Shown one piece after another: positions 1 through 64,000 of a stretch of 64,000 bases of DNA. The translations under genes were made by a program, and so were the position numbers. How positions within the stretch are numbered: position 1 is the stretch's first letter; every line of letters begins with the position of its first letter. Below the pieces are notes generated by a model that made no database searches, was not told where the DNA came from, and was given only the letters and a program-made list of their open reading frames with translations. This stretch comes from an uncultured Gammaproteobacteria bacterium (GTDB lineage: Bacteria > Patescibacteriota > Microgenomatia > UBA10105 > UBA927), in assembly GCA_964515005.1 (NCBI GenBank), contig CAZEVT010000004.1, forward strand, positions 4,302 through 68,301. Direction: 5' to 3'.

Positions 1-135
1 TTAAACGGCGGGTCAGACAGCTACCTCGATGTATCGCTTAACCAACTCAAGAGTGAACTTCCTCTTGCCATAAACGTCCACAAGTCAGCTGAAGAGGCGA
101 AAGTCTACACCGCCTGCGGTCCTCTTACCCCGTAA
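1..135 (+). CDS. possible 3' end of a + strand gene that starts upstream of the window (partial)
   Basis: frame 1 is open from position 1 to a TAA at 133-135 (44 sense codons, ...KSELPLAINVHKSAEEAKVYTACGPLTP*); no start within the window. Confidence 0.3.
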   Translation, partial: LNGGSDSYLDVSLNQLKSELPLAINVHKSAEEAKVYTACGPLTP

Positions 136-258
136 GGCGCTTGAAGTATTCAACCTGACGAAGTCTTTTTAATGCTTCCTCCCGCGTTTTGTAGGGCCCG
201 CCCATATTCCGCCGGGTTTTTTCGGAGAGCACGAAGTACCCTTTTTTTCTTTTAACTA

Positions 259-591
259 TCATTCTTTCGTATGTTTTTTGATTTCCCGAAGCAATTTTGC
301 TTTGGTTTTGTTTGCGCGGTCCAGGATTGCAAGTTCCAGGTTCACGACGGCGTGATCTTTGAGATATTGCATGAGCCCGGGGTCATGGGGCGCGGCGTGG
401 AACTTCGTGAGGAATTCTTCGTGTTTTTCACCCGGCAAATAGCTGAAGATGACGTCCAGGATTTCGTGCTGGATGGTCTGGTCAATGAGGATAAGAAGTT
501 TTTGCTTCTCGGCGGGTGTAAACTTATGCGCGTCCAGTACCGCAACCACTTCTTCAATGACAATGAGATGATCGTAAAATAGTTTAGACAT
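259..591 (-). CDS. hypothetical protein (110 aa)
   Basis: intact ORF lying 4 nt downstream of the co-directional 595..1509 ORF; no recognisable motif. Confidence 0.5.
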   Translation of the reverse strand: MSKLFYDHLIVIEEVVAVLDAHKFTPAEKQKLLILIDQTIQHEILDVIFSYLPGEKHEEFLTKFHAAPHDPGLMQYLKDHAVVNLELAILDRANKTKAKLLREIKKHTKE

Positions 592-594
592 ATG

Positions 595-1509
595 TTACGT
601 TGCCGCGAGCGGCCTCCCTACACGTACATTGTACTCCACAGGGCCCAAAGGAATCTCGCCGCTCGGGTCGTCGACAAAAAACAGGATAACCGCGCCTTTT
701 TGTTTCCCGACATTGTGGCCTAAGTATGCCATAACCTCGGGAGATCCTCCGTAATGCTTCCCCGTCCAGTCGGCGGGTCCTGCATCCGCTACATCCGCAA
801 CGAGTGTTTTGCCGTTTGCCGGATTGACGACCAGCACTTTCCGGTATTTGTACCAATCCCGCAGATACGGCAGCCGCTCCTGCCAGTCCGGAAGATACAA
901 CGTCTGCACGGCAACATACCATTTTTCTTTTTGGATGAGGTCCTCGGTGAGATCTCCCCTGGAATTGGCAAAGTAGCCCCAGGCGCCTTTCCCGGGCGTG
1001 ATCCCTGATCCCTGATATGCATCATGCGCTCCCACGGAGTCGCCGGGATACCGGGGGAGGTGCTGTTCGGCGCCCATATATCCGTAGCTGCGGTTTAGTC
1101 GTTCTCCTTGGAGCATGGCATTTGCGTCTATACCCCAAACACCTTTGATTTCGTTGGCGACAGCCTCTTCCTGCTGGTGGGTAAGTGGCTCCACGCCGTC
1201 AGGAAGCAGGGGCGTCAGCTGGTTACTTAATTCTTTCTGCAGGTCCGAAGGCGAAAGTTTGGCAATCGCGGTGTGGGGAGAGGAAGCTACCTGGTGGGCA
1301 AGCGGTTGGGCAAGGAGCATGGCGCCTGCCATAGCGGTCGTTGCGGCGACGCGTCCGGCGTGCTCGCGGATCCGCCCGGGGGTCAATCCGCGATCGGTAA
1401 AAAACTTGACCACATGCGGGTGGCGCTTGTGGAGTTTTTTCTCGGCTATTTGCGCCTGTTTCTGGAGGCCGAGGTACAGTTTACTCGTGTTGAGCGTGGC
1501 TTTGTACAT
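595..1509 (-). CDS. membrane-anchored secreted protein with a C-terminal RlpA-like (double-psi beta-barrel) signature
   Basis: N-terminal hydrophobic anchor (RVAATTAMAGAMLLAQPLA); C-terminal VVNPANGKTLVADVADAGP resembles the DPBB core of RlpA/3D-domain proteins. Confidence 0.5.
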   Translation of the reverse strand: MYKATLNTSKLYLGLQKQAQIAEKKLHKRHPHVVKFFTDRGLTPGRIREHAGRVAATTAMAGAMLLAQPLAHQVASSPHTAIAKLSPSDLQKELSNQLTPLLPDGVEPLTHQQEEAVANEIKGVWGIDANAMLQGERLNRSYGYMGAEQHLPRYPGDSVGAHDAYQGSGITPGKGAWGYFANSRGDLTEDLIQKEKWYVAVQTLYLPDWQERLPYLRDWYKYRKVLVVNPANGKTLVADVADAGPADWTGKHYGGSPEVMAYLGHNVGKQKGAVILFFVDDPSGEIPLGPVEYNVRVGRPLAAT

Positions 1510-1522
1510 TAGATATTAGTAT

Positions 1523-1590
1523 ACACGCACCTTACTCAGATTTGCAGCCCGACAGGGCGAAAAAGCTGATTAGATGCGTGGATATCCGGA
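1523..1590 (+). promoter_or_regulatory. conserved structured leader element, copy 1 (candidate cis-regulatory RNA)
   Basis: core UUACUCAGAUUUGCAGCCCGACAGGGCGAAAAAGCUGAUUAGAUG enclosed by the helix CACGCA/UGCGUG; two further copies with different closing helices; about 65 nt upstream of the 1658 start codon. Confidence 0.6.
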
Positions 1591-1657
1591 CTTACCTAAA
1601 TTTAGAGGGTGTACCGACTTGACAAGATCTGGTACATAGGGTTTACTTACATAAGAG

Positions 1658-2272
1658 ATGAAAAAAGCCGGTATAGCCATAGCTGTCTTGATATTTTTGT
1701 TTAGTGCCGCACCGGTGAATGCCGCATGGAGGTTTGGGGATTATTTTCCAAGAAGAACGCCTACCCCCAGAGTGTATCCCACGAGAGTCCAACCAACTTC
1801 AGCATCTGCAAGATCTACAGAGAAGGCAGCGAACCTGGCCGTGCGGACACAGGCAGTCGTCACCCGGATGCTCAATAGCTACCAAAATAGATTGGACAAT
1901 TACAAAGACTTCCTGGCCAAAGTGAAATTACGCCGCGATAAACTTGCGGCGGACGGCAAGGATGTTGCCCGGCTGGATGCGTTTATCCTGCGGGCGACGG
2001 ATAATGCGGCCAATGCGGAGTCAGTGCTCAACAGCGCCAAAACCGCGTTAGGTCTTTTGGATTATACTATGGACATGAAAGAGTTGCGACGCGCGATACA
2101 AACAGAACTTCGCAAGATCCGCCTGGCATTTACGCAGATGCACAAAAGCATGAGTGAAAACGTACGTGCAATTCGTGAATTGTCTTTGAGGTCAACTATT
2201 GCACCGACCAGAACACAACCGACGCGGGGTCCCTTTCCGACAAAACCAGGCAAAAGGGTAGGTCAACAATGA
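1658..2272 (+). CDS. secreted alpha-helical protein (signal peptide), hypothetical
   Basis: N-terminal signal-like segment (IAIAVLIFLFSAAPVNAA); helical, charged remainder; first gene downstream of element copy 1. Confidence 0.6.
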   Translation: MKKAGIAIAVLIFLFSAAPVNAAWRFGDYFPRRTPTPRVYPTRVQPTSASARSTEKAANLAVRTQAVVTRMLNSYQNRLDNYKDFLAKVKLRRDKLAADGKDVARLDAFILRATDNAANAESVLNSAKTALGLLDYTMDMKELRRAIQTELRKIRLAFTQMHKSMSENVRAIRELSLRSTIAPTRTQPTRGPFPTKPGKRVGQQ

Positions 2273-2499
2273 AACATAAACATTTTAGAACCGTTGTGAT
2301 CTTTGTGGTTGTAGCCATTGCCTTTCTGGTCTACATTGTCGGCGTGGTACGCCAAGGCGCCGGATCGACCCAGAGCCGCGCCTCACGCAGTGAAACTTTG
2401 ACCCCCGGGGATGATGCCCTATCACTTGAACAGGACCTCAACAAACTTCAACAGGACCCCGAGCCCGGTGTTGAGCAGGAGCTCAACGCTATCCAGTAA
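2269..2499 (+). CDS. small single-pass membrane protein, hypothetical
   Basis: 4-nt overlap with the upstream gene; one transmembrane helix (VVIFVVVAIAFLVYIVGVV). Confidence 0.5.
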   Translation: MKHKHFRTVVIFVVVAIAFLVYIVGVVRQGAGSTQSRASRSETLTPGDDALSLEQDLNKLQQDPEPGVEQELNAIQ

Positions 2500-2508
2500 C
2501 CCCATCTT

Positions 2509-2799
2509 ATGGACGGTACGCTACGCGTTTCCATCCGGGTACGGAAATACTTGTGGGATGAGTTTGTGCATGACGTGGCCTACTTCCTCTACGCCACCAT
2601 CATCATTTCCAACGCCCTCTCCAAGCGGTACCTCCACCGCTCATTGCAGCAACTTATCGACGGCATATGGGCGATTCCGAACTTCCTTGCCGGAGTTATA
2701 CTTCTGATCCTAGCCGGCGCAGCAGGAATGGTCGTGATGGCGTCCATGTTTGCCATTCCGGTAATTCTGTACCTCGCCTCCACCGGAAGGCTTCAGTGA
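2509..2799 (+). CDS. small membrane protein, hypothetical
   Basis: ORF carrying two hydrophobic helices; third gene of the putative 1658..2799 operon. Confidence 0.5.
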   Translation: MDGTLRVSIRVRKYLWDEFVHDVAYFLYATIIISNALSKRYLHRSLQQLIDGIWAIPNFLAGVILLILAGAAGMVVMASMFAIPVILYLASTGRLQ

Positions 2800-2839
2800 G
2801 GGGAAACATCGTATTTTGAGCGTGAGGGGAGTATACAGC

Positions 2840-2904
2840 CCATCTTACTCAGATTTGTAGTCCGACAGGACGAAAAAGCTGATTAGATGGATGGATACCC
2901 GGAC
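2840..2904 (+). promoter_or_regulatory. conserved structured leader element, copy 2
   Basis: same core as copy 1; closing helix CCAUCU/AGAUGG; inner hairpin GUCC-GACA-GGAC carries a compensatory double change relative to GCCC-GACA-GGGC. Confidence 0.6.
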
Positions 2905-2928
2905 TTTCCTTAATTTATAGGGTATAAT

Positions 2929-3297
2929 TTGAGCATTCCTCTGATGAAATCATATATACGATTTGCACATCGCCTGATGACGCTCATGGATACAAAATTT
3001 AACCTTTTTGGTATCCGGTTTGGGATAGATCCGCTTCTGGATATCTGGCCGGGTTTTGGAAGTTTGATCGGAGCGGGCATTTCCAGTTATCTCTTTTGGA
3101 TAGCCTACAAGCTGAATGTTCCCACGCGGCTCTACTTACGCATGGGTTGGCACATAGCGGTAGATTTTGTATTGGGCGCGATACCGTTTGTAGGATTTGC
3201 CTTTGACCTTTTCTACCGTGCAAATGCAAAAAACCTCGCACTTCTTACCCCATACGTAGATTCAGAAATACTTGAGGGAGTGGTGATGGAGAGATAA
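2929..3297 (+). CDS. DUF4112-like small membrane protein
   Basis: GIDPLLDIWPGFGSLIGAGIS motif typical of DUF4112. The ORF opens at a TTG at 2929, but ATG 2944 (MKSYIRF) is the more likely start. A TATAAT lies at 2923-2928. Confidence 0.6.
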   Translation: MSIPLMKSYIRFAHRLMTLMDTKFNLFGIRFGIDPLLDIWPGFGSLIGAGISSYLFWIAYKLNVPTRLYLRMGWHIAVDFVLGAIPFVGFAFDLFYRANAKNLALLTPYVDSEILEGVVMER

Positions 3298-3366
3298 TCG
3301 AAGTGTATGGAGTTTACACTGAGTTCTACCGAAGTGAGCGCGGGAAGAGTATAATTTGGCGTAGTT

Positions 3367-4050
3367 ATGATCAAAGTTTTGCCTAAAGGTGCCGGTCATA
3401 GAAAACGATTAAGAGATAGATTTCTACAATCGGGCTTAGATGGATTTCTAGATTATGAAGTGATCGAATTGCTTTTAACTTTGGGAACACCCAGACGGGA
3501 TTGTAAGCAGATGGCGAAAGATGTGGTTAAAAAATTTAATGGGTTACGCGGCGCTCTTGATGCCTCAATTGAAGAATTACAAAATATTAGTGGAATAGGT
3601 CCGTATAATGCATTTGGCCTAAAACTCTTTCAGGAAATGTCTGCGCGTCTGGCAAGGGAGCAAATACCAGAAAAGATTACGCTCGATTCTTCAAAAGCTG
3701 TTGCGAATTATTTACAAAAATCTATAGGTTCAAAAAAGAAAGAATATTTTATTATGTTATCTTTAGACGCACGAAATAACTTAATAAAGATTAGTAATAT
3801 TTCAGTTGGTTCGCTTAACGCAAGCATTGTGCACCCAAGGGAGATTTTTAAAGAGGCAATTCAATCTTCTGCTGCGCACATATTAATAGCGCACAATCAT
3901 CCATCGGGTGACCCTGAAGCTTCGCCGGAAGATGTTGCCTTAACGCGACGATTGGGGGAAGCCGCAAAGATTTTTGACATAGATTTACTTGATCATGTTA
4001 TAGTTACAAGAGACAATTTTTTTAGCTTAAAGGAGCAAAATTTAATTTAA
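3367..4050 (+). CDS. radC: RadC-like JAB-domain protein (UPF0758)
   Basis: HNHPSGDPEASPEDVALTRRL JAMM/JAB motif and overall RadC length; first gene of the AT-rich island. Confidence 0.85.
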   Translation: MIKVLPKGAGHRKRLRDRFLQSGLDGFLDYEVIELLLTLGTPRRDCKQMAKDVVKKFNGLRGALDASIEELQNISGIGPYNAFGLKLFQEMSARLAREQIPEKITLDSSKAVANYLQKSIGSKKKEYFIMLSLDARNNLIKISNISVGSLNASIVHPREIFKEAIQSSAAHILIAHNHPSGDPEASPEDVALTRRLGEAAKIFDIDLLDHVIVTRDNFFSLKEQNLI

Positions 4051-4054
4051 ATAA

Positions 4055-4402
4055 ATGTCTGGTATAAAAAAACTTACAGAAAAAATTAAGAAATTTCGAG
4101 ATGAGCGAGATTGGAAACAATTTCATAACCCGAAAGATATGTCCCTTTCGCTAGTTTTGGAGGCGGCAGAGGTAATGGAGCATTTCCAATGGATGAGTTC
4201 AGAAGAAATGATAGTTTATACAAAAAGTAATAAGCATGAAATTGGTGAAGAGTTGGCAGACGTATTATATTGGATTCTTCTCATAAGTCATGATTTAGAG
4301 ATTGATATTATAGATGCATTAGAAAAGAAGCTTATAATTCAAGAAAAAAAATATCCAATAGAAAAAGCTAAGGGGAAGCACACTAAATATAACAAGCTTT
4401 AA
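4055..4402 (+). CDS. MazG-like nucleotide pyrophosphohydrolase domain protein
   Basis: about 115 aa; LEAAEVMEHFQW and EELADVLYWIL helices characteristic of MazG/NTP-PPase all-alpha domains; 4 nt after radC. Confidence 0.7.
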   Translation: MSGIKKLTEKIKKFRDERDWKQFHNPKDMSLSLVLEAAEVMEHFQWMSSEEMIVYTKSNKHEIGEELADVLYWILLISHDLEIDIIDALEKKLIIQEKKYPIEKAKGKHTKYNKL

Positions 4403-4405
4403 ATT

Positions 4406-6265
4406 ATGATCCTTTACGATGCCTCTATAGAACATTTTAATGAAGACGTAATGCAAAATCGTATTGCAGATCGTGCAGCCGAAAAATATCACGCGTACTA
4501 TAAAAGACAACCGGGGGAGTCTGAATATCGTTCATGGGCAATGTCGTTGGCAATTTTAAACAATAGCTTCATCTATGCTGGACTTAAAGATAATCATATA
4601 GTAGTTGAATACGAGCTCCCATTCGCTTCACAAAGGATCGATGTGTTATTGTTTGGACATGATGTTGATGGAAAAGAAAATATAGTGATTATGGAGCTTA
4701 AACAGTGGTCAAATGACAATGTTAAGGATTCAATTTCAGAGGGAAATATAATCGTTAATTATGGAAAATTCAAAAAAGAACAACCCCATCCGGCTTTGCA
4801 GGTGCAGGGGTATTATTTCGGTTTGAAAGATTTTGTTCAAGTTTTTGATGAAACAAATGCTCCAGATTTGAGCGCGACTATCTATGCACATAATTATTCG
4901 AAATACAAAGATGCAACACTCTTTTCTCCTAAATATTCTGAATTAATAAAAACGTTCCCGATATTTACAAAAGAAGATGCTGTCGAACTCGGCAGGTATT
5001 TAAAAAAACGTCTCCAAAGTGGAAAGGGGCAGTTGGTTTATGAACACTTTGCAAGAAGTCCAATCGGCCCATCAAAAAAACTTCTTGATCACACGAGTGA
5101 AATGATTAATAAACAACAAATATTTAACTTAATTGATGATCAAATTGTAGCGTACAACGCCATCATGCACAAAGCAAAACAGTTAGCAAAAATAAAAAAG
5201 AAATCAGTAATAATCGTAAAAGGTGGTCCTGGCACAGGGAAGTCAGTCATCGCGCTCGAGGTTATGGGTGAGCTTTTAAGGCGGGGAAAAACGGTTATGC
5301 ACGCTACTGGTTCGTCCGCGTTTACAAACACACTTAGAAAAATTGTTGGCGTTCGCGCACGAACTCTCTTCAAGTTTTTTAATGGCTTTACAACAACCAA
5401 ACCAGATTCTCTTGATGTTCTTGTCTGTGATGAGGCACATCGTATTAGAGAGACTAGTGTGAACAGATACACTCCTAGAGATCAAAGAACAAATTTGCCT
5501 CAGATCGACGAATTATTAAGAATAGCAAAGCTAAATATTTTCTTTATCGATGAAAATCAAACAGTTCGCCCAAATGAAATCGGCAGTGTTGCAATCATTA
5601 AAGAAGCTGCCAGACGCTTTGAGATCGATGAGTCAGAAATAATTGAATTTGAATTAAAAACCCAGTTTCGTTGTTCTGGGTCGGATGCATATTTACAATG
5701 GATTGATAAAGTTTTAGATATTCAAGGTTCTGACATCGCACACTTTGATCCTAAAATGGAATTTCGTATTTTTGAGTCTCCGTCTGAAATGATGACGGAA
5801 ATTAGAGCTAGAAATCAAGAGAAGGGCAATTCTGCAAGAATAGTTGCTGGGTTTTGCTGGCCATGGAGTAATCCAAATAGTGACGGGTCCTTAGTAAGTG
5901 ATGTAAAGGTTGGTAATTTTGAAATGCCGTGGGAGAAAAAAAATGAGTTTTGGAAATGGGCAACTGACCCGAGTGGAATGGAACAAGTTGGAACAGTGTA
6001 TACGTCACAAGGTTTTGAGTTTGACTATATAGGCGTCATATTCGGTAACGATTTAGTGTATGACTTGAAAAAACAAAAATGGATTGTAAAACCAGAAAAT
6101 TCACACGACACAATGGTTACAAGAAACAATGAAGACCTAGATAGACATTTAAAAAATGTATACCGGGTACTTATGTCCAGAGCTCACAAAGGGGTTTATG
6201 TATATTTTGTGGATAAGGCAACTGAAGAGTACTTTAAAGCTAATCTTAAAGAAGAACAAAAATGA
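4406..6265 (+). CDS. DUF2075-family ATPase/helicase-like protein with an N-terminal PD-(D/E)xK-like nuclease domain (Schlafen-like architecture)
   Basis: N-terminal QRIDVLLFG...IVIMELKQW (D...ExK); Walker A GGPGTGKS; Walker B/DEAH-like LVCDEAHR; C-terminal TVYTSQGFEFDYIGVIFG typical of DUF2075/UvrD-like C-termini. Confidence 0.8.
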   Translation: MILYDASIEHFNEDVMQNRIADRAAEKYHAYYKRQPGESEYRSWAMSLAILNNSFIYAGLKDNHIVVEYELPFASQRIDVLLFGHDVDGKENIVIMELKQWSNDNVKDSISEGNIIVNYGKFKKEQPHPALQVQGYYFGLKDFVQVFDETNAPDLSATIYAHNYSKYKDATLFSPKYSELIKTFPIFTKEDAVELGRYLKKRLQSGKGQLVYEHFARSPIGPSKKLLDHTSEMINKQQIFNLIDDQIVAYNAIMHKAKQLAKIKKKSVIIVKGGPGTGKSVIALEVMGELLRRGKTVMHATGSSAFTNTLRKIVGVRARTLFKFFNGFTTTKPDSLDVLVCDEAHRIRETSVNRYTPRDQRTNLPQIDELLRIAKLNIFFIDENQTVRPNEIGSVAIIKEAARRFEIDESEIIEFELKTQFRCSGSDAYLQWIDKVLDIQGSDIAHFDPKMEFRIFESPSEMMTEIRARNQEKGNSARIVAGFCWPWSNPNSDGSLVSDVKVGNFEMPWEKKNEFWKWATDPSGMEQVGTVYTSQGFEFDYIGVIFGNDLVYDLKKQKWIVKPENSHDTMVTRNNEDLDRHLKNVYRVLMSRAHKGVYVYFVDKATEEYFKANLKEEQK

Positions 6266-6963
6266 GACAAATACAAGATGACGTCCTTTCGTATAGGGAA
6301 ATGTGCGATGCGGAAAAGGTTCAAACGCTTCAGAGAGGAATGAATTTTCGCCTCAATTCGTCATATTCAGTTATTTTAATGTCCCAGAGATCAAATGCAC
6401 CTTATGCAGATAGGATACATTCTGATGGAGTAACCATTGAATATGAGGGACATGATGTATCGCGCCAGTCATACACCCACAATCCAAAGCTTGAAGATCA
6501 ATCGCATCAGCTACCCTCAGGCAAGCTCACGCAAAATGGTTTGTTTATTGATTCAATTAATAAATACAAAGAAAATAAATCGACACCCGAGCGCGTAAAG
6601 GCGTACGAAAAAATTATGAATGGTGTCTGGTCATTGAAGGGCTATTTTGATCTCATTGACTACAAAATAGTGAATGACGGCAAGCGCAACGTATTTCGAT
6701 TTATTTTACGACTCTCGGATAAACAATCCCCTGATACGAATATTCAGAACATGCAGCTTAGTCATACACGTCTTATTCCATCTGAGGTAAAAAAAGAAGT
6801 GTGGAAGAGAGATGAAGGTAAATGTGTCAAATGCGGATCTCGAGAAAATTTACATTTCGATCACGATTTGCCCTTTTCACGAGGTGGAACAAGTCTAACA
6901 GCGAAGAACGTACGACTATTATGTTTGAAACACAATTTAGAAAAATCAGCGAAAATTCAGTAG
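6262..6963 (+). CDS. HNH endonuclease with an uncharacterised ~170-aa N-terminal domain
   Basis: C-terminal CVKCGS...LHFDHDLPFSRGG...LLCLKHN HNH motif; ATGA overlap with the upstream ATPase gene. Confidence 0.8.
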   Translation: MRQIQDDVLSYREMCDAEKVQTLQRGMNFRLNSSYSVILMSQRSNAPYADRIHSDGVTIEYEGHDVSRQSYTHNPKLEDQSHQLPSGKLTQNGLFIDSINKYKENKSTPERVKAYEKIMNGVWSLKGYFDLIDYKIVNDGKRNVFRFILRLSDKQSPDTNIQNMQLSHTRLIPSEVKKEVWKRDEGKCVKCGSRENLHFDHDLPFSRGGTSLTAKNVRLLCLKHNLEKSAKIQ

Positions 6964-7204
6964 CATTTTCTTAAACGAATTTTACCCGACACCGGTGGGG
7001 AGGGTTGAGGTGGAGGGAATGGTAAGACATAGATGCCATCGGTACGCTCAGCACAACTGAATACTTAATAATCTTCAATGCTAGAACTCCAAGGTAAAAA
7101 ATTTATCTATCACATGATTGAGTATCTTTGATACTTTTTGATATAAAAAAGCTATATTGTTTTTTGGCAGTCTTTAGATCATACTGCTTAAGTAGCTCAA
7201 TTTT

Positions 7205-7495
7205 ATGCTTGATTATGATGATATGACTACCAAAGAATTAAAAGAAAAAGAAACAGTAAGAACAAATGATCTGCTTTTAGAACTCAACAATAGAGTAGGA
7301 GTAATGATTTCTCTGCTTTTACGGATGGTGCAACAAGACAAATCATCAATAAGCCTAAAAGATCAAATTCAAATTCTTAACAATCTAGGTTTACGCCCTC
7401 GTGACATTGCCGCTATCCTTGGTAAGACCCCTACTCACATCAGTAAAGAACTTGTTGGCATAAGAAAAACAAAAACAACAGCAACCGAGGAGTAA
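7205..7495 (+). CDS. small sigma70-region-4-like HTH protein, paralog 1 of a tandem array
   Basis: ILNNLGLRPRDIAAILGKTPTHISKELVGIRK resembles the sigma70_r4/LuxR-type HTH; start may instead be Met-7. Confidence 0.55.
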   Translation: MLDYDDMTTKELKEKETVRTNDLLLELNNRVGVMISLLLRMVQQDKSSISLKDQIQILNNLGLRPRDIAAILGKTPTHISKELVGIRKTKTTATEE

Positions 7496-7501
7496 TCGAC
7501 T

Positions 7502-7717
7502 ATGAGCGACCTGCAATTACTTGAACAAATATCTAACAAGCTGAGTGCATTAATTGCGCTTTCTCTACCAAGTGACGTAATAAAAATGTCTACAGCAGAC
7601 GGAGAGCGATTACTCAGACGATTCGACCTAAACAATCAAGCTATAGCAGACATTTTGGGAACTACAAAGAGAACAATTGAAGTGATGAAGAGTAGAGATC
7701 AAAAAAATAATAAATAA
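7502..7717 (+). CDS. small sigma70-region-4-like HTH protein, paralog 2
   Basis: ERLLRRFDLNNQAIADILGTTKRTIEVMKSR; 7 nt after paralog 1. Confidence 0.55.
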   Translation: MSDLQLLEQISNKLSALIALSLPSDVIKMSTADGERLLRRFDLNNQAIADILGTTKRTIEVMKSRDQKNNK

Positions 7718-7719
7718 AC

Positions 7720-7908
7720 ATGGAAGACACAAAGGAAATCGAAAAAACGCTTAATAATCTCAAAAAATCAATTGATACTTTGATTTTGCTTGAGCTTTGT
7801 AAACTCGGTGCCGGCGCAAAAGAAATTCGAAATATTTTAGGGGGTTTGGACAATAATCAATTTTCCGCTATAAATGCAGCTATCAAAGGAGGCAAACAAC
7901 ATGGATGA
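7720..7908 (+). CDS. small HTH-like protein, paralog 3
   Basis: LCKLGAGAKEIRNILG; 3 nt after paralog 2; same N-terminal amphipathic helix pattern. Confidence 0.5.
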   Translation: MEDTKEIEKTLNNLKKSIDTLILLELCKLGAGAKEIRNILGGLDNNQFSAINAAIKGGKQHG

Positions 7909-8080
7909 AAAAATTATCGGCATCCTAGAGGATATAAAAAAATTAGTAATTCTTGGTTTAATTACACGCGGTGTTCAGGGAAAAGACATAGCCCAGGTAA
8001 TCGGGGTAGATAAAAGCACGATCACGAGAATAGCCCCAGCACGAAAAATAAAAGTGAATAAAATAGATGAGCAGATATAA
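7901..8080 (+). CDS. small HTH-like protein, paralog 4
   Basis: LGLITRGVQGKDIAQVIGVDKSTITRIA. The ORF track opens at 7874, but ATG 7901 gives an 8-nt overlap with paralog 3 and is preferred. Confidence 0.5.
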   Translation: MDEKIIGILEDIKKLVILGLITRGVQGKDIAQVIGVDKSTITRIAPARKIKVNKIDEQI

Positions 8081-8477
8081 TCCCGATTTAATAAAAAAAA
8101 TAAGTCAAAAACTTAACAAAGCCCCGACCTATATTCGAGAGCAGATAAGCCGACGTGCATTACGACATAATATTTTATCAGAGGCAGAATTAGCCAATTG
8201 GGCAAGATCTTTAGGAATTTCTGCGGATTCATATATCCGCACATTATCGCCAAGTGTTCAAAGTCAAATTTTATCAACTCCCTCACCTGTTAAAAATTAT
8301 TTTTCTAAACCCTCAGTACTAAGGATTGTTCAACTTGGTAAAAAAGAAAATGAATGGTATAACCTTTGGTGGGTGCAGCTACTAATAGCCTTTTTTGTAG
8401 TAGGGATATTAGCAAGTACAATTTCTCAAATTTTAGGGGTATATTTTACAAATTCACTCGGTTTAACTAAACCATAA
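8067..8477 (+). CDS. membrane-anchored relative of the HTH array (N-terminal HTH-like segment plus C-terminal TM helix)
   Basis: SEAELANWARSLGISADSYIRTL followed by the hydrophobic WWVQLLIAFFVVGILASTISQILGVYF; overlaps paralog 4. Confidence 0.5.
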   Translation: MSRYNPDLIKKISQKLNKAPTYIREQISRRALRHNILSEAELANWARSLGISADSYIRTLSPSVQSQILSTPSPVKNYFSKPSVLRIVQLGKKENEWYNLWWVQLLIAFFVVGILASTISQILGVYFTNSLGLTKP

Positions 8478-8581
8478 GTCGCAGACATGCCTTGAAGCCT
8501 AAATTATTTCCCCACGGCGTGGATTGCCGGAGAAATGATTACACACCGGGTGTGAAATAGCTAGACACCTAATAAAAATTT

Positions 8582-8609
8582 ATGTATAAACTTTCTCCAT
8601 CAGATTTTG
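8582..8609 (+). repeat. 28-bp direct repeat, copy A (5' end of the nuclease gene)
   Basis: atgtataaactttctccatcagattttg matches 10253..10280 at 27 of 28 positions. Confidence 0.8.
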
Positions 8610-9229
8610 CTTATTTATACGAGGAGTGTAAGCATTGCTATTACCTGAAAATCCGTAAGGGCATTGGGCGGCCGAGCATGCCGTTCCCCGGAGTATTTGG
8701 CGCGATCAATACCAGATTGCAGGGGAATATGGTGGGGAAGGACTTGCGGGAGCTTTCGGATAAACTCCCCGAGGGGACCGTGGAGAGTCAGGAGGGGTAT
8801 GTGCAATCCGCCGTTATTGCCGGAACCACGGTATTTGTCAAAGGCAAGTATGATCTTCTGGTCAGACTCCCGGATGGCACGTACATGATAGTTGATCTCA
8901 AACTCAGTACTCCGAAAGATGAGAAGGTTGCCAAATATCAATCGCAACTATGGTCGTATGTATATGCCTTTGAACATCCTGCCGCGGGAGCACCAAAGAA
9001 GATAACGCGGGCGGGACTCCTGATTTTCTATCCCGATGCCGTTTCATTTGCCGGCGGCGTCGCTTCCCTTACGTTTCCGCCCACGTGGCTGGCGGTACCG
9101 GTGGACCGCGATGCATTTGCGAAGTTTATCGTAGGAGTGAACGATCTTTTGGAAGGCCCAACGCCGCCGGAGAATACGGATTGTAATTGGTGTAAATATA
9201 GACAAGCTGTTAAAGTGCTTGAAAACTGA
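8582..9229 (+). CDS. PD-(D/E)xK nuclease of the RecB/Cas4-like family with N- and C-terminal Cys pairs
   Basis: motifs KYDLLV, IVDLKLS (DxK) and QSQLWSYVYAF (QxxxY); CKHCYY near the N-terminus and CNWCKY near the C-terminus. Confidence 0.65.
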   Translation: MYKLSPSDFAYLYEECKHCYYLKIRKGIGRPSMPFPGVFGAINTRLQGNMVGKDLRELSDKLPEGTVESQEGYVQSAVIAGTTVFVKGKYDLLVRLPDGTYMIVDLKLSTPKDEKVAKYQSQLWSYVYAFEHPAAGAPKKITRAGLLIFYPDAVSFAGGVASLTFPPTWLAVPVDRDAFAKFIVGVNDLLEGPTPPENTDCNWCKYRQAVKVLEN

Positions 9230-9281
9230 GTCATGATAAATAGGAAATCAACCCGACGGGTTACATTGATTTGCTAACTCT

Positions 9282-9398
9282 ATGATCCTCAATAAAACCA
9301 TCCTGATTCTGGAAGATGACCTCCTTACGCTTTCAAAGATATTGGATCGGTTAGCAACGATTGAGCAGGATCAGCCGTATGATTATTCGGAAAAATAG
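9282..9398 (+). pseudogene. 38-aa remnant resembling a response-regulator receiver N-terminus
   Basis: MILNKTILILEDDLLTLSKILDRL... then a stop; looks like the first beta-alpha unit of a REC domain only. Confidence 0.4.
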
Positions 9399-9410
9399 TA
9401 TAATTGACCC

Positions 9411-10247
9411 ATGACCACCCGTGACATCGAAACGACGAAAATTGCCCTGTTCAAAGGGAAAAAGATAAGAAAAATTATTTATAACAACGACTGGTGGTTT
9501 TCGATTATTGACGTCATTGCAGCGCTTACGGGAAATGCTCGTCCGAGAAAATATTGGAGCGATCTAAAGAAGAAGCTTATTAAAGAAGGCTATTTTGAAG
9601 TGTCCGAAAAAATCGGACAGTTGAAATTGGAAGCTCCTGACGGGAAAAAGCGCGAAACTGACTGTGCAAACACAGAAACACTTTTCCGCATTGTCCAATC
9701 CATTCCCTCTCCGAAAGCAGAACCGTTTAAGCGCTGGCTGGCAAGAGTGGGGTATGAGCGAATCCAAGAAATAGAAGATCCGGAGCTTGCTACCAAGAGA
9801 ACGCGGATACTTTATAAACTGAAAGGATATCCAAATGATTGGATTGAAAAACGCATGCGCGGGATAGCGATTCGCGAAGAATTGACCGATGAATGGCAAA
9901 AACGAGGAGCAAGACATCAAAAAGAATATGAAATTCTTACCGCTGAGATTTCCAAAGCGACGTTCGGCGTTACTCCGAGTGGTTATAAAAAGCTGAAAGG
10001 TTTGAAGCGGGAGAATCTGCGCGATCATATGGATGATTTTGAGCTAATTTTTACCATGCTTGGTGAGCGATCAACGACGGAAATTCACCGTACAGAAGAT
10101 TCGAGGGGTGTGCCAAAACTAAAAGCAGATGCTAGAGCCGGTGGTGATATAGCCGGCGGAGCAAGAAAAAAGTTGGAAAAACGCTTAGCTCGTTCGATTG
10201 TTTCAAAAAATAATTATTTACCAAAGAGAAGAAAATCGTTAAAGTAA
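9411..10247 (+). CDS. Bro-N domain protein (phage antirepressor-like)
   Basis: IRKIIYNNDWWFSIIDVIAALTGNARPRKYWSDL and SPKAEPFKRWLARVGYERIQ match Bro-N signatures; TATAAT at 9399-9404. Confidence 0.75.
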   Translation: MTTRDIETTKIALFKGKKIRKIIYNNDWWFSIIDVIAALTGNARPRKYWSDLKKKLIKEGYFEVSEKIGQLKLEAPDGKKRETDCANTETLFRIVQSIPSPKAEPFKRWLARVGYERIQEIEDPELATKRTRILYKLKGYPNDWIEKRMRGIAIREELTDEWQKRGARHQKEYEILTAEISKATFGVTPSGYKKLKGLKRENLRDHMDDFELIFTMLGERSTTEIHRTEDSRGVPKLKADARAGGDIAGGARKKLEKRLARSIVSKNNYLPKRRKSLK

Positions 10248-10252
10248 TCTCT

Positions 10253-10280
10253 ATGTACAAACTTTCTCCATCAGATTTTG
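10253..10280 (+). repeat. 28-bp direct repeat, copy B
   Basis: atgtacaaactttctccatcagattttg; opens a 54-codon orphan ORF (MYKLSPSDFVSSGSG...) that lies antisense to the 10271..10816 gene. Confidence 0.8.
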
Positions 10281-10816
10281 TCAGTTCCGGGAGTGGGTTC
10301 CGGGGGGAGATTTTCTTCTCCGCTTGGGGCGGCTGCGCCGTAGTCACCGGGCTTGAGCCATTCGACATACGTGCAGCCGGTGGCCTGCCGCTTGGCCGCA
10401 TCCCAACCGCTGGTTGAACATTTTTTCATCTTCTTGCCCGTGGCCGTCGTGTACAGGACGAGCTTCTTGCCGCATTCCGGGCAATCTTCGTTGAGCTCTT
10501 CGGTCGTGCCGTTTATCCATTCGATATAGTCACACCCTTCGGCCTTCTTGGTGTCTTTGTTCCAGACGTTGGTCGAACATTTCTTCATCTTCTTTCCAAA
10601 CCGGGTGACTGCAAAAACAAGAGGCGAGCCGCATGTGGGACATTTCTCGTTCAAGGTTTTGGGCTCGGGCATGATCCATTTCACATAATCACAGCCTTCG
10701 TTTTTCTTCGTGTCTTTGTTCCAGGAGCCGGTAGAACAGCGCTGAAGCTGACGGCCGGATTTGGTTTCGACAACTTCTCCCAGAGGGGAACCACATTTGG
10801 GACACATATCTGCCAT
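10271..10816 (-). CDS. triple topoisomerase-type C4 zinc-ribbon protein
   Basis: three tandem repeats of CPxCGSPL...GKKMKKCST..WNKDTKK.EGCDY.EW resembling zf-C4_Topoisom. Confidence 0.7.
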   Translation of the reverse strand: MADMCPKCGSPLGEVVETKSGRQLQRCSTGSWNKDTKKNEGCDYVKWIMPEPKTLNEKCPTCGSPLVFAVTRFGKKMKKCSTNVWNKDTKKAEGCDYIEWINGTTEELNEDCPECGKKLVLYTTATGKKMKKCSTSGWDAAKRQATGCTYVEWLKPGDYGAAAPSGEENLPPEPTPGTDKI

Positions 10817-10876
10817 AGGATAAATGTACCAGACTTGGAGGAAGTTTCATACACCTGATATACTCCTCCTTATTGT

Positions 10877-11416
10877 ATGCGTATGGTGTGGAAGAATTTT
10901 TTCTTTGGAATGCTTCTTGGGGGACTGATGCTCTCCGGGGGAGTCGCGGTGTGGGGTAGGCAGGAAGCAAAAGTACTCAGCGTGACCGTTGCTCTTCCGA
11001 CAAGTACCCCTACTTTTAATCCCACGCCGACGCCACTACCCACGCCTACACCCACGCCAACAAAAAAACCTACACCCAAGCCCACTCCCACGGCAACTCC
11101 CATTCCAGTTCCCACCGCTACCTCCCAAGAGATAAACGGGTTTATAGACCGATTTTCTTCCCAGTACGGCGTGGACCCGAATGTGCTACGGCACACGGCC
11201 ATCTGTGAGTCCGGATTTAACCCGGGGGCCACAAACGGCTCCTATGTGGGCCTCTTCCAGTTTGGCCCCATCACGTGGCAAAAATACAGGAGTCTCATGG
11301 GAGAGGACGCAAGTATCGTACTCCGGGTAAATGCAGAAGAAGCGGTCCAGACGGCGGCCTACGTGTATTCAACTGGCGCATCCCGCATCTGGCCCAATTG
11401 CGTACCGGGGAGTTAG
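10877..11416 (+). CDS. membrane-anchored transglycosylase-like (Rpf/SLT-like lysozyme fold) protein with a Pro/Thr-rich linker
   Basis: N-terminal TM helix; PTPTP linker; AICESGFNPGATNGSYVGLFQFGPITW resembles the transglycosylase-like domain catalytic region. Confidence 0.65.
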   Translation: MRMVWKNFFFGMLLGGLMLSGGVAVWGRQEAKVLSVTVALPTSTPTFNPTPTPLPTPTPTPTKKPTPKPTPTATPIPVPTATSQEINGFIDRFSSQYGVDPNVLRHTAICESGFNPGATNGSYVGLFQFGPITWQKYRSLMGEDASIVLRVNAEEAVQTAAYVYSTGASRIWPNCVPGS

Positions 11417-11417
11417 G

Positions 11418-12164
11418 TTACGAAGAAATGTATGCGTGGTAGATGTTTTGGGCGCCTTTTCCCTTGAGTGCTTTATCGGTGTTTGCAAGAACCCCGTCGT
11501 AATCGGATATGATGACGACATTATCATCTAAGCGTGACAATTCTTTTTTAAGAAACGCATAGGCGTCCCGTGGGGTGGCGCCTTGTACGCCATCTTTTAC
11601 ATAGAAATCGTGCAGCTCGATGTTGAGGGCGGCCACCGAGGAGACAAGGGACCGGATATCATGGATATGATCCTCTTTATCGTCAAGGACATACGCGTGG
11701 AGCGCCGTATCACGGGGTTTTTGTGCGCGGAGTTCCTGTAAAATAGTGAGTAGCCCTTCCCGTTTGTTTTCCGTCATGCACCGGAAGTTTTCGCGGGGAA
11801 CCCCGAGATCAAAAATCCCGGTTCTTTCTGCCTTATTTGTTTGCCAGCCCACGTCTCCCACCGTCCAGACGATAAGCTCGTTTCCGTGAGTGCGGGCGAG
11901 TGTTGTGAGTTTGGCGACAAAAGGCTCCTCTCCTGCGCGCATGAGACAATCCGGAGTACATGCGGTTTCCAGAGCTTCGCGGACTGTTTCGAAAAGATCC
12001 GGTCTGTCCCATGACAGCTCGCTGCGCAGACTCTCGGTCATGTTGCCTACACTTGCCGGCCAGTTAAACCCACCGGCTGGCGTGAGACCGTACCACGCTT
12101 TGGCGGCGATCGTCTCTTGAATGATCCGAAGGGCGTGTGGTTTGGGAGCAACTTCTATGACCAT
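11418..12164 (-). CDS. hypothetical protein (248 aa)
   Basis: intact ORF. The C-terminal ISDYDGVLANTD looks like a HAD motif I but sits at the wrong end of the protein, so it is left unassigned. Confidence 0.5.
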   Translation of the reverse strand: MVIEVAPKPHALRIIQETIAAKAWYGLTPAGGFNWPASVGNMTESLRSELSWDRPDLFETVREALETACTPDCLMRAGEEPFVAKLTTLARTHGNELIVWTVGDVGWQTNKAERTGIFDLGVPRENFRCMTENKREGLLTILQELRAQKPRDTALHAYVLDDKEDHIHDIRSLVSSVAALNIELHDFYVKDGVQGATPRDAYAFLKKELSRLDDNVVIISDYDGVLANTDKALKGKGAQNIYHAYISS

Positions 12165-12214
12165 TCGTATAGTATACAGGATTCTTCGCGGGCAAACAAT
12201 ATTATAGGCTCAGA

Positions 12215-12580
12215 TTATTTCCCGGCTGCGCGGATTTGGGCGTCGGTCATGCCGAAGTGGTGGCCGATCTCGTGAAGGACGGTATTCCTCACCTGCGCCT
12301 TCACGTCTTCCGGATTTTCTCCGTACACGGCGACAATGGGTCCCGCAAAAATGATGATTTTGTCCGGAAGCACCGAGTGGTACGTACCGCGTTTGGTCTT
12401 GGGTATGCCGCGGTAAAGTCCGAAGAGTGTTCCGTGGCCGCGGACACCTCCGTCAACCAGATCCTGCCCCGTGGGCCAGATTTCTACCACGAGCTCCACA
12501 TTGTCCATCGCCCGGGCAAATTGCTCGGGTAAATTATCGAGCGCTGCTGCCACCAATTCTTCGAATTCCTTTATTGTCAT
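12215..12580 (-). CDS. MTDAQ-type zinc metallopeptidase family protein (minimal HExxH protease fold)
   Basis: C-terminal VLHEIGHHFGMTDAQIR. The ORF extends to 12745, but family length and the MTIKEFEEL sequence favour the internal ATG at 12580. Confidence 0.65.
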   Translation of the reverse strand: MTIKEFEELVAAALDNLPEQFARAMDNVELVVEIWPTGQDLVDGGVRGHGTLFGLYRGIPKTKRGTYHSVLPDKIIIFAGPIVAVYGENPEDVKAQVRNTVLHEIGHHFGMTDAQIRAAGK

Positions 12581-12616
12581 GCCATTATTGTACCGCACGG
12601 ATGATATAATAAGTGC

Positions 12617-12955
12617 GTGATAGTCACAAGCGACCAACCATTTACGAAAGATCAAATACAAAAGCTCCGCGAGCAATTTGACGTGTATATCAAAACGGTT
12701 GTCGATATCTCTACGGGAGTATGCTCTGCCGGTTCGGATCGGCATTTTGAAATGGAGAAATTACTTCTGGATCAGGGATCCGTGCAGTCGAACCTCTGGG
12801 GAGGCGGGATTGATCTGGATACAAGAACTATTGATTGTAATTCATTCATCAATATCCGCCCGGCAGATGACAACAAGAGCAATGAAATTCAGAATCCGGA
12901 GATCCGGAAAAAATTCGAGATCCTTATGGCGTCGTTTTTTCGGGAGATTCTATGA
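12617..12955 (+). CDS. hypothetical protein (112 aa)
   Basis: intact ORF; no motif recognised. Confidence 0.5.
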   Translation: MIVTSDQPFTKDQIQKLREQFDVYIKTVVDISTGVCSAGSDRHFEMEKLLLDQGSVQSNLWGGGIDLDTRTIDCNSFINIRPADDNKSNEIQNPEIRKKFEILMASFFREIL

Positions 12956-13227
12956 TACAGGCGAACGTACCGTTAGCGGCCCTTTCCATGGATCTTAAGC
13001 GCGTGGCGTTGGCATCGCATAGTCATTCTCAAAAAGTGGCGGATCGGTTTATCCAGGAATCACTTGCGAAGAAAAACAAACTTGATCCGGCCACCCAGAG
13101 GCCGCACGTGAGGCGTCTATTAACAACACTTGATGCTATGCTTTCGCAGAAAGATACTGCGAAACTTGCGGAGGATGCGCTTCTTTACAGCACGCTTTTG
13201 CAAAATGCTGCAATGAGTAGCGGTTAG
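12952..13227 (+). CDS. hypothetical protein (91 aa)
   Basis: 4-nt overlap with the upstream ORF. Confidence 0.45.
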   Translation: MIQANVPLAALSMDLKRVALASHSHSQKVADRFIQESLAKKNKLDPATQRPHVRRLLTTLDAMLSQKDTAKLAEDALLYSTLLQNAAMSSG

Positions 13228-13241
13228 GATACAAAAGAACT

Positions 13242-13574
13242 ATGGAATCCACGTGTCCGCAGTGTCATACACCAGTGAAACAGACGGACTTCTTCTGCTA
13301 CAACTGCGGGAAGAATCTCAAGGAAAAGCCGCTTTCGACCGCGCTTGCCACGCAACTTATGTACTACGCCGGAAGCGTCCTTTTGCCGCCATTTGGGATC
13401 ATTTGGGGGCTGCGGTACCTTAAACAGCCGGACCCTGTGGCCAGGCGGATAGGAATAATCAATATCGCCCTCACCGTCGTTTCCCTGATTGTCACGACCA
13501 TTTGGGCGGTGAACCTCATTAATGGTATTAATGCTCAGGTGAACCAGCAGCTCAATGGTTTGCAGGGGTTCTGA
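13242..13574 (+). CDS. zinc-ribbon plus transmembrane protein
   Basis: CPQCHTPV...CYNCGKNL zinc ribbon followed by two hydrophobic helices. Confidence 0.6.
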   Translation: MESTCPQCHTPVKQTDFFCYNCGKNLKEKPLSTALATQLMYYAGSVLLPPFGIIWGLRYLKQPDPVARRIGIINIALTVVSLIVTTIWAVNLINGINAQVNQQLNGLQGF

Positions 13575-13579
13575 TTTTT

Positions 13580-15277
13580 ATGAAAAGATTTTTTGGGGTG
13601 GCGATACTTGCGGTTTTTGTATTCTTTTTTGCGGTTTTCGCGGGTCAGGCGGCAGCAAAAAGCGGAGAAGAGTCAATTCAGTCTTACGATGTTGAAGCAA
13701 CCATTGGGGAAGACGCAACCGTTTCCTTCACCGAGACCATTGTCTATAATTTTGACGGACTTGAGCGCCACGGCATCATCCGGACGATTCCGGTGACCAA
13801 AACCAACGCACAGGACAAGAAATTTGCGCTCGATATCACTATTGTTTCGGTAACTGATCCCGGCGGAAAGACATACCGGTACACAACCACCCGTGAAGGA
13901 GATGCGCTTCAAGTGAAAATCGGGGACCCGGATAAAACGATAACAGGTCAACATATCTACGTCATCCGGTATACCGCCGCTGGCGCCTTGACCTACTTCC
14001 CCGAGCATGATGAGCTCTACTGGAATGCGATAGGCACCGAGTGGGACGTGCCGGTTGCCAAAGGCACAACCCGCGTCACCATCCCGCAAGCGTTTGCGGA
14101 CCCGGATGTCCACGTTGCCTGTTTCACCGGGCCCACGGGGGCAACGGAGAGCGATTGTCCTACCGGGTACAAAGACGGGGTCGCCACCGTGACTCCCGCG
14201 CGGGAGCTTTCGGCAAATGAGGGGCTGACGGTCGTCGTCGGGTTCCCCAAAGGCGCGGTTGCGGTCGTCGAGCCCAAGGAAGTTGTTCCCTTTTTCAGTA
14301 CGTTTTTCGGCAGGATTGTGGCAGGGATACTTTTTGTTCTAGGATTTATTTGGTATACGCTCGTCCCGCTGTGGATCATCTGGTACTGGTGGAAAAACGG
14401 CCGCGACCCGAAGCCCGCCATGGGGGTGACGAGCGCCTGGTTCAGCCCGCCCAAAAACAGTAAGCATAGGCCGCTTACCCCCATCGAAACCGGTGCGCTT
14501 ATTGATGAGACGGTCGATATGCGGGACATATTTGCAACCATCGTCGATCTTGCCCGCCGCGGATATATGAAAATTACGGAGAAGGAAAAAAATACATTCA
14601 CGCTCACCAAAACCAAAGAATGGAAGGAAGATGCGGAACTGCTTTCTTTTGAAAAGGAACTACTCAAAGGAATTTTTGAATCAAAGGACATGGTAAAGCT
14701 TGGCGACGTCAATCTCGTCTCGACGGTCTCAAAGGTATCCGGTCAGGTATACGAGTCCCTCGTTGCGGACGGATTTTTCCCCAAAAATCCACAGAGCGTC
14801 CGAACGGTCTACTATGTGATTGCCGGGATTGCGTTTTTCACGTTTAACCTCTTTCTTGCCCTCATTGCAGTACTCGTTGGCCGCCATATTCCCAGGAAAA
14901 CCCCAATGGGCGCACAAGAAGCTGCGGTTGCGAAGTCTCTGAAGAATTTTCTTGTAAGCCAGGACCGGCACCTGAAGTTTCAGGCGCAAAATCAGATGTT
15001 TTTTGAGAAGCTTTTGCCGTATGCGGTTGCCTTCGGCGTGGAAAAGATTTGGGCCGAACGTTTTGCAAAGATCAAAATGACGCCGCCGGACTGGTATGAG
15101 CCTTACCATTCCGGCACGTTTAACAGTGCGGTGTTTGCCCGGTCACTGGGTGCGGGCTACAGCCACGGATTTGCTTCTTCTGCCTCATACAAGTCCTCAA
15201 GCGGATTTTCATCAGGGTTCTCCGGAGGCGGATCCTCAGGCGGTGGTGGAGGAGGCGGTGGTGGAGGGAGTTGGTAG
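13580..15277 (+). CDS. DUF2207-like membrane protein with a Gly-rich C-terminal tail
   Basis: signal peptide, beta-rich ectodomain, TM helices near residues 250 and 400, and a C-terminal SSGFSGGGSSGGGGGGGGGGSW tail characteristic of DUF2207. Confidence 0.7.
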   Translation: MKRFFGVAILAVFVFFFAVFAGQAAAKSGEESIQSYDVEATIGEDATVSFTETIVYNFDGLERHGIIRTIPVTKTNAQDKKFALDITIVSVTDPGGKTYRYTTTREGDALQVKIGDPDKTITGQHIYVIRYTAAGALTYFPEHDELYWNAIGTEWDVPVAKGTTRVTIPQAFADPDVHVACFTGPTGATESDCPTGYKDGVATVTPARELSANEGLTVVVGFPKGAVAVVEPKEVVPFFSTFFGRIVAGILFVLGFIWYTLVPLWIIWYWWKNGRDPKPAMGVTSAWFSPPKNSKHRPLTPIETGALIDETVDMRDIFATIVDLARRGYMKITEKEKNTFTLTKTKEWKEDAELLSFEKELLKGIFESKDMVKLGDVNLVSTVSKVSGQVYESLVADGFFPKNPQSVRTVYYVIAGIAFFTFNLFLALIAVLVGRHIPRKTPMGAQEAAVAKSLKNFLVSQDRHLKFQAQNQMFFEKLLPYAVAFGVEKIWAERFAKIKMTPPDWYEPYHSGTFNSAVFARSLGAGYSHGFASSASYKSSSGFSSGFSGGGSSGGGGGGGGGGSW

Positions 15278-15297
15278 TATCTTGCAACTTTTAAGCT

Positions 15298-15330
15298 AAA
15301 TTCACGCCAAATTGACAAAAATACGTGAAT
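15298..15330 (+). promoter_or_regulatory. 33-bp operator-like direct repeat, copy 1 (palindrome AAATTCACG-N15-CGTGAATTT)
   Basis: identical to 15349..15381; contains TTGACA. Confidence 0.6.
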
Positions 15331-15348
15331 TTGACCTATTTTTGATTC

Positions 15349-15381
15349 AAATTCACGCCAAATTGACAAAAATACGTGAAT
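15349..15381 (+). promoter_or_regulatory. 33-bp operator-like direct repeat, copy 2, overlapping a sigma70-like promoter for the Fic gene
   Basis: TTGACA at 15363-15368, then 17 nt, then TATACT; ATG at 15398. Confidence 0.6.
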
Positions 15382-15397
15382 ATGCTATACTTTTCCC

Positions 15398-16300
15398 ATG
15401 ACTACCGGTTCAACGTTAAAAATCCGCATAGCCGAGCTCAAAAAGAGATTCGATACGCTTAGGAGGGGCAAAGACGCGCTCCTTACCGTCCTTGATGAGG
15501 CTGAAGTGCCGGAAAGCGTCTATAACTCCAATGCCATAGAAAACTCTACCTTAACCCTGAAACAAACGGAGCAAATTCTTTTGGAGTTGGAAGTTTCCGG
15601 TCATATAACACTTCGTGAGGTATATGAAGCGAAAAATCTGGCACGAGTCATCGGATACACCCGTGAAAAAGCGAAAGAAAGCAATGTAACCATAGATGTC
15701 ATTCTATTTTTACATAAAATGCTGTTGTCCCATATCCATGAATCAATTGCGGGGAAATTTCGTACACTTGGGCAATACGTGCGCGTGGGCACATTTATAG
15801 CCCCGCCGCCTGAACACGTAGTGAAACTCATGGATGAGTTATGTATGGCATATGAAAATGACTTTAGCGGGTACTTTTTGGATAAAATTGCAATGTTCCA
15901 TCTTGGATTTGAAACGATTCATCCGTTTGTTGATGGGAACGGCAGAATCGGTCGGGAGATAATGAACTATCAATTACGTCGACTGGGATTTCCGCGGGTA
16001 ATCATACGGGATAAGGAAAAGCAAACGTATTACCGATCATTCATTGAGTACCGCGATTATAAACGTACCAAAACGATGGAACGTGTCGTTGCACTCGCAA
16101 TCATGGAGTCACTTCATAAGAGAATTGCGTATCTCGTTGGTGCAACGATTATTCCTTTGTCTGATGTGGTCCGGGATCAACATGCAGCGCCATCGGCTGT
16201 GTTTAACGCCGCAAAACGTCAGACGATCCCTGCGTTTCGGGAAAAAGGCGTATGGAAGATCGGGAAAGAAGAGATGGAGCGTAGTCAGAAACCCGTCTAA
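15398..16300 (+). CDS. Fic/Doc (Fido) family protein
   Basis: HPFVDGNGRIGR Fic motif. Confidence 0.9.
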   Translation: MTTGSTLKIRIAELKKRFDTLRRGKDALLTVLDEAEVPESVYNSNAIENSTLTLKQTEQILLELEVSGHITLREVYEAKNLARVIGYTREKAKESNVTIDVILFLHKMLLSHIHESIAGKFRTLGQYVRVGTFIAPPPEHVVKLMDELCMAYENDFSGYFLDKIAMFHLGFETIHPFVDGNGRIGREIMNYQLRRLGFPRVIIRDKEKQTYYRSFIEYRDYKRTKTMERVVALAIMESLHKRIAYLVGATIIPLSDVVRDQHAAPSAVFNAAKRQTIPAFREKGVWKIGKEEMERSQKPV

Positions 16301-16626
16301 GCTTTTTCTTTTGCAATCGTTTTCCAGTGGTAGAGATAGAGCGGGAGGCCTATAAGCACCATCGCGATTGCGCCGGAGAATTCCCGCTGGCGTTGCCGCT
16401 GCATTTCCATCTTTTGATCCTCAATCCATTTGGCGTCCAGCTTCGGGTCCACGGCTGTTTCCTTTGTCGGTTCAGCCATCCGCGGCTGGGTCATGTACTG
16501 ATCGGCGCCGCGAAACACATAGACTTTGATCCCCAGATCAGCGAGGCGAATAAGTCCGATGACGGTGATAAGAAGTCCGACGAAAGAAAAGAGGTACAGA
16601 TACAGGAGGCGTATATTGAACTTCAT
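16297..16626 (-). CDS. small two-TM membrane protein, hypothetical
   Basis: the ORF runs to 16695, but start MKFNIRLLYLYLF at 16626 is preferred; convergent with fic with a 4-nt overlap. Confidence 0.45.
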   Translation of the reverse strand: MKFNIRLLYLYLFSFVGLLITVIGLIRLADLGIKVYVFRGADQYMTQPRMAEPTKETAVDPKLDAKWIEDQKMEMQRQRQREFSGAIAMVLIGLPLYLYHWKTIAKEKA

Positions 16627-16756
16627 AGTCTTACTGTATCTGGTTTTTACTTCCAGGACAAGCGATATATTGAGTAGCACAACCCTGCTGGACATTATCG
16701 GCTCCTTCTGGTATATTGCCTGCTACTACAACCCCTGCCCGATATAAAAAGTATCT

Positions 16757-17305
16757 ATGAATAGCTGGATTGAAGAAGCAAGAACACGAGGAATACAAGA
16801 ATCCCGCGCCCGTTGGGATGAACACAAAGCCGTGGCAGCGGCAAAGGCAAAGTATCACGCAGAGACAGTTACTGAAGAGACGGTGATAAACTTTCTCGAT
16901 CAATTTCTTGAGCCGATGGCAATTGTGGCAAAGGATCTTGCCAGCCGCGGATATACGGTGGAGGATGAGGGGTACAAATACCTCATGGTAGGGCAACACG
17001 CCAGCGAACAGTATGCATTAATAGAGAACGTGAGAGAAAGAGACAGAGATGTCTATGGTAGGGCATTTGGTCGCGTGTGGACGGTTACCACTCCCGGGGG
17101 GAGCGTTTTAGATACCGTGTGTTTGTTCCCCATGATAAACGATGAGACGCATTTTGCAAAAGCATATTATGACTCGGTTTCCGCCGACGGTGTCACTATC
17201 GATTCTCCCGTGGATATGCAAAAAGCCGTTGCTGATTTACGCAGTATGATCGGGTCACGCATAACCACCTATTTTAGCGAACACCCTCCGGCTCTGAAGT
17301 CGTGA
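16757..17305 (+). CDS. hypothetical protein (182 aa)
   Basis: intact ORF. Confidence 0.5.
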   Translation: MNSWIEEARTRGIQESRARWDEHKAVAAAKAKYHAETVTEETVINFLDQFLEPMAIVAKDLASRGYTVEDEGYKYLMVGQHASEQYALIENVRERDRDVYGRAFGRVWTVTTPGGSVLDTVCLFPMINDETHFAKAYYDSVSADGVTIDSPVDMQKAVADLRSMIGSRITTYFSEHPPALKS

Positions 17306-17318
17306 GGTTGTCTAGGTT

Positions 17319-17765
17319 ATGGCAATCTACATCCACACATTCAATAAACCGGTGTTTGTAGCCAACTTCAATCCTGAAAAAATTGATTGGCAGCAGATAC
17401 TCCGGACGAATCCAAATTCCGAAATGTCTGTGCCGCCGAGGTGGAAGGATGATATAAGCTCGGATATAAGTGTGGGGCCACGTCGGTCTGTTCTTGTGAC
17501 GTTTGAGTCGATACGTAATCGAAATGACACGGTTGGTGAATTGGAAGTGTATCAGAAGCCGGCGGTAACAGTGCGATTAAAAAAAGAATCGGAGGCAAAA
17601 GAGCGCGAAATCCCGCTCCCAAGTATACGTATTGATGAATCTCACCCATTTGCGCCGGTGTATCAGCCTGGAAATGAAGGGGCGCTCATTTATCGGGTCG
17701 TCAAATATATGCCTTTTGCCGAGATCCGAGTAGAGGATCGAAGTCAAGTTTTAGCATACGCGTAA
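17319..17765 (+). CDS. hypothetical protein (148 aa)
   Basis: intact ORF 14 nt after the previous gene. Confidence 0.5.
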   Translation: MAIYIHTFNKPVFVANFNPEKIDWQQILRTNPNSEMSVPPRWKDDISSDISVGPRRSVLVTFESIRNRNDTVGELEVYQKPAVTVRLKKESEAKEREIPLPSIRIDESHPFAPVYQPGNEGALIYRVVKYMPFAEIRVEDRSQVLAYA

Positions 17766-17769
17766 TTTG

Positions 17770-17841
17770 TAGCGCGTAGGGGAGTCGAACCCCTCTTGCT
17801 AGATTGAGAATCTAACGTCCTAACCGATAGACGAACGCGCC
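17770..17841 (-). tRNA. tRNA-Glu (anticodon CUC)
   Basis: hand-folded from the reverse complement GGCGCGUUCGUCUAUCGGUUAGGACGUUAGAUUCUCAAUCUAGCAAGAGGGGUUCGACUCCCCUACGCGCUA. It has a 7-bp acceptor stem (G1-U72 wobble), a 3-bp D stem as in bacterial tRNA-Glu, the anticodon loop UUCUCAA, and a GGGGUUCGACUCCCC T-arm. No CCA is encoded. Confidence 0.75.
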
Positions 17842-17868
17842 ATTGAAGCTAATTTTATCAGTTTCTAC

Positions 17869-17898
17869 TTGACATAGCAATGTGAATTGCGATACAAT
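17869..17898 (+). promoter_or_regulatory. sigma70-like promoter upstream of greA
   Basis: TTGACA (17869-17874), 18-nt spacer, TACAAT (17893-17898). Confidence 0.5.
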
Positions 17899-17939
17899 TT
17901 ATTTACTTTACCAAGAGTAAAGTGAATTTATTCAGCTTG

Positions 17940-17978
17940 CTCCCTAAGATCCTATTCGGCCGTAGGGAGGTTTTTTTT
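17940..17978 (+). promoter_or_regulatory. leader hairpin plus U-tract in the greA 5' UTR (possible attenuator that sequesters the SD)
   Basis: CTCCCTA / TAGGGAG 7-bp stem, 16-nt loop, then T8. The 3' arm overlaps the GGGAGG Shine-Dalgarno. Confidence 0.45.
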
Positions 17979-17982
17979 GATT

Positions 17983-18450
17983 ATGGACCCAAACAGCAAA
18001 GTACTCCTTACCAAAGAAGGACTTGAAGAAATCAAACGGGAATACGACGAACTCGCCCGCGTAAAGCGGCCGGTGGCCGTCAAGCGCCTCGCGGATGCCC
18101 GCGAGCTCGGTGATTTATCCGAAAACAGCGAGTATGCCGCGGCAAAACAGGATTTGGCGTTCATGGACGGGCGCATCATAGAGCTTGAGGAAATCCTCCA
18201 CAGCGCCAAACTCATTTCCAAAAACCACACCAGAAGCATGGTCGATGTCGGCTGCAAAGTCACCCTCCACGTTGACGGCAAGAAAGAAGAGTTTACGCTC
18301 GTGGGCGAGTGGGAGGCAGACCCCAAAGAAAAGAAAATATCCCACGAATCTCCGCTTGGGAAGGCTCTCATGGGCAAAAAGGTCGGAGAAAAAGTGGAGG
18401 TTGAGGCTCCGGCGGGCCGCGTGCTCTATAAGATATTAACGATAGAATAA
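17983..18450 (+). CDS. greA: transcription elongation factor GreA
   Basis: MDPNSKVLLTKEGLEELKREYDEL... with GreA coiled-coil and FKBP-like C-terminal domain signatures. The ORF track starts at TTG 17977, but ATG 17983 is preferred. Confidence 0.9.
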   Translation: MDPNSKVLLTKEGLEEIKREYDELARVKRPVAVKRLADARELGDLSENSEYAAAKQDLAFMDGRIIELEEILHSAKLISKNHTRSMVDVGCKVTLHVDGKKEEFTLVGEWEADPKEKKISHESPLGKALMGKKVGEKVEVEAPAGRVLYKILTIE

Positions 18451-18468
18451 ACAACATTATATACACGA

Positions 18469-18493
18469 AACCCGCCACGAGGCGGGTTTTTTT
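18469..18493 (+). terminator. rho-independent terminator after greA
   Basis: AACCCGCC-ACGA-GGCGGGTTTTTTT. Confidence 0.8.
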
Positions 18494-18509
18494 GTGATAC
18501 TATTGACCT

Positions 18510-19970
18510 ATGGCGACGATTGATGATTTGAAAAAAATCCGGTTGGAAAAGCTCGAATCCCTTAAAAAACGCGGGATAGATCCGTATCCCGGAACGATAA
18601 CCCGCAAAGAAACTATTGCTAAAGCACGCAAGTTGACCGGTAAGAGTGTGGCTGTTGCCGGGCGCGTGATGGGCATGCGCGGGCATGGGAAAATTTTCTT
18701 TTTGGACCTGGTCGACGGAACCGGAAAGCTCCAGGTAGTTCTCAAGTCAGATGTCTGCGAAAAAAAATCATTTGCCATCACCGCTTTCATGGATCTTGGG
18801 GACTTTCTTGCCGTTCAGGGAGAGGTAGGGAAAACCCAGGCCGGCGAAGTGTCGGTATTCGGCAAGAGCTTTCAGATTATCGCGAAGGCCATTCGTCCCC
18901 TGCCCGGCGAGTGGAGCGGCCTGAAGGACATTGAGGAGCGGTACCGTCAACGGTATGTGGATCTCATCGCCAATCCCGACGTCCGCGATATATTCGTCAC
19001 CCGCAGTAAAGTCGTGACCTATCTCCGGAGTTTTTTGGATAGCGACGGATTTATTGAGGTGGATACGCCGGTTTTGCAGCCTGTTTACGGCGGGGCCTCT
19101 GCCAAGCCATTCAAAACGCACCATAATGCGCTGGACATGGATCTTTTTCTTCGGATTTCCGATGAATTGTATTTGAAGCGGCTCATCGTCGGAGGATTTG
19201 ACCGCGTGTATGAGATCGGGCGCGATTTTAGGAACGAAGGCATCGACCGCCAGCATAATCCGGAGTTTACGATGCTTGAGTTTTACTGGGCCTATGCCGA
19301 CTACGAGGATCTCATGAAATACACGGAAACCATGCTCGCCAGCTTGGTCAAAGAGCTCAAAGGTTCGTACAAGTTTGAGTATCAGGGAGTAGAACTTAAT
19401 TTCACGCCGCCGTGGCCGAGGAAAACATATCGGGACGTGGTCATGCATTACTCCGGTATCGACATAAATAAAGCCAGCGATGAAAAGAAGCTCCTTGCTG
19501 CCATTCGTGCCAAGAAAATTAAGCTGGATTTGACCGGCGTCGTTGGGTTCGGCGCGCTTTTAGATACATTATACAAAGCAACCGCCAGGCCCCATCTTAT
19601 GGGACCTATGTATTTGACTGACCGGCCGACGGCATTTGTTGCCCTTGCCAAACGGACGCCCAAAGACCCCACGAAAACGTCCTCGTTCCAACTTCTGGTT
19701 GCCAGCCGCGAACTCATCAACGCCTACAATGAGCTCAATGACCCCATGGATCAGGCTGCGCGCTGGCGGGAGTCGGAAAAGCTCGGGAAAAAAGGACAGA
19801 CAGAACACGAGGCGTTTGATGACGACTATATCCGTGCCCTTGAGTACGGTATGCCCCCGACCGCCGGGTGGGGACTCGGGATTGACAGACTCGTATCCAT
19901 TCTCACTGACCAGCCAAATATCAAAGACGTCATTCTTTTCCCGACTTTACGACCCGAACATAATGAATAA
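18510..19970 (+). CDS. lysS: lysine--tRNA ligase (class II)
   Basis: class II motifs including FRNEGIDRQHNPEFTMLEFY and the C-terminal GIDRLV. Confidence 0.95.
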   Translation: MATIDDLKKIRLEKLESLKKRGIDPYPGTITRKETIAKARKLTGKSVAVAGRVMGMRGHGKIFFLDLVDGTGKLQVVLKSDVCEKKSFAITAFMDLGDFLAVQGEVGKTQAGEVSVFGKSFQIIAKAIRPLPGEWSGLKDIEERYRQRYVDLIANPDVRDIFVTRSKVVTYLRSFLDSDGFIEVDTPVLQPVYGGASAKPFKTHHNALDMDLFLRISDELYLKRLIVGGFDRVYEIGRDFRNEGIDRQHNPEFTMLEFYWAYADYEDLMKYTETMLASLVKELKGSYKFEYQGVELNFTPPWPRKTYRDVVMHYSGIDINKASDEKKLLAAIRAKKIKLDLTGVVGFGALLDTLYKATARPHLMGPMYLTDRPTAFVALAKRTPKDPTKTSSFQLLVASRELINAYNELNDPMDQAARWRESEKLGKKGQTEHEAFDDDYIRALEYGMPPTAGWGLGIDRLVSILTDQPNIKDVILFPTLRPEHNE

Positions 19971-20577
19971 GCTCCTTATCGCCACGACCAATCCCGGGAA
20001 ATTAACAGAGATAAAACGCTTTCTTTCGGATGTTCCTGTTGAGCTTGTGGGCCTCAAGGATGTGGGTATTACCGATTCCCCCGAAGAAACAGGAATTAGT
20101 TTTGAGGAGAATGCGATCCTCAAAGCAAAACACTATGCCAAGGAATCCGGGCTCCCCACGCTTGCCGACGACGGGGGTCTGGAGATTGATGCACTAAACG
20201 GCGAGCCCGGGGTGAAGTCGCACCGGTGGATCCACTCCGACCGGGAAGACACGGATGAAGAGCTCATCCAGTACACGCTGGACCGGATGAAGGATGTGCC
20301 GGATGATAAGCGCGGGGCGCAGCTCCGGCTCGTGCTGGCGCTGGTCATGCCCGACGCTGAAGTGTTTACGTCAGAGGAAAAAATTCGTGGGATTATTCCC
20401 CAAAAGCCCTCGGACGCCCGGCACGAAGGGTTTCCGTATCGGTCGCTCCTGTTTCTTCCGGAGATCAACAAGTTCTACAATCACGATGAATTGACCGCAA
20501 CCGAAAACGAAACGTATAATCATAGGAAGAAGGCTCTCGACATTCTCAAGCCAATTATTCAAAAGAAATTATGTTAG
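19963..20577 (+). CDS. rdgB: non-canonical purine NTP pyrophosphatase (RdgB/Ham1 family)
   Basis: MNKLLIATTNPGKLTEIKRFL N-terminus; 8-nt overlap with lysS (ATGAATAA). The ORF track extends upstream in the same frame, but the internal ATG is preferred. Confidence 0.85.
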   Translation: MNKLLIATTNPGKLTEIKRFLSDVPVELVGLKDVGITDSPEETGISFEENAILKAKHYAKESGLPTLADDGGLEIDALNGEPGVKSHRWIHSDREDTDEELIQYTLDRMKDVPDDKRGAQLRLVLALVMPDAEVFTSEEKIRGIIPQKPSDARHEGFPYRSLLFLPEINKFYNHDELTATENETYNHRKKALDILKPIIQKKLC

Positions 20578-21839
20578 ACATTAAATTTATCAGAGACAAT
20601 TTGGATCTGTGTAAAACAGCGGCAAAAAATAAAAATCGGGATGTGGATTGGGACGGACTCTTAACGCTTGACGATAAGCGGCGTGAACTTATCGGTGCCT
20701 CTGAAAAACTTCGTGAAGAACGGAATAAGCTTGGAGACAATCGTGAGCGAGGAACAACATTAAAACAAGAATTAAAAACGGTCGAGGAAGAGCTTAGAGA
20801 TGTCGAGGAGAAGTTTAATTTGCTGATGTTTACGGTTCCCAACGTGCCGGACAAAAGTGTGCCGGTAGGGAAGGATGCCAGCGGAAACGTGGAAGTAAAA
20901 AAGTGGGGGAAAGTTCCGAAGTTTGGTTTCGAGCCGAAAGACCATATCGAGCTTGCGAAATCCCTTGACCTTATCGACTTTGAACGCGGCGCCAAGGTCG
21001 GCGGATCCAGGGCGTACTTCCTCAAGAACGAAGCGGCGCAGCTGGAGTTTGCCGTCCTTTTCTATACGTTCAACAAATTGATTCAAAAAGGATATACGCC
21101 AATGATTGCCCCAAGCTTGGTTCGTGAATTTACCTTGTTTGGAGTTGGACAGTTTCCGTGGGGACGGGAAGAAGTATATCATCTCGAAAAGGATGATCAA
21201 TATCTTGCGGGTACTGCGGAGCAAACGGTGACCGCCTATTATAGTGATGAAGTGTTAAAAGAAGAGGATTTGCCCAAAAAATTCGTGGCATTTTCGCCCT
21301 GTTTCCGCCGCGAGGCAGGAAGCTACGGCAAGGATACGAGAGGGGTCTATAGATTGCACCAATTCAACAAAGTTGAACAAGTAATTATCTCAACTAATGA
21401 TATGAACACTTCCCTTACTCTACATGAAGAGTTATTGGCCAACGCAGAGGAAATTCTGCAGGATCTGGAGTTGCCGTACCGGGTGATGCTTATGTGCACC
21501 GGGGATATGGGTGAGCCTCAGGTGAAAAAATATGATATCGAGACCTGGATGGCTGGTCGGCCTTCGGCCGACGGGAAAACAAAAGGCGAATATGGGGAGA
21601 CCATGTCCAATTCGGTGATGGGCGACTTCCAGGCCAGGAGACTGAAGATCCGCTACAAAACCAAAGACGGCAAAACCATGTTTGTTCACACGCTCAACAA
21701 CACCGCGATCGCCTCGCCCAGAATTCTTATTGCGATACTGGAAAATAACCAGCAAAAGGATGGCTCGATCACTATCCCCAAGGTTCTCCAATCCTATGTG
21801 GGTAAAAAAATTATTTCCCGAGACGATCGCCAGGTTTAG
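20571..21839 (+). CDS. serS: serine--tRNA ligase
   Basis: N-terminal coiled-coil arm, class II core, 422 aa; 7-nt overlap with rdgB. Confidence 0.95.
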   Translation: MLDIKFIRDNLDLCKTAAKNKNRDVDWDGLLTLDDKRRELIGASEKLREERNKLGDNRERGTTLKQELKTVEEELRDVEEKFNLLMFTVPNVPDKSVPVGKDASGNVEVKKWGKVPKFGFEPKDHIELAKSLDLIDFERGAKVGGSRAYFLKNEAAQLEFAVLFYTFNKLIQKGYTPMIAPSLVREFTLFGVGQFPWGREEVYHLEKDDQYLAGTAEQTVTAYYSDEVLKEEDLPKKFVAFSPCFRREAGSYGKDTRGVYRLHQFNKVEQVIISTNDMNTSLTLHEELLANAEEILQDLELPYRVMLMCTGDMGEPQVKKYDIETWMAGRPSADGKTKGEYGETMSNSVMGDFQARRLKIRYKTKDGKTMFVHTLNNTAIASPRILIAILENNQQKDGSITIPKVLQSYVGKKIISRDDRQV

Positions 21840-22434
21840 CACAAAATATAATCACGATATTCGTGTCGTGAAAGAGCGGGGAACACACAAGCTTCTGGTT
21901 AACGGGTCGCGCCAGTCGGGTGAATACATCGAGAGGCTTTGGCAGCACGCGTTTTCGGAATTCGGCATTATTCCAGCTCCCGGCATCCGTTCCATTTTGG
22001 TTTTGGGAGTCGCCGGCGGCACGGTGATCCATCTTCTTCGTGCGATCTACCCTGACGCATCGATTCACGGCGTGGATATTGATGCAAAGATGATTGAAAT
22101 AGGAAAAAAACATTTCGGGCTTGGGTACGTACCGAAGCTCACCATGGTTACTTCAGATGCAAATCTCTTTGTGAAAACACAGAAACGCCAGTGGGACATG
22201 ATCGTCGTGGATCTTTTTGTCGGCGCGACTATACCACCTTTTGTTGGAGATGATGCGTTTTTGAAAGACATAAAACGCCTGCTGGTGCCGCACGGAAAGC
22301 TCGTCATCAATTATCTCTACGAGCTTGAATACAAAAAACTGTCGGATTTGTTCTTTGTAAAACTGCAAAGCAATTTTCCCCACGTCCGGGATGTGAAGAT
22401 TTATTACAATCGATTCTTCTTCGTGGTAAAATAG
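21796..22434 (+). CDS. spermidine-synthase-like (PABS fold) methyltransferase-type protein
   Basis: ILVLGVAGGTVIHLL...IHGVDIDAKMIEIGKKHF...MIVVDLF. Start is uncertain: ATG 21796 overlaps serS by 44 nt; GTG 21869 is an alternative. Confidence 0.6.
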   Translation: MWVKKLFPETIARFSTKYNHDIRVVKERGTHKLLVNGSRQSGEYIERLWQHAFSEFGIIPAPGIRSILVLGVAGGTVIHLLRAIYPDASIHGVDIDAKMIEIGKKHFGLGYVPKLTMVTSDANLFVKTQKRQWDMIVVDLFVGATIPPFVGDDAFLKDIKRLLVPHGKLVINYLYELEYKKLSDLFFVKLQSNFPHVRDVKIYYNRFFFVVK

Positions 22435-22438
22435 GCAC

Positions 22439-25096
22439 ATGTTAAAGTTTCTGGGAAAGCTTCTTGATAGCAACGAAAAGGAAATCACGAGGTACAGAAA
22501 AATCGTTGAGGTCGTGAGCAGCCACGAGCCCGAAATGAAGAAGTTGAAAGACGCGGGATTTGTCAAAAAGACCGCTGAATTCAAAGAACGGCTGGCGACT
22601 GGCCAAACCCTCGATGACCTCCTCCCCGAGGCGTTTGCTTTGGTTCGTGAGGCCGCGCACCGGGCCATAGGACAGCGCCACTTTGATGTGCAGATGATTG
22701 CGGCGCTCACTCTCCACAATGGCAAGGTCGCGGAGCAAAAGACCGGAGAAGGAAAAACGCTTTCCGCAATTCCGGCTTTGTATTTGAATGCCTTAACCGG
22801 CCGCGGCGTGCACTTGGTGACGGTCAATGACTACCTGGCTCGCCGGGACGCAGGTTGGATGGGACCCATTTTTCACTTACTAGGGCTTTCCGTGTCCGCG
22901 ATGATCAGCGATCAGTCATTCCTCTATGATCCCACTCACACGGATCCGTCGGCCACTGACGGAAGACTCAGGCACCTTCGGCCGATTACCCGTAAAGAAG
23001 CGTATGGCGCTGATGTTGCGTACGGCATAAACAGCGAATACGGGTTTGACTATCTTCGCGACAACATGGTGTCTGATATTTCCCAGGTGGTGCAAAGGGA
23101 GTATCACTATGCGGTCGTTGATGAAGTAGATTCTGTTTTGATCGATGAGGCGAGAACTCCCCACATCATATCCGCCCCCGACACCGAGGCGACGCACGCA
23201 TATTACGACTATGCCAAAATGGTCGATAAATTAAACGGTGACACGGACTTCGTCATCGATGAAAAACTCCGAACCGCACATCTTACCGATCACGGCATTC
23301 TCAAGGTCGAAAAAATGCTCGGGATCGCGAATATCTACGAAAAGGATTTTGAAACCGTCCACCATATAGAGGCGGCGCTGAAAGCACGAACGCTTTTTAA
23401 ACGGGAAAAAGACTATATCGTCAAGGACAATCAGGTGATTATTGTTGACGAGTTTACCGGCCGTCTCTTAATTGGCCGCAGGTTTTCCGAGGGTATTCAT
23501 CAGGCTATAGAGGCAAAAGAAAATGTCCCGATCCAGCAGGAGAGTAAGACGCTGGCGACCGTGTCGCTTCAGAACTACTTCCGTATGTACCAGAAGCTCG
23601 CTGGCATGACGGGAACCGCGTCAACCGAGGCGGAAGAGTTCCATAAAATCTATGCTCTGGATGTCGTGGTCATTCCTACTCATAGAAACATGATACGCCG
23701 CGACTATGCCGACAGCGTCTACAAAACGCCCCGAGCCAAATATGCCGCTATTGCCGCAGACATCATGGAAAACCACAAGCGCGGCCAACCGGTCTTGGTG
23801 GGAACGACATCGATTGAGAAAAATGAAATCATCAGCGAGTACCTGAAGCGGAAAGGTGTGCCGCACCAGGTGTTGAATGCCAAAAACCACTTAAAAGAAG
23901 CCATGATCATCGCAGACGCCGGCCGCAAAGGCGCGGTGACGGTCGCCACCAACATGGCCGGGCGGGGCGTGGATATTATTTTAGGAGGCCAGACGCCGGA
24001 GTCAGGAGAAACCAAAGAGTGGAAAAAATCCCATGACGATGTCGTTGCCCTCGGCGGGCTTCATGTCATCGGCACCGAGCGGCATGAGTCGCGGCGGATT
24101 GATAATCAACTTCGTGGTCGCTCCGGGCGGCAGGGAGACCCCGGGACCAGCCGTTTTTACGTGTCGCTTGAGGATGACATCATGAGACTTTTCGGCGGCG
24201 ATCAGGTGGCGCGACTCATGAGCATATTTAAGCTTCCCGAGGATGTGCCTTTGGAACATGCGATGGTATCCCGTGCCATCGAACAGGCGCAGGTGAAAGT
24301 GGAGGGATTCCATTTTGACAGCCGCAAGCATCTGGTGGAATACGATGATGTTCTCAATAAGCAGCGGGAAATCGTCTATCGGAAACGCCGGAAAATTCTC
24401 GAGGGAGAAAGTCAGAAAGACACGATTCTTGCAAATGTCTCGTCTGATATTACCAATGTCGTTGCTATGTATACCGGGGAGAAAGGCGCAGATATAGACC
24501 GCACCAAAGTAATCACGGAGTTTGTCTCTATCATTCCGTTTGACCCCCCGTCGCAGGAACAACTGGGCAAACAGCTTGAACAGGCCCATACTGCCCCCGA
24601 CGTGACGCAGTTTCTGACCTCAGTTGCGAGTGATATGTATGAGAACCGTGAAAAACAAATGAGCCCCGAGCTTATGCGGCAGGTGGAACGGTGGGTGAGT
24701 TTGCAGGTTATAGATAATTACTGGATGGATCACCTGGACGCGATTGATGATTTGCGCGAGGGTATAGGACTTCGGGGCTACGGACAGCGGGATCCGCTCG
24801 TCGAGTACAAAAACGAGGCGTTCAACATGTTTGAGCGGCTGGTTTCGGGCATCGACACTGAAATTGTCCACAGAATATACAAGGTACAGGTGGCGACGCA
24901 AAATCCTACGGCCCCGACGAATGAAAAACTAGAAACGCCGATAACCCAGGCGGCAAAACATATTCATACTAATATGAGTGAACAAGTGGTTGCCCAACCG
25001 GTGGTCAATTCCGCCAAAAAAATCGGCCGCAACGACCCCTGCTGGTGTGGGAGCGGCAAGAAATGGAAGCGCTGTCACTATCCCGCGTTAGGCTGA
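22439..25096 (+). CDS. secA: preprotein translocase ATPase SecA
   Basis: DEAD-like motor motifs; C-terminal zinc-binding CWCGSGKKWKRCH. Confidence 0.95.
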   Translation: MLKFLGKLLDSNEKEITRYRKIVEVVSSHEPEMKKLKDAGFVKKTAEFKERLATGQTLDDLLPEAFALVREAAHRAIGQRHFDVQMIAALTLHNGKVAEQKTGEGKTLSAIPALYLNALTGRGVHLVTVNDYLARRDAGWMGPIFHLLGLSVSAMISDQSFLYDPTHTDPSATDGRLRHLRPITRKEAYGADVAYGINSEYGFDYLRDNMVSDISQVVQREYHYAVVDEVDSVLIDEARTPHIISAPDTEATHAYYDYAKMVDKLNGDTDFVIDEKLRTAHLTDHGILKVEKMLGIANIYEKDFETVHHIEAALKARTLFKREKDYIVKDNQVIIVDEFTGRLLIGRRFSEGIHQAIEAKENVPIQQESKTLATVSLQNYFRMYQKLAGMTGTASTEAEEFHKIYALDVVVIPTHRNMIRRDYADSVYKTPRAKYAAIAADIMENHKRGQPVLVGTTSIEKNEIISEYLKRKGVPHQVLNAKNHLKEAMIIADAGRKGAVTVATNMAGRGVDIILGGQTPESGETKEWKKSHDDVVALGGLHVIGTERHESRRIDNQLRGRSGRQGDPGTSRFYVSLEDDIMRLFGGDQVARLMSIFKLPEDVPLEHAMVSRAIEQAQVKVEGFHFDSRKHLVEYDDVLNKQREIVYRKRRKILEGESQKDTILANVSSDITNVVAMYTGEKGADIDRTKVITEFVSIIPFDPPSQEQLGKQLEQAHTAPDVTQFLTSVASDMYENREKQMSPELMRQVERWVSLQVIDNYWMDHLDAIDDLREGIGLRGYGQRDPLVEYKNEAFNMFERLVSGIDTEIVHRIYKVQVATQNPTAPTNEKLETPITQAAKHIHTNMSEQVVAQPVVNSAKKIGRNDPCWCGSGKKWKRCHYPALG

Positions 25097-27448
25097 CAAC
25101 TTTTTCCACCGGATAAGAAGAATTCCCCCGAGGAGTAAAAGTACTCCTCCTCCCATTGCATAAATTCCGAGAGTTAGTGATTGCGGCCAATAATACATAA
25201 AGACGGTATGGTCGCCAGCGGGCACGGGGATGCCGCGGAAGGTAAAGTTGGTCCGGTACACCGGCACTTCTTTTCCGTCAACGCTAGCGTGCCAGCCAGG
25301 GGCGTAGGTGTCGGTGAGGACAAGAAGTCCGCCCGAGGAAGAATGAACGGTCATGGAAAGATCATTCATTCGATATGAATCTATGGAAACAGAATTGTTT
25401 ATGTCTGTTGAAGGGGGTAGTTCAATTGGTTCTTCGATTATTGCAGTATTTCGAAGATCAACAGTATAGAGCGCGTCAAGAATTTCCTGTGGGTCTTTTT
25501 TGACGACGATGTTGGTCGCAATATACGCCCGATCGAGTACATCGGGATTTTCCCAAATCCGGAAATATGTGCCTTCCCACACGGATGTGTGGTTTGGAAA
25601 TACCCGCCCGTACCATCCGCTTTCTTTTCTTTCGACGATATATTTAACGTCCAGCAGGGATAATATTTTTTTATTCATCGTTTCCAAATCAAGCTGTACA
25701 CTTATTCTTGGAATATCATTCGTCAGTTTCCCCCCATTGACCGATGACTGTATGAGTTGACCGTATCGGAGAGGAAAAACAGGATTAAGTCCTTCCGGGC
25801 TATACAACCCGTAGACCACATTTGCTCCAGATGGAATCCTGGACAGGTGATTGGCAAATCCGATTCGGTCATGCCCGGCTATTTTTTGTAGCTGACTGAT
25901 AACCGGGACCTCCGGGTACACAAACTGTCGTTCCCCAAAGTAGAAGCTTTTACTGGTAAAATACCAGGCCGAGGCGACCGTGACGGCTACCAGTATCCAC
26001 TTGGCGCGTTTTGAAATGTGCAAAAACACGAGCGTACCGGCGGTAAGGAATATGGATACCGCAAGGTTGCGCAGGAGCACCATGGGGTATGCTTCGGTAA
26101 CCTTCATCGAACTGACGATAGCTGATCGGATGTTGTGTGCGATTGCACCTGCAGGAAATGTCGGAAGTCCGATCTCGGTGTAGTAGGCCAGAAGAAATAC
26201 TTCAAAAATGATAAGAATCATAAGATACGCGCCTATGACCGGACGTGGTATTTTGGGAATCCCCCGGTCAAACACGCGGGCCGCGAGGACCGCAAGCGCA
26301 AATGAAGTGAGATAAAAAATTCGACTCGGAAGCATAGAGGAGAGAATTGGGATGGGAAGAGAAAAGAGCCACTGCGTAAACGGTGAGGAAAATCCAAGAA
26401 ATAGCGTGATGCCGGCTATCCACCAGAAAAACTTTTCCCATGAAGATTTTTTCTGGAACAATCCAATAATCACAAACACGAGCGGAGTGACCCCGATAAA
26501 GAGCGCCTTATCATAATAGCTGCCGATGCCAAAGAAGTTATACGTCCCCGGATTTCCCAGCCAGTCCGGGTTAAAAAGCGAAAGGATATGGGACCATTGG
26601 ACGAGAAATATAGATCGGATTTCGGGAACCGGAACTATGTCCCGCGGGGACATGCGGTATGCTTCCCACGTGGTACAGAGATACGGCGCAACCAGAAGAA
26701 GTCCGGTGAACCCGGCGGCGATAATTAAGCCAAGCCGCTTCTTTCCGAACACCAGTGCGTACGCCGCGATAAAAAGAAGTTCATATATGCCTATTTGTAA
26801 AAATCCCGACGACAACATGATGGCAACTGAGACGGCGAACGCAGCAAACCAAAGGCGGCGCGGTCGAGTGATGAGCAGATCTAATATCCAAACGAGGAGC
26901 GGCAGCCATATGGCGGTTTGGGAAACGGCAGGATTTTCTTCCATCCAGACGGACATGAATCCCGAGAAAGCAAACGCAACGGCGCCAAAAAATGAAGCCA
27001 GCGGGCTCAATTTGAAATGCCGTAGCATCCCGTAGGTGAAAAGCATTGCGAGGGTGGGTACGAGCAGGACCATGATGGAGAATGCGTCCGGCAGCGACGG
27101 GAAAAGATATAGGTAGGTGAGGGGATACATGGGCGCGGATTGTCCGTCGCCAAACAGCGGCCCGCCGGCAAAATTAAATGGATTCCACAGGGGGAGACTT
27201 TTTTCGGATATGGCGAGACGCAGGAGTGACTTCATCGGGTAAAAGAAGAGTAAATTGTCACCGCCCAGATCTTTAAACGGAATATTCACCCATCCCGGAT
27301 AGCTTTGGGTGTTCCAGGGACTGTAAAAGGCGACGAGTTTGTTGGTTGGAAAAAGTATTTTGCCCCCAAAAAGATAGCTGCGGAAGAAAAAAGCAACGAC
27401 ACCGACGATGAGCCCGATGATAAGAAGATTTCTTTTCATTTCGCTCAT
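25088..27448 (-). CDS. YfhO-family polytopic membrane protein (GT-C-like)
   Basis: 786 aa; many N-terminal TM helices, a large C-terminal ectodomain and a terminal TM; paralogous to 59952..62237 and 63253.. Confidence 0.7.
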   Translation of the reverse strand: MSEMKRNLLIIGLIVGVVAFFFRSYLFGGKILFPTNKLVAFYSPWNTQSYPGWVNIPFKDLGGDNLLFFYPMKSLLRLAISEKSLPLWNPFNFAGGPLFGDGQSAPMYPLTYLYLFPSLPDAFSIMVLLVPTLAMLFTYGMLRHFKLSPLASFFGAVAFAFSGFMSVWMEENPAVSQTAIWLPLLVWILDLLITRPRRLWFAAFAVSVAIMLSSGFLQIGIYELLFIAAYALVFGKKRLGLIIAAGFTGLLLVAPYLCTTWEAYRMSPRDIVPVPEIRSIFLVQWSHILSLFNPDWLGNPGTYNFFGIGSYYDKALFIGVTPLVFVIIGLFQKKSSWEKFFWWIAGITLFLGFSSPFTQWLFSLPIPILSSMLPSRIFYLTSFALAVLAARVFDRGIPKIPRPVIGAYLMILIIFEVFLLAYYTEIGLPTFPAGAIAHNIRSAIVSSMKVTEAYPMVLLRNLAVSIFLTAGTLVFLHISKRAKWILVAVTVASAWYFTSKSFYFGERQFVYPEVPVISQLQKIAGHDRIGFANHLSRIPSGANVVYGLYSPEGLNPVFPLRYGQLIQSSVNGGKLTNDIPRISVQLDLETMNKKILSLLDVKYIVERKESGWYGRVFPNHTSVWEGTYFRIWENPDVLDRAYIATNIVVKKDPQEILDALYTVDLRNTAIIEEPIELPPSTDINNSVSIDSYRMNDLSMTVHSSSGGLLVLTDTYAPGWHASVDGKEVPVYRTNFTFRGIPVPAGDHTVFMYYWPQSLTLGIYAMGGGVLLLLGGILLIRWKKLSA

Positions 27449-27475
27449 TATACTGCATGTGGTAGAATATGAAAT

Positions 27476-28522
27476 GTGAAAAGTGAGACAAAATTATTCC
27501 TCGGGATCATCCTCGGCACGGTCGCCATTGTAGCGGCTGGAATATTTCTTTTGAGTAAACCTGCGGGAACGAACAAAGTCGACAGTTCACTTCTTGTCCG
27601 GGAAGACAGTCAAAAAATAGCGACCGGATCCGGGGCTGTTGTGCTCGTTGAGTTTTCCGATTTTCAGTGTCCGGCATGCGGGGCGTACTACCCGATAGTG
27701 AAAAAACTCGTAGAGGAGTTTGCCAAAGATCTCACATTTGTCTATCGCAATTATCCCTTAATTTCCATTCACGAGAATGCGTTTCTTGCGGCCCAGACTG
27801 CTGAGGCGGCAGGGAAACAGGGGAAGTATTGGGAGATCCATGATCTTCTTTTTGAGAATCAAAAAGAATGGTCGAAAGTCGGGAATGCCCGTGAGCTTTT
27901 TATCGGGTATGCAAAAACGTTAGGAATTACCCTGGACATAGATGCGCAGGATGTGAAAGACAAAGTACAAAGAGATATGGCAGATGGAAATGCGCTTGGC
28001 ATCAGCGGTACGCCCACGTTTTTCGTCAACGGCGAGAAGATACAGAATCCGGCAAATCTGGCAGCGTTCGAAGCCGTCATCAAAGCAGCGATCGAAAAAG
28101 CTCCGAAGCCCACAACAGGATCTGAAGAGGCCGTACATATACACTTTAACCTCGCGGTAAATCTCGGCGGGAAGATTCTTGATTTTTCGCTTCCCAAATA
28201 TCAGGAAACCACAGAATCGATTCACTTCCATGATAACAAAGGAGATATGGTGCACATTCATAAAGCAAATGCGACGCTCAAGGAACTTTTTGATTCTCTG
28301 GGAGTATCGGTTGCCGGCGCAAAAATGTATGTGAACGGGAAAGAAAACAGTACGCTTTTGGGTTATGCACCGCAGGATCTAGACCGCATTCTCATTACCG
28401 ACGGACCAATGGTGAGCGTTGCCGACGATGCCTGTATTTATTCAGAAACATGTCCCGAGCGGGGTACGCCGCCTACCGAGGAATGCGTCGGGGGCTTAGG
28501 GACCGACTGCGTGGAAAAATAA
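27476..28522 (+). CDS. membrane-anchored DsbA-like thioredoxin-fold protein with a Cys-rich C-terminal extension
   Basis: GTG start; FSDFQCPACGAYYP (CxxC) in a DsbA-like context; extra C-terminal domain of about 150 aa with several Cys. Confidence 0.75.
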   Translation: MKSETKLFLGIILGTVAIVAAGIFLLSKPAGTNKVDSSLLVREDSQKIATGSGAVVLVEFSDFQCPACGAYYPIVKKLVEEFAKDLTFVYRNYPLISIHENAFLAAQTAEAAGKQGKYWEIHDLLFENQKEWSKVGNARELFIGYAKTLGITLDIDAQDVKDKVQRDMADGNALGISGTPTFFVNGEKIQNPANLAAFEAVIKAAIEKAPKPTTGSEEAVHIHFNLAVNLGGKILDFSLPKYQETTESIHFHDNKGDMVHIHKANATLKELFDSLGVSVAGAKMYVNGKENSTLLGYAPQDLDRILITDGPMVSVADDACIYSETCPERGTPPTEECVGGLGTDCVEK

Positions 28523-28526
28523 TCAC

Positions 28527-29378
28527 ATGACCTGGCAACTTCTCATATTATTTAGTGTCCTTACCTATTCTGTTTCCGTCCTTCTCCAGCGAATTCTTGT
28601 CAAAGAAGATAAAAGCGATCCTATATCCTTTGCGATTCTGTTTCAGTTCATAACGGGCATATTTATCGGGGTTTATGGATTCGCAACCCAAGATATGAGC
28701 CTCCCCAACCTGACTCCGATTCTTGGAAATATTTTTCTCATGATTACTATGTACACGCTGGGCAATTATTTTTTGTTTACCGCGCTTCAAAAAATTGAAG
28801 CATCGAAATTTACCGTCATCTTTTCGAGCCGGGCGATTTTTACGGTTATTGCATCGACCATATTCCTCCGGGAGTCACTCGACGCAGGACAATGGTTTGG
28901 CGCGCTCCTTATTCTGTTTGCCATTTTACTCGTTACCGGGAAAATTCGGACACTCACGTTTCAGAAGCCCGAATGGTATGCGCTTCTTGCTGCAGTATGT
29001 TTCGGGGTAGAAATTACCAATGACCGTATACTCCTTAACTCACTATCGGTGTACCCTTTTGCATTTTGGGGATTTCTTCTTCCGGGGTTGGCACTACTCC
29101 TGATATACAAGAAATCAGTTCGTAATATGTCGCGATATTTTCGTCCGAAAACACTCCGGACAATTTTGCTTTTATGCGCGATTTATGCCGCAAGCGCGGT
29201 TACTTTTTTTGTTGCTCTTCAAATGGCCCCAAATTCGTCACAAGTGGCGACTATTAATTTAACAAACGTGATTGTGATCGTACTTTTGTCGATTGTGTTT
29301 CTACGGGAACGAACCGATTGGGTGAAGAGAGTTATCGGTGCGGTCTTGAGTTTTGTCGGATTGCTACTCGTAAATTAA
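28527..29378 (+). CDS. EamA/DMT-family transporter
   Basis: ten predicted TM helices and a duplicated EamA-like pattern. Confidence 0.75.
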   Translation: MTWQLLILFSVLTYSVSVLLQRILVKEDKSDPISFAILFQFITGIFIGVYGFATQDMSLPNLTPILGNIFLMITMYTLGNYFLFTALQKIEASKFTVIFSSRAIFTVIASTIFLRESLDAGQWFGALLILFAILLVTGKIRTLTFQKPEWYALLAAVCFGVEITNDRILLNSLSVYPFAFWGFLLPGLALLLIYKKSVRNMSRYFRPKTLRTILLLCAIYAASAVTFFVALQMAPNSSQVATINLTNVIVIVLLSIVFLRERTDWVKRVIGAVLSFVGLLLVN

Positions 29379-29426
29379 CGAAAGTGATCCCTTGCGGAAG
29401 TAGATATTTGTAAGTAAAATAACATA

Positions 29427-29494
29427 TACTCATTTTACTCAGGTTTGCAGCCCGATAGGGCGAAAAAACTGATTAGATGAGTAGATACCCGGAC
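29427..29494 (+). promoter_or_regulatory. conserved structured leader element, copy 3
   Basis: same core; closing helix UACUCAU/AUGAGUA; ends about 20 nt before ATG 29516. Confidence 0.6.
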
Positions 29495-29506
29495 GGGTAA
29501 AATCCC

Positions 29507-30343
29507 TTGGAATATATGAAGATATTTAAAAACTTTAAGCTTCCTTCAAACTCCGTCCAAACCATATTGGTTATTGCTCTTATCGCGGCCGCCTATTTCA
29601 TCGGGAATCTTTCGGCAAAAGTCCAGTTGCTTCAGGGAGGCGCAGGTGCTCCTACGACCGCACAGCCGGATGCTGCTGCTCCAGTAGTGACACTTGATCA
29701 GATTAAGGAAGTATTTAAAAAGGGTGTTATTAAATTCGGCGACGTCAACAGCAAGCTTCTTTTTGTGGAAGTGGCAGATCCGAGCTGTCCGTACTGTCAT
29801 ATTGCCGCCGGTAAAAACCCTGAGCTGAATAACACATCTGACCAATTTAAACTGGTTTCCGCGGGAGGAACCTACCTGGCACCGGTGCCGGAAATGAAAA
29901 AGTTGGTCGATGCTGGAAAAGCGGCATTTGTCTGGTTGTATACCAGCGGGCACGGGAACGGGGAAATGGGAACCAAAGCACTCTACTGCGCCTTTGAAAA
30001 AGGAAAATTCTGGGAAGCGCATGACCTTCTTATGACGGCAAAAGGGTATGAACTTCTCAACGGCACAACGGCGGCGGGTGCGGCTACGACCGGACCGGTT
30101 GTGAAAAATGATAAAACAAAATCCGGCGAGCTTGCAGCCTTCTTGGCGCCAGCCGTTGACTCCGCATTTCTCAAGTCGTGCCTTGATTCCGGCAAATATG
30201 ACGGGCGAATTTCTGAAGACAGCCAACTGGCTGCGGGCGTTGGGATCACCGGTACCCCGGGATTCTTTGTGAACGAACGGTCATTTTCCGGGGCATATAG
30301 CTTCAAAGACATGCAGCCTTTAGTTGACGCCGCACTTAAGTAA
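29507..30343 (+). CDS. DsbA-like thioredoxin-fold protein
   Basis: SCPYCH CxxC motif; N-terminal TM helix. The ORF opens at TTG 29507; ATG 29516 (MKIFKNF) is the likely start. Confidence 0.75.
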   Translation: MEYMKIFKNFKLPSNSVQTILVIALIAAAYFIGNLSAKVQLLQGGAGAPTTAQPDAAAPVVTLDQIKEVFKKGVIKFGDVNSKLLFVEVADPSCPYCHIAAGKNPELNNTSDQFKLVSAGGTYLAPVPEMKKLVDAGKAAFVWLYTSGHGNGEMGTKALYCAFEKGKFWEAHDLLMTAKGYELLNGTTAAGAATTGPVVKNDKTKSGELAAFLAPAVDSAFLKSCLDSGKYDGRISEDSQLAAGVGITGTPGFFVNERSFSGAYSFKDMQPLVDAALK

Positions 30344-30348
30344 ACCTG

Positions 30349-30846
30349 TTAGCTCTTTCGCCTCTTTGCCGTATGCCCATTTAATCGATACCCGTGAGTA
30401 AGGGCAATGGCCAGCGCATCTGCCGTATCATCCGGTTTCGGAATTTCCCGCAAATGCAGTAGTTTCGTTACCGTCTTTTGTACATCCTTTTTTTCCGCCC
30501 TTCCGTTGCCGCAGATGGTTAATTTGACTGACGGGGGAGAGTAGGAAATAACCGGAATGTTGTGAGTGGCAGCCGCCAGAATTATTACTCCTCGAGCTTG
30601 CCCGACCGCCATGACCGTTTTTGCGTTTGAGGCAAAAAAGAGGAGCTCAATGCTTACATATTCCGGCTTATATTTGACAACGATGTGTAATATTTTCTGG
30701 TAAATAATCAGAAGTCGCTCTTGGGGGCTCTCTGTTTTTTCCGTCTCAATACATCCGTACGCAATTGCGTGAAACTTTGATTTTTGTTTATCGAGTATCG
30801 CCCAGCCGACACGTGCAGTTCCCGGATCGATACCTAAGATAATCAT
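30349..30846 (-). CDS. ruvC: Holliday junction resolvase RuvC
   Basis: MIILGIDPGTARVGWAIL N-terminus and RNase-H-like acidic residues. Confidence 0.9.
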   Translation of the reverse strand: MIILGIDPGTARVGWAILDKQKSKFHAIAYGCIETEKTESPQERLLIIYQKILHIVVKYKPEYVSIELLFFASNAKTVMAVGQARGVIILAAATHNIPVISYSPPSVKLTICGNGRAEKKDVQKTVTKLLHLREIPKPDDTADALAIALTHGYRLNGHTAKRRKS

Positions 30847-30863
30847 GTCATGTAGTATACTAC

Positions 30864-31232
30864 ATGTGTGATCAAGTTTATTCAGCCATGATGAATTTTC
30901 TTTTTGCCCTTATTGTCGCCGCAGTATCCGCATCGGGGGGCAGCCTCTTGTGGCCGCGGTTGACGAGCGTGCCCCGCCCGCAATTACTTCAGCAGATACA
31001 CGATTTCGTCATCCATACGCCGATGGGTACGCAGGCGGCTACGGTGCTGGGAGTTGCGGACGAAGCGAACGTTGAGCCCCTCGATGGCGGCGCGATTGTC
31101 GGAGGCGCTATGGGAGCTCTGAAAGATGCGGTGCAAAAGCGGGCAGAAGCGATTATCATTACACAGGTCACCCGACAGATTTCCCAAAACCAGGAGTTAC
31201 GGGAACTTATTTGCAAACCGGAGCGTCAATAA
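30864..31232 (+). CDS. hypothetical secreted protein
   Basis: likely start at MMNFLFALIVAAVSA (signal-like segment). Confidence 0.45.
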   Translation: MCDQVYSAMMNFLFALIVAAVSASGGSLLWPRLTSVPRPQLLQQIHDFVIHTPMGTQAATVLGVADEANVEPLDGGAIVGGAMGALKDAVQKRAEAIIITQVTRQISQNQELRELICKPERQ

Positions 31233-31981
31233 TGGCATTTTTTTACGCACTCGCGGCCGTCACTATCGTCAGCTTGCTATCACTTCTGGGGGCGATATTT
31301 ATATCGCTACAGCGGAAATTTTTGGATTCGTTCACGACCTACATGGTCGCGTTTTCATCAGGCATATTACTCGGGACGACGTTTTATGATCTGGTACCGG
31401 AGGGACATGCGGGGGTGGGCGACGCGGTATACACGTGGGTTATCATCGGTATCGTTGCGTTTTTTATTCTCGAGAAATTCATTCATTGGCATCATCATAA
31501 AGAAGATCTTGAAGGTCATACGGAGGAGAAAAAACATGTTGCGTATCTGACGCTTATCGGTGACGGGATTCATAACTTTTTGGACGGGACGATCATTGCC
31601 GTTACATTCCTGACCAGTATTCCGCTGGGGGTTGCAACTACGATTGCCGTTATCGCCCATGAGATACCGCACGAACTTGGCGACTTTTTCCTTTTGACGT
31701 ACGGCGGGTTTCCCAACAAAAAAGCGCTCTGGTACAACTTCTTGTCCGCGCTTACCGCAGTTGCCGGAACGGTGTTTGTATTTATCTTTTCCAAAAACGT
31801 TCTGTCTTTTGCTCCGTATGTTGTCGGGTTTGCGGCAGGTAACTTCCTGTATATTGCGTCTTCTGATCTCATTCCCGCACTTCACGAAAAACGAAATATC
31901 AAAACGTCGCTCCTTCAGATCATCTGTTTGGTATCCGGAGTTATCCTCATGCGTATGCTCACGCAATTTTTGGCTGGGTGA
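31211..31981 (+). CDS. ZIP-family divalent metal transporter (ZupT-like)
   Basis: AHEIPHELGDFFLL and HxxxD/E metal-binding TM motifs. Confidence 0.85.
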   Translation: MQTGASIMAFFYALAAVTIVSLLSLLGAIFISLQRKFLDSFTTYMVAFSSGILLGTTFYDLVPEGHAGVGDAVYTWVIIGIVAFFILEKFIHWHHHKEDLEGHTEEKKHVAYLTLIGDGIHNFLDGTIIAVTFLTSIPLGVATTIAVIAHEIPHELGDFFLLTYGGFPNKKALWYNFLSALTAVAGTVFVFIFSKNVLSFAPYVVGFAAGNFLYIASSDLIPALHEKRNIKTSLLQIICLVSGVILMRMLTQFLAG

Positions 31982-32001
31982 ACGTGGTAAAATAAGCATC
32001 T

Positions 32002-33027
32002 ATGATGAAAGCTCCTATGGACCAGTCTCTCGCCACACGCGCCAAGGAGCTTATTGCCAAACTCAATCTCGATGGGAAACGTAAAGCGATCCGTGAGCTT
32101 GAAGCTCTCTCTTCCCAACCCGATTTTTGGAAGGATTCTCAAGCCGCGGTCAAAAAGATGAAGGAAATGGCGGCCCTGCAAAAAGAGCTTGCAGAAGGGG
32201 AGATGCTTGAACTGTACCTTTCCGAAGGAAAAGAAACGGAACTTGCAAAAGAATTGGACCGCATGGAGTTTGCCTTATATCTTTCCGGCCCCTATGACCG
32301 GGGCGATGCCATTTTTTCCATACACTCCGGCCAGGGTGGAACGGAAGCCATGGACTGGACGAGCATGCTGTACCGCATGTACACCCGCTACATAGAAAGA
32401 AAAGGATGGGCGGCAGAGGAAATAGATTATACGCAGGGGGAAGAAGCGGGTATTAAGATGGTCACGGTTGCCGTGACCGGTGCGTACGCGTACGGATTTT
32501 TAAAGGCCGAAGTGGGCGTTCACCGACTCGTGCGACAGTCGCCGTTTAACGCGGATAACCTGCGGCAGACATCATTTGCCATGGTTGAGGTGTTGCCGGT
32601 GGTTGATGAAAATTCCGATATTGAAATTAAGGAAGACGAGTTGGAGTGGGACTTTTATCGGTCCGGGGGCAAAGGCGGACAAAATGTGAACAAGGTGTCA
32701 ACTGCGGTGAGACTCAAGCATAAGCCGACCGGCATTATTGTAACGAGTCAGGCTCAGCGCTATCAGGGACAAAACCGCGAGTATGCCCTGAAGGTACTTC
32801 GCGCCAAACTCTGGGAACGGCAGGAGCAAAAACGCCTTGAAGAGGAAAAATCCGTCCGCGGCGTCTACAAAACTCCGGGGTGGGGAAATCAGATTCGATC
32901 GTATGTTCTTCACCCGTATCACATGGTGAAGGATCTGCGTACGCAGTTTGAAACAGGTAATACCGATCGGGTTTTAGACGGCGACATCGATGACTTCGTG
33001 ATCGCGTACTTGAAAAAAATATCGTAA
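32002..33027 (+). CDS. prfB: peptide chain release factor 2
   Basis: SPF tripeptide (RQSPFNA) and GGQ motif; single continuous ORF with no +1 frameshift site. Confidence 0.9.
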   Translation: MMKAPMDQSLATRAKELIAKLNLDGKRKAIRELEALSSQPDFWKDSQAAVKKMKEMAALQKELAEGEMLELYLSEGKETELAKELDRMEFALYLSGPYDRGDAIFSIHSGQGGTEAMDWTSMLYRMYTRYIERKGWAAEEIDYTQGEEAGIKMVTVAVTGAYAYGFLKAEVGVHRLVRQSPFNADNLRQTSFAMVEVLPVVDENSDIEIKEDELEWDFYRSGGKGGQNVNKVSTAVRLKHKPTGIIVTSQAQRYQGQNREYALKVLRAKLWERQEQKRLEEEKSVRGVYKTPGWGNQIRSYVLHPYHMVKDLRTQFETGNTDRVLDGDIDDFVIAYLKKIS

Positions 33028-33030
33028 GGC

Positions 33031-33534
33031 TTGATAATGGGAGGACGGGGTAAGTGTCCTATGAAACAAACCATGTCAGCAGATGCACAAGTATCAAGAG
33101 GGGTAAAGGACGCGCCTCATATTGAACCGATTGATGGAAAAGAAAAAGGAGAAAGATCTATGAACATAAAGCCACAGCGAGTAGTTTTAGCAGTTTATGT
33201 TGTGCTGGTTCTTTTGGGTGTGGGGACAGGATATCTTTTGTCCCGGTCGGGTGCAGCCGGCCCGTCGGTTATTCAAACTGACAAAGTTTCAGGAAGTACG
33301 GACACCAAGACATTTAAAGATTCCGCAGAAGGTACAATCGAAAAAGACGGCGCCGCCGGCGAAGGAACGCACCAGCTTGTCCGGGACGGTGGGCCGTCCC
33401 AGACCGTGACCCTTATCTCATCTGTTGTCGATTTGGACCTGTTTGCCGGGAAGAAAGTAAAAGTCTGGGGTCAAACGATGGCAGCCAAAAAAGTAGCCTG
33501 GCTTATGGATGTGGGCAAAGTAGAGCTGCAATGA
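33031..33534 (+). CDS. single-pass membrane protein, hypothetical
   Basis: likely start at MNIKPQRVVLAVYVVLVLL (33160); 4-nt overlap with ftsE. Confidence 0.45.
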   Translation: MIMGGRGKCPMKQTMSADAQVSRGVKDAPHIEPIDGKEKGERSMNIKPQRVVLAVYVVLVLLGVGTGYLLSRSGAAGPSVIQTDKVSGSTDTKTFKDSAEGTIEKDGAAGEGTHQLVRDGGPSQTVTLISSVVDLDLFAGKKVKVWGQTMAAKKVAWLMDVGKVELQ

Positions 33535-34256
33535 TTCGATTCGATCATGTCGATAAACAATACGCCGGGCACTCACACGCCCTGTCAGATCTAACCGTAG
33601 AAATTGGTGACGGAGAGTTTGTGTTTCTTATCGGTCCCTCGGGTGCCGGGAAAACGACATTTTTGCGCCTCCTCATCCGAGATTTGCTCCCATCGGCGGG
33701 CACGATTCATGTGGATTCCTGGAAAATCAATACGCTTCCTTCGGCAAAGGTTCATCTTCTCCGAAGAAAAATAGGGACCGTGTTTCAGGATTTTAAGCTT
33801 CTGACTGACCGCACGGTATTTGAAAACGTCGCCCTGGGGCTTGAGATTCTCGGCAAAAGCCCGAAGGAGATAGCCTCACGGGTTACGGATGTTTTGGAGC
33901 TTGTGGGATTGCCGGGGAAAAAGAACTCTTTCCCCCGCGAGCTATCGGCCGGCGAAATGCAGCGGACGGGGATTGCTAGGGCCATTGTCGGCGGGCCGAC
34001 GATCCTTCTTGCTGACGAGCCGACCGGCAATTTGGACCCGGATACCGCATCGGAAATTCTGGATATCCTCACGGAGATAAATAAGATCGGGACCACGATT
34101 GTCATGGCCACGCATAATGCAAACATTGTGAATGCATTGAAGAAGCGAACCATCGCCCTTCACGAAGGACGCCTCGTGAGCGATGAGGCGAGGGGGAAAT
34201 ATCATGTCACATCAAAAACAAAAGAGGTAAAGAAGAAACATCCATCACATGGTTAG
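33531..34256 (+). CDS. ftsE: cell-division ABC ATPase FtsE
   Basis: Walker A GPSGAGKTT, ABC signature LSAGEMQR, Walker B ILLADEPT. Confidence 0.9.
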   Translation: MIRFDHVDKQYAGHSHALSDLTVEIGDGEFVFLIGPSGAGKTTFLRLLIRDLLPSAGTIHVDSWKINTLPSAKVHLLRRKIGTVFQDFKLLTDRTVFENVALGLEILGKSPKEIASRVTDVLELVGLPGKKNSFPRELSAGEMQRTGIARAIVGGPTILLADEPTGNLDPDTASEILDILTEINKIGTTIVMATHNANIVNALKKRTIALHEGRLVSDEARGKYHVTSKTKEVKKKHPSHG

Positions 34257-35136
34257 TCTCTGGACACATATCAGGCGGTCACCCTATCAGTCTATGGCTG
34301 CGGTACTCACCATGTTTTTGACATTCCTCCTGGGCGGGTTTTTCTTTATCGCCATGGTCACGTCGGCCCTCGTCCTTCAGTTTTTTGAGAGTAAACCCCA
34401 GATTACGGTCTTTTTTGCGGACCGCGCAACGCAGGCCGATGCAGACGCGCTCAAAAAAACGCTTGAAGGAACCGGCAAGGTGCTCTCCACCAAATACGTA
34501 ACGAAAGAAGATGCGCTCGCCATCTACCGTGAGCAAAATAAAAGCGATCCCTTGCTTCTTGAGATGGTAACGGCAGATATTCTTCCTGCCTCTCTTGAAG
34601 TATCAGCCCTTGACCCTTCCTATCTCTCTGAACTGGCGCCGTCAATCCGCGCCGCAAACGGAGTCGAGGAGGTTGTGTTTCAAAAGGATGTTGTCGATAC
34701 GCTACTTGCGTGGACCAATGCAATACGCATCGTCGGAGGTACGCTCGCAACGCTTTTGGCACTGGACTCACTTCTTATTATCATGACCGTCATCAGTATG
34801 AAAATTGCCCTTAAGCGGGATGAAATAGAAATTCTAAACCTGGTGGGCGCCAGCCCCTGGTATATCCGCACGCCGTTTGTCCTGGAAGGGGGATTTTACG
34901 GGGCAATCGGTGCATTTGGGTCGTGGATTATTATCACCGGCCTCATCGTGTGGGTGCAACCCGTCGTCGTTTCATTTTTGGGGACGATCCCCGCGGTTTC
35001 CGGGGTACTGGGAAATCTGGGATCGCCCGCTTTTTTCCTCGCGGGCACAGGATTTTTGACTGCCATGCTCGTCATCGGATTTCTTTTGGGAAGCGTCGGG
35101 AGTTATATCGCGGTGAAGAGGTTTTTGAAAATTTGA
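34249..35136 (+). CDS. ftsX: cell-division permease FtsX
   Basis: 4-TM FtsX topology with a large first ectoloop; 8-nt overlap with ftsE. Confidence 0.85.
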   Translation: MVSLWTHIRRSPYQSMAAVLTMFLTFLLGGFFFIAMVTSALVLQFFESKPQITVFFADRATQADADALKKTLEGTGKVLSTKYVTKEDALAIYREQNKSDPLLLEMVTADILPASLEVSALDPSYLSELAPSIRAANGVEEVVFQKDVVDTLLAWTNAIRIVGGTLATLLALDSLLIIMTVISMKIALKRDEIEILNLVGASPWYIRTPFVLEGGFYGAIGAFGSWIIITGLIVWVQPVVVSFLGTIPAVSGVLGNLGSPAFFLAGTGFLTAMLVIGFLLGSVGSYIAVKRFLKI

Positions 35137-35146
35137 CGGCACATGC

Positions 35147-36274
35147 ATGAAATTTCTTCGCATTCTTCTTATCTGCTGCCTCGTTTTTCTGGCCGTTACC
35201 ACGGCGGCGTTTGCCGATGAGATCGGGGATAAGATCCAGGAGTACACCAAGAAAATTGCGGAGCTTCAAGGGCAGGAACATACGCTTTCCAATCAGATAA
35301 ACCTTCTTAATTCCCAAATTTCCCTGGCGACGCTTCGGATTAACACCATCCGCGGCCAGATTGATAAGCTGTCAACCGAAATTGATGAGCTCAACGGCGA
35401 AATTGACCGGCTGGAGGAGCTCAAAACCAAACGGCTCGAACTTGTGCTTCACCGGATTCCCGAATCGTACAAGAGGAGCCGCGTGCCGCAAATCGGGCTT
35501 CTTTTCTTCAGTAAAAATTTTTCAGACTTTGTGGCCCGTCTACAGTACTTACGCACCGTGGAGGAAGAAGACGCCTTAAACTACCGCAAATTGCAGGACA
35601 CGCAGGATCAGTACAATGAGAGGAAGAGCCTGCGGGAGAAAAAGAAGGATCAAAGCGAAGCCCTGAAGCGTGAACTGGAGAAAGAATCGGTCGCCCTTGC
35701 CCAGCAGAAAAAAAATAAACAGGTGCTTCTGGACGAGACGCGAAACAGCGAGACGGTGTATCAACGGCTTCTTGCCCAGGCACTTGCAGAAAAACAGGCA
35801 CTGGAGCGCGCGCTCGTGGATTCCGTAAAGGTCGGGCCGGTAAATAAAGGAGACCCGATTGCGCTGGTTGGGAATTCCGGGTATCCGGGGTGTTCAACAG
35901 GCGCCCATCTTCACTTTGAAGTGCGGAAAAACAACGCATGGGTTGATCCGGGAAGTTATTTGTCCGGGAAAACGGTCTTTGATGAGCAAACGAGTAGTAA
36001 CATGGGTATCGGTTCGGGTTCATGGGACTGGCCGCTATCGGACCCCATTCGTCTCACCCAGCGCTTTGGCCACACACCATGGAGCTACCGGTATAGCTAC
36101 TCAGGAGGGATTCATACAGGCTTTGATATGACCAGCGGAAGTTCCGTCATCCGCGCTCCTCAAAGCGGGACGCTGTACTCCTCTTCGCAAGCTTGCGGCG
36201 GCAGTAGTATCATAAAGATAAAGTACATAGACCACGGAGACGGGGTCTTGAGTTTTTATCTGCATGTGCAGTAA
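35147..36274 (+). CDS. coiled-coil M23 (LytM) peptidase, EnvC-like
   Basis: long N-terminal coiled coil; C-terminal HLHFEVRKNNAWVDP M23 motif; directly follows ftsEX. Confidence 0.85.
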   Translation: MKFLRILLICCLVFLAVTTAAFADEIGDKIQEYTKKIAELQGQEHTLSNQINLLNSQISLATLRINTIRGQIDKLSTEIDELNGEIDRLEELKTKRLELVLHRIPESYKRSRVPQIGLLFFSKNFSDFVARLQYLRTVEEEDALNYRKLQDTQDQYNERKSLREKKKDQSEALKRELEKESVALAQQKKNKQVLLDETRNSETVYQRLLAQALAEKQALERALVDSVKVGPVNKGDPIALVGNSGYPGCSTGAHLHFEVRKNNAWVDPGSYLSGKTVFDEQTSSNMGIGSGSWDWPLSDPIRLTQRFGHTPWSYRYSYSGGIHTGFDMTSGSSVIRAPQSGTLYSSSQACGGSSIIKIKYIDHGDGVLSFYLHVQ

Positions 36275-36995
36275 AATCGGACTGATTTTTCTTTTTTTCC
36301 TTTTTGTAGTTCCCGTATTTGCTGTTTCGGTAATTGTCACAGACGTGCCTTCTCCTATTTCTGCTATTCCTTTCCCTGTGACTGTTTCCGTGTATGGAGC
36401 AAATTCCGGGAAAAATTATTTTCGGGTGGATTTGTTTAAAGACGGGACATCTAATTACTTTGGAGAAACATATAATGGAAGTGAATGGTATTTTGGATCT
36501 GTCGGTACTTCATATTTTCCGATAGATATAACATCTTCAGCGACTACTGCCTCGGCTACTTTTCAGGCGCAGATAGGGGAGCCAACCTCTGCCGAATATC
36601 CCGGGCCCGGCGCTTATAAATTAAGAATTAGAAGGTATACCTCGGCCTCAAGTTACTCACCAAGTAGTTTGTATGATGTGACTATAGATATTCCGATGCC
36701 CACCCCGACACCGACTCCTACGTCTACATCTGTAAATACTCCGACGCCTACCGTGGCACTCACTCCGACAAAAACGCCCACGCCGACCCCGATACGTACC
36801 CCCACACCAATCAAAATTGCTACCCCCACAACACATGCAACAGAAACCGCGGTGTTGGGGTTGACTGATGAGGTTGATCCACCGGCAAGCGCGAGTAGCA
36901 CGTCCCGTCCGCTTATGCCCGTCGCCATCTCATTGCTTCTTATCGGTTTGGGCTTGGGAATTTTGTCTTTAGCCTTTATACTAAAGAAGAAATGA
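36264..36995 (+). CDS. Pro/Thr-rich secreted protein with a C-terminal membrane anchor
   Basis: signal peptide, PTPTPTPT linker, C-terminal hydrophobic helix followed by KKK. Confidence 0.55.
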   Translation: MCSKIGLIFLFFLFVVPVFAVSVIVTDVPSPISAIPFPVTVSVYGANSGKNYFRVDLFKDGTSNYFGETYNGSEWYFGSVGTSYFPIDITSSATTASATFQAQIGEPTSAEYPGPGAYKLRIRRYTSASSYSPSSLYDVTIDIPMPTPTPTPTSTSVNTPTPTVALTPTKTPTPTPIRTPTPIKIATPTTHATETAVLGLTDEVDPPASASSTSRPLMPVAISLLLIGLGLGILSLAFILKKK

Positions 36996-37363
36996 AATAT
37001 ATTCGATCTTGGGGGCCGGTAGTAGCATGGATGGTTATTATTTTTCTCTTTTCTTCGCGACCGAGCACCGAAGTATCATCCGAACAAATCCTTAATTTTC
37101 TGTTTTTCAAATCTCTGCACGTTTTGGAGTATGCCGCATTATTTTTTCTTACGTATCGGGCTACGAAGCGGGTGGTATTGTCTTTTGTCATTACGATTCT
37201 GTATGCCGCCAGCGACGAGATCCACCAACTGTATGTGCCAACAAGGGAAGGGAAGGTGCGGGATGTTATAATTGACACATTAGGGGCGACTCTCGCATGG
37301 ATAACAATCGCGAAATTATTACCAAAAATGCCCAAGAAACTGCAGAAGTGGGCGCGCGCCTAG
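36992..37363 (+). CDS. VanZ-family membrane protein
   Basis: AASDEIHQLYVPTREGKVRDVIIDTLG VanZ signature. Confidence 0.7.
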   Translation: MKYIRSWGPVVAWMVIIFLFSSRPSTEVSSEQILNFLFFKSLHVLEYAALFFLTYRATKRVVLSFVITILYAASDEIHQLYVPTREGKVRDVIIDTLGATLAWITIAKLLPKMPKKLQKWARA

Positions 37364-37728
37364 CAGGGGAGCGGCCGCGGCTCGTCTGCCTCTATGGAGA
37401 ATTGGGAAGCGGCAAGACGACATTCACCCAGGGGTTTGCAAAAGCGCTGGGCGTAAAAAACAGACTTCTCTCCCCCACCTTCATAATTGTGCGACGTTAT
37501 GATTTACCCAAGAACCTTTTGTTTTATCACGTCGATCTGTATCGCCTGAATTCAACTGATGAAATGGAAGAGTTAGGGCTATCCGAGATATTTTCAGATC
37601 CGCAGGCGTTCGTGGTCGTCGAATGGGCTGACAAGTTGGGGGATCTGTTGCCAACGAATCGAATAGATATTCATTTTTCGGTAGTGGATAATGAAAAACA
37701 CAAACTTACAATTACAAAAGGCAATTGA
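37297..37728 (+). CDS. tsaE: tRNA t6A biosynthesis ATPase TsaE
   Basis: LYGELGSGKTTFTQGFAKALG P-loop with TsaE spacing; overlaps the vanZ-like gene by 67 nt. Confidence 0.85.
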   Translation: MDNNREIITKNAQETAEVGARLAGERPRLVCLYGELGSGKTTFTQGFAKALGVKNRLLSPTFIIVRRYDLPKNLLFYHVDLYRLNSTDEMEELGLSEIFSDPQAFVVVEWADKLGDLLPTNRIDIHFSVVDNEKHKLTITKGN

Positions 37729-38272
37729 GGTCGCGCGCGCCGGCGGAATAATCATTTTTCCGACCGATACGGCGTTTGGCATAGGGTGCAGGATAGACAA
37801 CCGCGAAGCGGTTGATAGACTGTTTGCAATAAGACGTCGTCCGCTGGCGCAGCCAATGCCGGTACTGGTTGACTCGGAAACTATGGCCCTTTCCTTTTTT
37901 GATTCCCCTTCAGATGTTGTGCGACGTCTTATACGAATGTATTGGCCCGGAGGACTCACGATCATTGCCCCGTGCAAAAAAAATATGATGTACTCCCCTA
38001 TTCGTGCGGGAGGCGAGACGGTTGGTCTTCGGATGCCCGATCACGAAACAATATTGCAAATCATCAAAGGGGTGGGTGTGCCGATATTGGGTCCGTCTGC
38101 CAACTTTCACGGTGACCCGACTCCCTACAGGTTTGAAGATATCAATCCGGAACTTGTTACGCTTGTCGATTACGTTGTGCCGGGTGAGTGTACGTTGAAG
38201 CAGGCCTCAACGGTTGTTGACTGTTCCGTGGATCCGTATAAAATAATCCGCCAGGGCGCGGTGAAGATATGA
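37691..38272 (+). CDS. tsaC: L-threonylcarbamoyladenylate synthase TsaC/YrdC
   Basis: IIFPTDTAFGIGC YrdC motif. Confidence 0.85.
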   Translation: MKNTNLQLQKAIEVARAGGIIIFPTDTAFGIGCRIDNREAVDRLFAIRRRPLAQPMPVLVDSETMALSFFDSPSDVVRRLIRMYWPGGLTIIAPCKKNMMYSPIRAGGETVGLRMPDHETILQIIKGVGVPILGPSANFHGDPTPYRFEDINPELVTLVDYVVPGECTLKQASTVVDCSVDPYKIIRQGAVKI

Positions 38273-38583
38273 AAGATATCACACTAAAAATTGATACCTC
38301 TGAAATCAATACCGCCAAAGTCGCGGTGACGATTGAGGGGAAACGATTTGAAAAAACAAGCGAGTCGCGGGTGATGAAGTCACAGATGGTGCTGCCGCTT
38401 ATTGAATCGCTCCTTGCGGAGCACCAGATGAAGCTTACTGACGTGACTAGGATTGAAGTTGCGACCGGTCCGGGCTCGTTTACAGGACTCCGTGTCGGAA
38501 CGACCGTCGCCAACGCGCTTGGATTTTTACTGGATGTCCCGGTCAACGGGAAAAAGACCCTTGCTATTCCTACGTATCAGTGA
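38269..38583 (+). CDS. tsaB: TsaB-like protein, N-terminal half only (104 aa)
   Basis: ATGPGSFTGLRVGTTVANALG matches the TsaB/YeaZ N-domain; no C-terminal half. Confidence 0.65.
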   Translation: MKDITLKIDTSEINTAKVAVTIEGKRFEKTSESRVMKSQMVLPLIESLLAEHQMKLTDVTRIEVATGPGSFTGLRVGTTVANALGFLLDVPVNGKKTLAIPTYQ

Positions 38584-38621
38584 TATCTATGATATAGTAG
38601 AAATTATTCGAAAGGAGTTCT

Positions 38622-39188
38622 ATGGCAGAAGAAACAAAGAAAGAAAAGAAAAAAACCAGTCCGCTGGTGTTTATAGGTATCGGATGTTTAGTGCTCATTG
38701 TGCTTTTTGGTATCGGGAGTGCGGTGGTTGGTAAGTTTTTTGCTAAGAAGTTTGTATCGGGTGTCATAGAAAGTAAAACTGGGATTAAAACAAATATCCA
38801 GGACCTGGAGCAAGGGAAAATGACGTTCACCGATGAGAAAACCGGAACGAAGGTGGATATTGGTACAAACAAGGTACCGGATACCTTCCCGAAGGAATTT
38901 CCTCTCTATCCGGGCGCCAAGGTAACCAGCGCGCTGTCAGGCGAAGCGTCGGGGAAAAGCAACGGGTTCTGGCTGACTATGTCAACCCCTGATTCGGTCG
39001 ATAAAGTCGCGGGTTTTTACAAAAGTCAGTTTGCGGCGGCTGGTTGGGCTGTCGAGGCCACCTATACCGCAAGCGGTACGACAACGGAAACTGTGTCTAA
39101 AGACAAATGGAAGGGCTCGCTTGCGATATCACGTGATGAGAGTTCCAAAGACACACAGATCGTGATTATCCTAGGTCAGGAAGATTAA
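38622..39188 (+). CDS. membrane-anchored hypothetical protein
   Basis: N-terminal TM helix (LVFIGIGCLVLIVLFGIGSAVV). Confidence 0.5.
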   Translation: MAEETKKEKKKTSPLVFIGIGCLVLIVLFGIGSAVVGKFFAKKFVSGVIESKTGIKTNIQDLEQGKMTFTDEKTGTKVDIGTNKVPDTFPKEFPLYPGAKVTSALSGEASGKSNGFWLTMSTPDSVDKVAGFYKSQFAAAGWAVEATYTASGTTTETVSKDKWKGSLAISRDESSKDTQIVIILGQED

Positions 39189-39208
39189 TAATGCTATGAT
39201 GGTTTGGT

Positions 39209-40150
39209 ATGGCTAGGATTAATCTGCTTGTCCACCTATTCCTTCCCCATCACACGAACAACCACCGTGCCAAAGCGCTCCACATCGATGCGCTTCTTGC
39301 CTACGTTTTGGTGTTTGCCCTTTTTAATCTCGGCCTCAAAGCCATCCACAGAACAATTCCTGACGTCTTAGGATACGCCACAGACATCCATGTTGAACAA
39401 CTTCTTGCCGGAACAAACGCCAAACGCGCCGAAGCTGGGCTTTCGGCGTTGTCTCTCAACAGTAAACTTTCAGCGGCAGCAGCTGCCAAAGCCGGGGATA
39501 TGTTTGCCAAAGGCTATTGGGCACACAATAGCCCAACAGGGGCGACCCCGTGGGAGTTTATATCCGGCGCCGGATACCGCTATACCGTGGCAGGGGAAAA
39601 TCTTGCCAAAAATTTTTCAACGAGTGGCGCGGTTGTGGACGCGTGGATGGGGTCCCCCACACACCGGGCAAATGTGGTAAAACCTTCGTATAAAGAGGTA
39701 GGATTTGCGGTCGTCAACGGCACATTAAACGGTGAAGAAACGACCCTCGTGGTGCAAATGTTTGGGGCGTCAACAGGCGCACCGGTTGCCTCCGCTCCGC
39801 CTGCAGCTGTCAAGCAGGTTGAGGTTCCCAAAACTGCGGCTTCCGAGGAGACACCTCAAGTCGTCGTGACCCAAGCTCCCGTGCCACTGCCGACGTTGGC
39901 GCCTCTCGATGCGGCAGTCGTCAGCGGCTACCAGAGTGTGACCAAAAATCCAATCTTCAATATCCCCACGGTTTCCCGCGATATTGTATTTGCGTTTTTG
40001 GGTATCATGATGGGGCTCCTTTTAGTTGACGCGGTTGTCGCTTCCCGCCGTCATGTCGTGCGGATTGCCGGTCACAATATTGCGCATATGTTTTTCATGC
40101 TTGCTTTTTATATTCTGCTTTCCAGTGTGGAAAGGGGTAGGCTCTTATGA
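39209..40150 (+). CDS. CAP/SCP-domain extracellular protein with a C-terminal membrane region
   Basis: KGYWAHNSPTG...GENLAKNFS...WMGSPTHRANV CAP motifs. Confidence 0.75.
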   Translation: MARINLLVHLFLPHHTNNHRAKALHIDALLAYVLVFALFNLGLKAIHRTIPDVLGYATDIHVEQLLAGTNAKRAEAGLSALSLNSKLSAAAAAKAGDMFAKGYWAHNSPTGATPWEFISGAGYRYTVAGENLAKNFSTSGAVVDAWMGSPTHRANVVKPSYKEVGFAVVNGTLNGEETTLVVQMFGASTGAPVASAPPAAVKQVEVPKTAASEETPQVVVTQAPVPLPTLAPLDAAVVSGYQSVTKNPIFNIPTVSRDIVFAFLGIMMGLLLVDAVVASRRHVVRIAGHNIAHMFFMLAFYILLSSVERGRLL

Positions 40151-40398
40151 GGAAGACACATATTGCCCATCTGCTCGTTCTCATTGCAATGCTCGGGATT
40201 GCGGTCTGGGGGTTTTTTGCCGCCGCACCGAATGTCGTGTTGCAGCTTGGAATCGGCGTCGTTACCGCAGTGTCCTACGTGCTCTGGGGCATACTGCACC
40301 ACGCCAGTGAGGGCGATCTTCACCCAAAGATTGTGGTAGAATATATCCTCATAGGAGCGATTTCGATCGTACTGTTACTAACGGTACTCGGCTTCTGA
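40147..40398 (+). CDS. small two-TM membrane protein
   Basis: 4-nt overlap with the upstream gene; hydrophobic. Confidence 0.45.
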   Translation: MRKTHIAHLLVLIAMLGIAVWGFFAAAPNVVLQLGIGVVTAVSYVLWGILHHASEGDLHPKIVVEYILIGAISIVLLLTVLGF

Positions 40399-40422
40399 TA
40401 CAACCATGCGAAAGGAGAATCT

Positions 40423-41157
40423 ATGAAAGGTGTCATACTCGCCGGAGGACAAGCGACTCGGCTTCGTCCGCTCACTCTGGTTACCAACAAACATTTACTG
40501 CCGGTATATCGGAAACCGATGATTTATTATCCTCTGGAGGCCATGGCAAAAGCGGGAATTAAAGAAGTGCTTTTGACCACTTCTTCCGATCACGCCGGGC
40601 ATTTTGCAAACTTGCTTCAGGCAGGAGAAGAATTCGGTCTCCGCCTGTACTACGCAATCCAAAAAGAGCCCAAAGGCATCTCCCATGCCATCAGTCTTGC
40701 CGAAGAGTTTGCCCGGGACGAGTCCCTCCTGGTTATCTTGGGGGACAATATTTTTAATTTTGACCTCGCAAAATCGGTGAAAAAGCTTGAAGCCCAAGGC
40801 CACGGCGCCATGGTGTTTGGCGTCCATAAGGACACTGAATCAAAACACTACGGCGTTATAGAAGTAGACGCCGCGGGAAAAGTGGTGTCTATTGAGGAAA
40901 AACCGGCGCATCCCAAATCTGACATCGCCCAAACCGGGATATACATGTATGACAAAAAAGTATTTGATTATATTCGCACGCTCAAGCCGTCGGCGCGGGG
41001 TGAATATGAAGTGACGGATTTAAACAATTGTTATTTGCGTGAAGGAACACTGTCGTGTCAAGTCATCGACTGGTGGGTGGACGCGGGAACATCCCATGAT
41101 GAGCTCCTGCGTGCCAACGCAGAAGTTGCCCGGTTAGTGAAGGAAGGAAAATTATGA
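40423..41157 (+). CDS. rmlA: glucose-1-phosphate thymidylyltransferase-like nucleotidyltransferase
   Basis: MKGVILAGGQATRLRPLT...KPMIYYPL very close to the RmlA/RfbA N-terminus. Confidence 0.85.
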   Translation: MKGVILAGGQATRLRPLTLVTNKHLLPVYRKPMIYYPLEAMAKAGIKEVLLTTSSDHAGHFANLLQAGEEFGLRLYYAIQKEPKGISHAISLAEEFARDESLLVILGDNIFNFDLAKSVKKLEAQGHGAMVFGVHKDTESKHYGVIEVDAAGKVVSIEEKPAHPKSDIAQTGIYMYDKKVFDYIRTLKPSARGEYEVTDLNNCYLREGTLSCQVIDWWVDAGTSHDELLRANAEVARLVKEGKL

Positions 41158-41630
41158 TCGACGGCGTCCTCGTCAAGGAGCTCGTCCGTCACGATGACGA
41201 ACGGGGATTTTTTGAAGAAATGATCAGGAAGACCGACGAGTTTTTTAGCGAGGGATTCGGACAGGTATCTCATTCCTTCATGCAAGCAGGCGTGGTGAAG
41301 GCCTGGCATATTCATAAGACGCAGGTTGACTGGTGGTATGTCGTACGGGGGAAAATCAAAGCCGCGCTCTATGATACGCGGGAATCTTCGCCCACTTACA
41401 AGGAACTCAATGAGTTTACCTTGGGCGGAGAGGCGCCGGATAACAAGATAATTAAAATTCCTGCCGGGGTTGCCCACGGACTCAAGGTCATCGAAGGCCC
41501 TTCGGATCTCGTCTATGTGACAAGCGGGGTCTATGCAAAAGATGAGGAAGGTCGGATTGCCTATGATGATGCCACGATCGGCTACGATTGGGTGCAGGGG
41601 ATGCCCATAACCAACAAAAATATTACATGA
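41154..41630 (+). CDS. rmlC: dTDP-4-dehydrorhamnose 3,5-epimerase-like cupin
   Basis: cupin fold with the [17 protein letters not shown] motif. Confidence 0.75.
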
Positions 41631-42601
41631 AACTACTCGTTACCGGTGGCGCGGGGTTTATCGGCTCGAATTTTATCCTCTACTGGATGGCTGCCCACCC
41701 GGAAGATGACGTGACCAATCTGGATAAGCTCACCTACGCGGGAAACCTGGAAAATCTGGCTTCTGTTGAAAAGAATCCCAAGTACCATTTCATTCACGGC
41801 GATATTTGCGATCCTGCAGTCGTCAAGACCGCCATGGGCGGGGTAGACGTCGTCGTACATTTTGCGGCCGAAAGCCATGTCGACCGGTCTATTGATAACG
41901 CCGCTCCCTTTATTCAGACGAATGTCGTGGGTACACAGGTACTTCTTGACGCGGCGGTCGAGGCAAAGGTCTCGCGGTTTCATCATGTGTCAACAGATGA
42001 GGTATTCGGATCGCTTGAACTTGGTGATCCGAGTAAATTTAATGAACGAACACCATATGATCCCAGAAGCCCGTATTCGGCAAGCAAAGCAGGCTCCGAC
42101 CATTTAGTTCGCGCGTACTACCATACGTACGGCCTCCCCATAAGCATTACCAACTGTTCCAACAACTTCGGCCCGTATCATTTCCCTGAAAAGTTTATTC
42201 CCCTTGCCATTACCAATATTCTCGAGGGGAAGAAAGTGCCGGTCTACGGCGACGGGAAAAATGTTCGTGACTGGCTCTATGTCACCGATCACTGCCGCGC
42301 AATTGAAGCGGTGTTGACCCGCGGCAAAGTTGGCGACACGTATTGTATCGGCGGCATGAGTCGGGATGTAAATAATCTGGAAGTAATAAAAATGATTCTC
42401 CAAAAAATGGGGAAAGATGAGTCATTCATAGAATTCGTCAAAGACCGGCCTGGTCACGACCGTCGGTATGCAATGGATTACCGGAAGATTCATGACGAAC
42501 TCGGCTGGTCGCCGGAACACGACTTTGAGGAGTGGCTAACCAAGACGATTGATTGGTATAAAGAGCATGAATCCTGGTGGAAACCCCTTAAAAAAATATG
42601 A
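41627..42601 (+). CDS. rmlB: dTDP-glucose 4,6-dehydratase
   Basis: [16 protein letters not shown] Rossmann motif; YSASKA catalytic motif; ATGA overlap with rmlC. Confidence 0.9.
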
Positions 42602-43473
42602 ATATTCTCGGTACCGGGCTTTCGGGACTCGTGGGATCGCGCGTCGTTGAACTCATGACAGGGGAATTTCAGTTTGAAAATTTGAGCCTCGAAACCGGCG
42701 TTGATATCACGAATATAGAAAGTGTCGATTCCTATTTTGCGAAATCCGCGGCTCCCTGGGTGTTTCATATGGCCGCCTACACCGACGTCCAGGGGGCAGA
42801 AAAAGAGCGCGACCTGGGCGAGGCGAGTACTGCCTGGATGGTAAACGTGAAGGCTACAGAAAACATCGTCGACAATTGCAGAAGGTTGGGTAAAAAACTC
42901 CTCTATATAGATACCGATTATGCGTTTGACGGCAAAAAGAAGTCATATGGCGAAGACGACGCGCCCAGTCCCCTCGGCTGGTATGCCAAAACGAAATCAG
43001 AAGGAGCCAAACGGGTACTGGCGTTAGGCGCGCAGGGACTCGTGATCAGAATTTCAAACCCCTACCGCGCGCATCCCGTGGGCAAGAAGGATTTTGTGCA
43101 TAAAATGCTTGAACGATTACTGGCAGGCCAACTGATAACGGGTGCGACCGATCAGCTTTTTACCCCGACATTCATTGATGATATTGCAGGAGCCCTTCGT
43201 ATTCTGGTTGCAAAAAATGCCAGCGGAATCTATCATGTGGTTTCGGCTCCCGCCATCTCTCCGTACGATGCCGCGATGCAAATTGCAGAAACATTTGGGT
43301 GTGATAAGACACTCGTGAAGACAACGACGTTTGCCGAAATGTTTGCGGGACGCGCGCCTGCTCCCCAGTATGCCGCACTCAAAAATGATAAGATTACGTC
43401 TCTGGGGGTGGCGATGCATTCGTTCGCCGAAGGAATTGCAGAGGTAAAAAAGCAGGAGGGTGTGATAAAATAA
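42598..43473 (+). CDS. rmlD: dTDP-4-dehydrorhamnose reductase-like
   Basis: short-chain SDR with GLVGSRV and YAKTK motifs; ATGA overlap. Confidence 0.75.
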
Positions 43474-43479
43474 TTTCTT

Positions 43480-44778
43480 ATGACTATTGCATTTATCGGA
43501 CATGGCTACGTGGGATTGGTTACCGCTTCAGTGTTTGCGGATCTTGGCAATACCGTATGGGTCGTGGGCAGGACGCCCGAGAAAATCGAGAAACTCAAAA
43601 AAGGCATCGCGCCGTTTTTTGAACCCGGGCTTTCGGAGCTCGTCAAACGAAATGTTCTCTCTGGGAGACTCAAATTTACGCTGGATTACCAAGAGGCGGT
43701 TAGTCCTTCCGATATCATATTCATTTGCGTCGGCACGCCTTCGGGGCAAAACGGCGAGGCGGATCTCACGAACGTTTACGAGGCCGCAGAAAGTATTGCG
43801 AGAAACATGGTGGGATACAAAGTCGTGGTGACCAAAAGCACCGTCCCACCGGGAACAAACAAAAAAGTCGGCGACATTATCGGAAAGTATAAAACCGAGG
43901 GGTCGTCCTTTGCCATTGCGTCTGTTCCTGAATTTCTGCGGGAGGGGTCGGCAATTGAAGACACGCTCCACCCTGACCGCGTGGTTATTGGCACGACATC
44001 TGACCGGGCCCGGGAACTCCTTCTTGAGTTGCATAAGCCGATTACGACCAAAATGGTACTGTGTAATGTAGAAACCGCTGAGCTTATTAAATACGCGTCC
44101 AATTCACTCCTGTCGACCAAGATTTCATTTGCCAATGCCATTGCCTTTTTGTCAGAGAAGGTTGGGGCAGACGCCGAGCGCGTGCTTGAGGCGGTGGGTT
44201 TGGACAAGAGACTCGGCAGAAGCTTCCTCTTCGCAGGAGTCGGCTACGGCGGCAGCTGTTTCCCCAAAGACGTGAAGGCGCTTGTTGCTATTTCCCAGGT
44301 CCACGGATATGATTTTAAACTTCTGAAGGCGGTGGACCAGATAAATACCGATACGGCAAAACACTTTGTCGATAAGATCGTCAGTCATTTTCACAAGAAG
44401 CTCCACGGGAAGAAGGTTGCGGTTTTGGGTCTTTCATTTAAGCCGAATACAGACGATATGCGGGAAGCTCCCTCAATAAATATTATTTCTTCACTCACCA
44501 AAGAAGGGGCGTCAGTCGTCGCCTATGATCCGGTCGCCATGGATAATGCCAAAAAGGTGTTGCCAAAAACTGTCTCGTATGCATCCGATGCATATGAAGC
44601 CGTACAAGACGCCGACGCGGTCGTTATCCTCACCGAATGGAATGAGTTCCGGCAGCTTGATTTGGTACGGCTCGCCAAAGGTTTGAAGCAACTGGTTTTG
44701 TTTGACGGAAGGAATATCTATGAGCCCGCAAAAATAAAACAGCTCGGATTTACGTATTACGGTGTGGGAAGAATGTGA
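43480..44778 (+). CDS. ugd: UDP-glucose 6-dehydrogenase
   Basis: IAFIGHGYVGLV N-terminus; GGSCFPKDV catalytic Cys motif. Confidence 0.9.
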   Translation: MTIAFIGHGYVGLVTASVFADLGNTVWVVGRTPEKIEKLKKGIAPFFEPGLSELVKRNVLSGRLKFTLDYQEAVSPSDIIFICVGTPSGQNGEADLTNVYEAAESIARNMVGYKVVVTKSTVPPGTNKKVGDIIGKYKTEGSSFAIASVPEFLREGSAIEDTLHPDRVVIGTTSDRARELLLELHKPITTKMVLCNVETAELIKYASNSLLSTKISFANAIAFLSEKVGADAERVLEAVGLDKRLGRSFLFAGVGYGGSCFPKDVKALVAISQVHGYDFKLLKAVDQINTDTAKHFVDKIVSHFHKKLHGKKVAVLGLSFKPNTDDMREAPSINIISSLTKEGASVVAYDPVAMDNAKKVLPKTVSYASDAYEAVQDADAVVILTEWNEFRQLDLVRLAKGLKQLVLFDGRNIYEPAKIKQLGFTYYGVGRM

Positions 44779-44795
44779 TACAATAAACGGAGCAT

Positions 44796-45752
44796 ATGGC
44801 AAAGAAAATACTTATTACCGGTATTGCTGGGTTTGTTGGAAGTCACTTGGCAGAGTTTCTTCTGAAAGAAGGGCATGAGATTTATGGGTTGGTACGTCCA
44901 AGAAGCAAAACCGATTACATAGAGCCGATTATAAGTAAACTCCATCTTGAGGACGCGGACCTCATGGATACGCATAGTTTGTATACCCTCATCTCCAAGA
45001 TTAAACCCGACTATATTTTTCATCTTGCGGCGCAATCATTTGTTCCCACCTCATGGGTGTCGCCGTCCGTCACGCTGGAAGTAAATATAGTGGGGAGCGC
45101 GAACTTGTTTGAAGCCGTACGGATGTCCGGCATAAGTCCCACAATTCAAATTGCCTGTTCGAGCGAAGAATACGGGCTCGTGCATCCGGATGAGCTGCCG
45201 ATCAAAGAGACTAATCCCTTGCGTCCGCTTTCCCCATATGCGGTGTCTAAGCTCGGGATGGATTATTTGGGCTATCAATATTATCAATCATACAAAATTC
45301 GCATTATGCGGACGCGTGGGTTTAACCACACAGGCCCCAGGCGAGGCGATACATTTGCCGAATCGAACTTTGCCAAACAAATTGCACTTATTGAAAAGGG
45401 GAAACAGGAGCCGGTCATTCATGTGGGTAATTTAGAGGCCTCCCGGGACTACACGGATGTCCGGGATATGGTCCGCGGATATTACTTGTCCGTTGAAAAA
45501 TGCGATCCGGGAGAGGTGTATAACATCTGCACCGGTAAGACGATAAAAATAGGCGACATGCTCAATCTTCTCCTTTCATTTTCCAAAAACAAAGTGACGA
45601 TCAAAGAAGACCCGTCGCGCATGCGGCCGTCTGACGTACCCGTCCTTTTAGGAGACAATACGAAGTTTGTAACAAAGACCGGTTGGAAACCCACAATCCC
45701 TTTCGAAAAGACAATGGAGGACCTCCTCAACTACTGGCGTGAGCGGGTCTGA
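44796..45752 (+). CDS. NAD-dependent sugar epimerase/dehydratase (GMD-like)
   Basis: ILITGIAGFVGSHLAEFLL...YAVSKL SDR extended-family motifs. Confidence 0.8.
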   Translation: MAKKILITGIAGFVGSHLAEFLLKEGHEIYGLVRPRSKTDYIEPIISKLHLEDADLMDTHSLYTLISKIKPDYIFHLAAQSFVPTSWVSPSVTLEVNIVGSANLFEAVRMSGISPTIQIACSSEEYGLVHPDELPIKETNPLRPLSPYAVSKLGMDYLGYQYYQSYKIRIMRTRGFNHTGPRRGDTFAESNFAKQIALIEKGKQEPVIHVGNLEASRDYTDVRDMVRGYYLSVEKCDPGEVYNICTGKTIKIGDMLNLLLSFSKNKVTIKEDPSRMRPSDVPVLLGDNTKFVTKTGWKPTIPFEKTMEDLLNYWRERV

Positions 45753-45762
45753 CGGGACACTT

Positions 45763-46875
45763 ATGAAGGTAGTTATCGTCCTTCCGACCTACAACGAACG
45801 AGAAAATATTATTCCGCTTCTTGGTGAGTTGAGACAAGTCTTCCGTGGGGTAAAGAACCATACTATTTCATATTTGGTCGTTGACGACACATCACCCGAC
45901 GGTACCGCCGCGGCGGTTGACGAATACAGAAAAAAACATTCGGATGTGTCCATCATTGTGGGGAAGAAAGAAGGGTTGGGAAAAGCCCTACTCCGCGGCA
46001 TGACGCACGCGGTGGGTGAGATGGGGGCCGATGTCATATTACAGATGGACGCGGATCTGTCGCACGACCCAAAAGTAGCCCCGGAGTTTTTGAAAGCGAT
46101 AGACAACGGTGCCAATTTCGTCGTCGGCAGCCGCTATATTCCCGGCGGATCAATTCCGGACAATTGGGGCATTCACCGGAAGATTTTCAGCCGTGTGGGA
46201 AACGCCATAGTCCGGTTCGGGCTGGGGCACCCGGAGGTCCATGATTGGACAGGGGGATACCGGGCATACAGCAAAACATTTTATCAAGACCTCCACGCGC
46301 AGGTAAAAGGATACAGCGGGTATGTGTTTCAGATAGCATTCCTGCACAAAGCAATATTGCAAGGCGCCAATATAACCGAGGTGCCCATACATTTTACGGA
46401 CCGGCGCTTCGGACACTCAAAAATAGCCCCGGCAGAATATATAAAAAACGTCCTGAAGTATGTTGCGATTGTCCGCATGCGCGGCTCGTTCGGAAAGTTT
46501 TTGGTCGTCGGTGGATTCGGATTTATCATAAACGCGGTACTTCTGGTTGTGCTTCATGAGATTGCCCGAATGCCTGCAGTTGCCGCAAACCTCGTGGGCT
46601 CGGCGGTAGCCATATTTTCCAACTATAACTTCAATAATATGTGGACCTTCAAACACCGGAAAATTTTTGGCGTACGGAAATATGTGAAACAGCTGGTTTA
46701 TTTTTACGGAACGAGTGTGTTTGGCGTCGTCGTTATTCAAACCGGAACGATTTGGCTGGGTGTGCACCTTGTGGACCCCAGATATTACTTCTTATATTTT
46801 CTTATCGGTACCGGATTTCTCATGTTGTGGAATTTCACCATGTATTCAAAAGTTATTTGGAAAAAAATTAAATGA
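45763..46875 (+). CDS. GT2 glycosyltransferase (Dpm1-like) fused to a C-terminal GtrA-like 4-TM domain
   Basis: MKVVIVLPTYNERENI...VVDDTSPDGT GT2 N-terminus; C-terminal hydrophobic GtrA-like helices. Confidence 0.8.
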   Translation: MKVVIVLPTYNERENIIPLLGELRQVFRGVKNHTISYLVVDDTSPDGTAAAVDEYRKKHSDVSIIVGKKEGLGKALLRGMTHAVGEMGADVILQMDADLSHDPKVAPEFLKAIDNGANFVVGSRYIPGGSIPDNWGIHRKIFSRVGNAIVRFGLGHPEVHDWTGGYRAYSKTFYQDLHAQVKGYSGYVFQIAFLHKAILQGANITEVPIHFTDRRFGHSKIAPAEYIKNVLKYVAIVRMRGSFGKFLVVGGFGFIINAVLLVVLHEIARMPAVAANLVGSAVAIFSNYNFNNMWTFKHRKIFGVRKYVKQLVYFYGTSVFGVVVIQTGTIWLGVHLVDPRYYFLYFLIGTGFLMLWNFTMYSKVIWKKIK

Positions 46876-48329
46876 AACGTTGGTGGATGGTTCCTTTGGT
46901 TGTCATTCTCCTTATCGCCGCGTACCTGCGGCTTCATGATATCGCAGGCTACATGACCTTCCTGGGAGACGAGGGGAGGGACGTCCTCATCGTCAAACGG
47001 ATGCTCGTTGATCATACGTTTACGCTTCTTGGCCCGACGGCCTCGGTTGGCGGATTTTTCTTAGGCCCCATCTATTACTACTTCATGCTTCCGTTTTTGT
47101 GGGCCTGGCAGCTCAACCCGGTGGGACCGGCGGTTATGGTCGCCCTCTTTGGCATCGCAACGGTTTTTTTGGTTTTTAAAGTCGGCAAGGAATTCTTTCA
47201 CCCGTGGGTAGGGCTTATTGCCGCGAGTTTATATGCGTTATCGCCGCTGGTTATTGCTTATTCCCGTTCATCCTGGAATCCGAATCTCGTGCCTTTCTTT
47301 TCTCTTCTTTTCATATATCTTTTATGGAAAAAGTCTCTCCTTTTTGCAGGTTTGGCTCTGGGTATTGGACTTCAGCTTCACTATTTATTTCTTTTCCTTT
47401 TCGTCGTTACCGGAGTTTGGCTTTTGATAGAGCGGAAAAGCCCGATACCGGTATTGGTAGGATTTGTCATCGGCTACAGCCCATTTCTCTTGTTTGAACT
47501 GCGTCACTCCTTCCCCAACACACAATCGATCATCCGCTTTGTACTTGCAGGTCAGGATACCGGATTTAGGCCAGGATTTTTCACTATTGTTGACGAGGTG
47601 CTTTTCCGGTCATTTGGCCGCCTCCTGTTTCGCTTGCCGGACGGCTCCCTTTGGGACAAACTGCCTAGCTGGCAGCTCTATAGCTGGTTTATTGTCACAC
47701 GGGTGACGATATTTTTGGGTGTGGCATATCTTGCGATGAAACGCGCAAACCGGTCAGCTACATTATTACTGCTCTGGCTAGCTACGGTCGTTATTCTATT
47801 CGGTTTTTATCAAAAGGGGATTTATGATTATTATTTCGGCATCCTGTTTCCATTGCCGTTTTTACTTGTTGGACTGCTTCTCTACTCCTTATGGAAAACA
47901 CGCGTTGGGAAAGTGGCCGCTGTCGTTTTGTGGGTGGCCCTTCTATGGTTTAACTGGCAGGGGAGACCATTTTTACACGAGCCGAATAATCAACTCGCGC
48001 AGGCCCGTCGTATCGCGGAAACGGCGCTGGCACACACCGGCGGCAAGCCGTTTAATTTCGCCCTTATCACCGGCGCCAACTCTGACCATGTCTACCGCTA
48101 CTTTTTTGAGATTGCAGGACAGGCTCCGGTAACGATTGAAAACAATCAGATAGACCCGGAGAGAAAAACGGTGACGGATCAGCTTATTGTTATATGCGAA
48201 CTGAACGATTGTAAACCGCTGGGGCACCCATTGTGGGAAATCGCAGGATTCGGCCGCGCGGAAATTGTGGGAACCTGGGATGTGCCGTTTGTGAAAATAT
48301 TCCGGCTCGTGCACTATACTGGAACATGA
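46872..48329 (+). CDS. GT39/ArnT-like membrane glycosyltransferase
   Basis: multi-TM with the YLRLHDIAGYMTFLGDEGRD motif typical of PMT/ArnT-fold enzymes. Confidence 0.7.
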   Translation: MKRWWMVPLVVILLIAAYLRLHDIAGYMTFLGDEGRDVLIVKRMLVDHTFTLLGPTASVGGFFLGPIYYYFMLPFLWAWQLNPVGPAVMVALFGIATVFLVFKVGKEFFHPWVGLIAASLYALSPLVIAYSRSSWNPNLVPFFSLLFIYLLWKKSLLFAGLALGIGLQLHYLFLFLFVVTGVWLLIERKSPIPVLVGFVIGYSPFLLFELRHSFPNTQSIIRFVLAGQDTGFRPGFFTIVDEVLFRSFGRLLFRLPDGSLWDKLPSWQLYSWFIVTRVTIFLGVAYLAMKRANRSATLLLLWLATVVILFGFYQKGIYDYYFGILFPLPFLLVGLLLYSLWKTRVGKVAAVVLWVALLWFNWQGRPFLHEPNNQLAQARRIAETALAHTGGKPFNFALITGANSDHVYRYFFEIAGQAPVTIENNQIDPERKTVTDQLIVICELNDCKPLGHPLWEIAGFGRAEIVGTWDVPFVKIFRLVHYTGT

Positions 48330-49081
48330 TGAAACCGTTGAAACTATCAATTGTCATACCTGCATATAATGAGGAAACGAATATCCGTTTAGGCGCGCTT
48401 GATAAGGTTTCCAGGTACCTCGATCAGCAAACATTCTCTTGGGAGGCCCTTATTGTTGACGACGGATCGGGTGACGGCACTCCTGAGTTACTTGACGCCT
48501 TTGCCAAGGCCAACAAAAGATTTTCCGTTATCCACAATCCACACCAGGGCAAAGCGGCAACGGTGATCACCGGTGTGATGGCAGCCGCGGGAGACATCGT
48601 CCTGTTTACCGATCTTGATCAGGCGACGCCGATTACCGAGCTTGCCCAGATACTTCCTTGGTTTGACCGGGGGTTTGACGTGGTCATCGGGTCACGGAGT
48701 GCTCGCAGGCAAGGAGCACCGTTCACCCGCCGTATTATGGCGCGCGGGTTTATGATGATCCGGGGACTCATCCTGGGTCTTCGGGGAATCGTCGATACGC
48801 AGTGCGGCTTTAAAGCATTTAGGAAAGGCGTTGCCCGTGACATTTTTCAAAGGCTGAAGCTCTACGGTGCGCGACATGCAGCGAGCGGGTCTATGGTGAC
48901 GGCGGGATTTGATATCGAAGTACTCTTTTTGGCTAAAAAATTGGGGTATAAAATCCGCGAAGTCCCGGTTGAATGGCATTACGTTGAGACACGCCGGGTC
49001 AACCCGATCGTCGATTCAATACAGGGATTTTCTGACATCCTGAAGATCCGCGTCAACGCATGGCAAGGACTGTATGGATAA
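48326..49081 (+). CDS. GT2 glycosyltransferase (DPM/DPG-synthase-like)
   Basis: LSIVIPAYNEETNI...LIVDDGSGDGT. Confidence 0.85.
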   Translation: MMKPLKLSIVIPAYNEETNIRLGALDKVSRYLDQQTFSWEALIVDDGSGDGTPELLDAFAKANKRFSVIHNPHQGKAATVITGVMAAAGDIVLFTDLDQATPITELAQILPWFDRGFDVVIGSRSARRQGAPFTRRIMARGFMMIRGLILGLRGIVDTQCGFKAFRKGVARDIFQRLKLYGARHAASGSMVTAGFDIEVLFLAKKLGYKIREVPVEWHYVETRRVNPIVDSIQGFSDILKIRVNAWQGLYG

Positions 49082-50213
49082 AAAATTACTCATCGGATAC
49101 CTGTTTGCCGCGCTTGCACTTTTCTTGTTTTCCTACACGCAGGTAGATTTAAGTCTTACACTCTCGCGCTTCAGCGTCTTTCAAACGGTTCAAAAAAGTT
49201 TTCAATATATTGGATATTACCAACGGCCGATCGCGACGGTGATGTTTGTAGGCCTCGTTTGCATTTTTTTCGCGCTTTACGCTCTTGCGCTCTTTCACAT
49301 CCGCCGCGGGACCATGAATCTCCGAAGCTTTTGGCGCATCGTCATTCCTATTACTGTGCTTCTTGTTTTTTCTTATCCGGCATTTTCTTATGACCTTTTC
49401 AACTACATGTTTGATGCCAAAACCATACTGGTCTATCACAAAAATCCGTATCTGGTTAGTCCCTTGCAGTTTACCGGGATTGAGCCGTGGCTTTCATTTA
49501 TGCACTGGACGCACGTGCCGAGCGCCTACATGCCCTTTTGGATTGTTCTTTCAATTCCCGCGTATCTTCTGGGGTTTGGATATTTCTTGACGATTATGTG
49601 GAGCTTCAAGGCGCTTATGGCGGCGGCCTACCTTGCGGCGATTTGGGGCATCGGAAAGATCCTCTCACGGCTGGACCCCAAGCAGGCGCTTTTGGGAATG
49701 GCAGCCTTTGCCCTCAACCCCTTAGTGATCTTTGAAAGTCTCGTAAGCGGGCACAATGATGTGGTCATGATGGCATTTGCGGTGGTTTCGTTTTACTTAT
49801 ACTTGTCTAAGAGACGCCTCGCATCGTTTATACTTCTTTCTTTCTCCGCGGCGACAAAAGTCATGACAGGCGCGCTTCTGCCTCTTTTTGTCATCGGTTG
49901 GCAGAGGAAGTGGTCGGTCGTTGCCATGGCTGCCGGATTTATATTTTTTATCCTCGTCACCAAACGCGAAATTTTACCCTGGTACCTCATGTGGTTTATT
50001 CCGTGGTACGCGCTTCTTCCGCGCATGAGCTGGCTTCGAACTCTCGGCACCGGGGCCTCGCTCGGGTTTCTCCTCTCCTACGCGCCCTTTCTCTATTTCG
50101 GCAACTACAATCCTCCCGTGCCAATGTTCAAGCTCTGGATTACGATGACGCCGGTTGCGCTTGTACTCGTTATCTCTTTAGTGAAGAGTGCAATAAAATT
50201 GCGCCAAGAATAA
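49074..50213 (+). CDS. polytopic membrane protein (possible GT-C-type), hypothetical
   Basis: 379 aa; at least nine hydrophobic helices. Confidence 0.55.
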   Translation: MDKKLLIGYLFAALALFLFSYTQVDLSLTLSRFSVFQTVQKSFQYIGYYQRPIATVMFVGLVCIFFALYALALFHIRRGTMNLRSFWRIVIPITVLLVFSYPAFSYDLFNYMFDAKTILVYHKNPYLVSPLQFTGIEPWLSFMHWTHVPSAYMPFWIVLSIPAYLLGFGYFLTIMWSFKALMAAAYLAAIWGIGKILSRLDPKQALLGMAAFALNPLVIFESLVSGHNDVVMMAFAVVSFYLYLSKRRLASFILLSFSAATKVMTGALLPLFVIGWQRKWSVVAMAAGFIFFILVTKREILPWYLMWFIPWYALLPRMSWLRTLGTGASLGFLLSYAPFLYFGNYNPPVPMFKLWITMTPVALVLVISLVKSAIKLRQE

Positions 50214-50351
50214 AAACTGCCCAAGAGATGATAAACAACGGAATATTCATAGTATTATATTATCTTTTTTTGGTTAATAAGTAAATAAAAATGAAAAGTA
50301 ACCCAGTAAGAAATGTCGCAAAGGAAAAAATATTGAGCAGTTGATCTGAAT

Positions 50352-50663
50352 TCATAGCCTTTTGTTTTTGATTACGGATAGAGAGAAAGTCAAAGATACG
50401 AGAGCCAGAACGAGGCCCCATACTCCCGGAATATAGATTTCTGAAACTTTTTTCAAGGCCAGGATTGGTGCAATAATTCCTCCGGCAAACCATGCGACTC
50501 CCAAGTTGGCTAAAAACTCGGATAGAATTTTTCTCTGATCGAGATTCAATCTCACTACTATTAGTCTAGCAAGACTCCTTCGTTTTATCAACCAAGAATT
50601 TGCCCCCCAAACCGCGCTCGAGTATAATTTAAGCATGGCCATTTTTAAGCGGGGGTGGGTCAA
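50352..50663 (-). CDS. small membrane protein, hypothetical
   Basis: 103-aa ORF with two hydrophobic helices; its TGA overlaps the ATG of a 31-codon single-TM ORF (50260..50355) as ATGA. Confidence 0.4.
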   Translation of the reverse strand: MTHPRLKMAMLKLYSSAVWGANSWLIKRRSLARLIVVRLNLDQRKILSEFLANLGVAWFAGGIIAPILALKKVSEIYIPGVWGLVLALVSLTFSLSVIKNKRL

Positions 50664-52140
50664 GTTACTCCTTCTTATAGGGGGTTTGACAGCGCTTTAC
50701 CTAGTCACGAGGCTGACTAACCTCACCGATCTGCCTATATTTACCGATGAGGCTATCTATATCCGCTGGGCTCAGATAGGGAGCCGGGACGCTAATTGGC
50801 GCTATATATCGCTTGTTGACGGCAAACAGCCACTATTCACTTGGATTATGATGGTATTCTTGCGCTTTATCCACGATCCGCTTCTTGCCGGTAGACTGGT
50901 TTCCGTTGTTGCCGGAGGAGTCACCACGGCCGGCATGTGGGTAACGGCGTATGAGCTATTTAAAAGCAGGAAGGTGGCAATAGCCGCGAGCCTCGTCTAT
51001 ATTCTTATTCCATTCGGCCTCATGTATGACCGCATGGCCCTGTATGACTCGCTTTCGGCCGCCCTCTCCATATGGAGCCTTTACCTTTCCATACTGCTTG
51101 TTCGCCGCGTGAGGCTGGATGCGGCTCTTCTTTTGGGCATGTCTTTGGGGCTCGGGATGCTCAATAAAACTTCCGGTTTTTTGAGTCTGTATATGCTTCC
51201 TGGTACGCTCCTTCTTTTTGACTGGACGAAGCGGGACCGGCTCAAAAGGGTAGTAAAGTGGGTGGGACTTGCCTTCATTGCCGCGATTCTCTCGCTTCTT
51301 ATGTATAGTGTTCTTCGCCTGTCTCCTCTTTTTGCCATGATCGGACAAAAAGATACCGTATTTGTGTATTCGATCAAAGAATGGTTTACCCACCCCTTTA
51401 ATTTTGTATTTGGTAATTTGCGCGGGCTTTTTGACTGGGATATTCACTACCTTACCTGGCCGGTATTTGTTGTAGCTATTCTTTCAGGACTATCTTTGTG
51501 GAAATGGCCACGGGAGAAGCTTCTTCTTTTGGGCTGGTGGTTTGCGCCGTTTTTTGCCCTCGCCACGGTCGGCCGCGTGCTGTACCCTCGCTTTATACTG
51601 TTTATGAGCCTGCCCCTCATGATCCTTGCGGGTGTCGGGGTCGTCTGGGTTTGGGAGAGGCTGCGTGCTTCTATTTGGCGCTGGGTTCTTATCGGGACGC
51701 TTTTTGTGGGAAGCATATATACCGACTTTTATATTATCACCAACCCTTTGTATGCGCCTATTCCGTATGCTGATGCGGGGCAGTATATTGACGACTGGCC
51801 GTCAGGGTGGGGAATTCCGGAGGTCAACGCATTTTTGGCAGAAGAGTCAAAAAAAGGGAAAATAAGTATATTTACGGACGGAACATTCGGACTCCTGCCG
51901 TACGCGATAGAAATATATCACGTAGATAATCCGAATATAAAAATTAAAGGCCTCTATCCGATTGCGGAACTGACGCCGGATGAGATGATTGCCGACGCAA
52001 AAGACCACCCGACCTATGTTCTTTTTAATCAGCAGCAGTACACGCCGCCTTGGCCTTTGCGGCTTATTGCGGAATATCAAAAAGGGAAACGAACGGACAT
52101 GCATATGCGCCTTTTTGAGGTACTACCGCCTTCGCTATGA
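50635..52140 (+). CDS. GT39/ArnT-like membrane glycosyltransferase
   Basis: TRLTNLTDLPIFTDEAIYIRWAQ motif and multi-TM PMT-like fold. Confidence 0.7.
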   Translation: MAIFKRGWVKLLLLIGGLTALYLVTRLTNLTDLPIFTDEAIYIRWAQIGSRDANWRYISLVDGKQPLFTWIMMVFLRFIHDPLLAGRLVSVVAGGVTTAGMWVTAYELFKSRKVAIAASLVYILIPFGLMYDRMALYDSLSAALSIWSLYLSILLVRRVRLDAALLLGMSLGLGMLNKTSGFLSLYMLPGTLLLFDWTKRDRLKRVVKWVGLAFIAAILSLLMYSVLRLSPLFAMIGQKDTVFVYSIKEWFTHPFNFVFGNLRGLFDWDIHYLTWPVFVVAILSGLSLWKWPREKLLLLGWWFAPFFALATVGRVLYPRFILFMSLPLMILAGVGVVWVWERLRASIWRWVLIGTLFVGSIYTDFYIITNPLYAPIPYADAGQYIDDWPSGWGIPEVNAFLAEESKKGKISIFTDGTFGLLPYAIEIYHVDNPNIKIKGLYPIAELTPDEMIADAKDHPTYVLFNQQQYTPPWPLRLIAEYQKGKRTDMHMRLFEVLPPSL

Positions 52141-53669
52141 AACGGAAAGAGCGCCTCACCGTATGGATATTTCTCGTCCTCCTTGCCGTAGGCATTGTTT
52201 GTTTGCCGCTTTTTCGCCCGGGATTTTTCGTATCGGATGACGGTGGATGGATGATTATCCGCTTAAGCGCGTTTTATCAAAGTTTTCGTGAGGGGCAGTT
52301 TCCCGTTCGGTTTTTGGGAAGACTGAACAATAGCTATGGATATCCGGTCGCAAACTTCCTCTATCCGGGATTTATGTATATCGGGTCCTTCATACATGCT
52401 CTGGGATTTTCATTCGTGGATACGATAAAAATTATTCTCGGCGGATCGATACTCACCGGTTCGCTCTTCACGTTCCTTTGGCTCAAAAAATACTTTTCCC
52501 CCATGGCAAGTTTCATCGGGGCCATCGGATTTACCACAGCGCCGTACGTGCTTTTCGATCTGTACCACCGCGGATCCGTGGGTGAGGTTCTCGCACTCGC
52601 CTGGGCAGCCATGGGTCTTTACAGTATCGCGGCAAAAAAGCCCTGGCTCTTCGGGCTTGCCGTACCACTTCTTATTCTTTCCCATAACACGCTTGCGCTT
52701 TTATTCTTGGCATTTTTTGCCGCGTACATTACCTTTTTACGTCTGTGGCGGGAGTTTTGGTTTATGTTTGCAGTAGGGGTGGGCATGAGTGCATTTTTCT
52801 GGCTTCCCGCCATCTACGAACGCAAGTATGTGGTATTTGACCGCACCCTGGTGGCAACTGCCAATGAATTCTTCGTTACCATCTCCAATATGGGGCTCGT
52901 GGGTTTATCCGGGCTCATTGGTGCCACGGTTTCCCTCACTATTTTCAAGCCGCTTCGGCGAGAAAAAGTATTTTTCTTTACTTTCCTTCTCGCTTCGCTT
53001 TTTATGGCTCTGCCAGTAAGCCAGGTGGTGTGGAAGCTGCCGATATTTACGTCAATTATCCAGTTCCCGTACCGTTTTTTGTCACTTGCCGTATTTGCCT
53101 CCGTATGGCTGATGGCGTATGCGCTTTCATTTGCCAAAAGAAATGTGCCTCCTTTTCTTTTTTGCTTTTTTGTGGGGGCCGCAATTTTCAATACCTATGG
53201 GGCGCTGCGCCGGGTAGTTCCGACGCATGAGCCTGAAGGGTACTATACGACCAATGAGGGCACGACCAATGTGGCAGACGAATATATGCCCAAATGGGTC
53301 AGCCGGAAGCCGGCAGGTCGCGCAAGCGAGCGCCTACTTTTTTACGACGGGGGTGGAACAATTGTTGAAAATCGAGTGACCACACAAACCATAGACGTAA
53401 CCATCAGAGCCGCCCAGGACAGCGTCGTACAGGTAAACACCGTGTACTACCCGGGATGGGGTGCAACAGTTGATGGGACAAAGGCGCGCCTGGACTATAC
53501 CAATATGGAAGGGCTCATGCGGATTCCGGTTCCGGCCGGAGAGCATCATCTGATCATTGCGTTTCGGGAGACAATTTCCCGGTTCCTTGCGGACATGGTC
53601 TCGCTGGGGAGCATTGCGGCCTATATTTTCATACGTGTTCTGAATTTGAAAAAGTCTCGGAAAAAATGA
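52137..53669 (+). CDS. polytopic membrane protein, paralog A (putative GT-C-like)
   Basis: DDGGWMIIRLSAFYQSFREGQFPVRFLGRLNNSYGYPVANF shared with the next gene. Confidence 0.6.
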   Translation: MKRKERLTVWIFLVLLAVGIVCLPLFRPGFFVSDDGGWMIIRLSAFYQSFREGQFPVRFLGRLNNSYGYPVANFLYPGFMYIGSFIHALGFSFVDTIKIILGGSILTGSLFTFLWLKKYFSPMASFIGAIGFTTAPYVLFDLYHRGSVGEVLALAWAAMGLYSIAAKKPWLFGLAVPLLILSHNTLALLFLAFFAAYITFLRLWREFWFMFAVGVGMSAFFWLPAIYERKYVVFDRTLVATANEFFVTISNMGLVGLSGLIGATVSLTIFKPLRREKVFFFTFLLASLFMALPVSQVVWKLPIFTSIIQFPYRFLSLAVFASVWLMAYALSFAKRNVPPFLFCFFVGAAIFNTYGALRRVVPTHEPEGYYTTNEGTTNVADEYMPKWVSRKPAGRASERLLFYDGGGTIVENRVTTQTIDVTIRAAQDSVVQVNTVYYPGWGATVDGTKARLDYTNMEGLMRIPVPAGEHHLIIAFRETISRFLADMVSLGSIAAYIFIRVLNLKKSRKK

Positions 53670-55273
53670 AAAAAATTATCGGATGTATTATCGTCATTAT
53701 TCTTTCCTACTGGACCGTGCGTCCGCTTCTTGGCGGCGGATACTTTCCGATGCACGATGATACGCAGGTTGCCCGGGTTGTTGAGATGGGGCGGGCACTC
53801 CGCGAAGGACAAGTCCCGGTCCGCTGGGTATCCAATCTGGGGTACGGGTACGGGTATCCTATTTTTAACTTTTACGGCCCGCTGCCGTATTATGTCGGGG
53901 GATTTTTCTATGCGCTTGGGTTTGCGGGGCTTACCGCCACAAAAATCATGATGGGTATCGGGCTGGTGGGAGGCGCGGTGACCATGTACCTTGCGGCCGC
54001 GGAAATCCTTGGCACTTCCGCGGGAATCTTGGCCGCCGCCATCTATATGTATGCGCCGTATCGGGCAGTTGATGTATATGTTCGGGGTGCGGTCGGGGAG
54101 TATTTTGCGCTTATTTTCCTACCGCTCATATTTCTAGGATTTTGGCGTAAAAATATTCTTGTTGGGGCACTAGGTATCGCAGGTCTCATTTTGTCTCATA
54201 CAATCCTCGGATATGCGGGTATGGTTTTTGTAATCCTGGCAGTTCTGGTTATGCGGATGCCAAAAAGGATTTTGTTTCTCGTCCTCTTGGGCCTTGGGTT
54301 GTCCGCATTTTTTTGGTTGCCTGCCATAACCGAAATGAAGTACACCAATGTGGAAAGTCAAATCAGTGCGACCGCCGACTTTCGCGACCATTTCGTGTGT
54401 CTCCCTCAACTCTGGAATTCGTACTGGGGATTCGGAGGATCTGCCAAAGGATGCCTGGACGGGCTATCCTTTAAAGTCGGGAAAGTGCATCTTTTGCTCG
54501 CAGCACTTTCACTTTTAGGAATTCTTTTTGGGTTCCTCAGGTCGAAGCAAGCGCGTACGGTCGTGCTCGCGGGGCTTTCTATTTTTCTTCTTTCCGTATT
54601 TTTTATGCTTCCCGCATCGCTTTCTGTCTGGGGGTTTTTACCGCTCTTTTCGTACGTTCAGTACCCCTGGCGGTTTCTGGCGTTTGCCATATTCGGCGTC
54701 TCTCTTATGGGGAGCGGATTTGCGCTTGTCTTCCGGCCGAAAATTTTGCGGTGGCTCGCCGTATCGGCGGGCATAGTAATCCTTTTGGTTGTGGAGGCTA
54801 AGCGGTTTGTGCCGCAGTATACGTATGGGAAAGAACCTGCCGAGTTTGAATCTGTAAAAGACATCAGATTTCGTGCATCTAAAGTTTCCGACGAATATCT
54901 GCCGCCTGCAGTTGTCAGGCCCTCAAAAGAAGAAGATATTCTTTTTGATACAATACCAAGATCCGATAATTATGAGCTCTTGGTGGAACAGGACACGAAT
55001 ACATACAAGAAGTTTAGCGTCCGTTCTGGGATTGATAATACGATCATAGTCAGAAGTGCATATTTTCCGGGGTGGCACTACATGGTGAATGAAAACGTTG
55101 TGTACCCCACCATTGAAAACGGATTACCCCTTATCAGGGTGCCCGCGGGTTTTAGCGTCGTGCAAATGTGGTTTCGGGATACAGGCGTCCGGGTAGTGGG
55201 GAATATATTGAGTCTCATATCACTCGGTGTTTATTTTTATCTTTATGACAAACGGAAAAAAACAAACTCTTAA
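53666..55273 (+). CDS. polytopic membrane protein, paralog B (putative GT-C-like)
   Basis: HDDTQVARVVEMGRALREGQVPVRWVSNLGYGYGYPIFNF; same architecture with a terminal TM. Confidence 0.6.
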   Translation: MKKIIGCIIVIILSYWTVRPLLGGGYFPMHDDTQVARVVEMGRALREGQVPVRWVSNLGYGYGYPIFNFYGPLPYYVGGFFYALGFAGLTATKIMMGIGLVGGAVTMYLAAAEILGTSAGILAAAIYMYAPYRAVDVYVRGAVGEYFALIFLPLIFLGFWRKNILVGALGIAGLILSHTILGYAGMVFVILAVLVMRMPKRILFLVLLGLGLSAFFWLPAITEMKYTNVESQISATADFRDHFVCLPQLWNSYWGFGGSAKGCLDGLSFKVGKVHLLLAALSLLGILFGFLRSKQARTVVLAGLSIFLLSVFFMLPASLSVWGFLPLFSYVQYPWRFLAFAIFGVSLMGSGFALVFRPKILRWLAVSAGIVILLVVEAKRFVPQYTYGKEPAEFESVKDIRFRASKVSDEYLPPAVVRPSKEEDILFDTIPRSDNYELLVEQDTNTYKKFSVRSGIDNTIIVRSAYFPGWHYMVNENVVYPTIENGLPLIRVPAGFSVVQMWFRDTGVRVVGNILSLISLGVYFYLYDKRKKTNS

Positions 55274-55988
55274 TATCGTCATACCGGTCTACAACGAGGA
55301 AAGAGAACTCGCCTCTAGCGTGCATACGCTTGAGTCTTACCTGCGGGAGCATATGACCGATTTTGCGTGGCATATCACGATTGCCGATAATGCTTCAACC
55401 GACACGACGCTCGCAATTGCCAAGAAGCTTTCCGGCGAGAGTCCCAAGGTTTCCTCTGTGCATTTACCACAGAAAGGCCGCGGCCGGGCCGTCAAAAAGG
55501 TATGGGAAAAAGACGCGTCAGATATCCAGGCGTACATGGATGTAGATCTCTCGACGGATCTTAAGCATTTTCCGCCGCTTATTCGGAGTCTTCTTTCTGG
55601 GTTTGATCTGGCAATCGGTACCAGAAACTCTTCGCGTTCGCGCGTTTCCGGAAGAAGTTTTCTTCGGACGATCACGTCAAAAACATATATTCTCCTTATC
55701 AAGCTGTTTTTCTGGGTCCACTTCACCGATGCGCAGTGCGGGTTTAAGGCAGTTACCCGGCGCGTCGTTGACGAAGTCATCCCAAAGGTGAGGGACAACG
55801 AGTGGTTTTTTGATACGGAACTTCTCATCTTTTCTGAAAAAATGGGGTACCGGATCTATGAAGAACCCGTAACCTGGATCGATAACCCGGGCTCCACGGT
55901 ACGCGTATTGAAGACTGCCCAAGGGGACCTCGCGGGACTGAAAAGATTATTTATGACGAAACCCTGGGAGGATCATGGAAGAGATTGA
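55245..55988 (+). CDS. GT2 glycosyltransferase
   Basis: LNIVIPVYNEERELA...DxD (YMDVDLSTD). Confidence 0.8.
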   Translation: MTNGKKQTLNIVIPVYNEERELASSVHTLESYLREHMTDFAWHITIADNASTDTTLAIAKKLSGESPKVSSVHLPQKGRGRAVKKVWEKDASDIQAYMDVDLSTDLKHFPPLIRSLLSGFDLAIGTRNSSRSRVSGRSFLRTITSKTYILLIKLFFWVHFTDAQCGFKAVTRRVVDEVIPKVRDNEWFFDTELLIFSEKMGYRIYEEPVTWIDNPGSTVRVLKTAQGDLAGLKRLFMTKPWEDHGRD

Positions 55989-57417
55989 TATAGCGAGCAT
56001 CAAACGAAAGTCGCTCTCGGGCGTTGTTGCGTTAACCTCACGGACGTTTATCCTGCAGCTTATTGCGTTTGCGGCGACCTTCCTCCTTACCATATTCTTA
56101 AGCCCGGAGATTTTCGGCATTTTTTATGTCGTGTCCGCGGTTATTAGTTTCTTGGGATACTTTGCCGATATAGGCCTGGCCGCCGCCCTCATTCAAAAAA
56201 AGGACGCGCTCACCCAGGAGGATCTGTCGACGACATTCAGTATTCAGCAGATGCTCGTCGGGTCGATAGTGGTCATTGCGTTTATATTTTCAAGCAGCAT
56301 TGCGGTATTTTACCGCCTCGACAGCGCGGGGCTTTGGCTTTTTCGGGCACTCGTCCTTTCGTTTTTCCTGTCTTCTCTCAAAACCATTCCCTCGATACTC
56401 TTGGAGCGTAAGCTTGAATTTAATAAGCTGATTATTCCCCAAATTCTGGAAACGCTGGGTTTTTATATCGTCGCCGTGATGCTGGCTTGGCAGGGATACG
56501 GTGTGATGAGCTTTGCATGGGCGGTACTTGTTCGGGCAGTCATTGGGCTCGTTGCCATGTACGTGGTTTCGCCCTGGAGGGTGTCGCTTGCCTTATCCCG
56601 AGACGTCGCCCACAAGCTTATGAAGTTTGGCATACCGTTCCAATTCAACTCGTTTATCGCGCTTCTTAAAGACGACCTTCTCACCGTATTTTTGGGAAAA
56701 GTCCTCCCGTTTGCCGAAGTTGGGTACATCGGGTGGGCCAAAAAATGGGCAGAGGTGCCCTTGAGGTTGATTATGGACAGCGTCATCCGCGTCACATTCC
56801 CGGCGTTTTCGCGCTTACAGGCCTCCCCCGAACACCTAAGGAAGGCGATAGAAAAAACGCTCTTTGGGCTTTCGCTGACGATGTTCCCGATATCCGTGGG
56901 GCTGTTGTTTTTTGTTGAGCCTTTGATCGGTATTATCCCCAAATACTCCAAATGGGAGCCGGCCATTATGGCATTTTATCTTTTGACCGTGACGGCACTA
57001 TTTGCGGGGCTTACGACGCCCCTTACCAACGCACTAAATGCGATAGGGAAAATTAAGGTAACGCTGGGCCTCATGGTGATGTGGACCGCCCTCACCTGGG
57101 CCCTTACCCTCACCTTTGTTCGCCTGTATGGCTTTAACGGAGTGCCGATGGCATTTTTGGCTGTCTCCACAACCATTGTGGTCGTGATTTTCCTCGTGAA
57201 ACGCGAGGTAGATTTCGCGTTTTGGAAAAGCGTTTTTGCCGCGTGTGTGGGGGCTATTCTGCAGGCTCTGTGGTATGCCGGGATTCTCCGCGTCGTCCCG
57301 CACTCGGCCGTCGGGCTTATCGTCGCAGGCACGACCGGTGGTATACTGTACCTGGGTGTGGTCCTCACGCTTGAAAAGAAACGGATTACGGACACCGTAA
57401 GGAGTTTTAGGTCATGA
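55975..57417 (+). CDS. Wzx-like oligosaccharide flippase (MOP superfamily)
   Basis: 480 aa, about 12-14 TM helices, polysaccharide-biosynthesis-protein N-terminal pattern. Confidence 0.75.
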   Translation: MEEIDIASIKRKSLSGVVALTSRTFILQLIAFAATFLLTIFLSPEIFGIFYVVSAVISFLGYFADIGLAAALIQKKDALTQEDLSTTFSIQQMLVGSIVVIAFIFSSSIAVFYRLDSAGLWLFRALVLSFFLSSLKTIPSILLERKLEFNKLIIPQILETLGFYIVAVMLAWQGYGVMSFAWAVLVRAVIGLVAMYVVSPWRVSLALSRDVAHKLMKFGIPFQFNSFIALLKDDLLTVFLGKVLPFAEVGYIGWAKKWAEVPLRLIMDSVIRVTFPAFSRLQASPEHLRKAIEKTLFGLSLTMFPISVGLLFFVEPLIGIIPKYSKWEPAIMAFYLLTVTALFAGLTTPLTNALNAIGKIKVTLGLMVMWTALTWALTLTFVRLYGFNGVPMAFLAVSTTIVVVIFLVKREVDFAFWKSVFAACVGAILQALWYAGILRVVPHSAVGLIVAGTTGGILYLGVVLTLEKKRITDTVRSFRS

Positions 57418-58313
57418 AACAAACACTTTCAGTTGTCGTGTCGGCCTATAACGAGCAAAAGTCACTCGGAAGATGTTTATCGTCCGTGTCTTTTGCTGAT
57501 GAGATCATTGTTGTCGATAATGAGTCGGAGGATACAACAGTGGAGGTTGCCAAAAAGCACACCAAAAACGTGTATTCGCAAAAGAATATCCTCATGCTCA
57601 ATACGAACAAAAATTACGGGTTTAGTAAGGCAACCGGCGATTGGATACTCAATCTCGATGCCGATGAGGAGATTCCGAAGGAGCTTTCCCGCGAAATCCA
57701 ATCGCATATGAAGTCCAGTCCAAAAGAAAACGGATTTTGGATCAAAAGAAAGAATATTATTTTCGGCAAATGGGTGCGGAACGGGCTATGGTGGCCGGAC
57801 AAACAGGTACGTCTCTTTCGGCGAGGCAAGGGAAAGTTTCCGTGCGTGCATATCCACGAATACATCGCTGTTGATGGGCAAGTGGGTGAGCTAACCGAAC
57901 CCTACACCCATTACAATTACGAATCCGTAAGCCAATATTTGCGGACCATAGACCGGGCTTCAACCAGCGAAGCGTTGTCTTTGAAAGATATGAATCACCA
58001 GTTCGTTTGGTACGATGCCCTACGGTTTCCGCTTTCTGATTTTTTGAAGATATATTTTGCCCAAGCCGGATACAAAGACGGGCTTCATGGGCTGGTACTC
58101 GCGCTTTTCCAGGCGTTTTACTCATTTACCGTGTTTGCTAAATACTGGGAAATGCACAAATTTGAAGAGCGGGAGCTTACATTGAGCGCCGCCACGGACG
58201 AACTTACCCGCGGGGCGAAAGAGACAAAATACTGGATGGTATCCGCAAAAATTGCCGAAACCCCCGGAATATTGGGAAAAATTCTATGGAAAATACGGCG
58301 AAAGTTTTTGTAA
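57414..58313 (+). CDS. GT2 glycosyltransferase
   Basis: LSVVVSAYNEQKSL...IIVVDNESEDTT...LNLDADEE. Confidence 0.85.
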   Translation: MKQTLSVVVSAYNEQKSLGRCLSSVSFADEIIVVDNESEDTTVEVAKKHTKNVYSQKNILMLNTNKNYGFSKATGDWILNLDADEEIPKELSREIQSHMKSSPKENGFWIKRKNIIFGKWVRNGLWWPDKQVRLFRRGKGKFPCVHIHEYIAVDGQVGELTEPYTHYNYESVSQYLRTIDRASTSEALSLKDMNHQFVWYDALRFPLSDFLKIYFAQAGYKDGLHGLVLALFQAFYSFTVFAKYWEMHKFEERELTLSAATDELTRGAKETKYWMVSAKIAETPGILGKILWKIRRKFL

Positions 58314-59206
58314 TCATTGTCAACTGGAATGGAAAAAAAGATACGCAGGCTTGTTTGTCTTCACTTGCCAAAGTAAACAGTGCCCTCGTTGACCTGCACA
58401 TTGTGGTTGTCGACAACGGCTCCAAAGACGATTCTGTGTCCTATCTCAAAAAGAAATTCCCTCAAGCTACCGTATTGGAAACCGGTAAAAACCTAGGATT
58501 TACCGGAGGCAACAACGTGGGAATTCGTCACGCAATCTCCCGTGGGGCGGATTTCGTTTGGCTTCTCAACAATGACACCATTGTTGCCGACCGCGTGCTG
58601 TCTCTGGTCAAAGCGTTTGATGATCCCACGGTAGGAATCTGCGGCAGCAAAATCTATTTTGCTCCGGGGCACGAATTTCATCACGACCGCTATAAGGAGA
58701 GTGAACGCGGGAAAGTATTTTGGTATGCGGGCGGTATTGTCGACTGGAACAATATGTACGCATCGCACCGGGGAGTTGATGAGGTAGATCACGGACAATA
58801 TAACAAAACAGAGGAAACCCCCTTTATCAGCGGATGTTCTTTCATGATCAGGCGATCTGTTATAGAGAAAATCGGAGTATTGGACGATCGATTTTTTGCA
58901 TATCTTGAAGATTTGGATTATTGCCTGCGGGCTAAAAAAGCGGGATTCAAGCTTTTGTACGTACCCACCTCTGTTCTCTGGCATGTGAATGCGGGATCGT
59001 CCGGAAGGCCCGGGAATCCCCTCCATGAATACTATTTCACCCGCAACCGGCTACTTCTCGGATTTCGGTATGCGGCGACGCGAACGAAATTTGCGCTCCT
59101 CCGGGAGGCGTTCAGGTTTCTCGTGAGCGGCTCCCCGGTTCGCAGAAAGGCCGTTATGGATGCATTTACCGGAAGGTTTGGAAATAGATTTTCCTTGAAG
59201 CCATGA
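58286..59206 (+). CDS. GT2 glycosyltransferase
   Basis: VIIVNWNGKKDT...VVVDNGSKDDS...LNNDT. Confidence 0.85.
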   Translation: MENTAKVFVIIVNWNGKKDTQACLSSLAKVNSALVDLHIVVVDNGSKDDSVSYLKKKFPQATVLETGKNLGFTGGNNVGIRHAISRGADFVWLLNNDTIVADRVLSLVKAFDDPTVGICGSKIYFAPGHEFHHDRYKESERGKVFWYAGGIVDWNNMYASHRGVDEVDHGQYNKTEETPFISGCSFMIRRSVIEKIGVLDDRFFAYLEDLDYCLRAKKAGFKLLYVPTSVLWHVNAGSSGRPGNPLHEYYFTRNRLLLGFRYAATRTKFALLREAFRFLVSGSPVRRKAVMDAFTGRFGNRFSLKP

Positions 59207-59955
59207 AACACGTGCTTTCCGTCATCATCATTGCGAAAAACGAAGAAGCGCGGATTGTCGATTGCCTCGGCTTCCTCTCATTTGCCGATGAAATAATACT
59301 TGTTGATAACGGGTCGACCGACAAAACCATGACCATCGCGCGCACGCACGGCGCCAAGATTTTTGAGGCCGGGGAAAAAGATTTTGCGAGCGTCCGGGAA
59401 TTAGGACTGCGAGAGGCAACAGGCAAATGGGTTCTCTATATAGATGCCGACGAGGAAGTGGGAGAAGCGCTCCAAAAAGAAATTCGCAAGGCGATAAGGT
59501 CTCACCAAATCGGAGGTCCGTCCGCATACCTTATAAAGCGCGATACGTACTATTTAGGATACCACTGGCCGTATCAGGATACAGTTGAACGGCTGTTTTT
59601 GAAATCAGCGCTGAAAGGGTGGCACGGAAAACTACACGAAACACCGGTTTTTGTCGGAAAATCAGCAGTTTTAAGGCACCCGCTTGTCCATCGGACCCAC
59701 CGCACACTAGAGGAGATGCTAGTCAAAACCAATGACTGGTCGGAGATTGAAGCGGCGTTGCGCTTCGATGCCCATCATCCACCGATGGTGTGGTGGAGGT
59801 TTCTTCGTGTGATGTTTACCGGGTTTATCCGTTCTTACGTCGATCAACGCGGGTGGCGCGCCGGGATAGTCGGTTGGATCGAGAGTATTTATCAGGCATT
59901 CAGCATGTTTGTGACGTACGCAAAACTGTGGGAAATGCAACAGCGTAAAAAATGA
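59203..59955 (+). CDS. GT2 glycosyltransferase (paralog of 57414..58313)
   Basis: LSVIIIAKNEEARI...ILVDNGSTDKT...YIDADEE. Confidence 0.85.
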   Translation: MKHVLSVIIIAKNEEARIVDCLGFLSFADEIILVDNGSTDKTMTIARTHGAKIFEAGEKDFASVRELGLREATGKWVLYIDADEEVGEALQKEIRKAIRSHQIGGPSAYLIKRDTYYLGYHWPYQDTVERLFLKSALKGWHGKLHETPVFVGKSAVLRHPLVHRTHRTLEEMLVKTNDWSEIEAALRFDAHHPPMVWWRFLRVMFTGFIRSYVDQRGWRAGIVGWIESIYQAFSMFVTYAKLWEMQQRKK

Positions 59956-62237
59956 AATCATTTATTCACAAATACTGGCCGCAGGTTGTCATCGTATCCT
60001 TGTGGCTTATATTTTCTTTTCCGTATGTTGCGCGCGGGCTGATTCCGTTTCCGTCGGACTATCTGGTGACTTTTTTTCCTCCATGGAGCGCCGAGTACGG
60101 CATGCCGGTAAAAAATAACGCGATACCGGATGTCATTACCCAGATATACCCCTGGAAAAAGTTAACCATCGATACGTGGAAATCCGGGCAGGTGCCCTTA
60201 TGGAACCCGTATAGTTTTGCAGGCACTCCTCACGCCGGCAATTACCAGAGCGCGGTTTTTTCACCCCTGAATCTTCTGTTTTTTATCCTGCCCTTTATTG
60301 ACGCATGGGCTATTTTTATTTTGCTTCAACCGCTTCTGGCGGGAGTATTCATGTATATGTTTGTTCGCAGTCTTGACCGGTCGCGGGCGGCCGCGCTTCT
60401 TTCAGCAACAGCATTCATGTTCTGCGGATTTATCGTTTCTTGGATGGCATACGGGACGCTGGGGTACGCCGCGCTCTTCCTGCCATTAATTTTTTGGGGC
60501 ATAAACAAAAAGAAGGGGCTCGCAATAAGTCTGGGTGTCGCGTTATCATTTGTGTCCGGGCATTTTCAAGTGAGTACGTATGTGCTCGCTGCTGCGGCGT
60601 TTTATAGTATTTGGAAGAGAGAGTGGAAGGCCTGTATATACCTTGCTCTTGGTGTTTTTATTGCCGCACCGCAAATATTTCTTGGTTTTAAGTCATTTTT
60701 ACTCTCAACAAGAGGAGAGACCGTATTGAAAGGTGAAGTTATCCCGTGGGCGTACCTTCTTACCCTGATCGCCCCTGATTTTTTCGGCAATCCGGTGACG
60801 AGAAACGACTGGTTTGGTCACTACGCCGAGTGGGGAGGATTTGTGGGGGTTGTTCCGTTTCTTTTAGCTGTCTTCGCCGGAGTCCGGAGAAAGACACCCG
60901 CGACATGGTTTTTTGTTGCGCTTGCCGTCCTCGCGTTTGCCTTTGCACTACCAACGCCGTTTAATAGTCTTCTGTATATTCTCAAAGTACCGGTTCTTTC
61001 AGGCAGCGCCGCGTCACGAATTATTATCCTTGCTAGCTTCGCGATCGCCGTTCTTTCTGGATTCGGTCTTGACCACTTGGTGCGTGATTGGAAAGACAAT
61101 AAGCGGAAACAGATTATTTGGTTTGCGGTAGCGTGTTTTGCTTTCGGCGCCACAGCGTGGGCAATTTTATTATTCGGCAATCCCTTGCCTATCGACAAGC
61201 TCGCCATTGCGAAGCGGAATTTTGTCTTGCCAAGCGCCCTTATTGTTGCCGGATCGGTCTTTTTTGTCTTGGGACTAGTTCGTCGCAAATGGCTGCAGGC
61301 ATTGGTTATATGTTTGATTCTTGGTGCGTCTGCTTTTGATGGGCTTCGTTTTGCAATAAAATGGATGCCGTTTGAATCTCGGCAATACGTCTATCCAGAA
61401 GTGAAATCTTTGGAATTCTTACAATCAAAAGTAGGCAGCGACCGGGTGTTTGGCAACATGGGGGCAGGCGAAGTAGGGGTCGAGTCCCGCATTCCCCTTA
61501 TTGAGGGCTACGATGCGGTGTACCCGGCACGGTACGGGGAATTTATAAGCGCTGTATCGAAAGGTTCCGTGAATCCCGGCGAACGATCGGTTGTGCAATT
61601 TGATAAATATGGGGTACACAAAACAGAGGCGCTCCAGCTTCTCGGGGTGCGATATATATATCATAGACTAAGCGACGCAAGGAACGTCTGGGCATTTCCG
61701 TATTGGGAATATGTTACAGATGGAAGCATGCGTCAGATCTACAGTGATGAAAAGTATTGGATATATGAATATACCCAAGTCTACCCGCGGGCATTTTTGG
61801 CATCAGTCTATACCGTAGCCACGGATCCACAGGAGACCGTATCGAAATTATTTGCGGAAGGTTTTGACCGGCGAAATACACTGGTTCTTGAGGAAAAGCC
61901 TTCGCTTGAACCACAACCTGCCTCGCCGGCAGGCGGGGAGGGTTCCGCGTCAGCAACTATTGTATCCTACACACCAAACAAGGTGGTTATCGAAACAAAT
62001 TCGGAAGTTGCGAAATTACTGTTTCTCTCCGACACATTTGATACCGGTTGGAAAGCGACGGTGGATGGAGTTCCTACGAACGTCTATCGGGCGGACTATG
62101 ATTTCCGCGCCGTTCCCGTGCCGGCGGGCGCCCACACGGTCATATTTACCTATACACCTGACGAATTCCGCTGGGGTATAATGCTAGCTATTGTCGGGGT
62201 TGTAACGCTTGGGTATTTGTTAAAACAGAAAAAATGA
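59952..62237 (+). CDS. YfhO-family polytopic membrane protein
   Basis: 761 aa; N-terminus alignable with 25088..27448(-) and 63253.. Confidence 0.7.
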   Translation: MKSFIHKYWPQVVIVSLWLIFSFPYVARGLIPFPSDYLVTFFPPWSAEYGMPVKNNAIPDVITQIYPWKKLTIDTWKSGQVPLWNPYSFAGTPHAGNYQSAVFSPLNLLFFILPFIDAWAIFILLQPLLAGVFMYMFVRSLDRSRAAALLSATAFMFCGFIVSWMAYGTLGYAALFLPLIFWGINKKKGLAISLGVALSFVSGHFQVSTYVLAAAAFYSIWKREWKACIYLALGVFIAAPQIFLGFKSFLLSTRGETVLKGEVIPWAYLLTLIAPDFFGNPVTRNDWFGHYAEWGGFVGVVPFLLAVFAGVRRKTPATWFFVALAVLAFAFALPTPFNSLLYILKVPVLSGSAASRIIILASFAIAVLSGFGLDHLVRDWKDNKRKQIIWFAVACFAFGATAWAILLFGNPLPIDKLAIAKRNFVLPSALIVAGSVFFVLGLVRRKWLQALVICLILGASAFDGLRFAIKWMPFESRQYVYPEVKSLEFLQSKVGSDRVFGNMGAGEVGVESRIPLIEGYDAVYPARYGEFISAVSKGSVNPGERSVVQFDKYGVHKTEALQLLGVRYIYHRLSDARNVWAFPYWEYVTDGSMRQIYSDEKYWIYEYTQVYPRAFLASVYTVATDPQETVSKLFAEGFDRRNTLVLEEKPSLEPQPASPAGGEGSASATIVSYTPNKVVIETNSEVAKLLFLSDTFDTGWKATVDGVPTNVYRADYDFRAVPVPAGAHTVIFTYTPDEFRWGIMLAIVGVVTLGYLLKQKK

Positions 62238-63256
62238 AGATAGGTTTTTCCAGCCCGTATTTTGACAGCCTTTCCGGTGGGGAGCGCTATGCCTTGACGC
62301 TCGCCTCGCACTGGTCAAAGAGCCACAAAGTCTCGCTCTTTTGGGATGAGCCGGGAGTACTTCGCAAAGCCGAGTCGCGGTTCAATATCGACCTTTCGGC
62401 AGTCCGGACGGTCGAGAACGTGTTCAAAACCCGTAACGTATTTAAGAAAATGATGGTCAGCCGCGGGTACGATTGTATTTTTTTTCTCACCGACGGCAGC
62501 ATTCCGACCACATTTTGCAGGCATAACATTCTACATTTTCAGGTACCGTTTCAGCACATTCCCGTACACCCCATAAAACTGAGCCGATTTCAGGCAATTG
62601 TATGCAATTCAGATTTTACGAAACGAAATATAACCGCGCGACTGGGGAGACGTGCAATCGTGATCTATCCGCCGGTTACTCCCATTAAACCCGCCAGAGT
62701 GGCGAAGAAAAAAATGATTCTATCCGTCGGGAGGCTTCATCCTCTCAAGAAGCATGACGTGCTCGTTGAAGCATTCGGCAAGGGAAAGTTTGAGGGCTAT
62801 GAATTAGTGTTGACCGGAGGGCTTTTACCTGCGGACGCAGCATACGTGAAGCGGCTCATGCGGCTCGCATCGGGACTCCCAGTGCGACTACTTCCAAATA
62901 TATCTTTTGATAAATTAAGTCTTCTCTACAACCATTCATCCATCTATTGGCACGCGGCAGGGTTTGGAGAAACAAATCCGGAAAATATGGAACATTTTGG
63001 TATTTCAACCGTTGAGGCCATGTCAGCAGGCAGCATACCGGTTGTGTTTGACGGTGGAGGATTACCCGAGATAGTACGCGAGGGGGAAGAAGGATACCTT
63101 TGGAAAAATGCCGATGAGTTATGCCGTAAAACAAAACAAATTATGGCAGGAGGCACCAGCAAATTTACAAAAAGCGCAGTAGTCAGATCACAACAATTTT
63201 CTGTACAAAAATTTACGCAATCATTTGATGCATTACTTGCAGATATTGCAGGATGA
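62234..63256 (+). CDS. GT4 glycosyltransferase
   Basis: C-terminal EAMSAGSIPVVFDGGGLPEIV (GT-B EX7E-like region). Confidence 0.8.
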   Translation: MKIGFSSPYFDSLSGGERYALTLASHWSKSHKVSLFWDEPGVLRKAESRFNIDLSAVRTVENVFKTRNVFKKMMVSRGYDCIFFLTDGSIPTTFCRHNILHFQVPFQHIPVHPIKLSRFQAIVCNSDFTKRNITARLGRRAIVIYPPVTPIKPARVAKKKMILSVGRLHPLKKHDVLVEAFGKGKFEGYELVLTGGLLPADAAYVKRLMRLASGLPVRLLPNISFDKLSLLYNHSSIYWHAAGFGETNPENMEHFGISTVEAMSAGSIPVVFDGGGLPEIVREGEEGYLWKNADELCRKTKQIMAGGTSKFTKSAVVRSQQFSVQKFTQSFDALLADIAG

Positions 63257-64000
63257 AAAAATTATTACCAATCATAGTAATTATTGCAGCCTGCGCGATA
63301 TTTTTTAGCCCGACATTACGGCAAGGCAAAATTCCGGTGCCGACCGATACCCTGATCGGGTTGTATCATCCGTGGCTTGATCAGGCGGCGACAACCAATC
63401 CCGCGGGCGTGCCGTTTAAAAACTTTCTCATCACGGACCCCATTCGCCAGCAGATTCCGTGGCGAAAGCTCGTTATTGATCAATGGAGAGAGGGTACGTT
63501 TCCGTCCTGGAATCCGTATAATTTTTCAGGGACTCCGCTCGGGGCCAATATTCAGGCGGGATCCTTTTATCCTCTGAATATATTGTTTTTCTTTTTGCCA
63601 TTTTCCGTGGCCTGGACAATTCTTATCATCGCCCAGCCAGTACTGGCTGCGTTATTTCTCTATCTATATCTACGAAGCAAGAAAATTCTCCCAGCTGTCG
63701 CGGTTTTTGGCGGTATCGTATGGGCGTTTTGCGGTTTTGCGATCGCATGGCTTACGTGGGGAACCATCGTGCAAACCGCCCTCTGGCTGCCGCTCATCTT
63801 ACTTTCGATAGATCGGCGGTCCTATATTCTATTGCTATTATCTTCCGTTTTTGCGCTCTTTGCCGGACATGCACAAGTTGCCTTATATATTTTTGCTTTC
63901 GCCGGAATATATAGCTTGTGGAAACGTTCGTGGTGGGTTATTGCCGCCGCAGCAGTTGTCGCTCTTATTACGTCGATTCAATGGGTCCCAATGCTTACCT
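63253..64000 (+). CDS. YfhO-family membrane protein, 5' part (runs off the window)
   Basis: MKKLLPIIVIIAACAIFF...WRKLVIDQWREGTFPSWNPYNFSGTP parallels the N-terminus of 59952..62237; ATGA overlap with the GT4 gene. Confidence 0.65.
   Translation, partial: MKKLLPIIVIIAACAIFFSPTLRQGKIPVPTDTLIGLYHPWLDQAATTNPAGVPFKNFLITDPIRQQIPWRKLVIDQWREGTFPSWNPYNFSGTPLGANIQAGSFYPLNILFFFLPFSVAWTILIIAQPVLAALFLYLYLRSKKILPAVAVFGGIVWAFCGFAIAWLTWGTIVQTALWLPLILLSIDRRSYILLLLSSVFALFAGHAQVALYIFAFAGIYSLWKRSWWVIAAAAVVALITSIQWVPMLT

Follow-up and report, generated by a model that had tools for sequence, protein, structure and literature searches.

The three copies of a structured element found in the window, i.e. the whole 64,000-nucleotide stretch of DNA analysed here, most probably belong to a small, previously undescribed hairpin repeat of CPR bacteria, which is MITE-like and Correia-like, inserts at -10 boxes and brings along substitute promoter elements; we assign this reading a probability of about 0.7. 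We conclude that the element is a non-coding repeat that either is mobile or was so until recently; its family is present in Gottesmanbacteria, WWE3 and relatives and was not found in Rfam or in the searchable literature. The observations behind this view are the copy number and distribution of the element, its compensated hairpins, its presence or absence at orthologous sites, its TATA flanks and its geometry relative to start codons. A sequence-only reading of the same DNA had taken the copies for a conserved cis-regulatory RNA leader.

A family of two covarying hairpins

The 45-nt core TTACTCAGRTTTGYAGYCCGAYAGGRCGAAAAARCTGATTAGATG occurs exactly three times in the window (1532-1576, 2845-2889 and 29435-29479), always on the + strand, and was matched in 0 of 100 dinucleotide shuffles. 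A covariance model, run over the whole window with its filters off, returned only the same three copies, with scores of 83.1, 71.9 and 83.6 bits for copies 1, 2 and 3, which bears out the earlier claim of one element in three + strand copies. Every copy folds into one long irregular hairpin (H1), with + strand z-scores of -4.1, -2.7 and -5.1 for copies 1, 2 and 3, which consists, from the base upward, of a closing helix, a UAC/UU loop, UCAG/CUGA, a purine-purine pair, UUU/AAA, a GCA/GAA loop and an apical stem. The nearest + strand start codons (1658, 2944 and 29516) lie 72, 45 and 32 nt past the hairpins. The UCAG/CUGA pairing and the GCCC-GACA-GGGC hairpin previously described inside the core are both present, the apical hairpin of the window copies being GCCC-GAYA-GGGC (a 4-bp stem with a GAYA loop), with a compensated GUCC/GGAC stem in copy 2. 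Directly 3' of H1 follows a second conserved hairpin (H2), GGATAYCCGGAC...GGGTRTA, which reaches ~1613, 2926 and 29499 in copies 1, 2 and 3. Since H2 adjoins H1, the unit measures ~90-95 nt in the first two copies and ~75 nt in the third, and the element size of ~65 nt given before is too small. The hairpins are located as follows:

1519..1585, + strand: H1 of copy 1, with P0 GUA/UAU, P1 CACGCACCU/AGAUGCGUG, loop UAC/UU and P2 UCAG/CUGA, and in its upper part an A.G pair, UUU/AAA, loop GCA/GAA and P3 GCCC-GACA-GGGC
1581..1613, + strand: H2 of copy 1, GAUAUCC...GGGUGUA, of the Gottesmanbacteria type common to copy 2 and to loci L004 and L022
2831..2898 and 2894..2926, + strand: H1 and H2 of copy 2
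29427..29483 and 29486..29499, + strand: H1 and the short H2 (UACCC-GGAC-GGGUA) of copy 3, as folded

The closing helices CACGCA/TGCGTG, CCATCT/AGATGG and TACTCAT/ATGAGTA are present as quoted in the sequence-only reading and their complementarity is real, but the description of this helix as fully covarying was overstated: five of the nine closing pairs fall in the conserved AGAUG/CAUCU and, in register, double changes affect only two columns, with one mismatch each in copies 1 and 2. The three copies differ by ~10% in sequence, and therefore the window gives no sign of very recent movement.

Homologs were collected with a loose core pattern over one-genome-per-species contigs and metagenomes. 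The former gave seven matches, 7/7 of them true homologs (four in Candidatus Gottesmanbacteria, one in candidate division WWE3 and two in MAGs labelled Gammaproteobacteria), and the metagenomes, from groundwater, sediment and similar samples, gave ~60 true homologs with the same H1+H2 layout. Some 30 human-gut loci (unrelated coding matches), one IMG/VR match and loci L013, L055, L057, L065, L075, L089 and L092 were pattern coincidences, and the search of plasmid and phage collections returned no similar sequence. The consensus of H1 is TATA, then CCCATCT TAC TCAG R TTT GCA G, a variable hairpin, and C GAA AAA R CTGA TT AGATGGG T; after a junction of one or two variable bases, that of H2 is ATAC TGAAAAAC TCAG TTGCAAAC CTGA GTTTTTCAG, then TATA, with a shorter H2 in the Gottesmanbacteria subfamily, to which the window copies belong. 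The element is ~90-125 nt long and non-coding, with no ORF beyond 4-21 codons. It is repeated within genomes and samples, with three copies in the 64 kb window and at least seven distinct loci in one metagenome; in metagenome Ga0172371, seven copies have a private CCCAACU/AGUUGGG helix and a 5-bp P3. On ~114 kb of related Gottesmanbacteria DNA the covariance model found 0 copies, versus three in the 64-kb window.

No known RNA family accounts for these sequences. Rfam 15 at gathering thresholds reported a tRNA-Glu alone in the window (17769-17841), and permissive scans (E<=10 around copies 1 and 2, E<=1 in the main-family locus L049) yielded nothing relevant, Magnesium-II and astro_FSE being sub-threshold noise. 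The earlier statement that the element matches no known leader or riboswitch class thus holds, and literature text searches, with the core sequence or for CPR structured RNAs or MITEs, did not find the element.

Selection on the folded form is evident across the family, as the sequence-only reading had supposed from three copies: the stems covary across ~50 distinct homologs. Among 47 distinct H1 sequences, 86.9% of cells are paired, versus 31-48% when the partners are slid, and ten pairs are altered on both sides. One P3 column pair is UA in 24 sequences, CG in 18 and AU in 5, the next CG in 22, UA in 20 and AU in 2; the pair beside P2 is A.G, G.A or G.G in 40 sequences, A-U or G-C in 7, and A-C or G-U in none. 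P2, most of which is fixed by the search pattern, is compensated in the second copy of L087 (UCAG/CUGA to UCCG/CGGA). H2, counted on a hand-drawn structure, is 83.7% paired, versus 31-54% slid, with AU/GC and AU/UA exchanges; RNAalifold gave no structure for H2 because the alignment was not structure-aware. Independent covariation events are fewer than the compensated cells, since many of these cells represent one event inherited by the copies of one genome. Pairs of the G.U kind exceed those of the A.C kind on the + strand by 24 to 6 when the P0 columns are included (columns 7-71) and by 12 to 6 in P1-P3; the excess is weak evidence for the strand, and the P1-P3 count is not decisive.

The internal loops (UAC/UU, GCA/GAA and the purine-purine or Watson-Crick pair) and both arms are ~90% conserved across phylum-level CPR lineages, and P3 and the closing helix vary between copies of the same genome yet remain complementary. 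Such constraint exceeds the needs of a selfish repeat, of a promoter or of a simple terminal-repeat MITE, a point against the preferred reading, and it hints at a conserved binding partner by which the folded strand is read. Behind the stem covariation may lie an intermediate of transposition in the form of single-stranded DNA, or else an effect at the RNA level. The stable + strand fold, the covariation in P3, P1 and the 26-52 pair, the G.U excess over columns 7-71, the conserved asymmetric loops and the lack of an Rfam match would all suit a conserved leader RNA, i.e. a riboswitch or a protein-binding leader controlling the downstream + strand gene. Structure, covariation and strand asymmetry would equally suit a multi-copy, stand-alone small RNA gene consisting of H1 (and H2) with its own promoter, whose proximity to gene starts would only reflect a compact genome. 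What speaks against both is found in the genomic context considered below.

Further candidates for the conserved nucleotides were tried and rejected. An alternative pairing of the H2 loop (UUGCAAAC) with the 5' strand of H1 (GUUUGCA) does not covary, and A/G versus C/U variants mismatch in L038, L049 and L008; this complementarity is better explained by both segments being the same outward promoter-like arm. An intrinsic terminator is contradicted by the absence of a U tract after H1 and its presence after H2 in some variants only. A leader peptide (AUG GGU AUA UAC UGA; MxxYPD in the window) is without a Shine-Dalgarno motif, and its conservation is accounted for at the nucleotide level. ATCTTAC and ATTAGAT resemble integron attC R''/R' boxes at 6/7 positions; an attC site was rejected, as there is no pairing in the manner of R boxes, divergent genes abut the element and a cassette array is absent.

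Occupied and empty sites at leaderless promoters

The window is dominated by leaderless gene starts: the first genes of operons begin 6-8 nt past TATAAT, TATACT or TAAAAT as a norm (e.g. at 9411, 11418 on the - strand, 15398, 18510, 22439, 27476, 30349 on the - strand, 32002 and 50635), and a Shine-Dalgarno motif precedes only 10/54 window ORFs. It is preferentially at such promoters that the element is encountered, and related Gottesmanbacteria lack it in the intergenic regions orthologous to each of the three window sites. The clearest empty site is that of copy 2:

2831..2835, no strand: left GTATA direct repeat, from the comparison with empty sites
2836..2921, + strand: inserted element proper of copy 2, absent at the orthologous site in L114 and L116
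2922..2928, + strand: right GTATA repeat (2922-2926) and native AT, by which the -10 box TATAAT (2923-2928) of the DUF4112 gene is rebuilt

Two relatives, L114 (DUF4112 ortholog 72% identical, ortholog of the upstream 104-aa gene 45%) and L116 (DUF4112 ortholog 76%), keep both flanks of this site (...GGTATA followed by ATTTGAGC...), and their empty -10 regions read GGTATAATTTGAGC and GAGTATACTTTGAG. Across the junction, marked by a slash, the empty sites are ...GCGTGAGTAAGGTATA/ATTTGAGCATTCCACTCATGAAATCAC and ...GGGAGTATA/CTTTGAGTATTAGATTTATGAAATCAC, and the occupied site in the window, with the insertion in parentheses, is ...GCGTGAGGGGAGTATA(CAGCCC...TTTATAGG)GTATA/ATTTGAGCATTCCTCTGATGAAATCAT. 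From the occupied and empty sequences it follows that 86 nt (2836-2921) were inserted inside the native TATAAT, with GTATA on both sides; this pentanucleotide is found twice at copy 2 and once at the empty site. Through the right repeat, GGGTATAAT is formed anew 15 nt upstream of the start codon of the DUF4112 gene (ATG 2944), and copy 2 would thus lie upstream of the rebuilt -10 box of this gene.

Copy 3 is situated immediately behind a promoter which relatives share:

29392..29420, + strand: TTGCGG-17-TAAAAT, the promoter native to the DsbA-like gene and conserved among element-free relatives; the start would fall at ~29427, in the first bases of copy 3
29425..29501, + strand: copy 3, with left TATA at 29425-29428, element proper at 29429-29497 and right TAAA at 29498-29501
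29498..29503, + strand: second -10-like box, TAAAAT, 12 nt before the ATG (29516)

Three Gottesmanbacteria genomes (L107, L109 and L110) have the gene order of the window (thioredoxin/DsbA, EamA, DsbA-like, RuvC), with proteins 68-78% identical. Their spacers before the DsbA-like gene, 52-65 nt long, contain no element and consist of TTGCGG-17-TACAAT (or TAATAT, TAGAAT), a short leader and GGAGG. In the window, the native TTGCGG (29392-29397) and TAAAAT (29415-29420) are followed by ~73 extra nt (29429-29501), and the GGAGG Shine-Dalgarno motif of the relatives is missing. Co-transcription of the element as a 5' UTR is likely for copy 3 only, which would either form the 5'-terminal structure of the DsbA-like mRNA or take over its transcription through its own TAAAAT (29498-29503).

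At copy 1 the element lies between divergent genes:

1518..1523, - strand: TATACT, the -10 hexamer of the divergent gene for 304 aa at 595-1509, whose ATG (1509) follows after 8 nt
~1524..1609, + strand: element proper of copy 1, with the right flank TGTA (1610-1613), a degenerate TATA
1619..1647, + strand: TTGACA-17-TTTACT, a separate putative sigma-70-like promoter in the interval from copy 1 to the 204-aa gene (ATG 1658), proposed from its sequence and the organism-wide leaderless pattern

The TATA at 1520-1523 doubles as the left flank of copy 1 and as part of the TATACT hexamer, which is native, given that the element-free orthologs of the 304-aa gene all keep TATACT, 8 nt and the start. 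Upstream of the ortholog, L111 (87% identity) and L114 (78%) have unrelated sequence without the element, and L112 (86%) has kept the left arm alone, CTGCAAATCTGGGTTAGATACGTA followed by TATACT; the part retained there reads as a -35 box plus spacer of the orthologous gene. The -35 region of the 304-aa gene in the window would now be supplied by copy 1. Because the TTGACA-17-TTTACT promoter intervenes, copy 1 is placed upstream of the likely transcription start of the 204-aa gene, and at copies 1 and 2 alike the transcription start of the downstream gene would lie beyond the hairpins.

The wider family shows the same relation to promoters and no fixed relation to gene function or direction. 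With ORFs of >=110 aa scored as neighbours, both neighbours are antisense to the element at 14 loci, divergent at 10, sense and co-directional at 8 and convergent at 5, a count in which a spurious ORF caused copy 1 of the window, which truly belongs to the divergent class, to be mis-scored. The genes that start beside element ends, named from their sequences, are functionally unrelated and include glycosyltransferases, NadE, a YjeF-type kinase, MurJ, MraY, EamA transporters, SecY, RnpA, a NUDIX protein, a 5'-3' exonuclease, a sigma factor, PMT-like transferases, an FtsB-like protein and a tRNA. Reading outward from the left end on the minus strand, GGGTATATAAT, GTGTATACT or GTGTAAAAT is followed by 6-8 nt and the ATG of the divergent gene (L019, L069, L007, L003, L054, L066, L067, L002, L004, window copy 1 and others). 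A divergent ORF starts <=14 nt from the left end in ~20/57 copies, typically behind TATAAT, TATACT or TAAAAT, and in L084 the left-end TATAAT is followed, 8 nt on, by the start of a tRNA-Arg gene. The right end has the same outward geometry in L095, L031, L068, L061 and L004. A TTGCAA-like hexamer is located 16-17 nt inside the right TATA in 30/32 copies, and CTGCAA, read on the opposite strand, is found 16-18 nt inward from the left TATA; judged by spacing, these hexamers may act as -35 boxes and the element ends as promoters.

This context weighs heavily against the leader RNA. Like Rfam riboswitches and leaders, the element has conserved loop nucleotides and covarying stems; unlike them, it has no link to gene function, no fixed orientation and no retention at orthologous loci. 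It is not confined to the sense 5' UTRs of related genes, and it is missing upstream of the orthologs of the DsbA-like, DUF4112 and 304-aa genes, where the relatives have leaders with ordinary promoters and Shine-Dalgarno motifs. Copy 3, right behind a conserved promoter and thus a would-be 5' end of the DsbA mRNA, fits a leader, but copies 1 and 2, like many other loci, have a -10 box and a leaderless start downstream of the hairpins; the 14 loci with both neighbours antisense and the 5 with convergent genes fit no leader, and copies within one genome are closer to one another than to orthologous copies elsewhere. Because of the empty sites in particular, this explanation is already largely refuted, and we regard it as extremely improbable: the structural part of the sequence-only reading stands, and its regulatory part is unsupported.

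The small RNA gene can draw on the AT-rich, TATTATA-like sequence just upstream of many copies and on the A-tract/stem/U-tract shape of H2 in the main family, which resembles a weak terminator. However, transcription from a + strand -10 box at the left TATA would begin within P1 and truncate the conserved helix, H2 variants such as GUAAC.../GUUAC are without the U tract, and neither the presence or absence at orthologous sites, with one copy exactly inside a native -10 box, nor the left arm kept alone in L112, which reads as a promoter for the neighbour, is expected of such a gene, which makes it very improbable.

A host-encoded, non-mobile DNA module, i.e. a cassette of bidirectional promoter and operator, or a cruciform, to which a conserved CPR factor binds, with palindromic arms covarying since the specificity of that factor governs both half-sites, would explain the outward -10/-35 geometry at both ends, the very high conservation of both arms and the variants common to all copies of one genome, as if sites co-evolved with their factor. 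A shared factor leaves unexplained that P3 and P1 differ and yet stay complementary within one genome (copies 1-3 of the window and two copies of L049); the neighbours form no regulon, and the clean, insertion-like presence and absence with a duplicated GTATA is foreign to a resident module. We therefore consider the module unlikely.

Element ends and known mobile repeats

The features that remain suit a mobile repeat. As in MITEs, the element is small, non-coding and multi-copy, and it shows insertion polymorphism (copy 2 versus L114 and L116; copy 3 versus L107, L109 and L110; copy 1 versus L111, L114 and the remnant in L112). A TATA flank is present on the left in 42/49 copies and on the right in 48/49, with imperfect right flanks at copy 1 (TGTA) and copy 3 (TAAA); these flanks could stem from duplication of a 4-5 bp target or combine a fixed target with an end that belongs to the element, two cases which look alike because the flanks are of one constant sequence. 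When the left end is compared with the right end in reverse complement, 14-19/24 positions are identical in the main family, an imperfect terminal inverted repeat, and 4-9/24 in the window/Gottesmanbacteria subfamily, which has almost none. No transposase was seen near copies 1 and 2, nor was a longer element with the same ends, as an autonomous partner, in the ~630 kb of DNA examined. A phmmer search with a single IS200 TnpA query against 2832 ORFs from the window and the loci, a weak test covering ~6% of any one genome, gave no match. The lack of a transposase or partner in these searches, the ambiguous flanks and the near absence of a terminal inverted repeat in the window subfamily count against the preferred reading.

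Intergenic repeats of comparable kind are known from other bacteria. ERIC/IRU, BOX, RUP and bcr1 repeats are imperfect intergenic palindromes of ~100-150 nt, found in either orientation, with predicted conserved structure and effects on the expression of neighbours. The element is similar to them in size, palindromy and intergenic placement, and its sequence and hosts are unrelated; to our knowledge, none of these repeats has been reported inside the -10 boxes of leaderless genes.

Most similar to the present repeat is the Correia element (CREE/NEMIS) of Neisseria, which is ~70-155 bp long, non-coding, multi-copy and intergenic and varies in presence between strains (PMC2649163). Correia elements target TA and can generate sigma-70 promoters at either or both ends, with the -35 and a partial -10 inside and completed by the insertion site, and their inverted-repeat ends form RNase III hairpins in read-through RNA (PMC2649163). 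The element shares with them its small size, its non-coding, multi-copy and intergenic character, its presence and absence, a target that contains TA and its promoter-like ends. It differs in its unrelated sequence, its occurrence in a CPR phylum, the TATA on both flanks, the insertion inside (copy 2) or abutting (copy 1) an existing -10 box, the two separate hairpins with asymmetric conserved loops and covarying stems, and the lack of a real terminal inverted repeat in the window subfamily. Correia ends read TATAGTGGATTAA..., those here TATA followed by CCCATCTTACTCAGG, so the likeness is one of function and not of membership.

In its hairpins the element also recalls the IS200/IS605 family, whose members insert 3' of a specific tetra- or pentanucleotide without target duplication and move as single-stranded DNA (PMC7290912). 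As in the PATEs of IS200/IS605 and the REPINs (REP doublets mobilised by RAYT), which HUH Y1 enzymes move, a hairpin at each end takes the place of a long terminal inverted repeat, the stems are irregular with conserved mismatches and keep their complementarity, and a fixed tetranucleotide lies by the left end and at the right end. Hairpins closed by a C-GAA-G triloop recur in L036, L066, L085 and the Ga0172371 copies, and this motif is known from stable DNA mini-hairpins. In contrast to PATEs and REPINs, H1 measures ~70 nt versus ~20-35 nt for known TnpA/RAYT hairpins, no Y1 transposase match was obtained in the weak phmmer test, and an orientation bias is not demonstrable here.

A proposed mode of promoter turnover by a hairpin repeat

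Under the preferred reading of a mobile repeat, the element, whose two hairpin halves, H1 and H2, lie between two TATA tetranucleotides, inserts preferentially inside or beside the -10 box of leaderless-gene promoters, and the -35 box is thereby cut off from it. A TATA at both ends would preserve a -10 box on each side, and each end would bring an outward -35-like hexamer, (C/T)TGCAA, 16-18 nt inside. Flanking genes would stay expressed, and the insertion would be tolerated, because the -10 box is regenerated and kept on both sides and the outward -35-like boxes are supplied by the element. The hairpins may be kept since single-stranded DNA is the form in which the element moves or is recognised, in the style of IS200/IS605-PATEs or REPINs, or since they act in read-through RNA.

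A more far-reaching version is tentative: H1/H2 may represent a new class of hairpin-dependent mobile elements across CPR phyla, in which an enzyme would read the irregular hairpin, as single-stranded DNA or RNA, and integrate it at the -10 TATA, the -35 boxes of the element rewiring leaderless promoters without silencing them. In a stronger form still, H1 would also be a functional RNA module co-opted by the host, e.g. to stabilise the 5' end of a transcript, as copy 3 would.

CPR/Patescibacteria have small genomes, in which mobile DNA and regulators are commonly said to be scarce, and the present element points to a widespread repeat family of these bacteria, with a core ~90% identical from Gottesmanbacteria to WWE3. 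For the discovery of RNA motifs it would, if confirmed, be a warning that mobile repeats of palindromic form show clean covariation and a position upstream of genes, and that they can mimic riboswitch candidates unless orthologous empty sites are checked. For the CPR bacteria themselves it would, if confirmed, provide a concrete mechanism of promoter turnover and a handle for finding the enzyme that moves the repeat.

Coding potential and host assignment

In all three copies of the hairpin element in the window, the AUG of the conserved AGAUG opens a tiny ORF:

1573-1640, MRGYPDLPK...
2886-2912, MDGYPDFP*
29476-29499, MSRYPDG*

The main-family version, from copies with a longer H2, reads MGIY*. 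None of these AGAUG-opened ORFs has a ribosome-binding site, and the peptides are alike because the nucleotides are conserved; a leader peptide was therefore rejected.

Typical copies of this CPR element also occur in two MAGs labelled 'uncultured Gammaproteobacteria' (loci L005 and L006), whose contigs are probably mis-binned. Thirty further loci (L010, L012, L015 ... L106; human-gut and one IMG/VR contig), matched by the loosened pattern through a shared conserved coding stretch (TCTCATCCACCATATCCAGAATTTCGGGAATCAGGTTTG...), were discarded as unrelated to the element.

Remnants, short derivatives and a second repeat family

Reduced forms of the element, and the repeats found beside or within it, were located in other genomes and metagenomes:

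L112, about 3940-4007, element remnant, left arm only (CTGCAAATCTGGGTTAGATACGTA, then TATACT)
L112, 3895-3939, perfect palindrome GGTTAACATATGTTAACC
L060, 11009-11067 (-), the same as L070, 6213-6271, short derivative
L076, 5222-5275 (+), short derivative
L034, about 2452-2472; L028, about 827-875; L020, about 2090; and L105, left flank: palindrome CCTGCCTGCCGGCAGGCAGG

The L112 remnant lies upstream of an ortholog of the window's 304-aa gene, and the palindrome, which adjoins both this remnant and an HTH_17 gene, may be an operator. The L060/L070 derivative is a near-perfect 47-nt foldback, TATACCCAAATTATTCCAGTTTGC-AGG-CAAACTGATTTGGGTATATA, while that in L076 lacks the 3' arm and joins the left arm to a different apical hairpin; it keeps an outward-reading TTGCAA-16-TAGAAT-6-ATG.

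The GC-rich, 20-nt palindrome CCTGCCTGCCGGCAGGCAGG constitutes a second repeat family present at some element loci. At two loci, L034 and L028, the palindrome is an insertion within H1 that splits CTGATTA from GATGGG, and the L028 insertion is multimerised; the palindrome is also found free-standing, close to other element copies.

Neighbouring genes, leaderless starts and element ends

The genes directly downstream of copy 2 (window 3367-9229) form a defence-island-like run, in which Pfam identifies RadC, a MazG-like protein, a 619-aa Schlafen-group-3 helicase, an HNH protein and a PD-(D/E)XK nuclease.

Across the whole window, most operon-first genes have a TATAAT, TATACT or TAAAAT hexamer 6-8 nt before their start, with examples at:

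9411, 11418 (-), 15398, 18510, 22439, 27476, 30349 (-), 32002, 43480, 50635

A Shine-Dalgarno motif precedes only 10 of the 54 long ORFs. Leaderless mRNAs appear to be heavily used by this Gottesmanbacteria-like organism, in contrast to the clear GGAGG before the DsbA-like ortholog in relatives. At one locus, a TATAAT is formed where an element copy has its left end, and a tRNA gene begins 8 nt beyond this hexamer:

L084, 272-344 (-), tRNA-Arg(TCT)

This spacing suggests that an element end can act as a tRNA promoter.

Follow-up and report, generated by a model that had tools for sequence, protein, structure and literature searches.

A covarying hairpin upstream of a DUF4112 gene belongs to a dispersed palindromic DNA repeat of Microgenomates, probably of MITE/REP-like type

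Introduction

Does an intergenic hairpin whose two arms change in concert act as a regulatory RNA for the gene behind it? This question is raised by a stretch of 64,000 nucleotides (hereafter the window) in which three similar structured elements are found, one of them in front of a gene for a DUF4112 membrane protein. The original prediction had pointed out, in this second copy, a double substitution preserving a base pair of an inner hairpin, and its wording implied a gene-specific RNA whose conserved 3' tail might belong to an expression platform. To our knowledge, there are hardly any descriptions of small mobile or repetitive elements from the very reduced genomes of the candidate phyla radiation (CPR). 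Our survey of the literature on CPR/Patescibacteria repeats, RNA motifs, MITEs and leaderless promoters returned nothing on this element. Here we characterize the structure of the three copies, the family to which they belong, their genomic surroundings and the orthologous sites of related genomes, and we weigh the readings that these features allow.

Results

Structure of the three window copies

Three direct repeats on the + strand (repeat family D1: 1528-1613, 2841-2926 and 29431-29516) were delimited, and a covariance model (CM) matched them at 1520-1587, 2832-2900 (74.8 bits) and 29423-29490, respectively. Copy 1 extends over 1520-1613 (+; TATAC ... GGGTGTA), as judged from the D1 repeat and the CM match; copy 2, an H1 unit followed by a short second hairpin, over 2832-2926 (+; TATAC ... 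GGGTATA); and copy 3, delimited by the D1 repeat, fold and CM, over 29425-29499 (+; TATAC ... GGGTA). A weak CM match at 17896-17935 in the window is unrelated. Since the three copies are only 81-87% identical among themselves, they would be old insertions. All of them fold into a common three-tier hairpin, and their z-scores relative to shuffled sequences range from -2.7 to -4.4. In copy 2, the H1 unit (2832-2898, +), defined by fold, CM and alignment, is closed by an outer stem (UAUAC..CCAUCU / AGAUGG..GGAUAC) that encloses an internal loop UAC/UU, the P2 stem UCAG/CUGA, an A.G mismatch, the pairs UUU/AAA and a 3x3 loop GUA/GAA followed by the inner hairpin P3. The latter reads GCCC-GACA-GGGC in copy 1 (1547-1558, +), GUCC-GACA-GGAC in copy 2 (2860-2871, +) and GCCC-GAUA-GGGC in copy 3 (29450-29461, +); the double substitution is thus present as described, U2861 and A2870 standing where copies 1 and 3 have C and G, with pairing retained. 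Three window sequences by themselves are thin evidence for covariation.

Beyond H1, copy 2 folds into a second hairpin (2895-2925, +) in which AUACCC (2895-2900) pairs with GGGUAU (2920-2925), and copy 3 into the short AUACCC-GGAC-GGGUA (29485-29499, +). Most family members carry a homologous, longer second hairpin, which is seen in single-sequence folds; RNAalifold on a MAFFT alignment recovered just 5 basal pairs, because the interiors of these hairpins fail to align. This structure lends no support to the suggested expression platform: the segment GGAUAYCC of the tail is the 3' arm of the extended outer stem, whose other arm is the TATAC box preceding the element, together with the base of the second hairpin, and its CCGGAC lies in the second-hairpin loop of copy 2. 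Neither the second-hairpin folds nor the scans revealed a T-run after the hairpins.

Covariation across the family

More than 30 genomes contributed to the family alignment of 83 sequences (78 distinct rows), which were collected with a loose search pattern in which the stems were left free (N) and the internal loops were fixed. Among the distinct rows, the P3 pair changed in copy 2 (columns 31-45) is C-G in 68, U-A in 5, U-G in 1 and unpaired in 4; the pair next to it is U-A in 42, C-G in 32 and A-U in 1, and another neighbouring pair is C-G in 56, U-A in 10, G-C in 2, A-U in 1 and U-G in 6. Overall, 88.7% of the stem cells are paired, and the covariation score was 0.235, compared with 0.111 in shuffles (none of 500 reached the observed value) and at most 0.074 when the partners were slid. 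The compensatory nature of the change in copy 2, and the retention of the hairpin, were thus borne out in a large family. Because the loops were fixed by the pattern, their invariance in the 83 sequences is no evidence of conservation; the loops UAC/UU and GYA/GAA are unchanged also in sequences gathered without any constraint on them.

The P2 and P3 pairs include 599 Watson-Crick, 8 G.U and 4 A.C pairs, and such almost purely Watson-Crick stems fit a constraint acting on DNA. When the inner P1 was added by hand count, G.U slightly exceeded A.C on the + strand (approximately 24 vs 12). Further, the element is asymmetric, its reverse strand scoring about 30 bits with the CM vs about 80, and this asymmetry, together with the constant loops, suggests that one given strand is recognised, possibly as RNA. 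Covariation tells us that the hairpin is maintained, not that it acts as RNA. Rfam 15 yielded no relevant match, either for the whole window at gathering score or for the surroundings of the element at E<=10.

Distribution, orientation and neighbours

A strict three-block DNA pattern gave no match in viral contigs or genome contigs, and in metagenome contigs it retrieved four loci with the element (three distinct, as L006 duplicates L002) along with two chance matches. In all, 82 genome loci and 3 metagenome loci matched, with hosts almost all assigned to Roizman-, Gottesman- or Woesebacteria, WWE3 or 'Microgenomates' (CPR). At least 100 copies reside in Microgenomates MAGs, the richest of which hold 16, 11 and 9 copies among the loci fetched, and the CM found 117 matches over 568 kb, divergent and truncated copies included. 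The repeat is non-coding and about 95-130 nt long (about 95 nt for the window version), with H1 identities of 0.86-0.93 within genomes vs 0.79 between genomes. Carriage by phages or plasmids was not detected, either with the loose pattern in viral contigs or by blastn of copy 2 against phage and plasmid records. TIGR-Tas arrays, known from the literature, consist of short units in tandem and are unlike this dispersed repeat.

Orientation was assessed in 65 copies with both flanking genes called. Between co-directional neighbours, 16 copies are sense and 20 antisense (p=0.62), and 22 copies lie between divergent genes vs 7 between convergent ones (p=0.008). The 150 flanking proteins were assigned to 167 Pfam families, none seen more than 5 times, and tRNA genes also occur beside copies; the flanking genes are functionally unrelated and form no coherent regulon. 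In the 8-kb stretches around the copies, these 150 proteins included no recurrent transposase and no TnpB, IscB, TnpA-like or RAYT protein, and no autonomous element was found among orphan ends.

The units are imperfect palindromes of 45-70 nt bounded by TATAC/GTATA, with ends reading TATACCCATCTTACTC..., and in the window version an H1 unit of about 68 nt precedes the short second hairpin. H1 also occurs in mosaic arrays with other hairpin units bounded by TATAC...GTATA, of which at least four types are present in the arrays of a Roizmanbacteria MAG (contigs MGAN01...); nested insertions (L021, L035, L047 and L061) and truncated copies were found as well. When the right end is reverse-complemented, 15-20 of 26 positions agree with the left end in the main subfamily (9.5 +/- 2 in shuffles), whereas the window subfamily reaches about 10 of 26 and has no terminal inverted repeat beyond TAYAC(C). 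On the reverse strand, 63 of 82 copies have CTGCAA (partly imposed by the search pattern) or CTGTAA at a distance of exactly 16 nt from the TATA of the left end; roughly 20 of 66 have TTGCAA-like hexamers at 16 nt from the TATA of the right end, and the window subfamily carries CCGGAC in their place.

Empty orthologous sites and insertion junctions

The alignment of orthologous intergenic regions, proposed as a check in the original prediction, showed that the element is missing at all three window loci, each copy having empty counterparts in related genomes. For copy 3, five syntenic loci (L089-L093), including four orthologous DsbA genes of 68-78% identity, have spacers of 40-65 nt without a CM match, and relative to them copy 3 is an insertion of about 92 nt in the window. 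Copy 2 is absent from five DUF4112 orthologous loci (L094-L098): the empty site reads GAGGGAGTATA joined to CTTTGAGC in L096 and L098 and ATAGGGTATA joined to ATTTGAGC in L095, and the filled site in the window reads GAGGGGAGTATA, the repeat (C...GGGTATA) and ATTTGAGC. L095 and L064 come from one MAG assembly (contigs JAPLWC01...), which at L064 does have the repeat. Copy 1 is missing in L099 and L101, with a remnant of about 30 nt in L100.

At these junctions, the insertions lie at TA/TATA in or beside the -10 box (AGTATA[AC]T) of genes that are leaderless or have short leaders. TATA (TGTA or TAAA in older copies) flanks all three copies on both sides, and a single TATA or TA occupies the empty sites. 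Since GTATAC is palindromic and part of the stem, a target duplication of TA, of TATA, or none at all would be compatible with these junctions. Likewise, because the proteins of the genomes with empty sites are 68-87% identical, loss as well as gain of the element is compatible with the comparison.

Genes and promoters beside the copies

Copy 2 lies upstream of the DUF4112 membrane-protein gene (2944-3297, +; Pfam PF13430, E=1.7e-25), whose proposed start at ATG 2944 fits the length of its homologues (117 aa). This gene very probably has its -10 box in the hexamer TATAAT at 2923-2928 (+), with GGGTATAATTTGAGCA or GAGTATACTTTGAGCA found equally far from the ATG in orthologues devoid of the element; it was missed by a simple promoter scan owing to the lack of a -35 match. 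Its TATA doubles as the right end of copy 2. The conserved box of the orthologues supports the earlier placement of copy 2 upstream of the likely transcription start, a position that probably leaves this copy out of the DUF4112 transcript.

The left end of copy 1 overlaps TATACT (1518-1523, -), the probable -10 box of a leaderless gene for a 304-aa protein (595-1509, -), 8 nt before its ATG; this box is conserved 6-8 nt before the start codon of the orthologues in L099, L100 and L101. To the right of copy 1, TTGACA-17-TTTACT (1619-1647, +) is probably the own promoter of a gene for a 204-aa secreted protein (1658-2272), so the mRNA of this gene need not contain the repeat. This promoter is conserved in L101, a locus without the repeat, and was missed by the scan because its second hexamer has no A at position 2. 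Just upstream of copy 3, a promoter-like TTGCGG-17-TAAAAT (29392-29420, +) falls in alignment columns conserved among orthologues; if it is used, copy 3 would be transcribed within the 5' UTR of the DsbA-like gene (29516-30343). In this region the scan called another pair, TAGATA-18-TATACT (29401-29430). The promoters proposed for the window are predicted from conservation among orthologues, not from the sigma-70 scan.

Each window copy is on the strand of a downstream gene for a membrane or secreted protein, copies 2 and 3 lie 32-45 nt past the stop codon of an upstream co-directional gene, and in the family the ends of the element are often 0-20 nt from start codons. Two candidate explanations were rejected: that the upstream TATAYA is a -10 box placing the element at the 5' end of a transcript, which fails as a general explanation, this sequence serving both as insertion target and as 5' arm in the outer stem; and that a Shine-Dalgarno sequence is masked by the second hairpin, given that the DUF4112 gene starts at ATG 2944, its orthologues have no such sequence, and many genes are leaderless.

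Discussion

The element is likely a lineage-specific, non-autonomous, dispersed palindromic DNA repeat of Microgenomates (CPR), MITE/REP-like in kind. We prefer this mobile-DNA reading over a gene-specific RNA switch because the element is dispersed, occurs in either orientation, sits on promoter TATA boxes and is missing at related sites. According to the mechanism we propose, units would insert at TA or TATA, which in Microgenomates would mostly be the -10 boxes (AGTATA[AC]T) of genes with a short leader or none; whichever its orientation, an inserted unit would leave TATA on both sides and thereby rebuild a -10 box beside the gene. Since every insertion would recreate its target, units would accumulate as mosaic arrays, and the stems would stay paired through compensatory changes because the mobilising enzyme would recognise either the single-stranded DNA hairpin or, in duplex DNA, the inverted repeat. 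Read-through RNA, probably of copy 3, would fold into the same hairpins, any effect on the mRNA being a by-product. Target choice could explain why copies are in excess at promoters, and so could retained function. A more specific version, in our opinion rather unlikely, is that H1 is the substrate of a putative CPR transposase, either single-strand-specific (HUH-type) or TA-targeting, that homes on the AGTATA[AC]T of leaderless genes, the element having become nearly harmless by virtue of the -10 boxes restored at both junctions and the outward -35-like hexamers; if true, the element would represent a promoter-homing, promoter-restoring mobile element shaping transcription in very small genomes. 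In a weaker variant, the conserved asymmetric loops would serve a role at the RNA level (e.g., protein binding at transcript ends) and be spread by transposition.

Other readings account for part of these observations. A cis-regulatory structured RNA, that is, a riboswitch-like or protein-binding 5' leader of the downstream genes for envelope proteins (DUF4112, the DsbA-like protein and the secreted 204-aa protein), is suggested by the stable, covarying hairpin, by the internal loops conserved in sequences gathered without loop constraint, by the orientation of all three window copies with their downstream membrane or secreted-protein genes, and by the position of copy 3 between a conserved promoter-like region and a start codon. 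As a general model it is already largely refuted, and we consider it highly improbable: 20 of the 36 copies between co-directional genes are antisense and 7 lie between convergent genes, the neighbours are unrelated and include tRNAs, the element is missing before the orthologous DUF4112, DsbA and 304-aa/204-aa genes, copies 2 and 1 lie upstream of a conserved -10 box and of the conserved TTGACA-17-TTTACT, respectively, and the family has truncated and nested copies and no Rfam match. The gene-specific RNA with an expression platform implied by the original prediction is not supported, given the free orientation, the unrelated neighbours and the absence at three orthologous loci. Even less credible is that the copies are genes for small trans-acting RNAs, either sibling sRNAs or guide/scaffold leftovers of the IS200/IS605-TnpB type, each transcribed from its own TATA box. 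Two hairpins with a fixed flanking pentanucleotide may recall the ends of IS200/IS605, and a multi-copy, structured, asymmetric element, oriented independently of its neighbours and with a TATA-like box at its 5' edge, would suit such genes. Conversely, transcription from the left-edge -10 box would start within the outer stem, no terminator or T-run follows the second hairpin, no TnpB, IscB or TnpA-like gene was found among the 150 neighbours, many copies are truncated, and Rfam gave no match to IS605-orfB or other families.

Somewhat better placed, and still quite unlikely, is a domesticated promoter or insulator module, kept, whatever its origin, for a function of the DNA or of the transcript in intergenic regions; it could supply an outward -35-like (T/C)TGCAA with a 16-nt spacing to the terminal TATA, stop read-through coming from the upstream gene, or stabilise the ends of transcripts nearby. 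The predominance of promoter-bearing, divergent gene pairs (22 vs 7 convergent) argues for it, as do element ends that abut start codons, the placement of copies 2 and 3 at 32-45 nt after the stop codon of an upstream co-directional gene, a tRNA-Ile gene 17 nt past the left end in L087, and the hexamers at 16 nt from the TATA boxes (CTGCAA/CTGTAA at the left in 63/82, TTGCAA-like at the right in about 20/66). However, the left CTGCAA is partly imposed by the search and matches TTGACA at 3 of 6 positions, the window subfamily has CCGGAC and not TTGCAA, and no T-run stands behind the hairpins. Moreover, the native -10 boxes predate the insertion, so the repeat is not needed to create them, and the orthologues function without it.

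Among known systems, the mobile repeat proposed here resembles in mode of action the Correia elements (CREE/NEMIS), MITEs of Neisseria with a TA-type target, TATA at the junction and ends that form or rebuild -10 boxes. Both are non-coding, of about 100-150 bp, with many dispersed intergenic copies in either orientation, TATA at the junctions, -10 boxes beside genes, presence/absence between related genomes and a hairpin when transcribed. The likeness ends there, as sequence and host phylum are unrelated and the 26-bp terminal repeat of Neisseria (TATAGTGGATTAACAAAAATCAGGAC) is absent. A Correia element is a single unit with paired 26-bp terminal inverted repeats, whereas here each unit forms its own hairpin and arrays are built from several such units; the window subfamily has no clear terminal inverted repeats, copies number in the tens rather than hundreds, and no IHF site was identified. 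With the REP/BIME and REPIN-RAYT systems of Proteobacteria, whose ssDNA hairpins a HUH (Y1) transposase is believed to recognise, the family shares short imperfect extragenic palindromes, compensatory stems, mosaics and a genome-specific consensus. It differs from them in the size of H1 (about 68 nt vs 20-40 nt), in the lack of a GT[AG]G head, in its location at promoter regions and not gene 3' ends, and in the absence of a RAYT gene from the 8-kb stretches around the copies.

The BOX, RUP and ERIC/IRU elements of Streptococcus pneumoniae and enterobacteria are likewise modular or about 100-130-bp intergenic imperfect palindromes, often co-transcribed and able to alter the expression of neighbours; they have no sequence relation to our family and are not tied to -10 boxes or leaderless genes. 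PATEs derived from IS200/IS605 also present hairpins near both ends, strand asymmetry and a short target sequence repeated at the other end (here GTATA). Nevertheless, no TnpA or TnpB was found among the 150 flanking proteins, and the hairpins of IS200/IS605 are subterminal, with guides pairing with the cleavage sites, whereas here the outer stem reaches the very end, TATA included. Riboswitch-like leaders are comparable in their covarying multi-helix hairpin, conserved internal loops and location in front of genes, and in contrast to them our family has no fixed strand or position, no regulon, no copy at the orthologous loci and no Rfam match, and it leaves truncated remnants.

These findings call for caution in motif discovery, as covariation alone does not mark a regulatory RNA: a clean compensatory change occurs here in a dispersed DNA repeat, and riboswitch screens of CPR genomes would pick up this family again and again. 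The family could be used to mark strains in metagenomes, and may cause assembly breaks. By sitting on the -10 boxes of leaderless genes and leaving a -10 box behind, the repeat could drive promoter turnover in Microgenomates. Furthermore, the empty-site comparison provides evidence on promoters of the uncultured Gottesmanbacteria, with AGTATA[AC]T standing 6-8 nt before the start codon. In the window, 9 of 70 genes have a TATA[AC]T that starts 8-20 nt upstream of their start codon, vs 0.73 in shuffles.

Structure of the three copies

The repeat is present in the window as three direct copies on the forward strand, at 1528-1613 (copy 1), 2841-2926 (copy 2) and 29431-29516 (copy 3), with an element length of ~86-95 nt, and a pattern search for the inner hairpin recovered exactly these three. 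The inner hairpin reads GCCC-GACA-GGGC in copy 1 (1547-1558), GUCC-GACA-GGAC in copy 2 (2860-2871) and GCCC-GAUA-GGGC in copy 3 (29450-29461); the compensatory double substitution of the original prediction is therefore present in copy 2, where U2861 and A2870 replace the C and G of the other copies with pairing preserved. All three share a common irregular fold, named H1 (energy z = -2.7 to -4.4 versus shuffled controls), which from the outside inward consists of an outer stem, an internal loop UAC/UU, stem P2 (UCAG/CUGA), an A.G mismatch, UUU/AAA, a 3x3 loop GYA/GAA, and stem P3, the inner hairpin. A conserved TATAC box a few bases upstream of the element pairs with GGGTATA / GGATAC beyond the outer stem, which thereby spans ~12 bp and has compensatory variants such as TAGA(T)CC / GGTCTA. 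Given this pairing, the 'conserved tail' GGAUAYCCGGAC, which had been proposed as part of an expression platform, corresponds to the 3' arm of the outer stem and the beginning of a second hairpin. The latter has the form AUACCC...GGGUAU in the window (2895-2900 paired with 2920-2925 in copy 2), and the short form AUACCC-GGAC-GGGUA in copy 3.

A repeat family with a covarying hairpin

As three copies are too few to judge chance, relatives were gathered. No matching family was found in Rfam, and a strict DNA pattern gave no match in viral or genome contigs; in metagenome contigs it identified four loci carrying the element (three distinct), along with two chance matches. A looser pattern, with internal loops fixed and stems left free, yielded 82 stretches from species-representative genomes. 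Except for one chance match, all belonged to Microgenomates-type CPR MAGs (Roizman-, Gottesman- and Woesebacteria, WWE3), some of them labelled 'Gammaproteobacteria', likely a mislabelling. Among the carriers of this Microgenomates-specific repeat are several 'uncultured Gammaproteobacteria' MAGs (TPA), and one sequence was deposited identically under a 'Woesearchaeota archaeon' (L034) and a 'Gammaproteobacteria' MAG (L011); for these, taxonomic mislabelling or bin contamination is likely.

In the resulting alignment of 83 H1 sequences (78 distinct rows), the pair changed in copy 2 was C-G in 68 rows, U-A in 5, U-G in 1 and unpaired in 4. Its neighbours displayed U-A 42/C-G 32/A-U 1 and C-G 56/U-A 10/G-C 2/A-U 1/U-G 6, and one P2 pair C-G 35/A-U 25/U-A 17. 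Overall, 88.7% of cells were paired, and the covariation score of 0.235 exceeded both that of shuffled alignments (0.111; 0/500 reached it) and those obtained with partners slid by 1-3 columns (≤0.074). These pair counts and scores demonstrate that the H1 hairpin is maintained by selection. Loop invariance in this set, on the other hand, is a product of the search pattern; only in the window copies and the metagenome matches is loop conservation unaffected by it, and the loops vary in divergent copies found later with a covariance model of H1.

The second hairpin takes the form of a 40-50-nt stem-loop, TATACTGAG...GAAGTATA, in most members of the family; its 3' strand, when reverse-complemented, resembles the H1 5' strand at 15-20 of 26 positions (shuffles, 9.5 ± 2), a likeness not seen in the subfamily of the window. 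Every unit is bounded by TATAC...GTATA, and one Roizmanbacteria MAG (contig accessions MGAN01...) carries other unit types with the same boundaries immediately on either side of H1. Small hairpins nested within units occur as well, as do truncated copies and solo arms. This unit architecture is that of a mosaic of dispersed palindromic repeats and not that of a riboswitch. The pattern alone detected 16, 11 and 9 copies in three MAGs, while the covariance model gave 117 matches in 568 kb of fetched loci, weaker reverse-strand ones included; within the window it recovered copies 1-3 and no others. H1 identity was 0.86-0.93 within a genome versus 0.79 between genomes. Viral contigs and the records of phages and plasmids contained nothing similar, nor was a description of this repeat found in the searchable literature or Rfam.

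A second small palindromic repeat, GCCTGCGCA(A/T)GCAGG, recurs between genes of related genomes (L096 ~2940-2960, L098 ~560-580, L047, L087, L050 and L076), sometimes nested within the H1/second-hairpin element.

Empty orthologous sites

Comparison of orthologous intergenic regions showed the element to be absent at related loci for all three copies, with one remnant, contrary to the gene-specific leader that the original prediction implied. For copy 3, the DsbA-like gene has four orthologues (68-78% identical), read at five loci with a conserved DsbA and RuvC-type neighbourhood, the two closest also retaining the EamA gene. Their upstream spacers are only 40-65 nt long and contain no covariance-model match, and the alignment places a ~92-nt insertion in the window between the start codon and a promoter-like stretch conserved among orthologues (TTGCGG-17-TAAAAT, 29392-29420). 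All these orthologous loci (L089-L093) keep a GGAGG Shine-Dalgarno where the window has TTGGAAT (29498-29515, reading TTGGAATATATG); the translation start signals of the DsbA-like gene (29516-30343) may have changed following the insertion.

Copy 2 is absent from five loci orthologous to the DUF4112 gene (2944-3297). The empty junction reads GAGGGAGTATA/CTTTGAGCAT..ATG in L096 and L098 and ATAGGGTATA/ATTTGAGCA..ATG in L095, and the filled one, in the window, GAGGGGAGTATA (CAGCCCATC...TTTATAGGGTATA, the element) ATTTGAGCAT..ATG. L095 belongs to the same MAG assembly as L064 (contig accessions JAPLWC01...), which carries the element elsewhere. Copy 1 is absent from L099 and L101 (proteins 87% and 82% identical), the two divergent genes being separated by 20 nt in L101 versus 148 in the window. 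L100 preserves a ~30-nt remnant of an H1 arm beside the same TATACT, namely the terminal ~30 nt of H1 (CTGCAAATCTGGGTTAGATACGTATATACT, at 3950-4000) adjoining repeated GTTAACAT motifs, a decayed copy that shows such elements to erode in place.

Junctions and native -10 boxes

Each of the three loci has a single TA/TATA when empty and, when filled, is bordered on both sides by a TATA-like tetramer (TATA...TGTA, TATA...TATA and TATA...TAAA for copies 1, 2 and 3). Judging from these junctions, two of the three insertions appear to have targeted the -10 box of the neighbouring gene. In all relatives the 304-aa gene (595-1509, reverse strand) has TATACT 6-8 nt upstream of its start codon, and copy 1 abuts this box (AGTATA on the forward strand, 1518-1523); to its right, the 204-aa gene (1658-2272) keeps its own TTGACA-17-TTTACT (1619-1647) in both the window and L101. 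Near copy 2, TATAAT (2923-2928) precedes the ATG at 2944, a start that agrees with the 117-aa length of DUF4112 homologues.

Such boxes are native to this genome: TATA[AC]T begins 8-20 nt ahead of the start codon in 9 of the window's 70 predicted genes (shuffles 0.73, maximum 5 in 1000). Since these genes are usually without a Shine-Dalgarno, leaderless or short-leader mRNAs seem common in this Gottesmanbacteria-like genome. Many genes across the window have TATACT/TATAAT 6-12 nt ahead of the start codon and no Shine-Dalgarno, for example at 9411, 11418-12164(-), 15398, 30349-30846(-), 30864 and 50635. The native boxes explain why the ends of the element are so frequently within 0-20 nt of a start codon, on either side. 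A simple sigma-70 scan did not call these putative promoters, which are proposed from conservation in orthologues.

Nature of the element

The most likely reading of the data is a mobile repeat that is non-autonomous and belongs with MITEs or REP/BIME units. It would insert in either orientation at TA/TATA, mostly a -10 box, leaving TATA on both sides, so that the -10 box would be rebuilt beside the gene (TATAAT in copy 2); by recreating its own target, insertion would account for the tandem mosaics. The stems would be kept because the hairpin or inverted repeat is recognised during mobilisation. Among P2 and P3 pairs, 599 were Watson-Crick, 8 G.U and 4 A.C; so few wobble pairs are consistent with a constraint not specific to RNA, albeit with small numbers. 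A role for RNA or single strands keeps some plausibility through the clear strand asymmetry (about 80 vs 30 bits), the conserved asymmetric loops and the modest excess of G.U over A.C.

Even so, a gene-specific RNA leader is very improbable. Of the 65 copies flanked on either side by called ORFs, 22 are located between divergent and 7 between convergent genes (p=0.008); where the genes are co-directional, 16 copies read sense and 20 antisense (p=0.62). Flanking genes are unrelated (PBP, M23 peptidase, ABC ATPase, sulfate permease, tRNA synthetase, HAD hydrolase, methyltransferases) and include tRNA genes (in L087, tRNA-Ile begins 17 nt past the left end); the 150 nearest proteins matched 167 Pfam families, each in ≤5 proteins and with no transposase among those listed. 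Truncated copies, the empty orthologous sites and the location of copy 2 ahead of the -10 box also speak against a leader. Copy 1 immediately precedes the -10 box of a leaderless gene on the opposite strand, copy 2 immediately precedes that of the DUF4112 gene, in accordance with its predicted position at or just upstream of the transcription start, and copy 3 probably lies within the 5' UTR of the DsbA-like gene; these differing placements argue against a common RNA role. Slighter still is the chance of a family of small RNA genes or transposon-derived guide RNAs, as neither terminators nor associated genes accompany the copies. Domestication as a promoter, insulator or stabiliser module, although unlikely, is the better of these alternatives and is compatible with a mobile origin. 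Many copies have a -35-like (T/C)TGCAA at a distance of 16 nt from their terminal TATA; as it is weak and partly imposed by the search pattern, restoration of promoters by the element is only hypothetical.

In its mode of action the element resembles Correia elements, REP/BIME units and BOX/ERIC-type repeats; by sequence it belongs to none of them, and it fails the defining tests of a riboswitch-like leader. Its most distinctive trait appears to be the link to -10 boxes of leaderless genes. It involves no new regulatory principle; it cautions those who screen CPR genomes for RNA motifs, and the family gives an initial view of small repeats and of how promoters are built in Microgenomates.

Other features of the window

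Upstream of greA (17977-18450, forward strand; Pfam GreA_GreB), TTGACA (17869-17874)-17-TACAAT (17892-17897) is followed by a small hairpin and a terminator-like stem, CTCCCTAAG...CGTAGGGAGG plus T8, ending at the greA start. This region (17869-17978, forward strand), adjoined by a tRNA (17770-17841, reverse strand), has the appearance of a terminated leader or a small RNA and recalls the greA leader of E. coli (GraL). Two tandem 51-nt units (15289-15390; 82% identical) immediately precede a leaderless Fic-domain gene (15398-16300); each has an inverted repeat AATTCACG...CGTGAATT surrounding TTGACA, and the pair could be a duplicated operator/promoter. A gene run typical of defence or mobile islands occupies 3367-6963, encoding a RadC-like JAB protein (3367-4050), a MazG-like protein (4055-4402), a Schlafen-type helicase/DUF2075 (4406-6265) and an HNH protein (6262-6963); beyond it lie a PD-(D/E)XK nuclease (8582-9229) and a Bro-N protein (9411-10247). 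A 29-nt repeat, TATGTAYAAACTTTCTCCATCAGATTTTG, occurs with 97% identity at the PD-(D/E)XK gene start (8581-8609) and just past the Bro-N gene (10252-10280).

Follow-up and report, generated by a model that had tools for sequence, protein, structure and literature searches.

An AT-rich genomic island in a variable slot: a probable stack of horizontally acquired anti-phage modules

Composition and genes of the island

Within the 64-kb window, by which we mean the whole stretch of DNA analysed, positions 3300 to 8580 (no strand assigned) form an island with a G+C content of 0.367 against 0.492 in the remainder. Compared with 200 other 5,281-bp windows (mean 0.492, sd 0.008, minimum 0.474), the island lies at z = -15.6, and there is no second such dip within the 64 kb. 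Third-codon G+C is 0.22-0.36 in all nine island genes vs 0.51-0.69 in flanking genes, and tetranucleotide observed/expected ratios, normalised for base composition, correlate between the island and the rest of the window at r = 0.60, with r = 0.88-0.94 for 5-kb windows entirely outside it. The original prediction, which saw an AT-rich island of about 5.3 kb and proposed that G+C, codon usage and tetranucleotides be checked, is thus borne out by strong deviation in all three. A two-state change-point fit places the right border at ~8653, sharp and just within the start of a PD-(D/E)XK nuclease gene, and the left border at ~2873, where the transition is soft owing to the intermediate G+C (0.447) of the DUF4112 gene (2929-3297).

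The first four island genes, all on the plus strand, make up a cassette. Its first product (3367-4050) is a RadC-like JAB protein (Pfam RadC, 1.4e-43) with an N-terminal UPF0758/HhH domain (UPF0758_N, 1.2e-10) and an HNHPSG...D metal motif. It is followed by a MazG-like all-alpha nucleotide pyrophosphohydrolase (4055-4402; Pfam MazG-like, 2e-14), which judged by its sequence matches in the PDB (4qgp pyrophosphatase, 2.3e-19; DCTPP1/RS21-C6 entries 6sqw and 2a3q, 2.8e-15) appears closest to dCTP pyrophosphatase 1. Both RadC and MazG are families that include housekeeping proteins as well. The third gene (4406-6265) encodes a nuclease-helicase that joins a PD-(D/E)XK motif to a DUF2075/Schlafen-group-3 SF1B helicase (Pfam 1.8e-84, under SLFN-g3_helicase, the name that DUF2075 now bears), with PADLOC matches to PDC-S41 (2.5e-21), Nhi (1.2e-13) and AbiO (5e-12). 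Residues D79 and E97-L98-K99 are invariant across 33 homologues, and an AF2 model of low confidence (pLDDT 56) resembles Dda, RecD2, SLFN11, Dna2 and Upf1. The fourth gene (6262-6963), whose start overlaps the DUF2075 stop by 4 nt, encodes a putative SRA-HNH endonuclease with the architecture of type IV modification-dependent restriction enzymes. Its HNH domain scores just above the Pfam threshold (2.1e-4; 21.8 bits, cut-off 21.4), and the SRA assignment draws on a moderate AF2 model (pLDDT 73, pTM 0.73) and on Foldseek E-values of 1e-5 to 1e-3 against PDB structures, namely ScoMcrA (5zmm, 1.2e-5), the SUVH5 SRA domain (3q0c, TM 0.61-0.64), AspBHI and the UHRF1 SRA domain. In metagenome contig L002 a nonsense mutation, L125* (T6635A), interrupts this gene.

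On our reading of the sequence, a non-coding junction of 241 nt (6964-7204, no strand assigned), for which there is no Rfam match, separates the cassette from an operon on the plus strand (7205-8080) of four HTH-like mini-proteins (96, 71, 62 and 59-68 aa) with weak matches to PADLOC PDC-M64B/C and Pfam HTH_23; it is at this junction that the cassette ends in every other genome. Homologues of the first mini-protein (H1) fall into 130 clusters, which with few exceptions are stand-alone proteins of 54-100 aa, and tandem arrays of similar size pattern are seen elsewhere (85/70/59/59, 89/71/50+ and 84/72 aa). Similarity among the four is weak (H1-H2, E 1e-4; H3-H4, 3e-3). The last island gene (8067-8477, plus strand; G+C 0.341, GC3 0.219) encodes a protein of 136 aa, hydrophobic in its C-terminal segment, for which we found neither a Pfam or PADLOC family nor a homologue in any locus retrieved. 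The genes for the four HTH mini-proteins and this small membrane protein form a conserved operon, which is the 1.3-kb remainder of the island. The island as a whole is made up of at least two modules that are independent of each other. Pfam thereby matches the gene content as predicted (radC-like, mazG-like, DUF2075, HNH and HTH mini-protein genes).

A variable slot between conserved anchors

The island is bounded on its left by the DUF4112 membrane-protein gene (plus strand; Pfam DUF4112, E 1.9e-25), whose orthologue in L013 (72% amino acid and 75% nucleotide identity) stands directly left of different cargo and a homologue of which (65% amino acid identity) lies near the cassette in L079. 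Its right anchor is a Cas4-like PD-(D/E)XK nuclease gene (8582-9229, plus strand; Pfam PDDEXK_1, 1.7e-10; PADLOC Cas4, 5.9e-7) of host-like composition (G+C 0.500, GC3 0.532), as it is in every genome compared. The anchor has 681 homologues at E <= 1e-5, with 60-91% identity among the 120 matches listed, and the labels of the nearest named ones conflict (Ca. Wunengus, 78%, on an 8-kb contig; Patescibacteria, 60%). The host is a small-genome bacterium, probably related to the CPR/Patescibacteria.

Homology between relatives begins exactly at the anchor ATG, and what lies upstream differs from genome to genome. The relatives all share the PD-(D/E)XK gene as right flank. L013 also shares DUF4112 on the left, L003 and L006 share Lon farther left, and L006 shares, farther right, the series tRNA-Glu, GreA, AsnRS, SerRS and SecA. 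In the slot, L013 holds N6_N4_Mtase, AAA_15, ResIII and NucS_C genes; L003 SNase, ResIII, N6_N4_Mtase, AAA_15 and HD; L006 RVT_1, EcoRI_methylase and GmrSD_N-HNH; L011 MmeI/Eco57I/ResIII, SMODS and DUF6602; and L009 Fic. Altogether, 19 related genomes carry unrelated cargo upstream of the anchor, mostly restriction-modification, GmrSD, reverse-transcriptase, CBASS-like and Fic genes. In 19 non-redundant relatives, a census of the 108 ORFs found up to 8 kb upstream of the anchor is led by Eco57I and ResIII (six each) and N6_N4_Mtase and N6_Mtase (four each), followed by EcoRI_methylase, SWI2_SNF2, AAA_15, GmrSD_N, Fic, HNH, HD and Methylase_S (three each) and DpnI and RVT_1 (two each); none of these families ranks in the top 25 for the 102 ORFs downstream. 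In most relatives the upstream cargo has a lower G+C than both the anchor gene and the downstream DNA. The comparison of synteny that had been proposed thus shows a block that is not conserved, the relatives which share its flanks holding entirely different genes in the slot, and the island, instead of being a one-off insertion, is cargo in a recurrent, variable hotspot. We are highly confident that the slot is a lineage-specific defence hotspot and that the segment is of foreign origin. Two other contigs with the island are identical to the window or differ by one base; since we found neither a relative with an empty slot nor a near-identical strain without the island, its acquisition cannot be dated.

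As predicted, neither an integrase nor a tRNA adjoins the island borders: the ORFs that were scanned over 1-17.7 kb gave no match to an integrase family, and the nearest tRNA is tRNA-Glu at 17769-17841. The further claim that there is no flanking direct repeat holds for the island itself but misses a 29-nt repeat that begins at its right border. Copy 1 (8581-8609, plus strand) comprises the start codon and first nine codons of the PD-(D/E)XK gene, and copy 2 (10252-10280, plus strand; 28/29 identical) is an orphan 5' fragment of that gene which overlaps the stop of a minus-strand zinc-ribbon gene (10271-10816). The pair brackets (8581-10280) the anchor and a Bro-N domain gene (9411-10247, plus strand; Pfam Bro-N, 2.8e-12; GC3 0.394), not the AT-rich island, and no further copy was found near the left border, elsewhere in the window or 4 kb farther upstream in L001. 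The Bro-N gene belongs to a segment of ~1.1 kb absent from the closest relatives, and in L035 and L070 other small genes take its position while the PD-(D/E)XK protein keeps its usual 223-aa C-terminus.

It may be argued from this repeat that the island is part or remnant of an ICE, an IME or a prophage-like element that a site-specific recombinase, rather than homology of the flanks, delivered into an att site formed by the first ~29 nt of the PD-(D/E)XK gene. Orphan 5' fragments do adjoin the intact gene in L013, L043, L053, L056, L062, L069 and L072, several of them breaking at nt 28-30, and between fragment and intact copy lie an HD gene in L053 and Bro-N and Fic genes in L056. L011, L040 and L044 have large serine recombinases 0.4-1.5 kb downstream of the anchor, genes for FtsK_gamma, FtsK/SpoIIIE and T4SS pilin recur downstream of it in relatives, and in the window itself Bro-N and SLT transglycosylase genes lie just downstream. 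However, the orphan fragments in L013, L015, L062 and L069 have homologous spacer sequence in common, which suggests a single old duplication passed on by descent and not a series of integrations. With the repeat lying off the island, the anchor host-like in every genome and no close relative of the cassette found in IMG/VR, we consider such an element unlikely. Most likely, cargo would be exchanged by recombination in the conserved flanks following DNA uptake, a route we favour because the island borders are without a recombinase; no mobility gene, tRNA or flanking repeat that explains the island's arrival was found.

A cassette shared by distant bacteria and archaea

The 3.6-kb core of the island, the cassette RadC-MazG-DUF2075(-HNH), recurs in MAGs of unrelated phyla, CPR bacteria among them, and of archaea at 57-87% protein identity, and the DUF2075 protein is found at full length and 57-81% identity in 21 species-level genomes. 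By MAG title, its bacterial hosts are Levybacteria, Saccharibacteria, Doudnabacteria, Acidobacteriota, Syntrophaceae and Spirochaetales, its archaeal ones Bathyarchaeia and, among DPANN, Nano-, Pace-, Woese- and Micrarchaeota. Some of these titles probably stem from faulty binning, namely 'Gammaproteobacteria' where the cassette sits on short contigs of low G+C, and such mis-titling would narrow the apparent host range; many cassette contigs are 60-825 kb long, with flank G+C from 0.28 to 0.575. MazG lies directly upstream of DUF2075, or one gene away, in 17 of the 21 loci, RadC accompanies it in 11 (31-77% identity) and HNH in four. Both HNH homologues whose context was checked begin 2-3 nt after a DUF2075 gene, and two DUF2075 homologues bear a C-terminal Peptidase_S24 domain of LexA/UmuD type.

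In nearly all hosts the cassette is AT-richer than its flanks (G+C 0.308 vs 0.484 in L031, 0.355 vs 0.463 in L024, 0.348 vs 0.462 in L079). In L062 it again stands directly upstream of the PD-(D/E)XK anchor and in L015 it occupies the same slot, with DUF2075 identity (79%) exceeding that of the anchor (63% and 57%). The cassette circulates between distant bacteria and archaea and retains its own low G+C wherever it has landed. Deviant composition, a non-syntenic block and the occurrence of the cassette in distant phyla together support the horizontal acquisition that was originally proposed. That the region is native, its low G+C reflecting local mutational or selective bias, can practically be set aside: although composition is to some extent heterogeneous locally, the nearby DUF4112, Bro-N and Fic genes too lying somewhat below the genome mean in G+C, the -15.6 sd shift is limited to nine genes in a row and stops sharply on the right, the tetranucleotide signature differs even after composition is normalised, relatives are without the block at this site and other phyla have it at up to 87% protein identity, synteny and distribution thus already contradicting this view.

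Defence or repair

Whether the cassette is immune at all may be questioned, as the block of RadC, MazG and nuclease-helicase could be a horizontally transferred module for DNA repair and nucleotide sanitation which clears non-canonical dNTPs, processes damaged DNA and is useful to reduced genomes that are without such functions. House-cleaning members of the RadC and MazG/DCTPP1 families, the dCTP pyrophosphatases as closest solved MazG relatives and the Peptidase_S24 domain, which links DUF2075 to DNA-damage signalling, speak for this, as does PADLOC, which called no complete known defence system but partial or weak model matches only. Yet in relatives the slot is filled almost exclusively by genes for restriction-modification and other immunity, the block is tightly coupled (genes overlapping or 2-3 nt apart) to the SRA-HNH type IV restriction-like enzyme, and a patchy distribution over bacteria and archaea, AT-rich in each host, is typical of accessory conflict genes. 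The HNH nonsense allele segregating in one population is likewise what is expected of a costly immune nuclease, and a nuclease joined to DUF2075 has proved anti-phage by experiment in Nhi and Nhi-like proteins (bioRxiv 10.1101/776245; 10.1101/2022.05.11.491447). To our minds, a repair module is thus improbable, slightly more so than an integrative element.

The island is best read as anti-phage modules stacked one after another in a defence hotspot. We put a probability of about 80% on this reading as a whole, that is, on horizontally acquired hotspot cargo in which cassette and mini-protein operon are stacked; a defence function of the cassette taken by itself seems reasonably probable, and that it specifically targets modified cytosine is a tentative proposal. 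In such a scheme, the SRA domain would flip out and read modified cytosine of invading DNA, which HNH would then cut, and the nuclease-helicase would load on foreign or replicating DNA and degrade it as Nhi does. MazG would hydrolyse dCTP or 5-modified dCTP and so starve phages that build modified genomes, with RadC acting on nucleic acid or nucleotides in a supporting role.

In kind, the island is ordinary, a well-documented example of a common type of genomic island; for the cassette itself we came upon no earlier description. DUF2075 NTPases adjoin modification-dependent endonucleases (PMC6765204), and the architecture of the nuclease-helicase, an N-terminal PD-(D/E)XK nuclease followed by DUF2075, is Nhi-like, that is, it resembles phage-protective proteins which likewise join an N-terminal nuclease to DUF2075 (bioRxiv 10.1101/776245; 10.1101/2022.05.11.491447).

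Composition and gene content of the AT-rich island

The region between 3300 and 8580 has a G+C content of 36.7% against 49.2% for the other 58.7 kb of the window, which bears out the original prediction of an AT-rich island here, and its dip, the only one in the window, lies at z = -15.6 when set against 200 other windows of the same length (mean 0.492, sd 0.008, minimum 0.474). Third-codon G+C is 0.22-0.36 in all nine genes of the island versus 0.51-0.69 in the flanking genes, and the observed/expected tetranucleotide profile correlates with that of the rest of the window at r = 0.60, as compared to 0.88-0.94 for 5-kb windows wholly outside. G+C, codon use and tetranucleotides all deviate from the rest of the window, and the island signal, which extends to the tetranucleotide profile, exceeds mere base composition. 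A change-point fit puts a sharp right edge at ~8653, slightly within the gene for a Cas4-like PD-(D/E)XK nuclease (8582-9229, plus strand; hereafter the anchor), and a soft left edge at ~2873, soft because the DUF4112 gene at 2929-3297 is of intermediate G+C (0.447).

As to gene content, Pfam returned what had been read from the sequence before: a RadC/JAB protein with an N-terminal UPF0758/HhH domain (3367-4050), a MazG-like protein (4055-4402), a DUF2075 protein of 619 aa (4406-6265) whose family is now named Schlafen group 3 helicase domain, an HNH protein of 233 aa (6262-6963) and five small ORFs (7205-8477). The first four form a 3.6-kb core that we refer to as the cassette. The borders were likewise said to lack an integrase, a tRNA and a flanking direct repeat, and searches for ORFs, tRNAs and repeats found none: neighbouring ORFs that were scanned contain no integrase families, the nearest tRNA is 9.2 kb away and direct or inverted repeats between 2400 and 9600 amount to short matches at chance level. 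Nor did Rfam give a match at E <= 1 on 2500-10600 or a promoter and terminator scan rise above shuffled expectation, and within 3300-8580 there are no structural, replication or transfer genes and no recombinase, the hallmarks of a prophage or ICE. The rest of the window is ordinary bacterial chromosome (AsnRS, SerRS, SecA, release factor) including a large envelope-polysaccharide cluster. The latter (41588-63256) is long and co-oriented, serves envelope polysaccharide synthesis and glycosylation and includes a GDP-mannose dehydratase-type epimerase, UDP-glucose dehydrogenase, PMT_2 glycosyltransferases, a Polysacc_synt flippase and YfhO.

Four of the small ORFs (H1-H4, 7205-8080) encode HTH-like mini-proteins, and a membrane-type ORF (8067-8477) closes the island. 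H1-H4 are weakly alike (H1-H2 at E 1e-4, H3-H4 at 3e-3), and their matches to known families are weak too, namely PADLOC PDC-M64B/C (H1 at 1.4e-4 and 2e-3, respectively) and HTH_23. A search of 1.84 billion representatives gave H1 homologues in 130 clusters, nearly all of them 54-100 aa long and stand-alone, and those with readable context (contigs L075 and L077 and a contig of JGI 3300071358) head similar tandem sets. One of these runs 85, 70 (Sigma70_r4_2), 59 and 59 aa before a Hypoth_Ymh protein, the others 89, 71 and 50+ aa or 84 and 72 aa, so that on unrelated contigs sizes and order of ~85-96, 70-72, 59-62 and 59-68 aa are conserved. Because such sets recur elsewhere, H1-H4 are a real, conserved mini-gene operon that is independent of the cassette. 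An origin of the five small ORFs by break-up of one larger gene was rejected for H1 on the grounds of homologue size and recurring tandems.

A variable slot upstream of the anchor gene

The interval between the DUF4112 gene and the anchor is a variable site, the slot, whose genes we call cargo. Two metagenome contigs match the window, one identically and the other with a single-base difference, and both place a Lon protease gene ~1.6 kb past its left end. The anchor has 681 homologues at E <= 1e-5 (60-91% identical among the 120 matches listed), and its composition is host-like in the window and in relatives. When synteny was compared, relatives with DUF4112, Lon, PD-(D/E)XK or tRNA-Glu-AsnRS flanks turned out to hold unrelated genes in the slot: a type III restriction-modification pair, an AAA_15 ATPase and an HD protein in L003 (Lon, beta-lactamase and SNase on the left); a reverse transcriptase, an EcoRI-type methylase and GmrSD-HNH in L006 (Lon on the left, window-like tRNA-Glu, GreA, AsnRS, SerRS and SecA on the right); an MmeI/Eco57I/ResIII set plus a SMODS cyclase with DUF6602 in L011; Fic in L009; and a methylase, AAA_15, ResIII and NucS_C in L013 (DUF4112 on the left). 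L013 shares both immediate flanks with the window, its DUF4112 gene being 75% identical in DNA, and has 7.6 kb of unrelated genes in between. In an alignment of seven relatives, homology begins precisely at the anchor ATG. Among the relatives compared, neither an empty slot nor a same-species genome without the island was found. Together, composition and unrelated cargo at the same locus support the original interpretation of horizontal acquisition, the observation behind it being confirmed.

Contigs encoding the closest anchor homologues, together with a metagenome-contig scan and after removal of duplicates, gave 19 genomes for a census of 108 ORFs within 8 kb upstream of the anchor, with 102 ORFs within 8 kb downstream as control. 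Families of restriction-modification together with GmrSD, AAA_15, RVT_1, Fic and SMODS prevail upstream, where the leading ones are Eco57I, ResIII, N6_N4_Mtase, N6_Mtase, EcoRI_methylase, Methylase_S, HSDR_N, DpnI, SWI2_SNF2, AAA_15/AAA_21, GmrSD_N, Fic, HNH, HD, RVT_1 and MazG-like. None of these is among the 25 leading families downstream, which are mostly single housekeeping families plus FtsK_gamma, Trypsin_2, large serine recombinases and a few transfer genes. By these lists of leading families, the cargo is enriched in immune families relative to neighbouring DNA, and in most relatives G+C is lower upstream than in the anchor or downstream of it. With cargo upstream of the anchor that differs across the 19 genomes and is immune-dominated and mostly AT-rich, the slot therefore qualifies as a defence hotspot, as the term is normally used, and the island is its present occupant. 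From Lon to tRNA-Glu the window measures ~19 kb versus 5 kb in L006, and thus, within a larger variable region, the AT-rich block is the part that has ameliorated least.

A second stretch of ~4.2 kb (13580-17760), coding for a DUF2207 membrane protein, Fic and three small genes, borders on a small zinc-ribbon/TM gene at one end and on the 3' end of tRNA-Glu (17769-17841, minus strand) at the other. These neighbours are adjacent in L006, so the stretch looks like a second insertion, here beside a tRNA.

How cargo comes and goes is most simply explained by recombination in the conserved flanks. This account is complicated by a 29-nt repeat: the first 29 nt of the anchor, counting one base before the ATG (8581-8609), recur with 28/29 identity at 10252-10280, where the orphan copy lies just past a Bro-N gene and provides the last codons and the stop of a minus-strand zinc-ribbon gene. 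One may envisage a site-specific mechanism instead, in which the anchor's first ~29 nt would be the recombination site for cargo exchange. Orphan 5' anchor fragments do occur in relatives (L013 9885-9913, L043 10001-10080, L053 2743-2780, L056 7960-8076, L062 2375-2403, L069 5178-5206, L072 4193-4315), several of them break at nt 28-30, and those in L043, L053, L056 and L072 look independent, with an HD gene (L053) or Bro-N plus Fic (L056) lying between fragment and intact anchor. Large serine recombinases encoded directly downstream of the anchor in L011, L040 and L044 also speak for it. The fragments of L013, L015, L062 and L069, on the other hand, have a common spacer sequence, so a single old duplication, inherited since and possibly a small upstream ORF, would account for them, and the repeat at 8581 and 10252 brackets genes other than the island. 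To our minds, a site-specific route is the less likely of the two and, on the whole, improbable.

On a more modest reading of the repeat, the Bro-N segment formerly sat upstream of a different PD-(D/E)XK gene and brought the start of that gene along. Bro-N does lie upstream of a PD-(D/E)XK gene in L015 and L056. The closest relatives (L035, L070) are without the ~1.1-kb Bro-N segment (9196-10292 in the window) and have other small genes there. The C-terminal tail of the window's PD-(D/E)XK protein has been replaced (215 aa versus 223 aa in the closest relatives), and an ORF fragment at ~9290-9396 (...ILILEDDLLTL...) may be the start of a response-regulator receiver domain. A circular permutation that would derive the window's order from that of L015, by way of a circle with Bro-N, the cassette and the PD-(D/E)XK gene, was dropped as L015 has no copy of the repeat between Bro-N and RadC. 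A k-mer assembly artefact was rejected on three grounds: one base distinguishes the two copies, many synonymous sites separate the relatives' orphan fragments from the resident gene, and L002, a JGI contig assembled independently, runs across both copies.

The serine recombinase genes lie 0.4-1.5 kb downstream of the anchor (L011 11944-13820; L040 12082-13638 and 18389-19867; L044 11076-12623), often after a small FtsK_gamma protein, and in L011 a 105-nt inverted copy of the 3' part of the recombinase gene just upstream of that gene suggests an invertible segment. In L035, a ~25-nt duplicate of the zinc-ribbon gene's 3' end (945-975, 1250-1275) flanks a gene for a 76-aa membrane protein. This is a second instance, in the same lineage, of duplicated gene-end sequence on both sides of a small gene.

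The cassette and its spread

The DUF2075 protein carries D79 and E97-L98-K99, invariant in 33 homologues and placed on predicted beta strands 77-85 and 91-99, although no Pfam nuclease family matches it; farther on, the Walker A motif GGPGTGKS is invariant among homologues and Pfam SLFN-g3_helicase matches at 1.8e-84. We read this as a predicted architecture of the Nhi or 'Nhi-like' kind with an N-terminal PD-(D/E)XK motif ahead of an SF1B helicase core. PADLOC gave partial matches to PDC-S41, Nhi and AbiO, with Nhi at 1.2e-13 (residues 249-468 only) and PDC-S41 better at 2.5e-21 (best stretch 525-600). The AF2 model of this nuclease-helicase is poor (pLDDT 56), and its Foldseek neighbours (Dda, RecD2, SLFN11, Dna2, Upf1) lend weak support to the helicase core alone; PDB sequence and profile searches brought nothing useful. 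Nhi and 'Nhi-like' proteins have been shown experimentally to protect against phage (bioRxiv 10.1101/776245; 10.1101/2022.05.11.491447). Elsewhere, DUF2075 nuclease-helicases are fused to a C-terminal Peptidase_S24 domain of the LexA/UmuD type (L023 8436-10829, L034 9995-12364), a hint that this branch may be activated by DNA damage or RecA filaments. A DUF2075 gene in L027 is near a Cas1 gene with one small ORF in between, and one in L025 adjoins ParB/RepB genes.

For the HNH protein, a usable AF2 model (pLDDT 73, pTM 0.73) finds SRA domains by Foldseek with its N-terminal 160 residues, among them ScoMcrA (5zmm, E 1.2e-5), SUVH5, AspBHI and UHRF1; the SUVH5 SRA domain bound to methylated DNA aligns at E 1.6e-4 and a target-normalised TM of 0.61-0.64. 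Pfam SAD_SRA was not detected at E <= 0.01. Pfam HNH scores 21.8 bits (cut-off 21.4) over residues 188-229, and C188, C191, H198, D200, H201, N216, H224 and N225 are invariant in 35 homologues. Fold and motif combined point to a predicted SRA-HNH architecture as in type IV, modification-dependent endonucleases, which often neighbour DUF2075 NTPases according to Lutz et al. (PMC6765204). The sole difference between the window and L002 over 7,564 nt is a T to A change at 6635 (L002 3445) that turns TTG into TAG (L125*) in this gene. This knocks the endonuclease out in the L002 population, as is consistent with a costly nuclease.

The MazG protein matches Pfam MazG-like at 2e-14, and by PDB sequence search its closest solved structures are an archaeal pyrophosphatase (4qgp, 2.3e-19) and dCTP pyrophosphatase 1/RS21-C6 (2.8e-15); acidic stretches (EAAEVMEHF, EIGEELADV) are readable. 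Characterised nucleotide-depleting defences such as dCTP deaminase and dGTPase use folds other than MazG. A defence role of MazG domains has been predicted but not validated (PMC13092281). RadC matches its Pfam family at 1.4e-43 and keeps the JAB metal motif H-x-H-P-S-G ... D, read as AHNHPSGDPEASPEDV; for this family, a role in processing nucleic acids or nucleotides during mobile-element conflicts was proposed (PMC5512222).

With one genome scanned per GTDB species, full-length relatives of the DUF2075 protein (57-81% identity) came up at 21 loci, with record titles both bacterial (Levybacteria, Saccharibacteria, Doudnabacteria, Acidobacteriota, Terriglobia, Syntrophaceae, Spirochaetales, 'Gammaproteobacteria') and archaeal (Bathyarchaeia, Nanoarchaeota, Pacearchaeota, Woesearchaeota, Micrarchaeota). 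Many are on contigs of 60-825 kb with flank G+C from 28% to 57%, and the host breadth therefore is not a binning artefact alone; short low-G+C 'Gammaproteobacteria' contigs are probably mis-binned. Queried with the window's own proteins, 17 of the 21 loci have MazG next to DUF2075 or one gene off, 11 have RadC (sometimes in the order MazG-RadC), 4 have the HNH gene and none has the small HTH ORFs. Both HNH homologues whose context was looked up begin 2-3 nt past a DUF2075 gene. In L079 (3989-7708), the order is NERD-MazG-DUF2075-HNH with NERD replacing RadC, and this swap, along with unequal identities to the window (MazG 76%, HNH 84%, DUF2075 only 31%), shows mosaic exchange within the cassette. 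The L079 cassette is flanked by a DUF4112 gene and by a distant PDDEXK_1 gene. Protein databases hold at least 5,309 relatives of DUF2075 and at least 7,949 of HNH, and for each, more than 100 clusters are 70-87% identical to the window's protein.

Almost every host shows a cassette of lower G+C than the DNA around it (0.308 vs 0.484 on a Micrarchaeota contig, 0.355 vs 0.463 in Doudnabacteria, 0.348 vs 0.462 in L079). Cassettes closest to that of the window are at 33-37% G+C, the same as the window's; thus low G+C is a property of the cassette lineage, and it is for this reason that an island is visible in a host of 49%. The same slot holds a cassette in L062, directly upstream of the anchor, and in L015, where five other small genes separate the two; DUF2075 is 79% identical to the window's in both and the anchor protein 63% and 57%, respectively. 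A phage origin was rejected because IMG/VR has no close relative of the DUF2075 protein and PLSDB plasmids have distant homologues only (<= 41% identity), in neighbourhoods of the restriction-modification type.

Meaning and comparison with known systems

In kind, the island is an ordinary defence island in a hotspot, a textbook genomic island. Its cassette, as judged from gene content and order, would be a variant of Nhi-like defence in the form of a multi-gene operon found in bacteria and archaea. How the parts may act together can be sketched: cleavage of DNA with modified cytosine would be the task of the SRA-HNH enzyme and breakdown of foreign or replicating DNA that of the nuclease-helicase, the DCTPP1-like enzyme would deplete dCTP or modified dCTP, and RadC would assist. 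Taken further, the conserved gene pair of MazG and PD-(D/E)XK-DUF2075, usually with RadC (or NERD) and SRA-HNH, could be an undescribed multi-component anti-phage system that depletes (modified) dCTP, recognises and destroys cytosine-modified DNA and moves as a unit among ultra-small-celled CPR bacteria, DPANN and Bathyarchaeia archaea and ordinary soil bacteria. We hold this proposal tentatively, at a probability of roughly 0.3. Our literature search found no paper that names DUF2075 together with MazG and no description of the cassette.

Reduced-genome lineages are presumed to have sparse immune repertoires, which are difficult to study, and here a defence hotspot with a defined anchor gene is documented in such an uncultured lineage. 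Built round an Nhi-like nuclease-helicase, the four-gene cassette crosses the divide between bacteria and archaea at up to ~76% protein identity and retains its composition whatever the host, so that gene flow among groundwater and sediment micro-organisms can conveniently be traced with it. The gene combination also suggests a hypothesis about phages with modified cytosines, against which a DCTPP1-like pyrophosphatase, an SRA-HNH reader-nuclease and a helicase-nuclease might act jointly.

Among the small genes, H1-H4 recall PDC-M64 with its small HTH components B and C, both through the weak H1 matches and because tandem mini-HTH genes recur as a unit elsewhere, but the H1 scores are far too weak for membership; a published description of PDC-M64 was not found. 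The MazG protein, going by its sequence matches, is probably an all-alpha MazG-like NTP pyrophosphohydrolase like DCTPP1/RS21-C6. In its domain order (predicted N-terminal SRA, then C-terminal HNH) the HNH protein resembles the SRA-HNH part of ScoMcrA (5zmm), and AspBHI (4oc8) carries a related SRA reader. Unlike ScoMcrA, it is much shorter (233 aa) and without the sulfur-binding domain, and its gene is tied to that for a DUF2075 helicase; other modification-dependent enzymes have been noted to show the same link (PMC6765204).

The nuclease-helicase shares with Nhi (S. epidermidis SERP2475) and Nhi-like proteins the N-terminal PD-(D/E)XK motif followed by the DUF2075/SF1B helicase core, and its predicted fold neighbours Dda, Dna2 and Upf1 are those reported for Nhi. 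In contrast to stand-alone Nhi and Nhi-like proteins, it sits within a conserved operon with MazG (17/21), RadC (11/21) and SRA-HNH, and its HMM matches to Nhi and PDC-S41 are partial.

The slot as a whole compares with the defence islands and hotspots described for Acinetobacter (PMC11723918) and for Pseudomonas genomic islands (PMC12629846): flanks are conserved while cargo varies by genome, and the cargo is mainly restriction-modification and other immune genes, atypically low in G+C and often without a recombinase of its own. It differs from described hotspots in its host, an uncultured small-genome lineage known from metagenomes alone, in having a Cas4-like PD-(D/E)XK gene as right anchor, with the cargo co-oriented and 2-156 nt from its start codon, and in the orphan 5' fragments of this anchor gene that recur close by.
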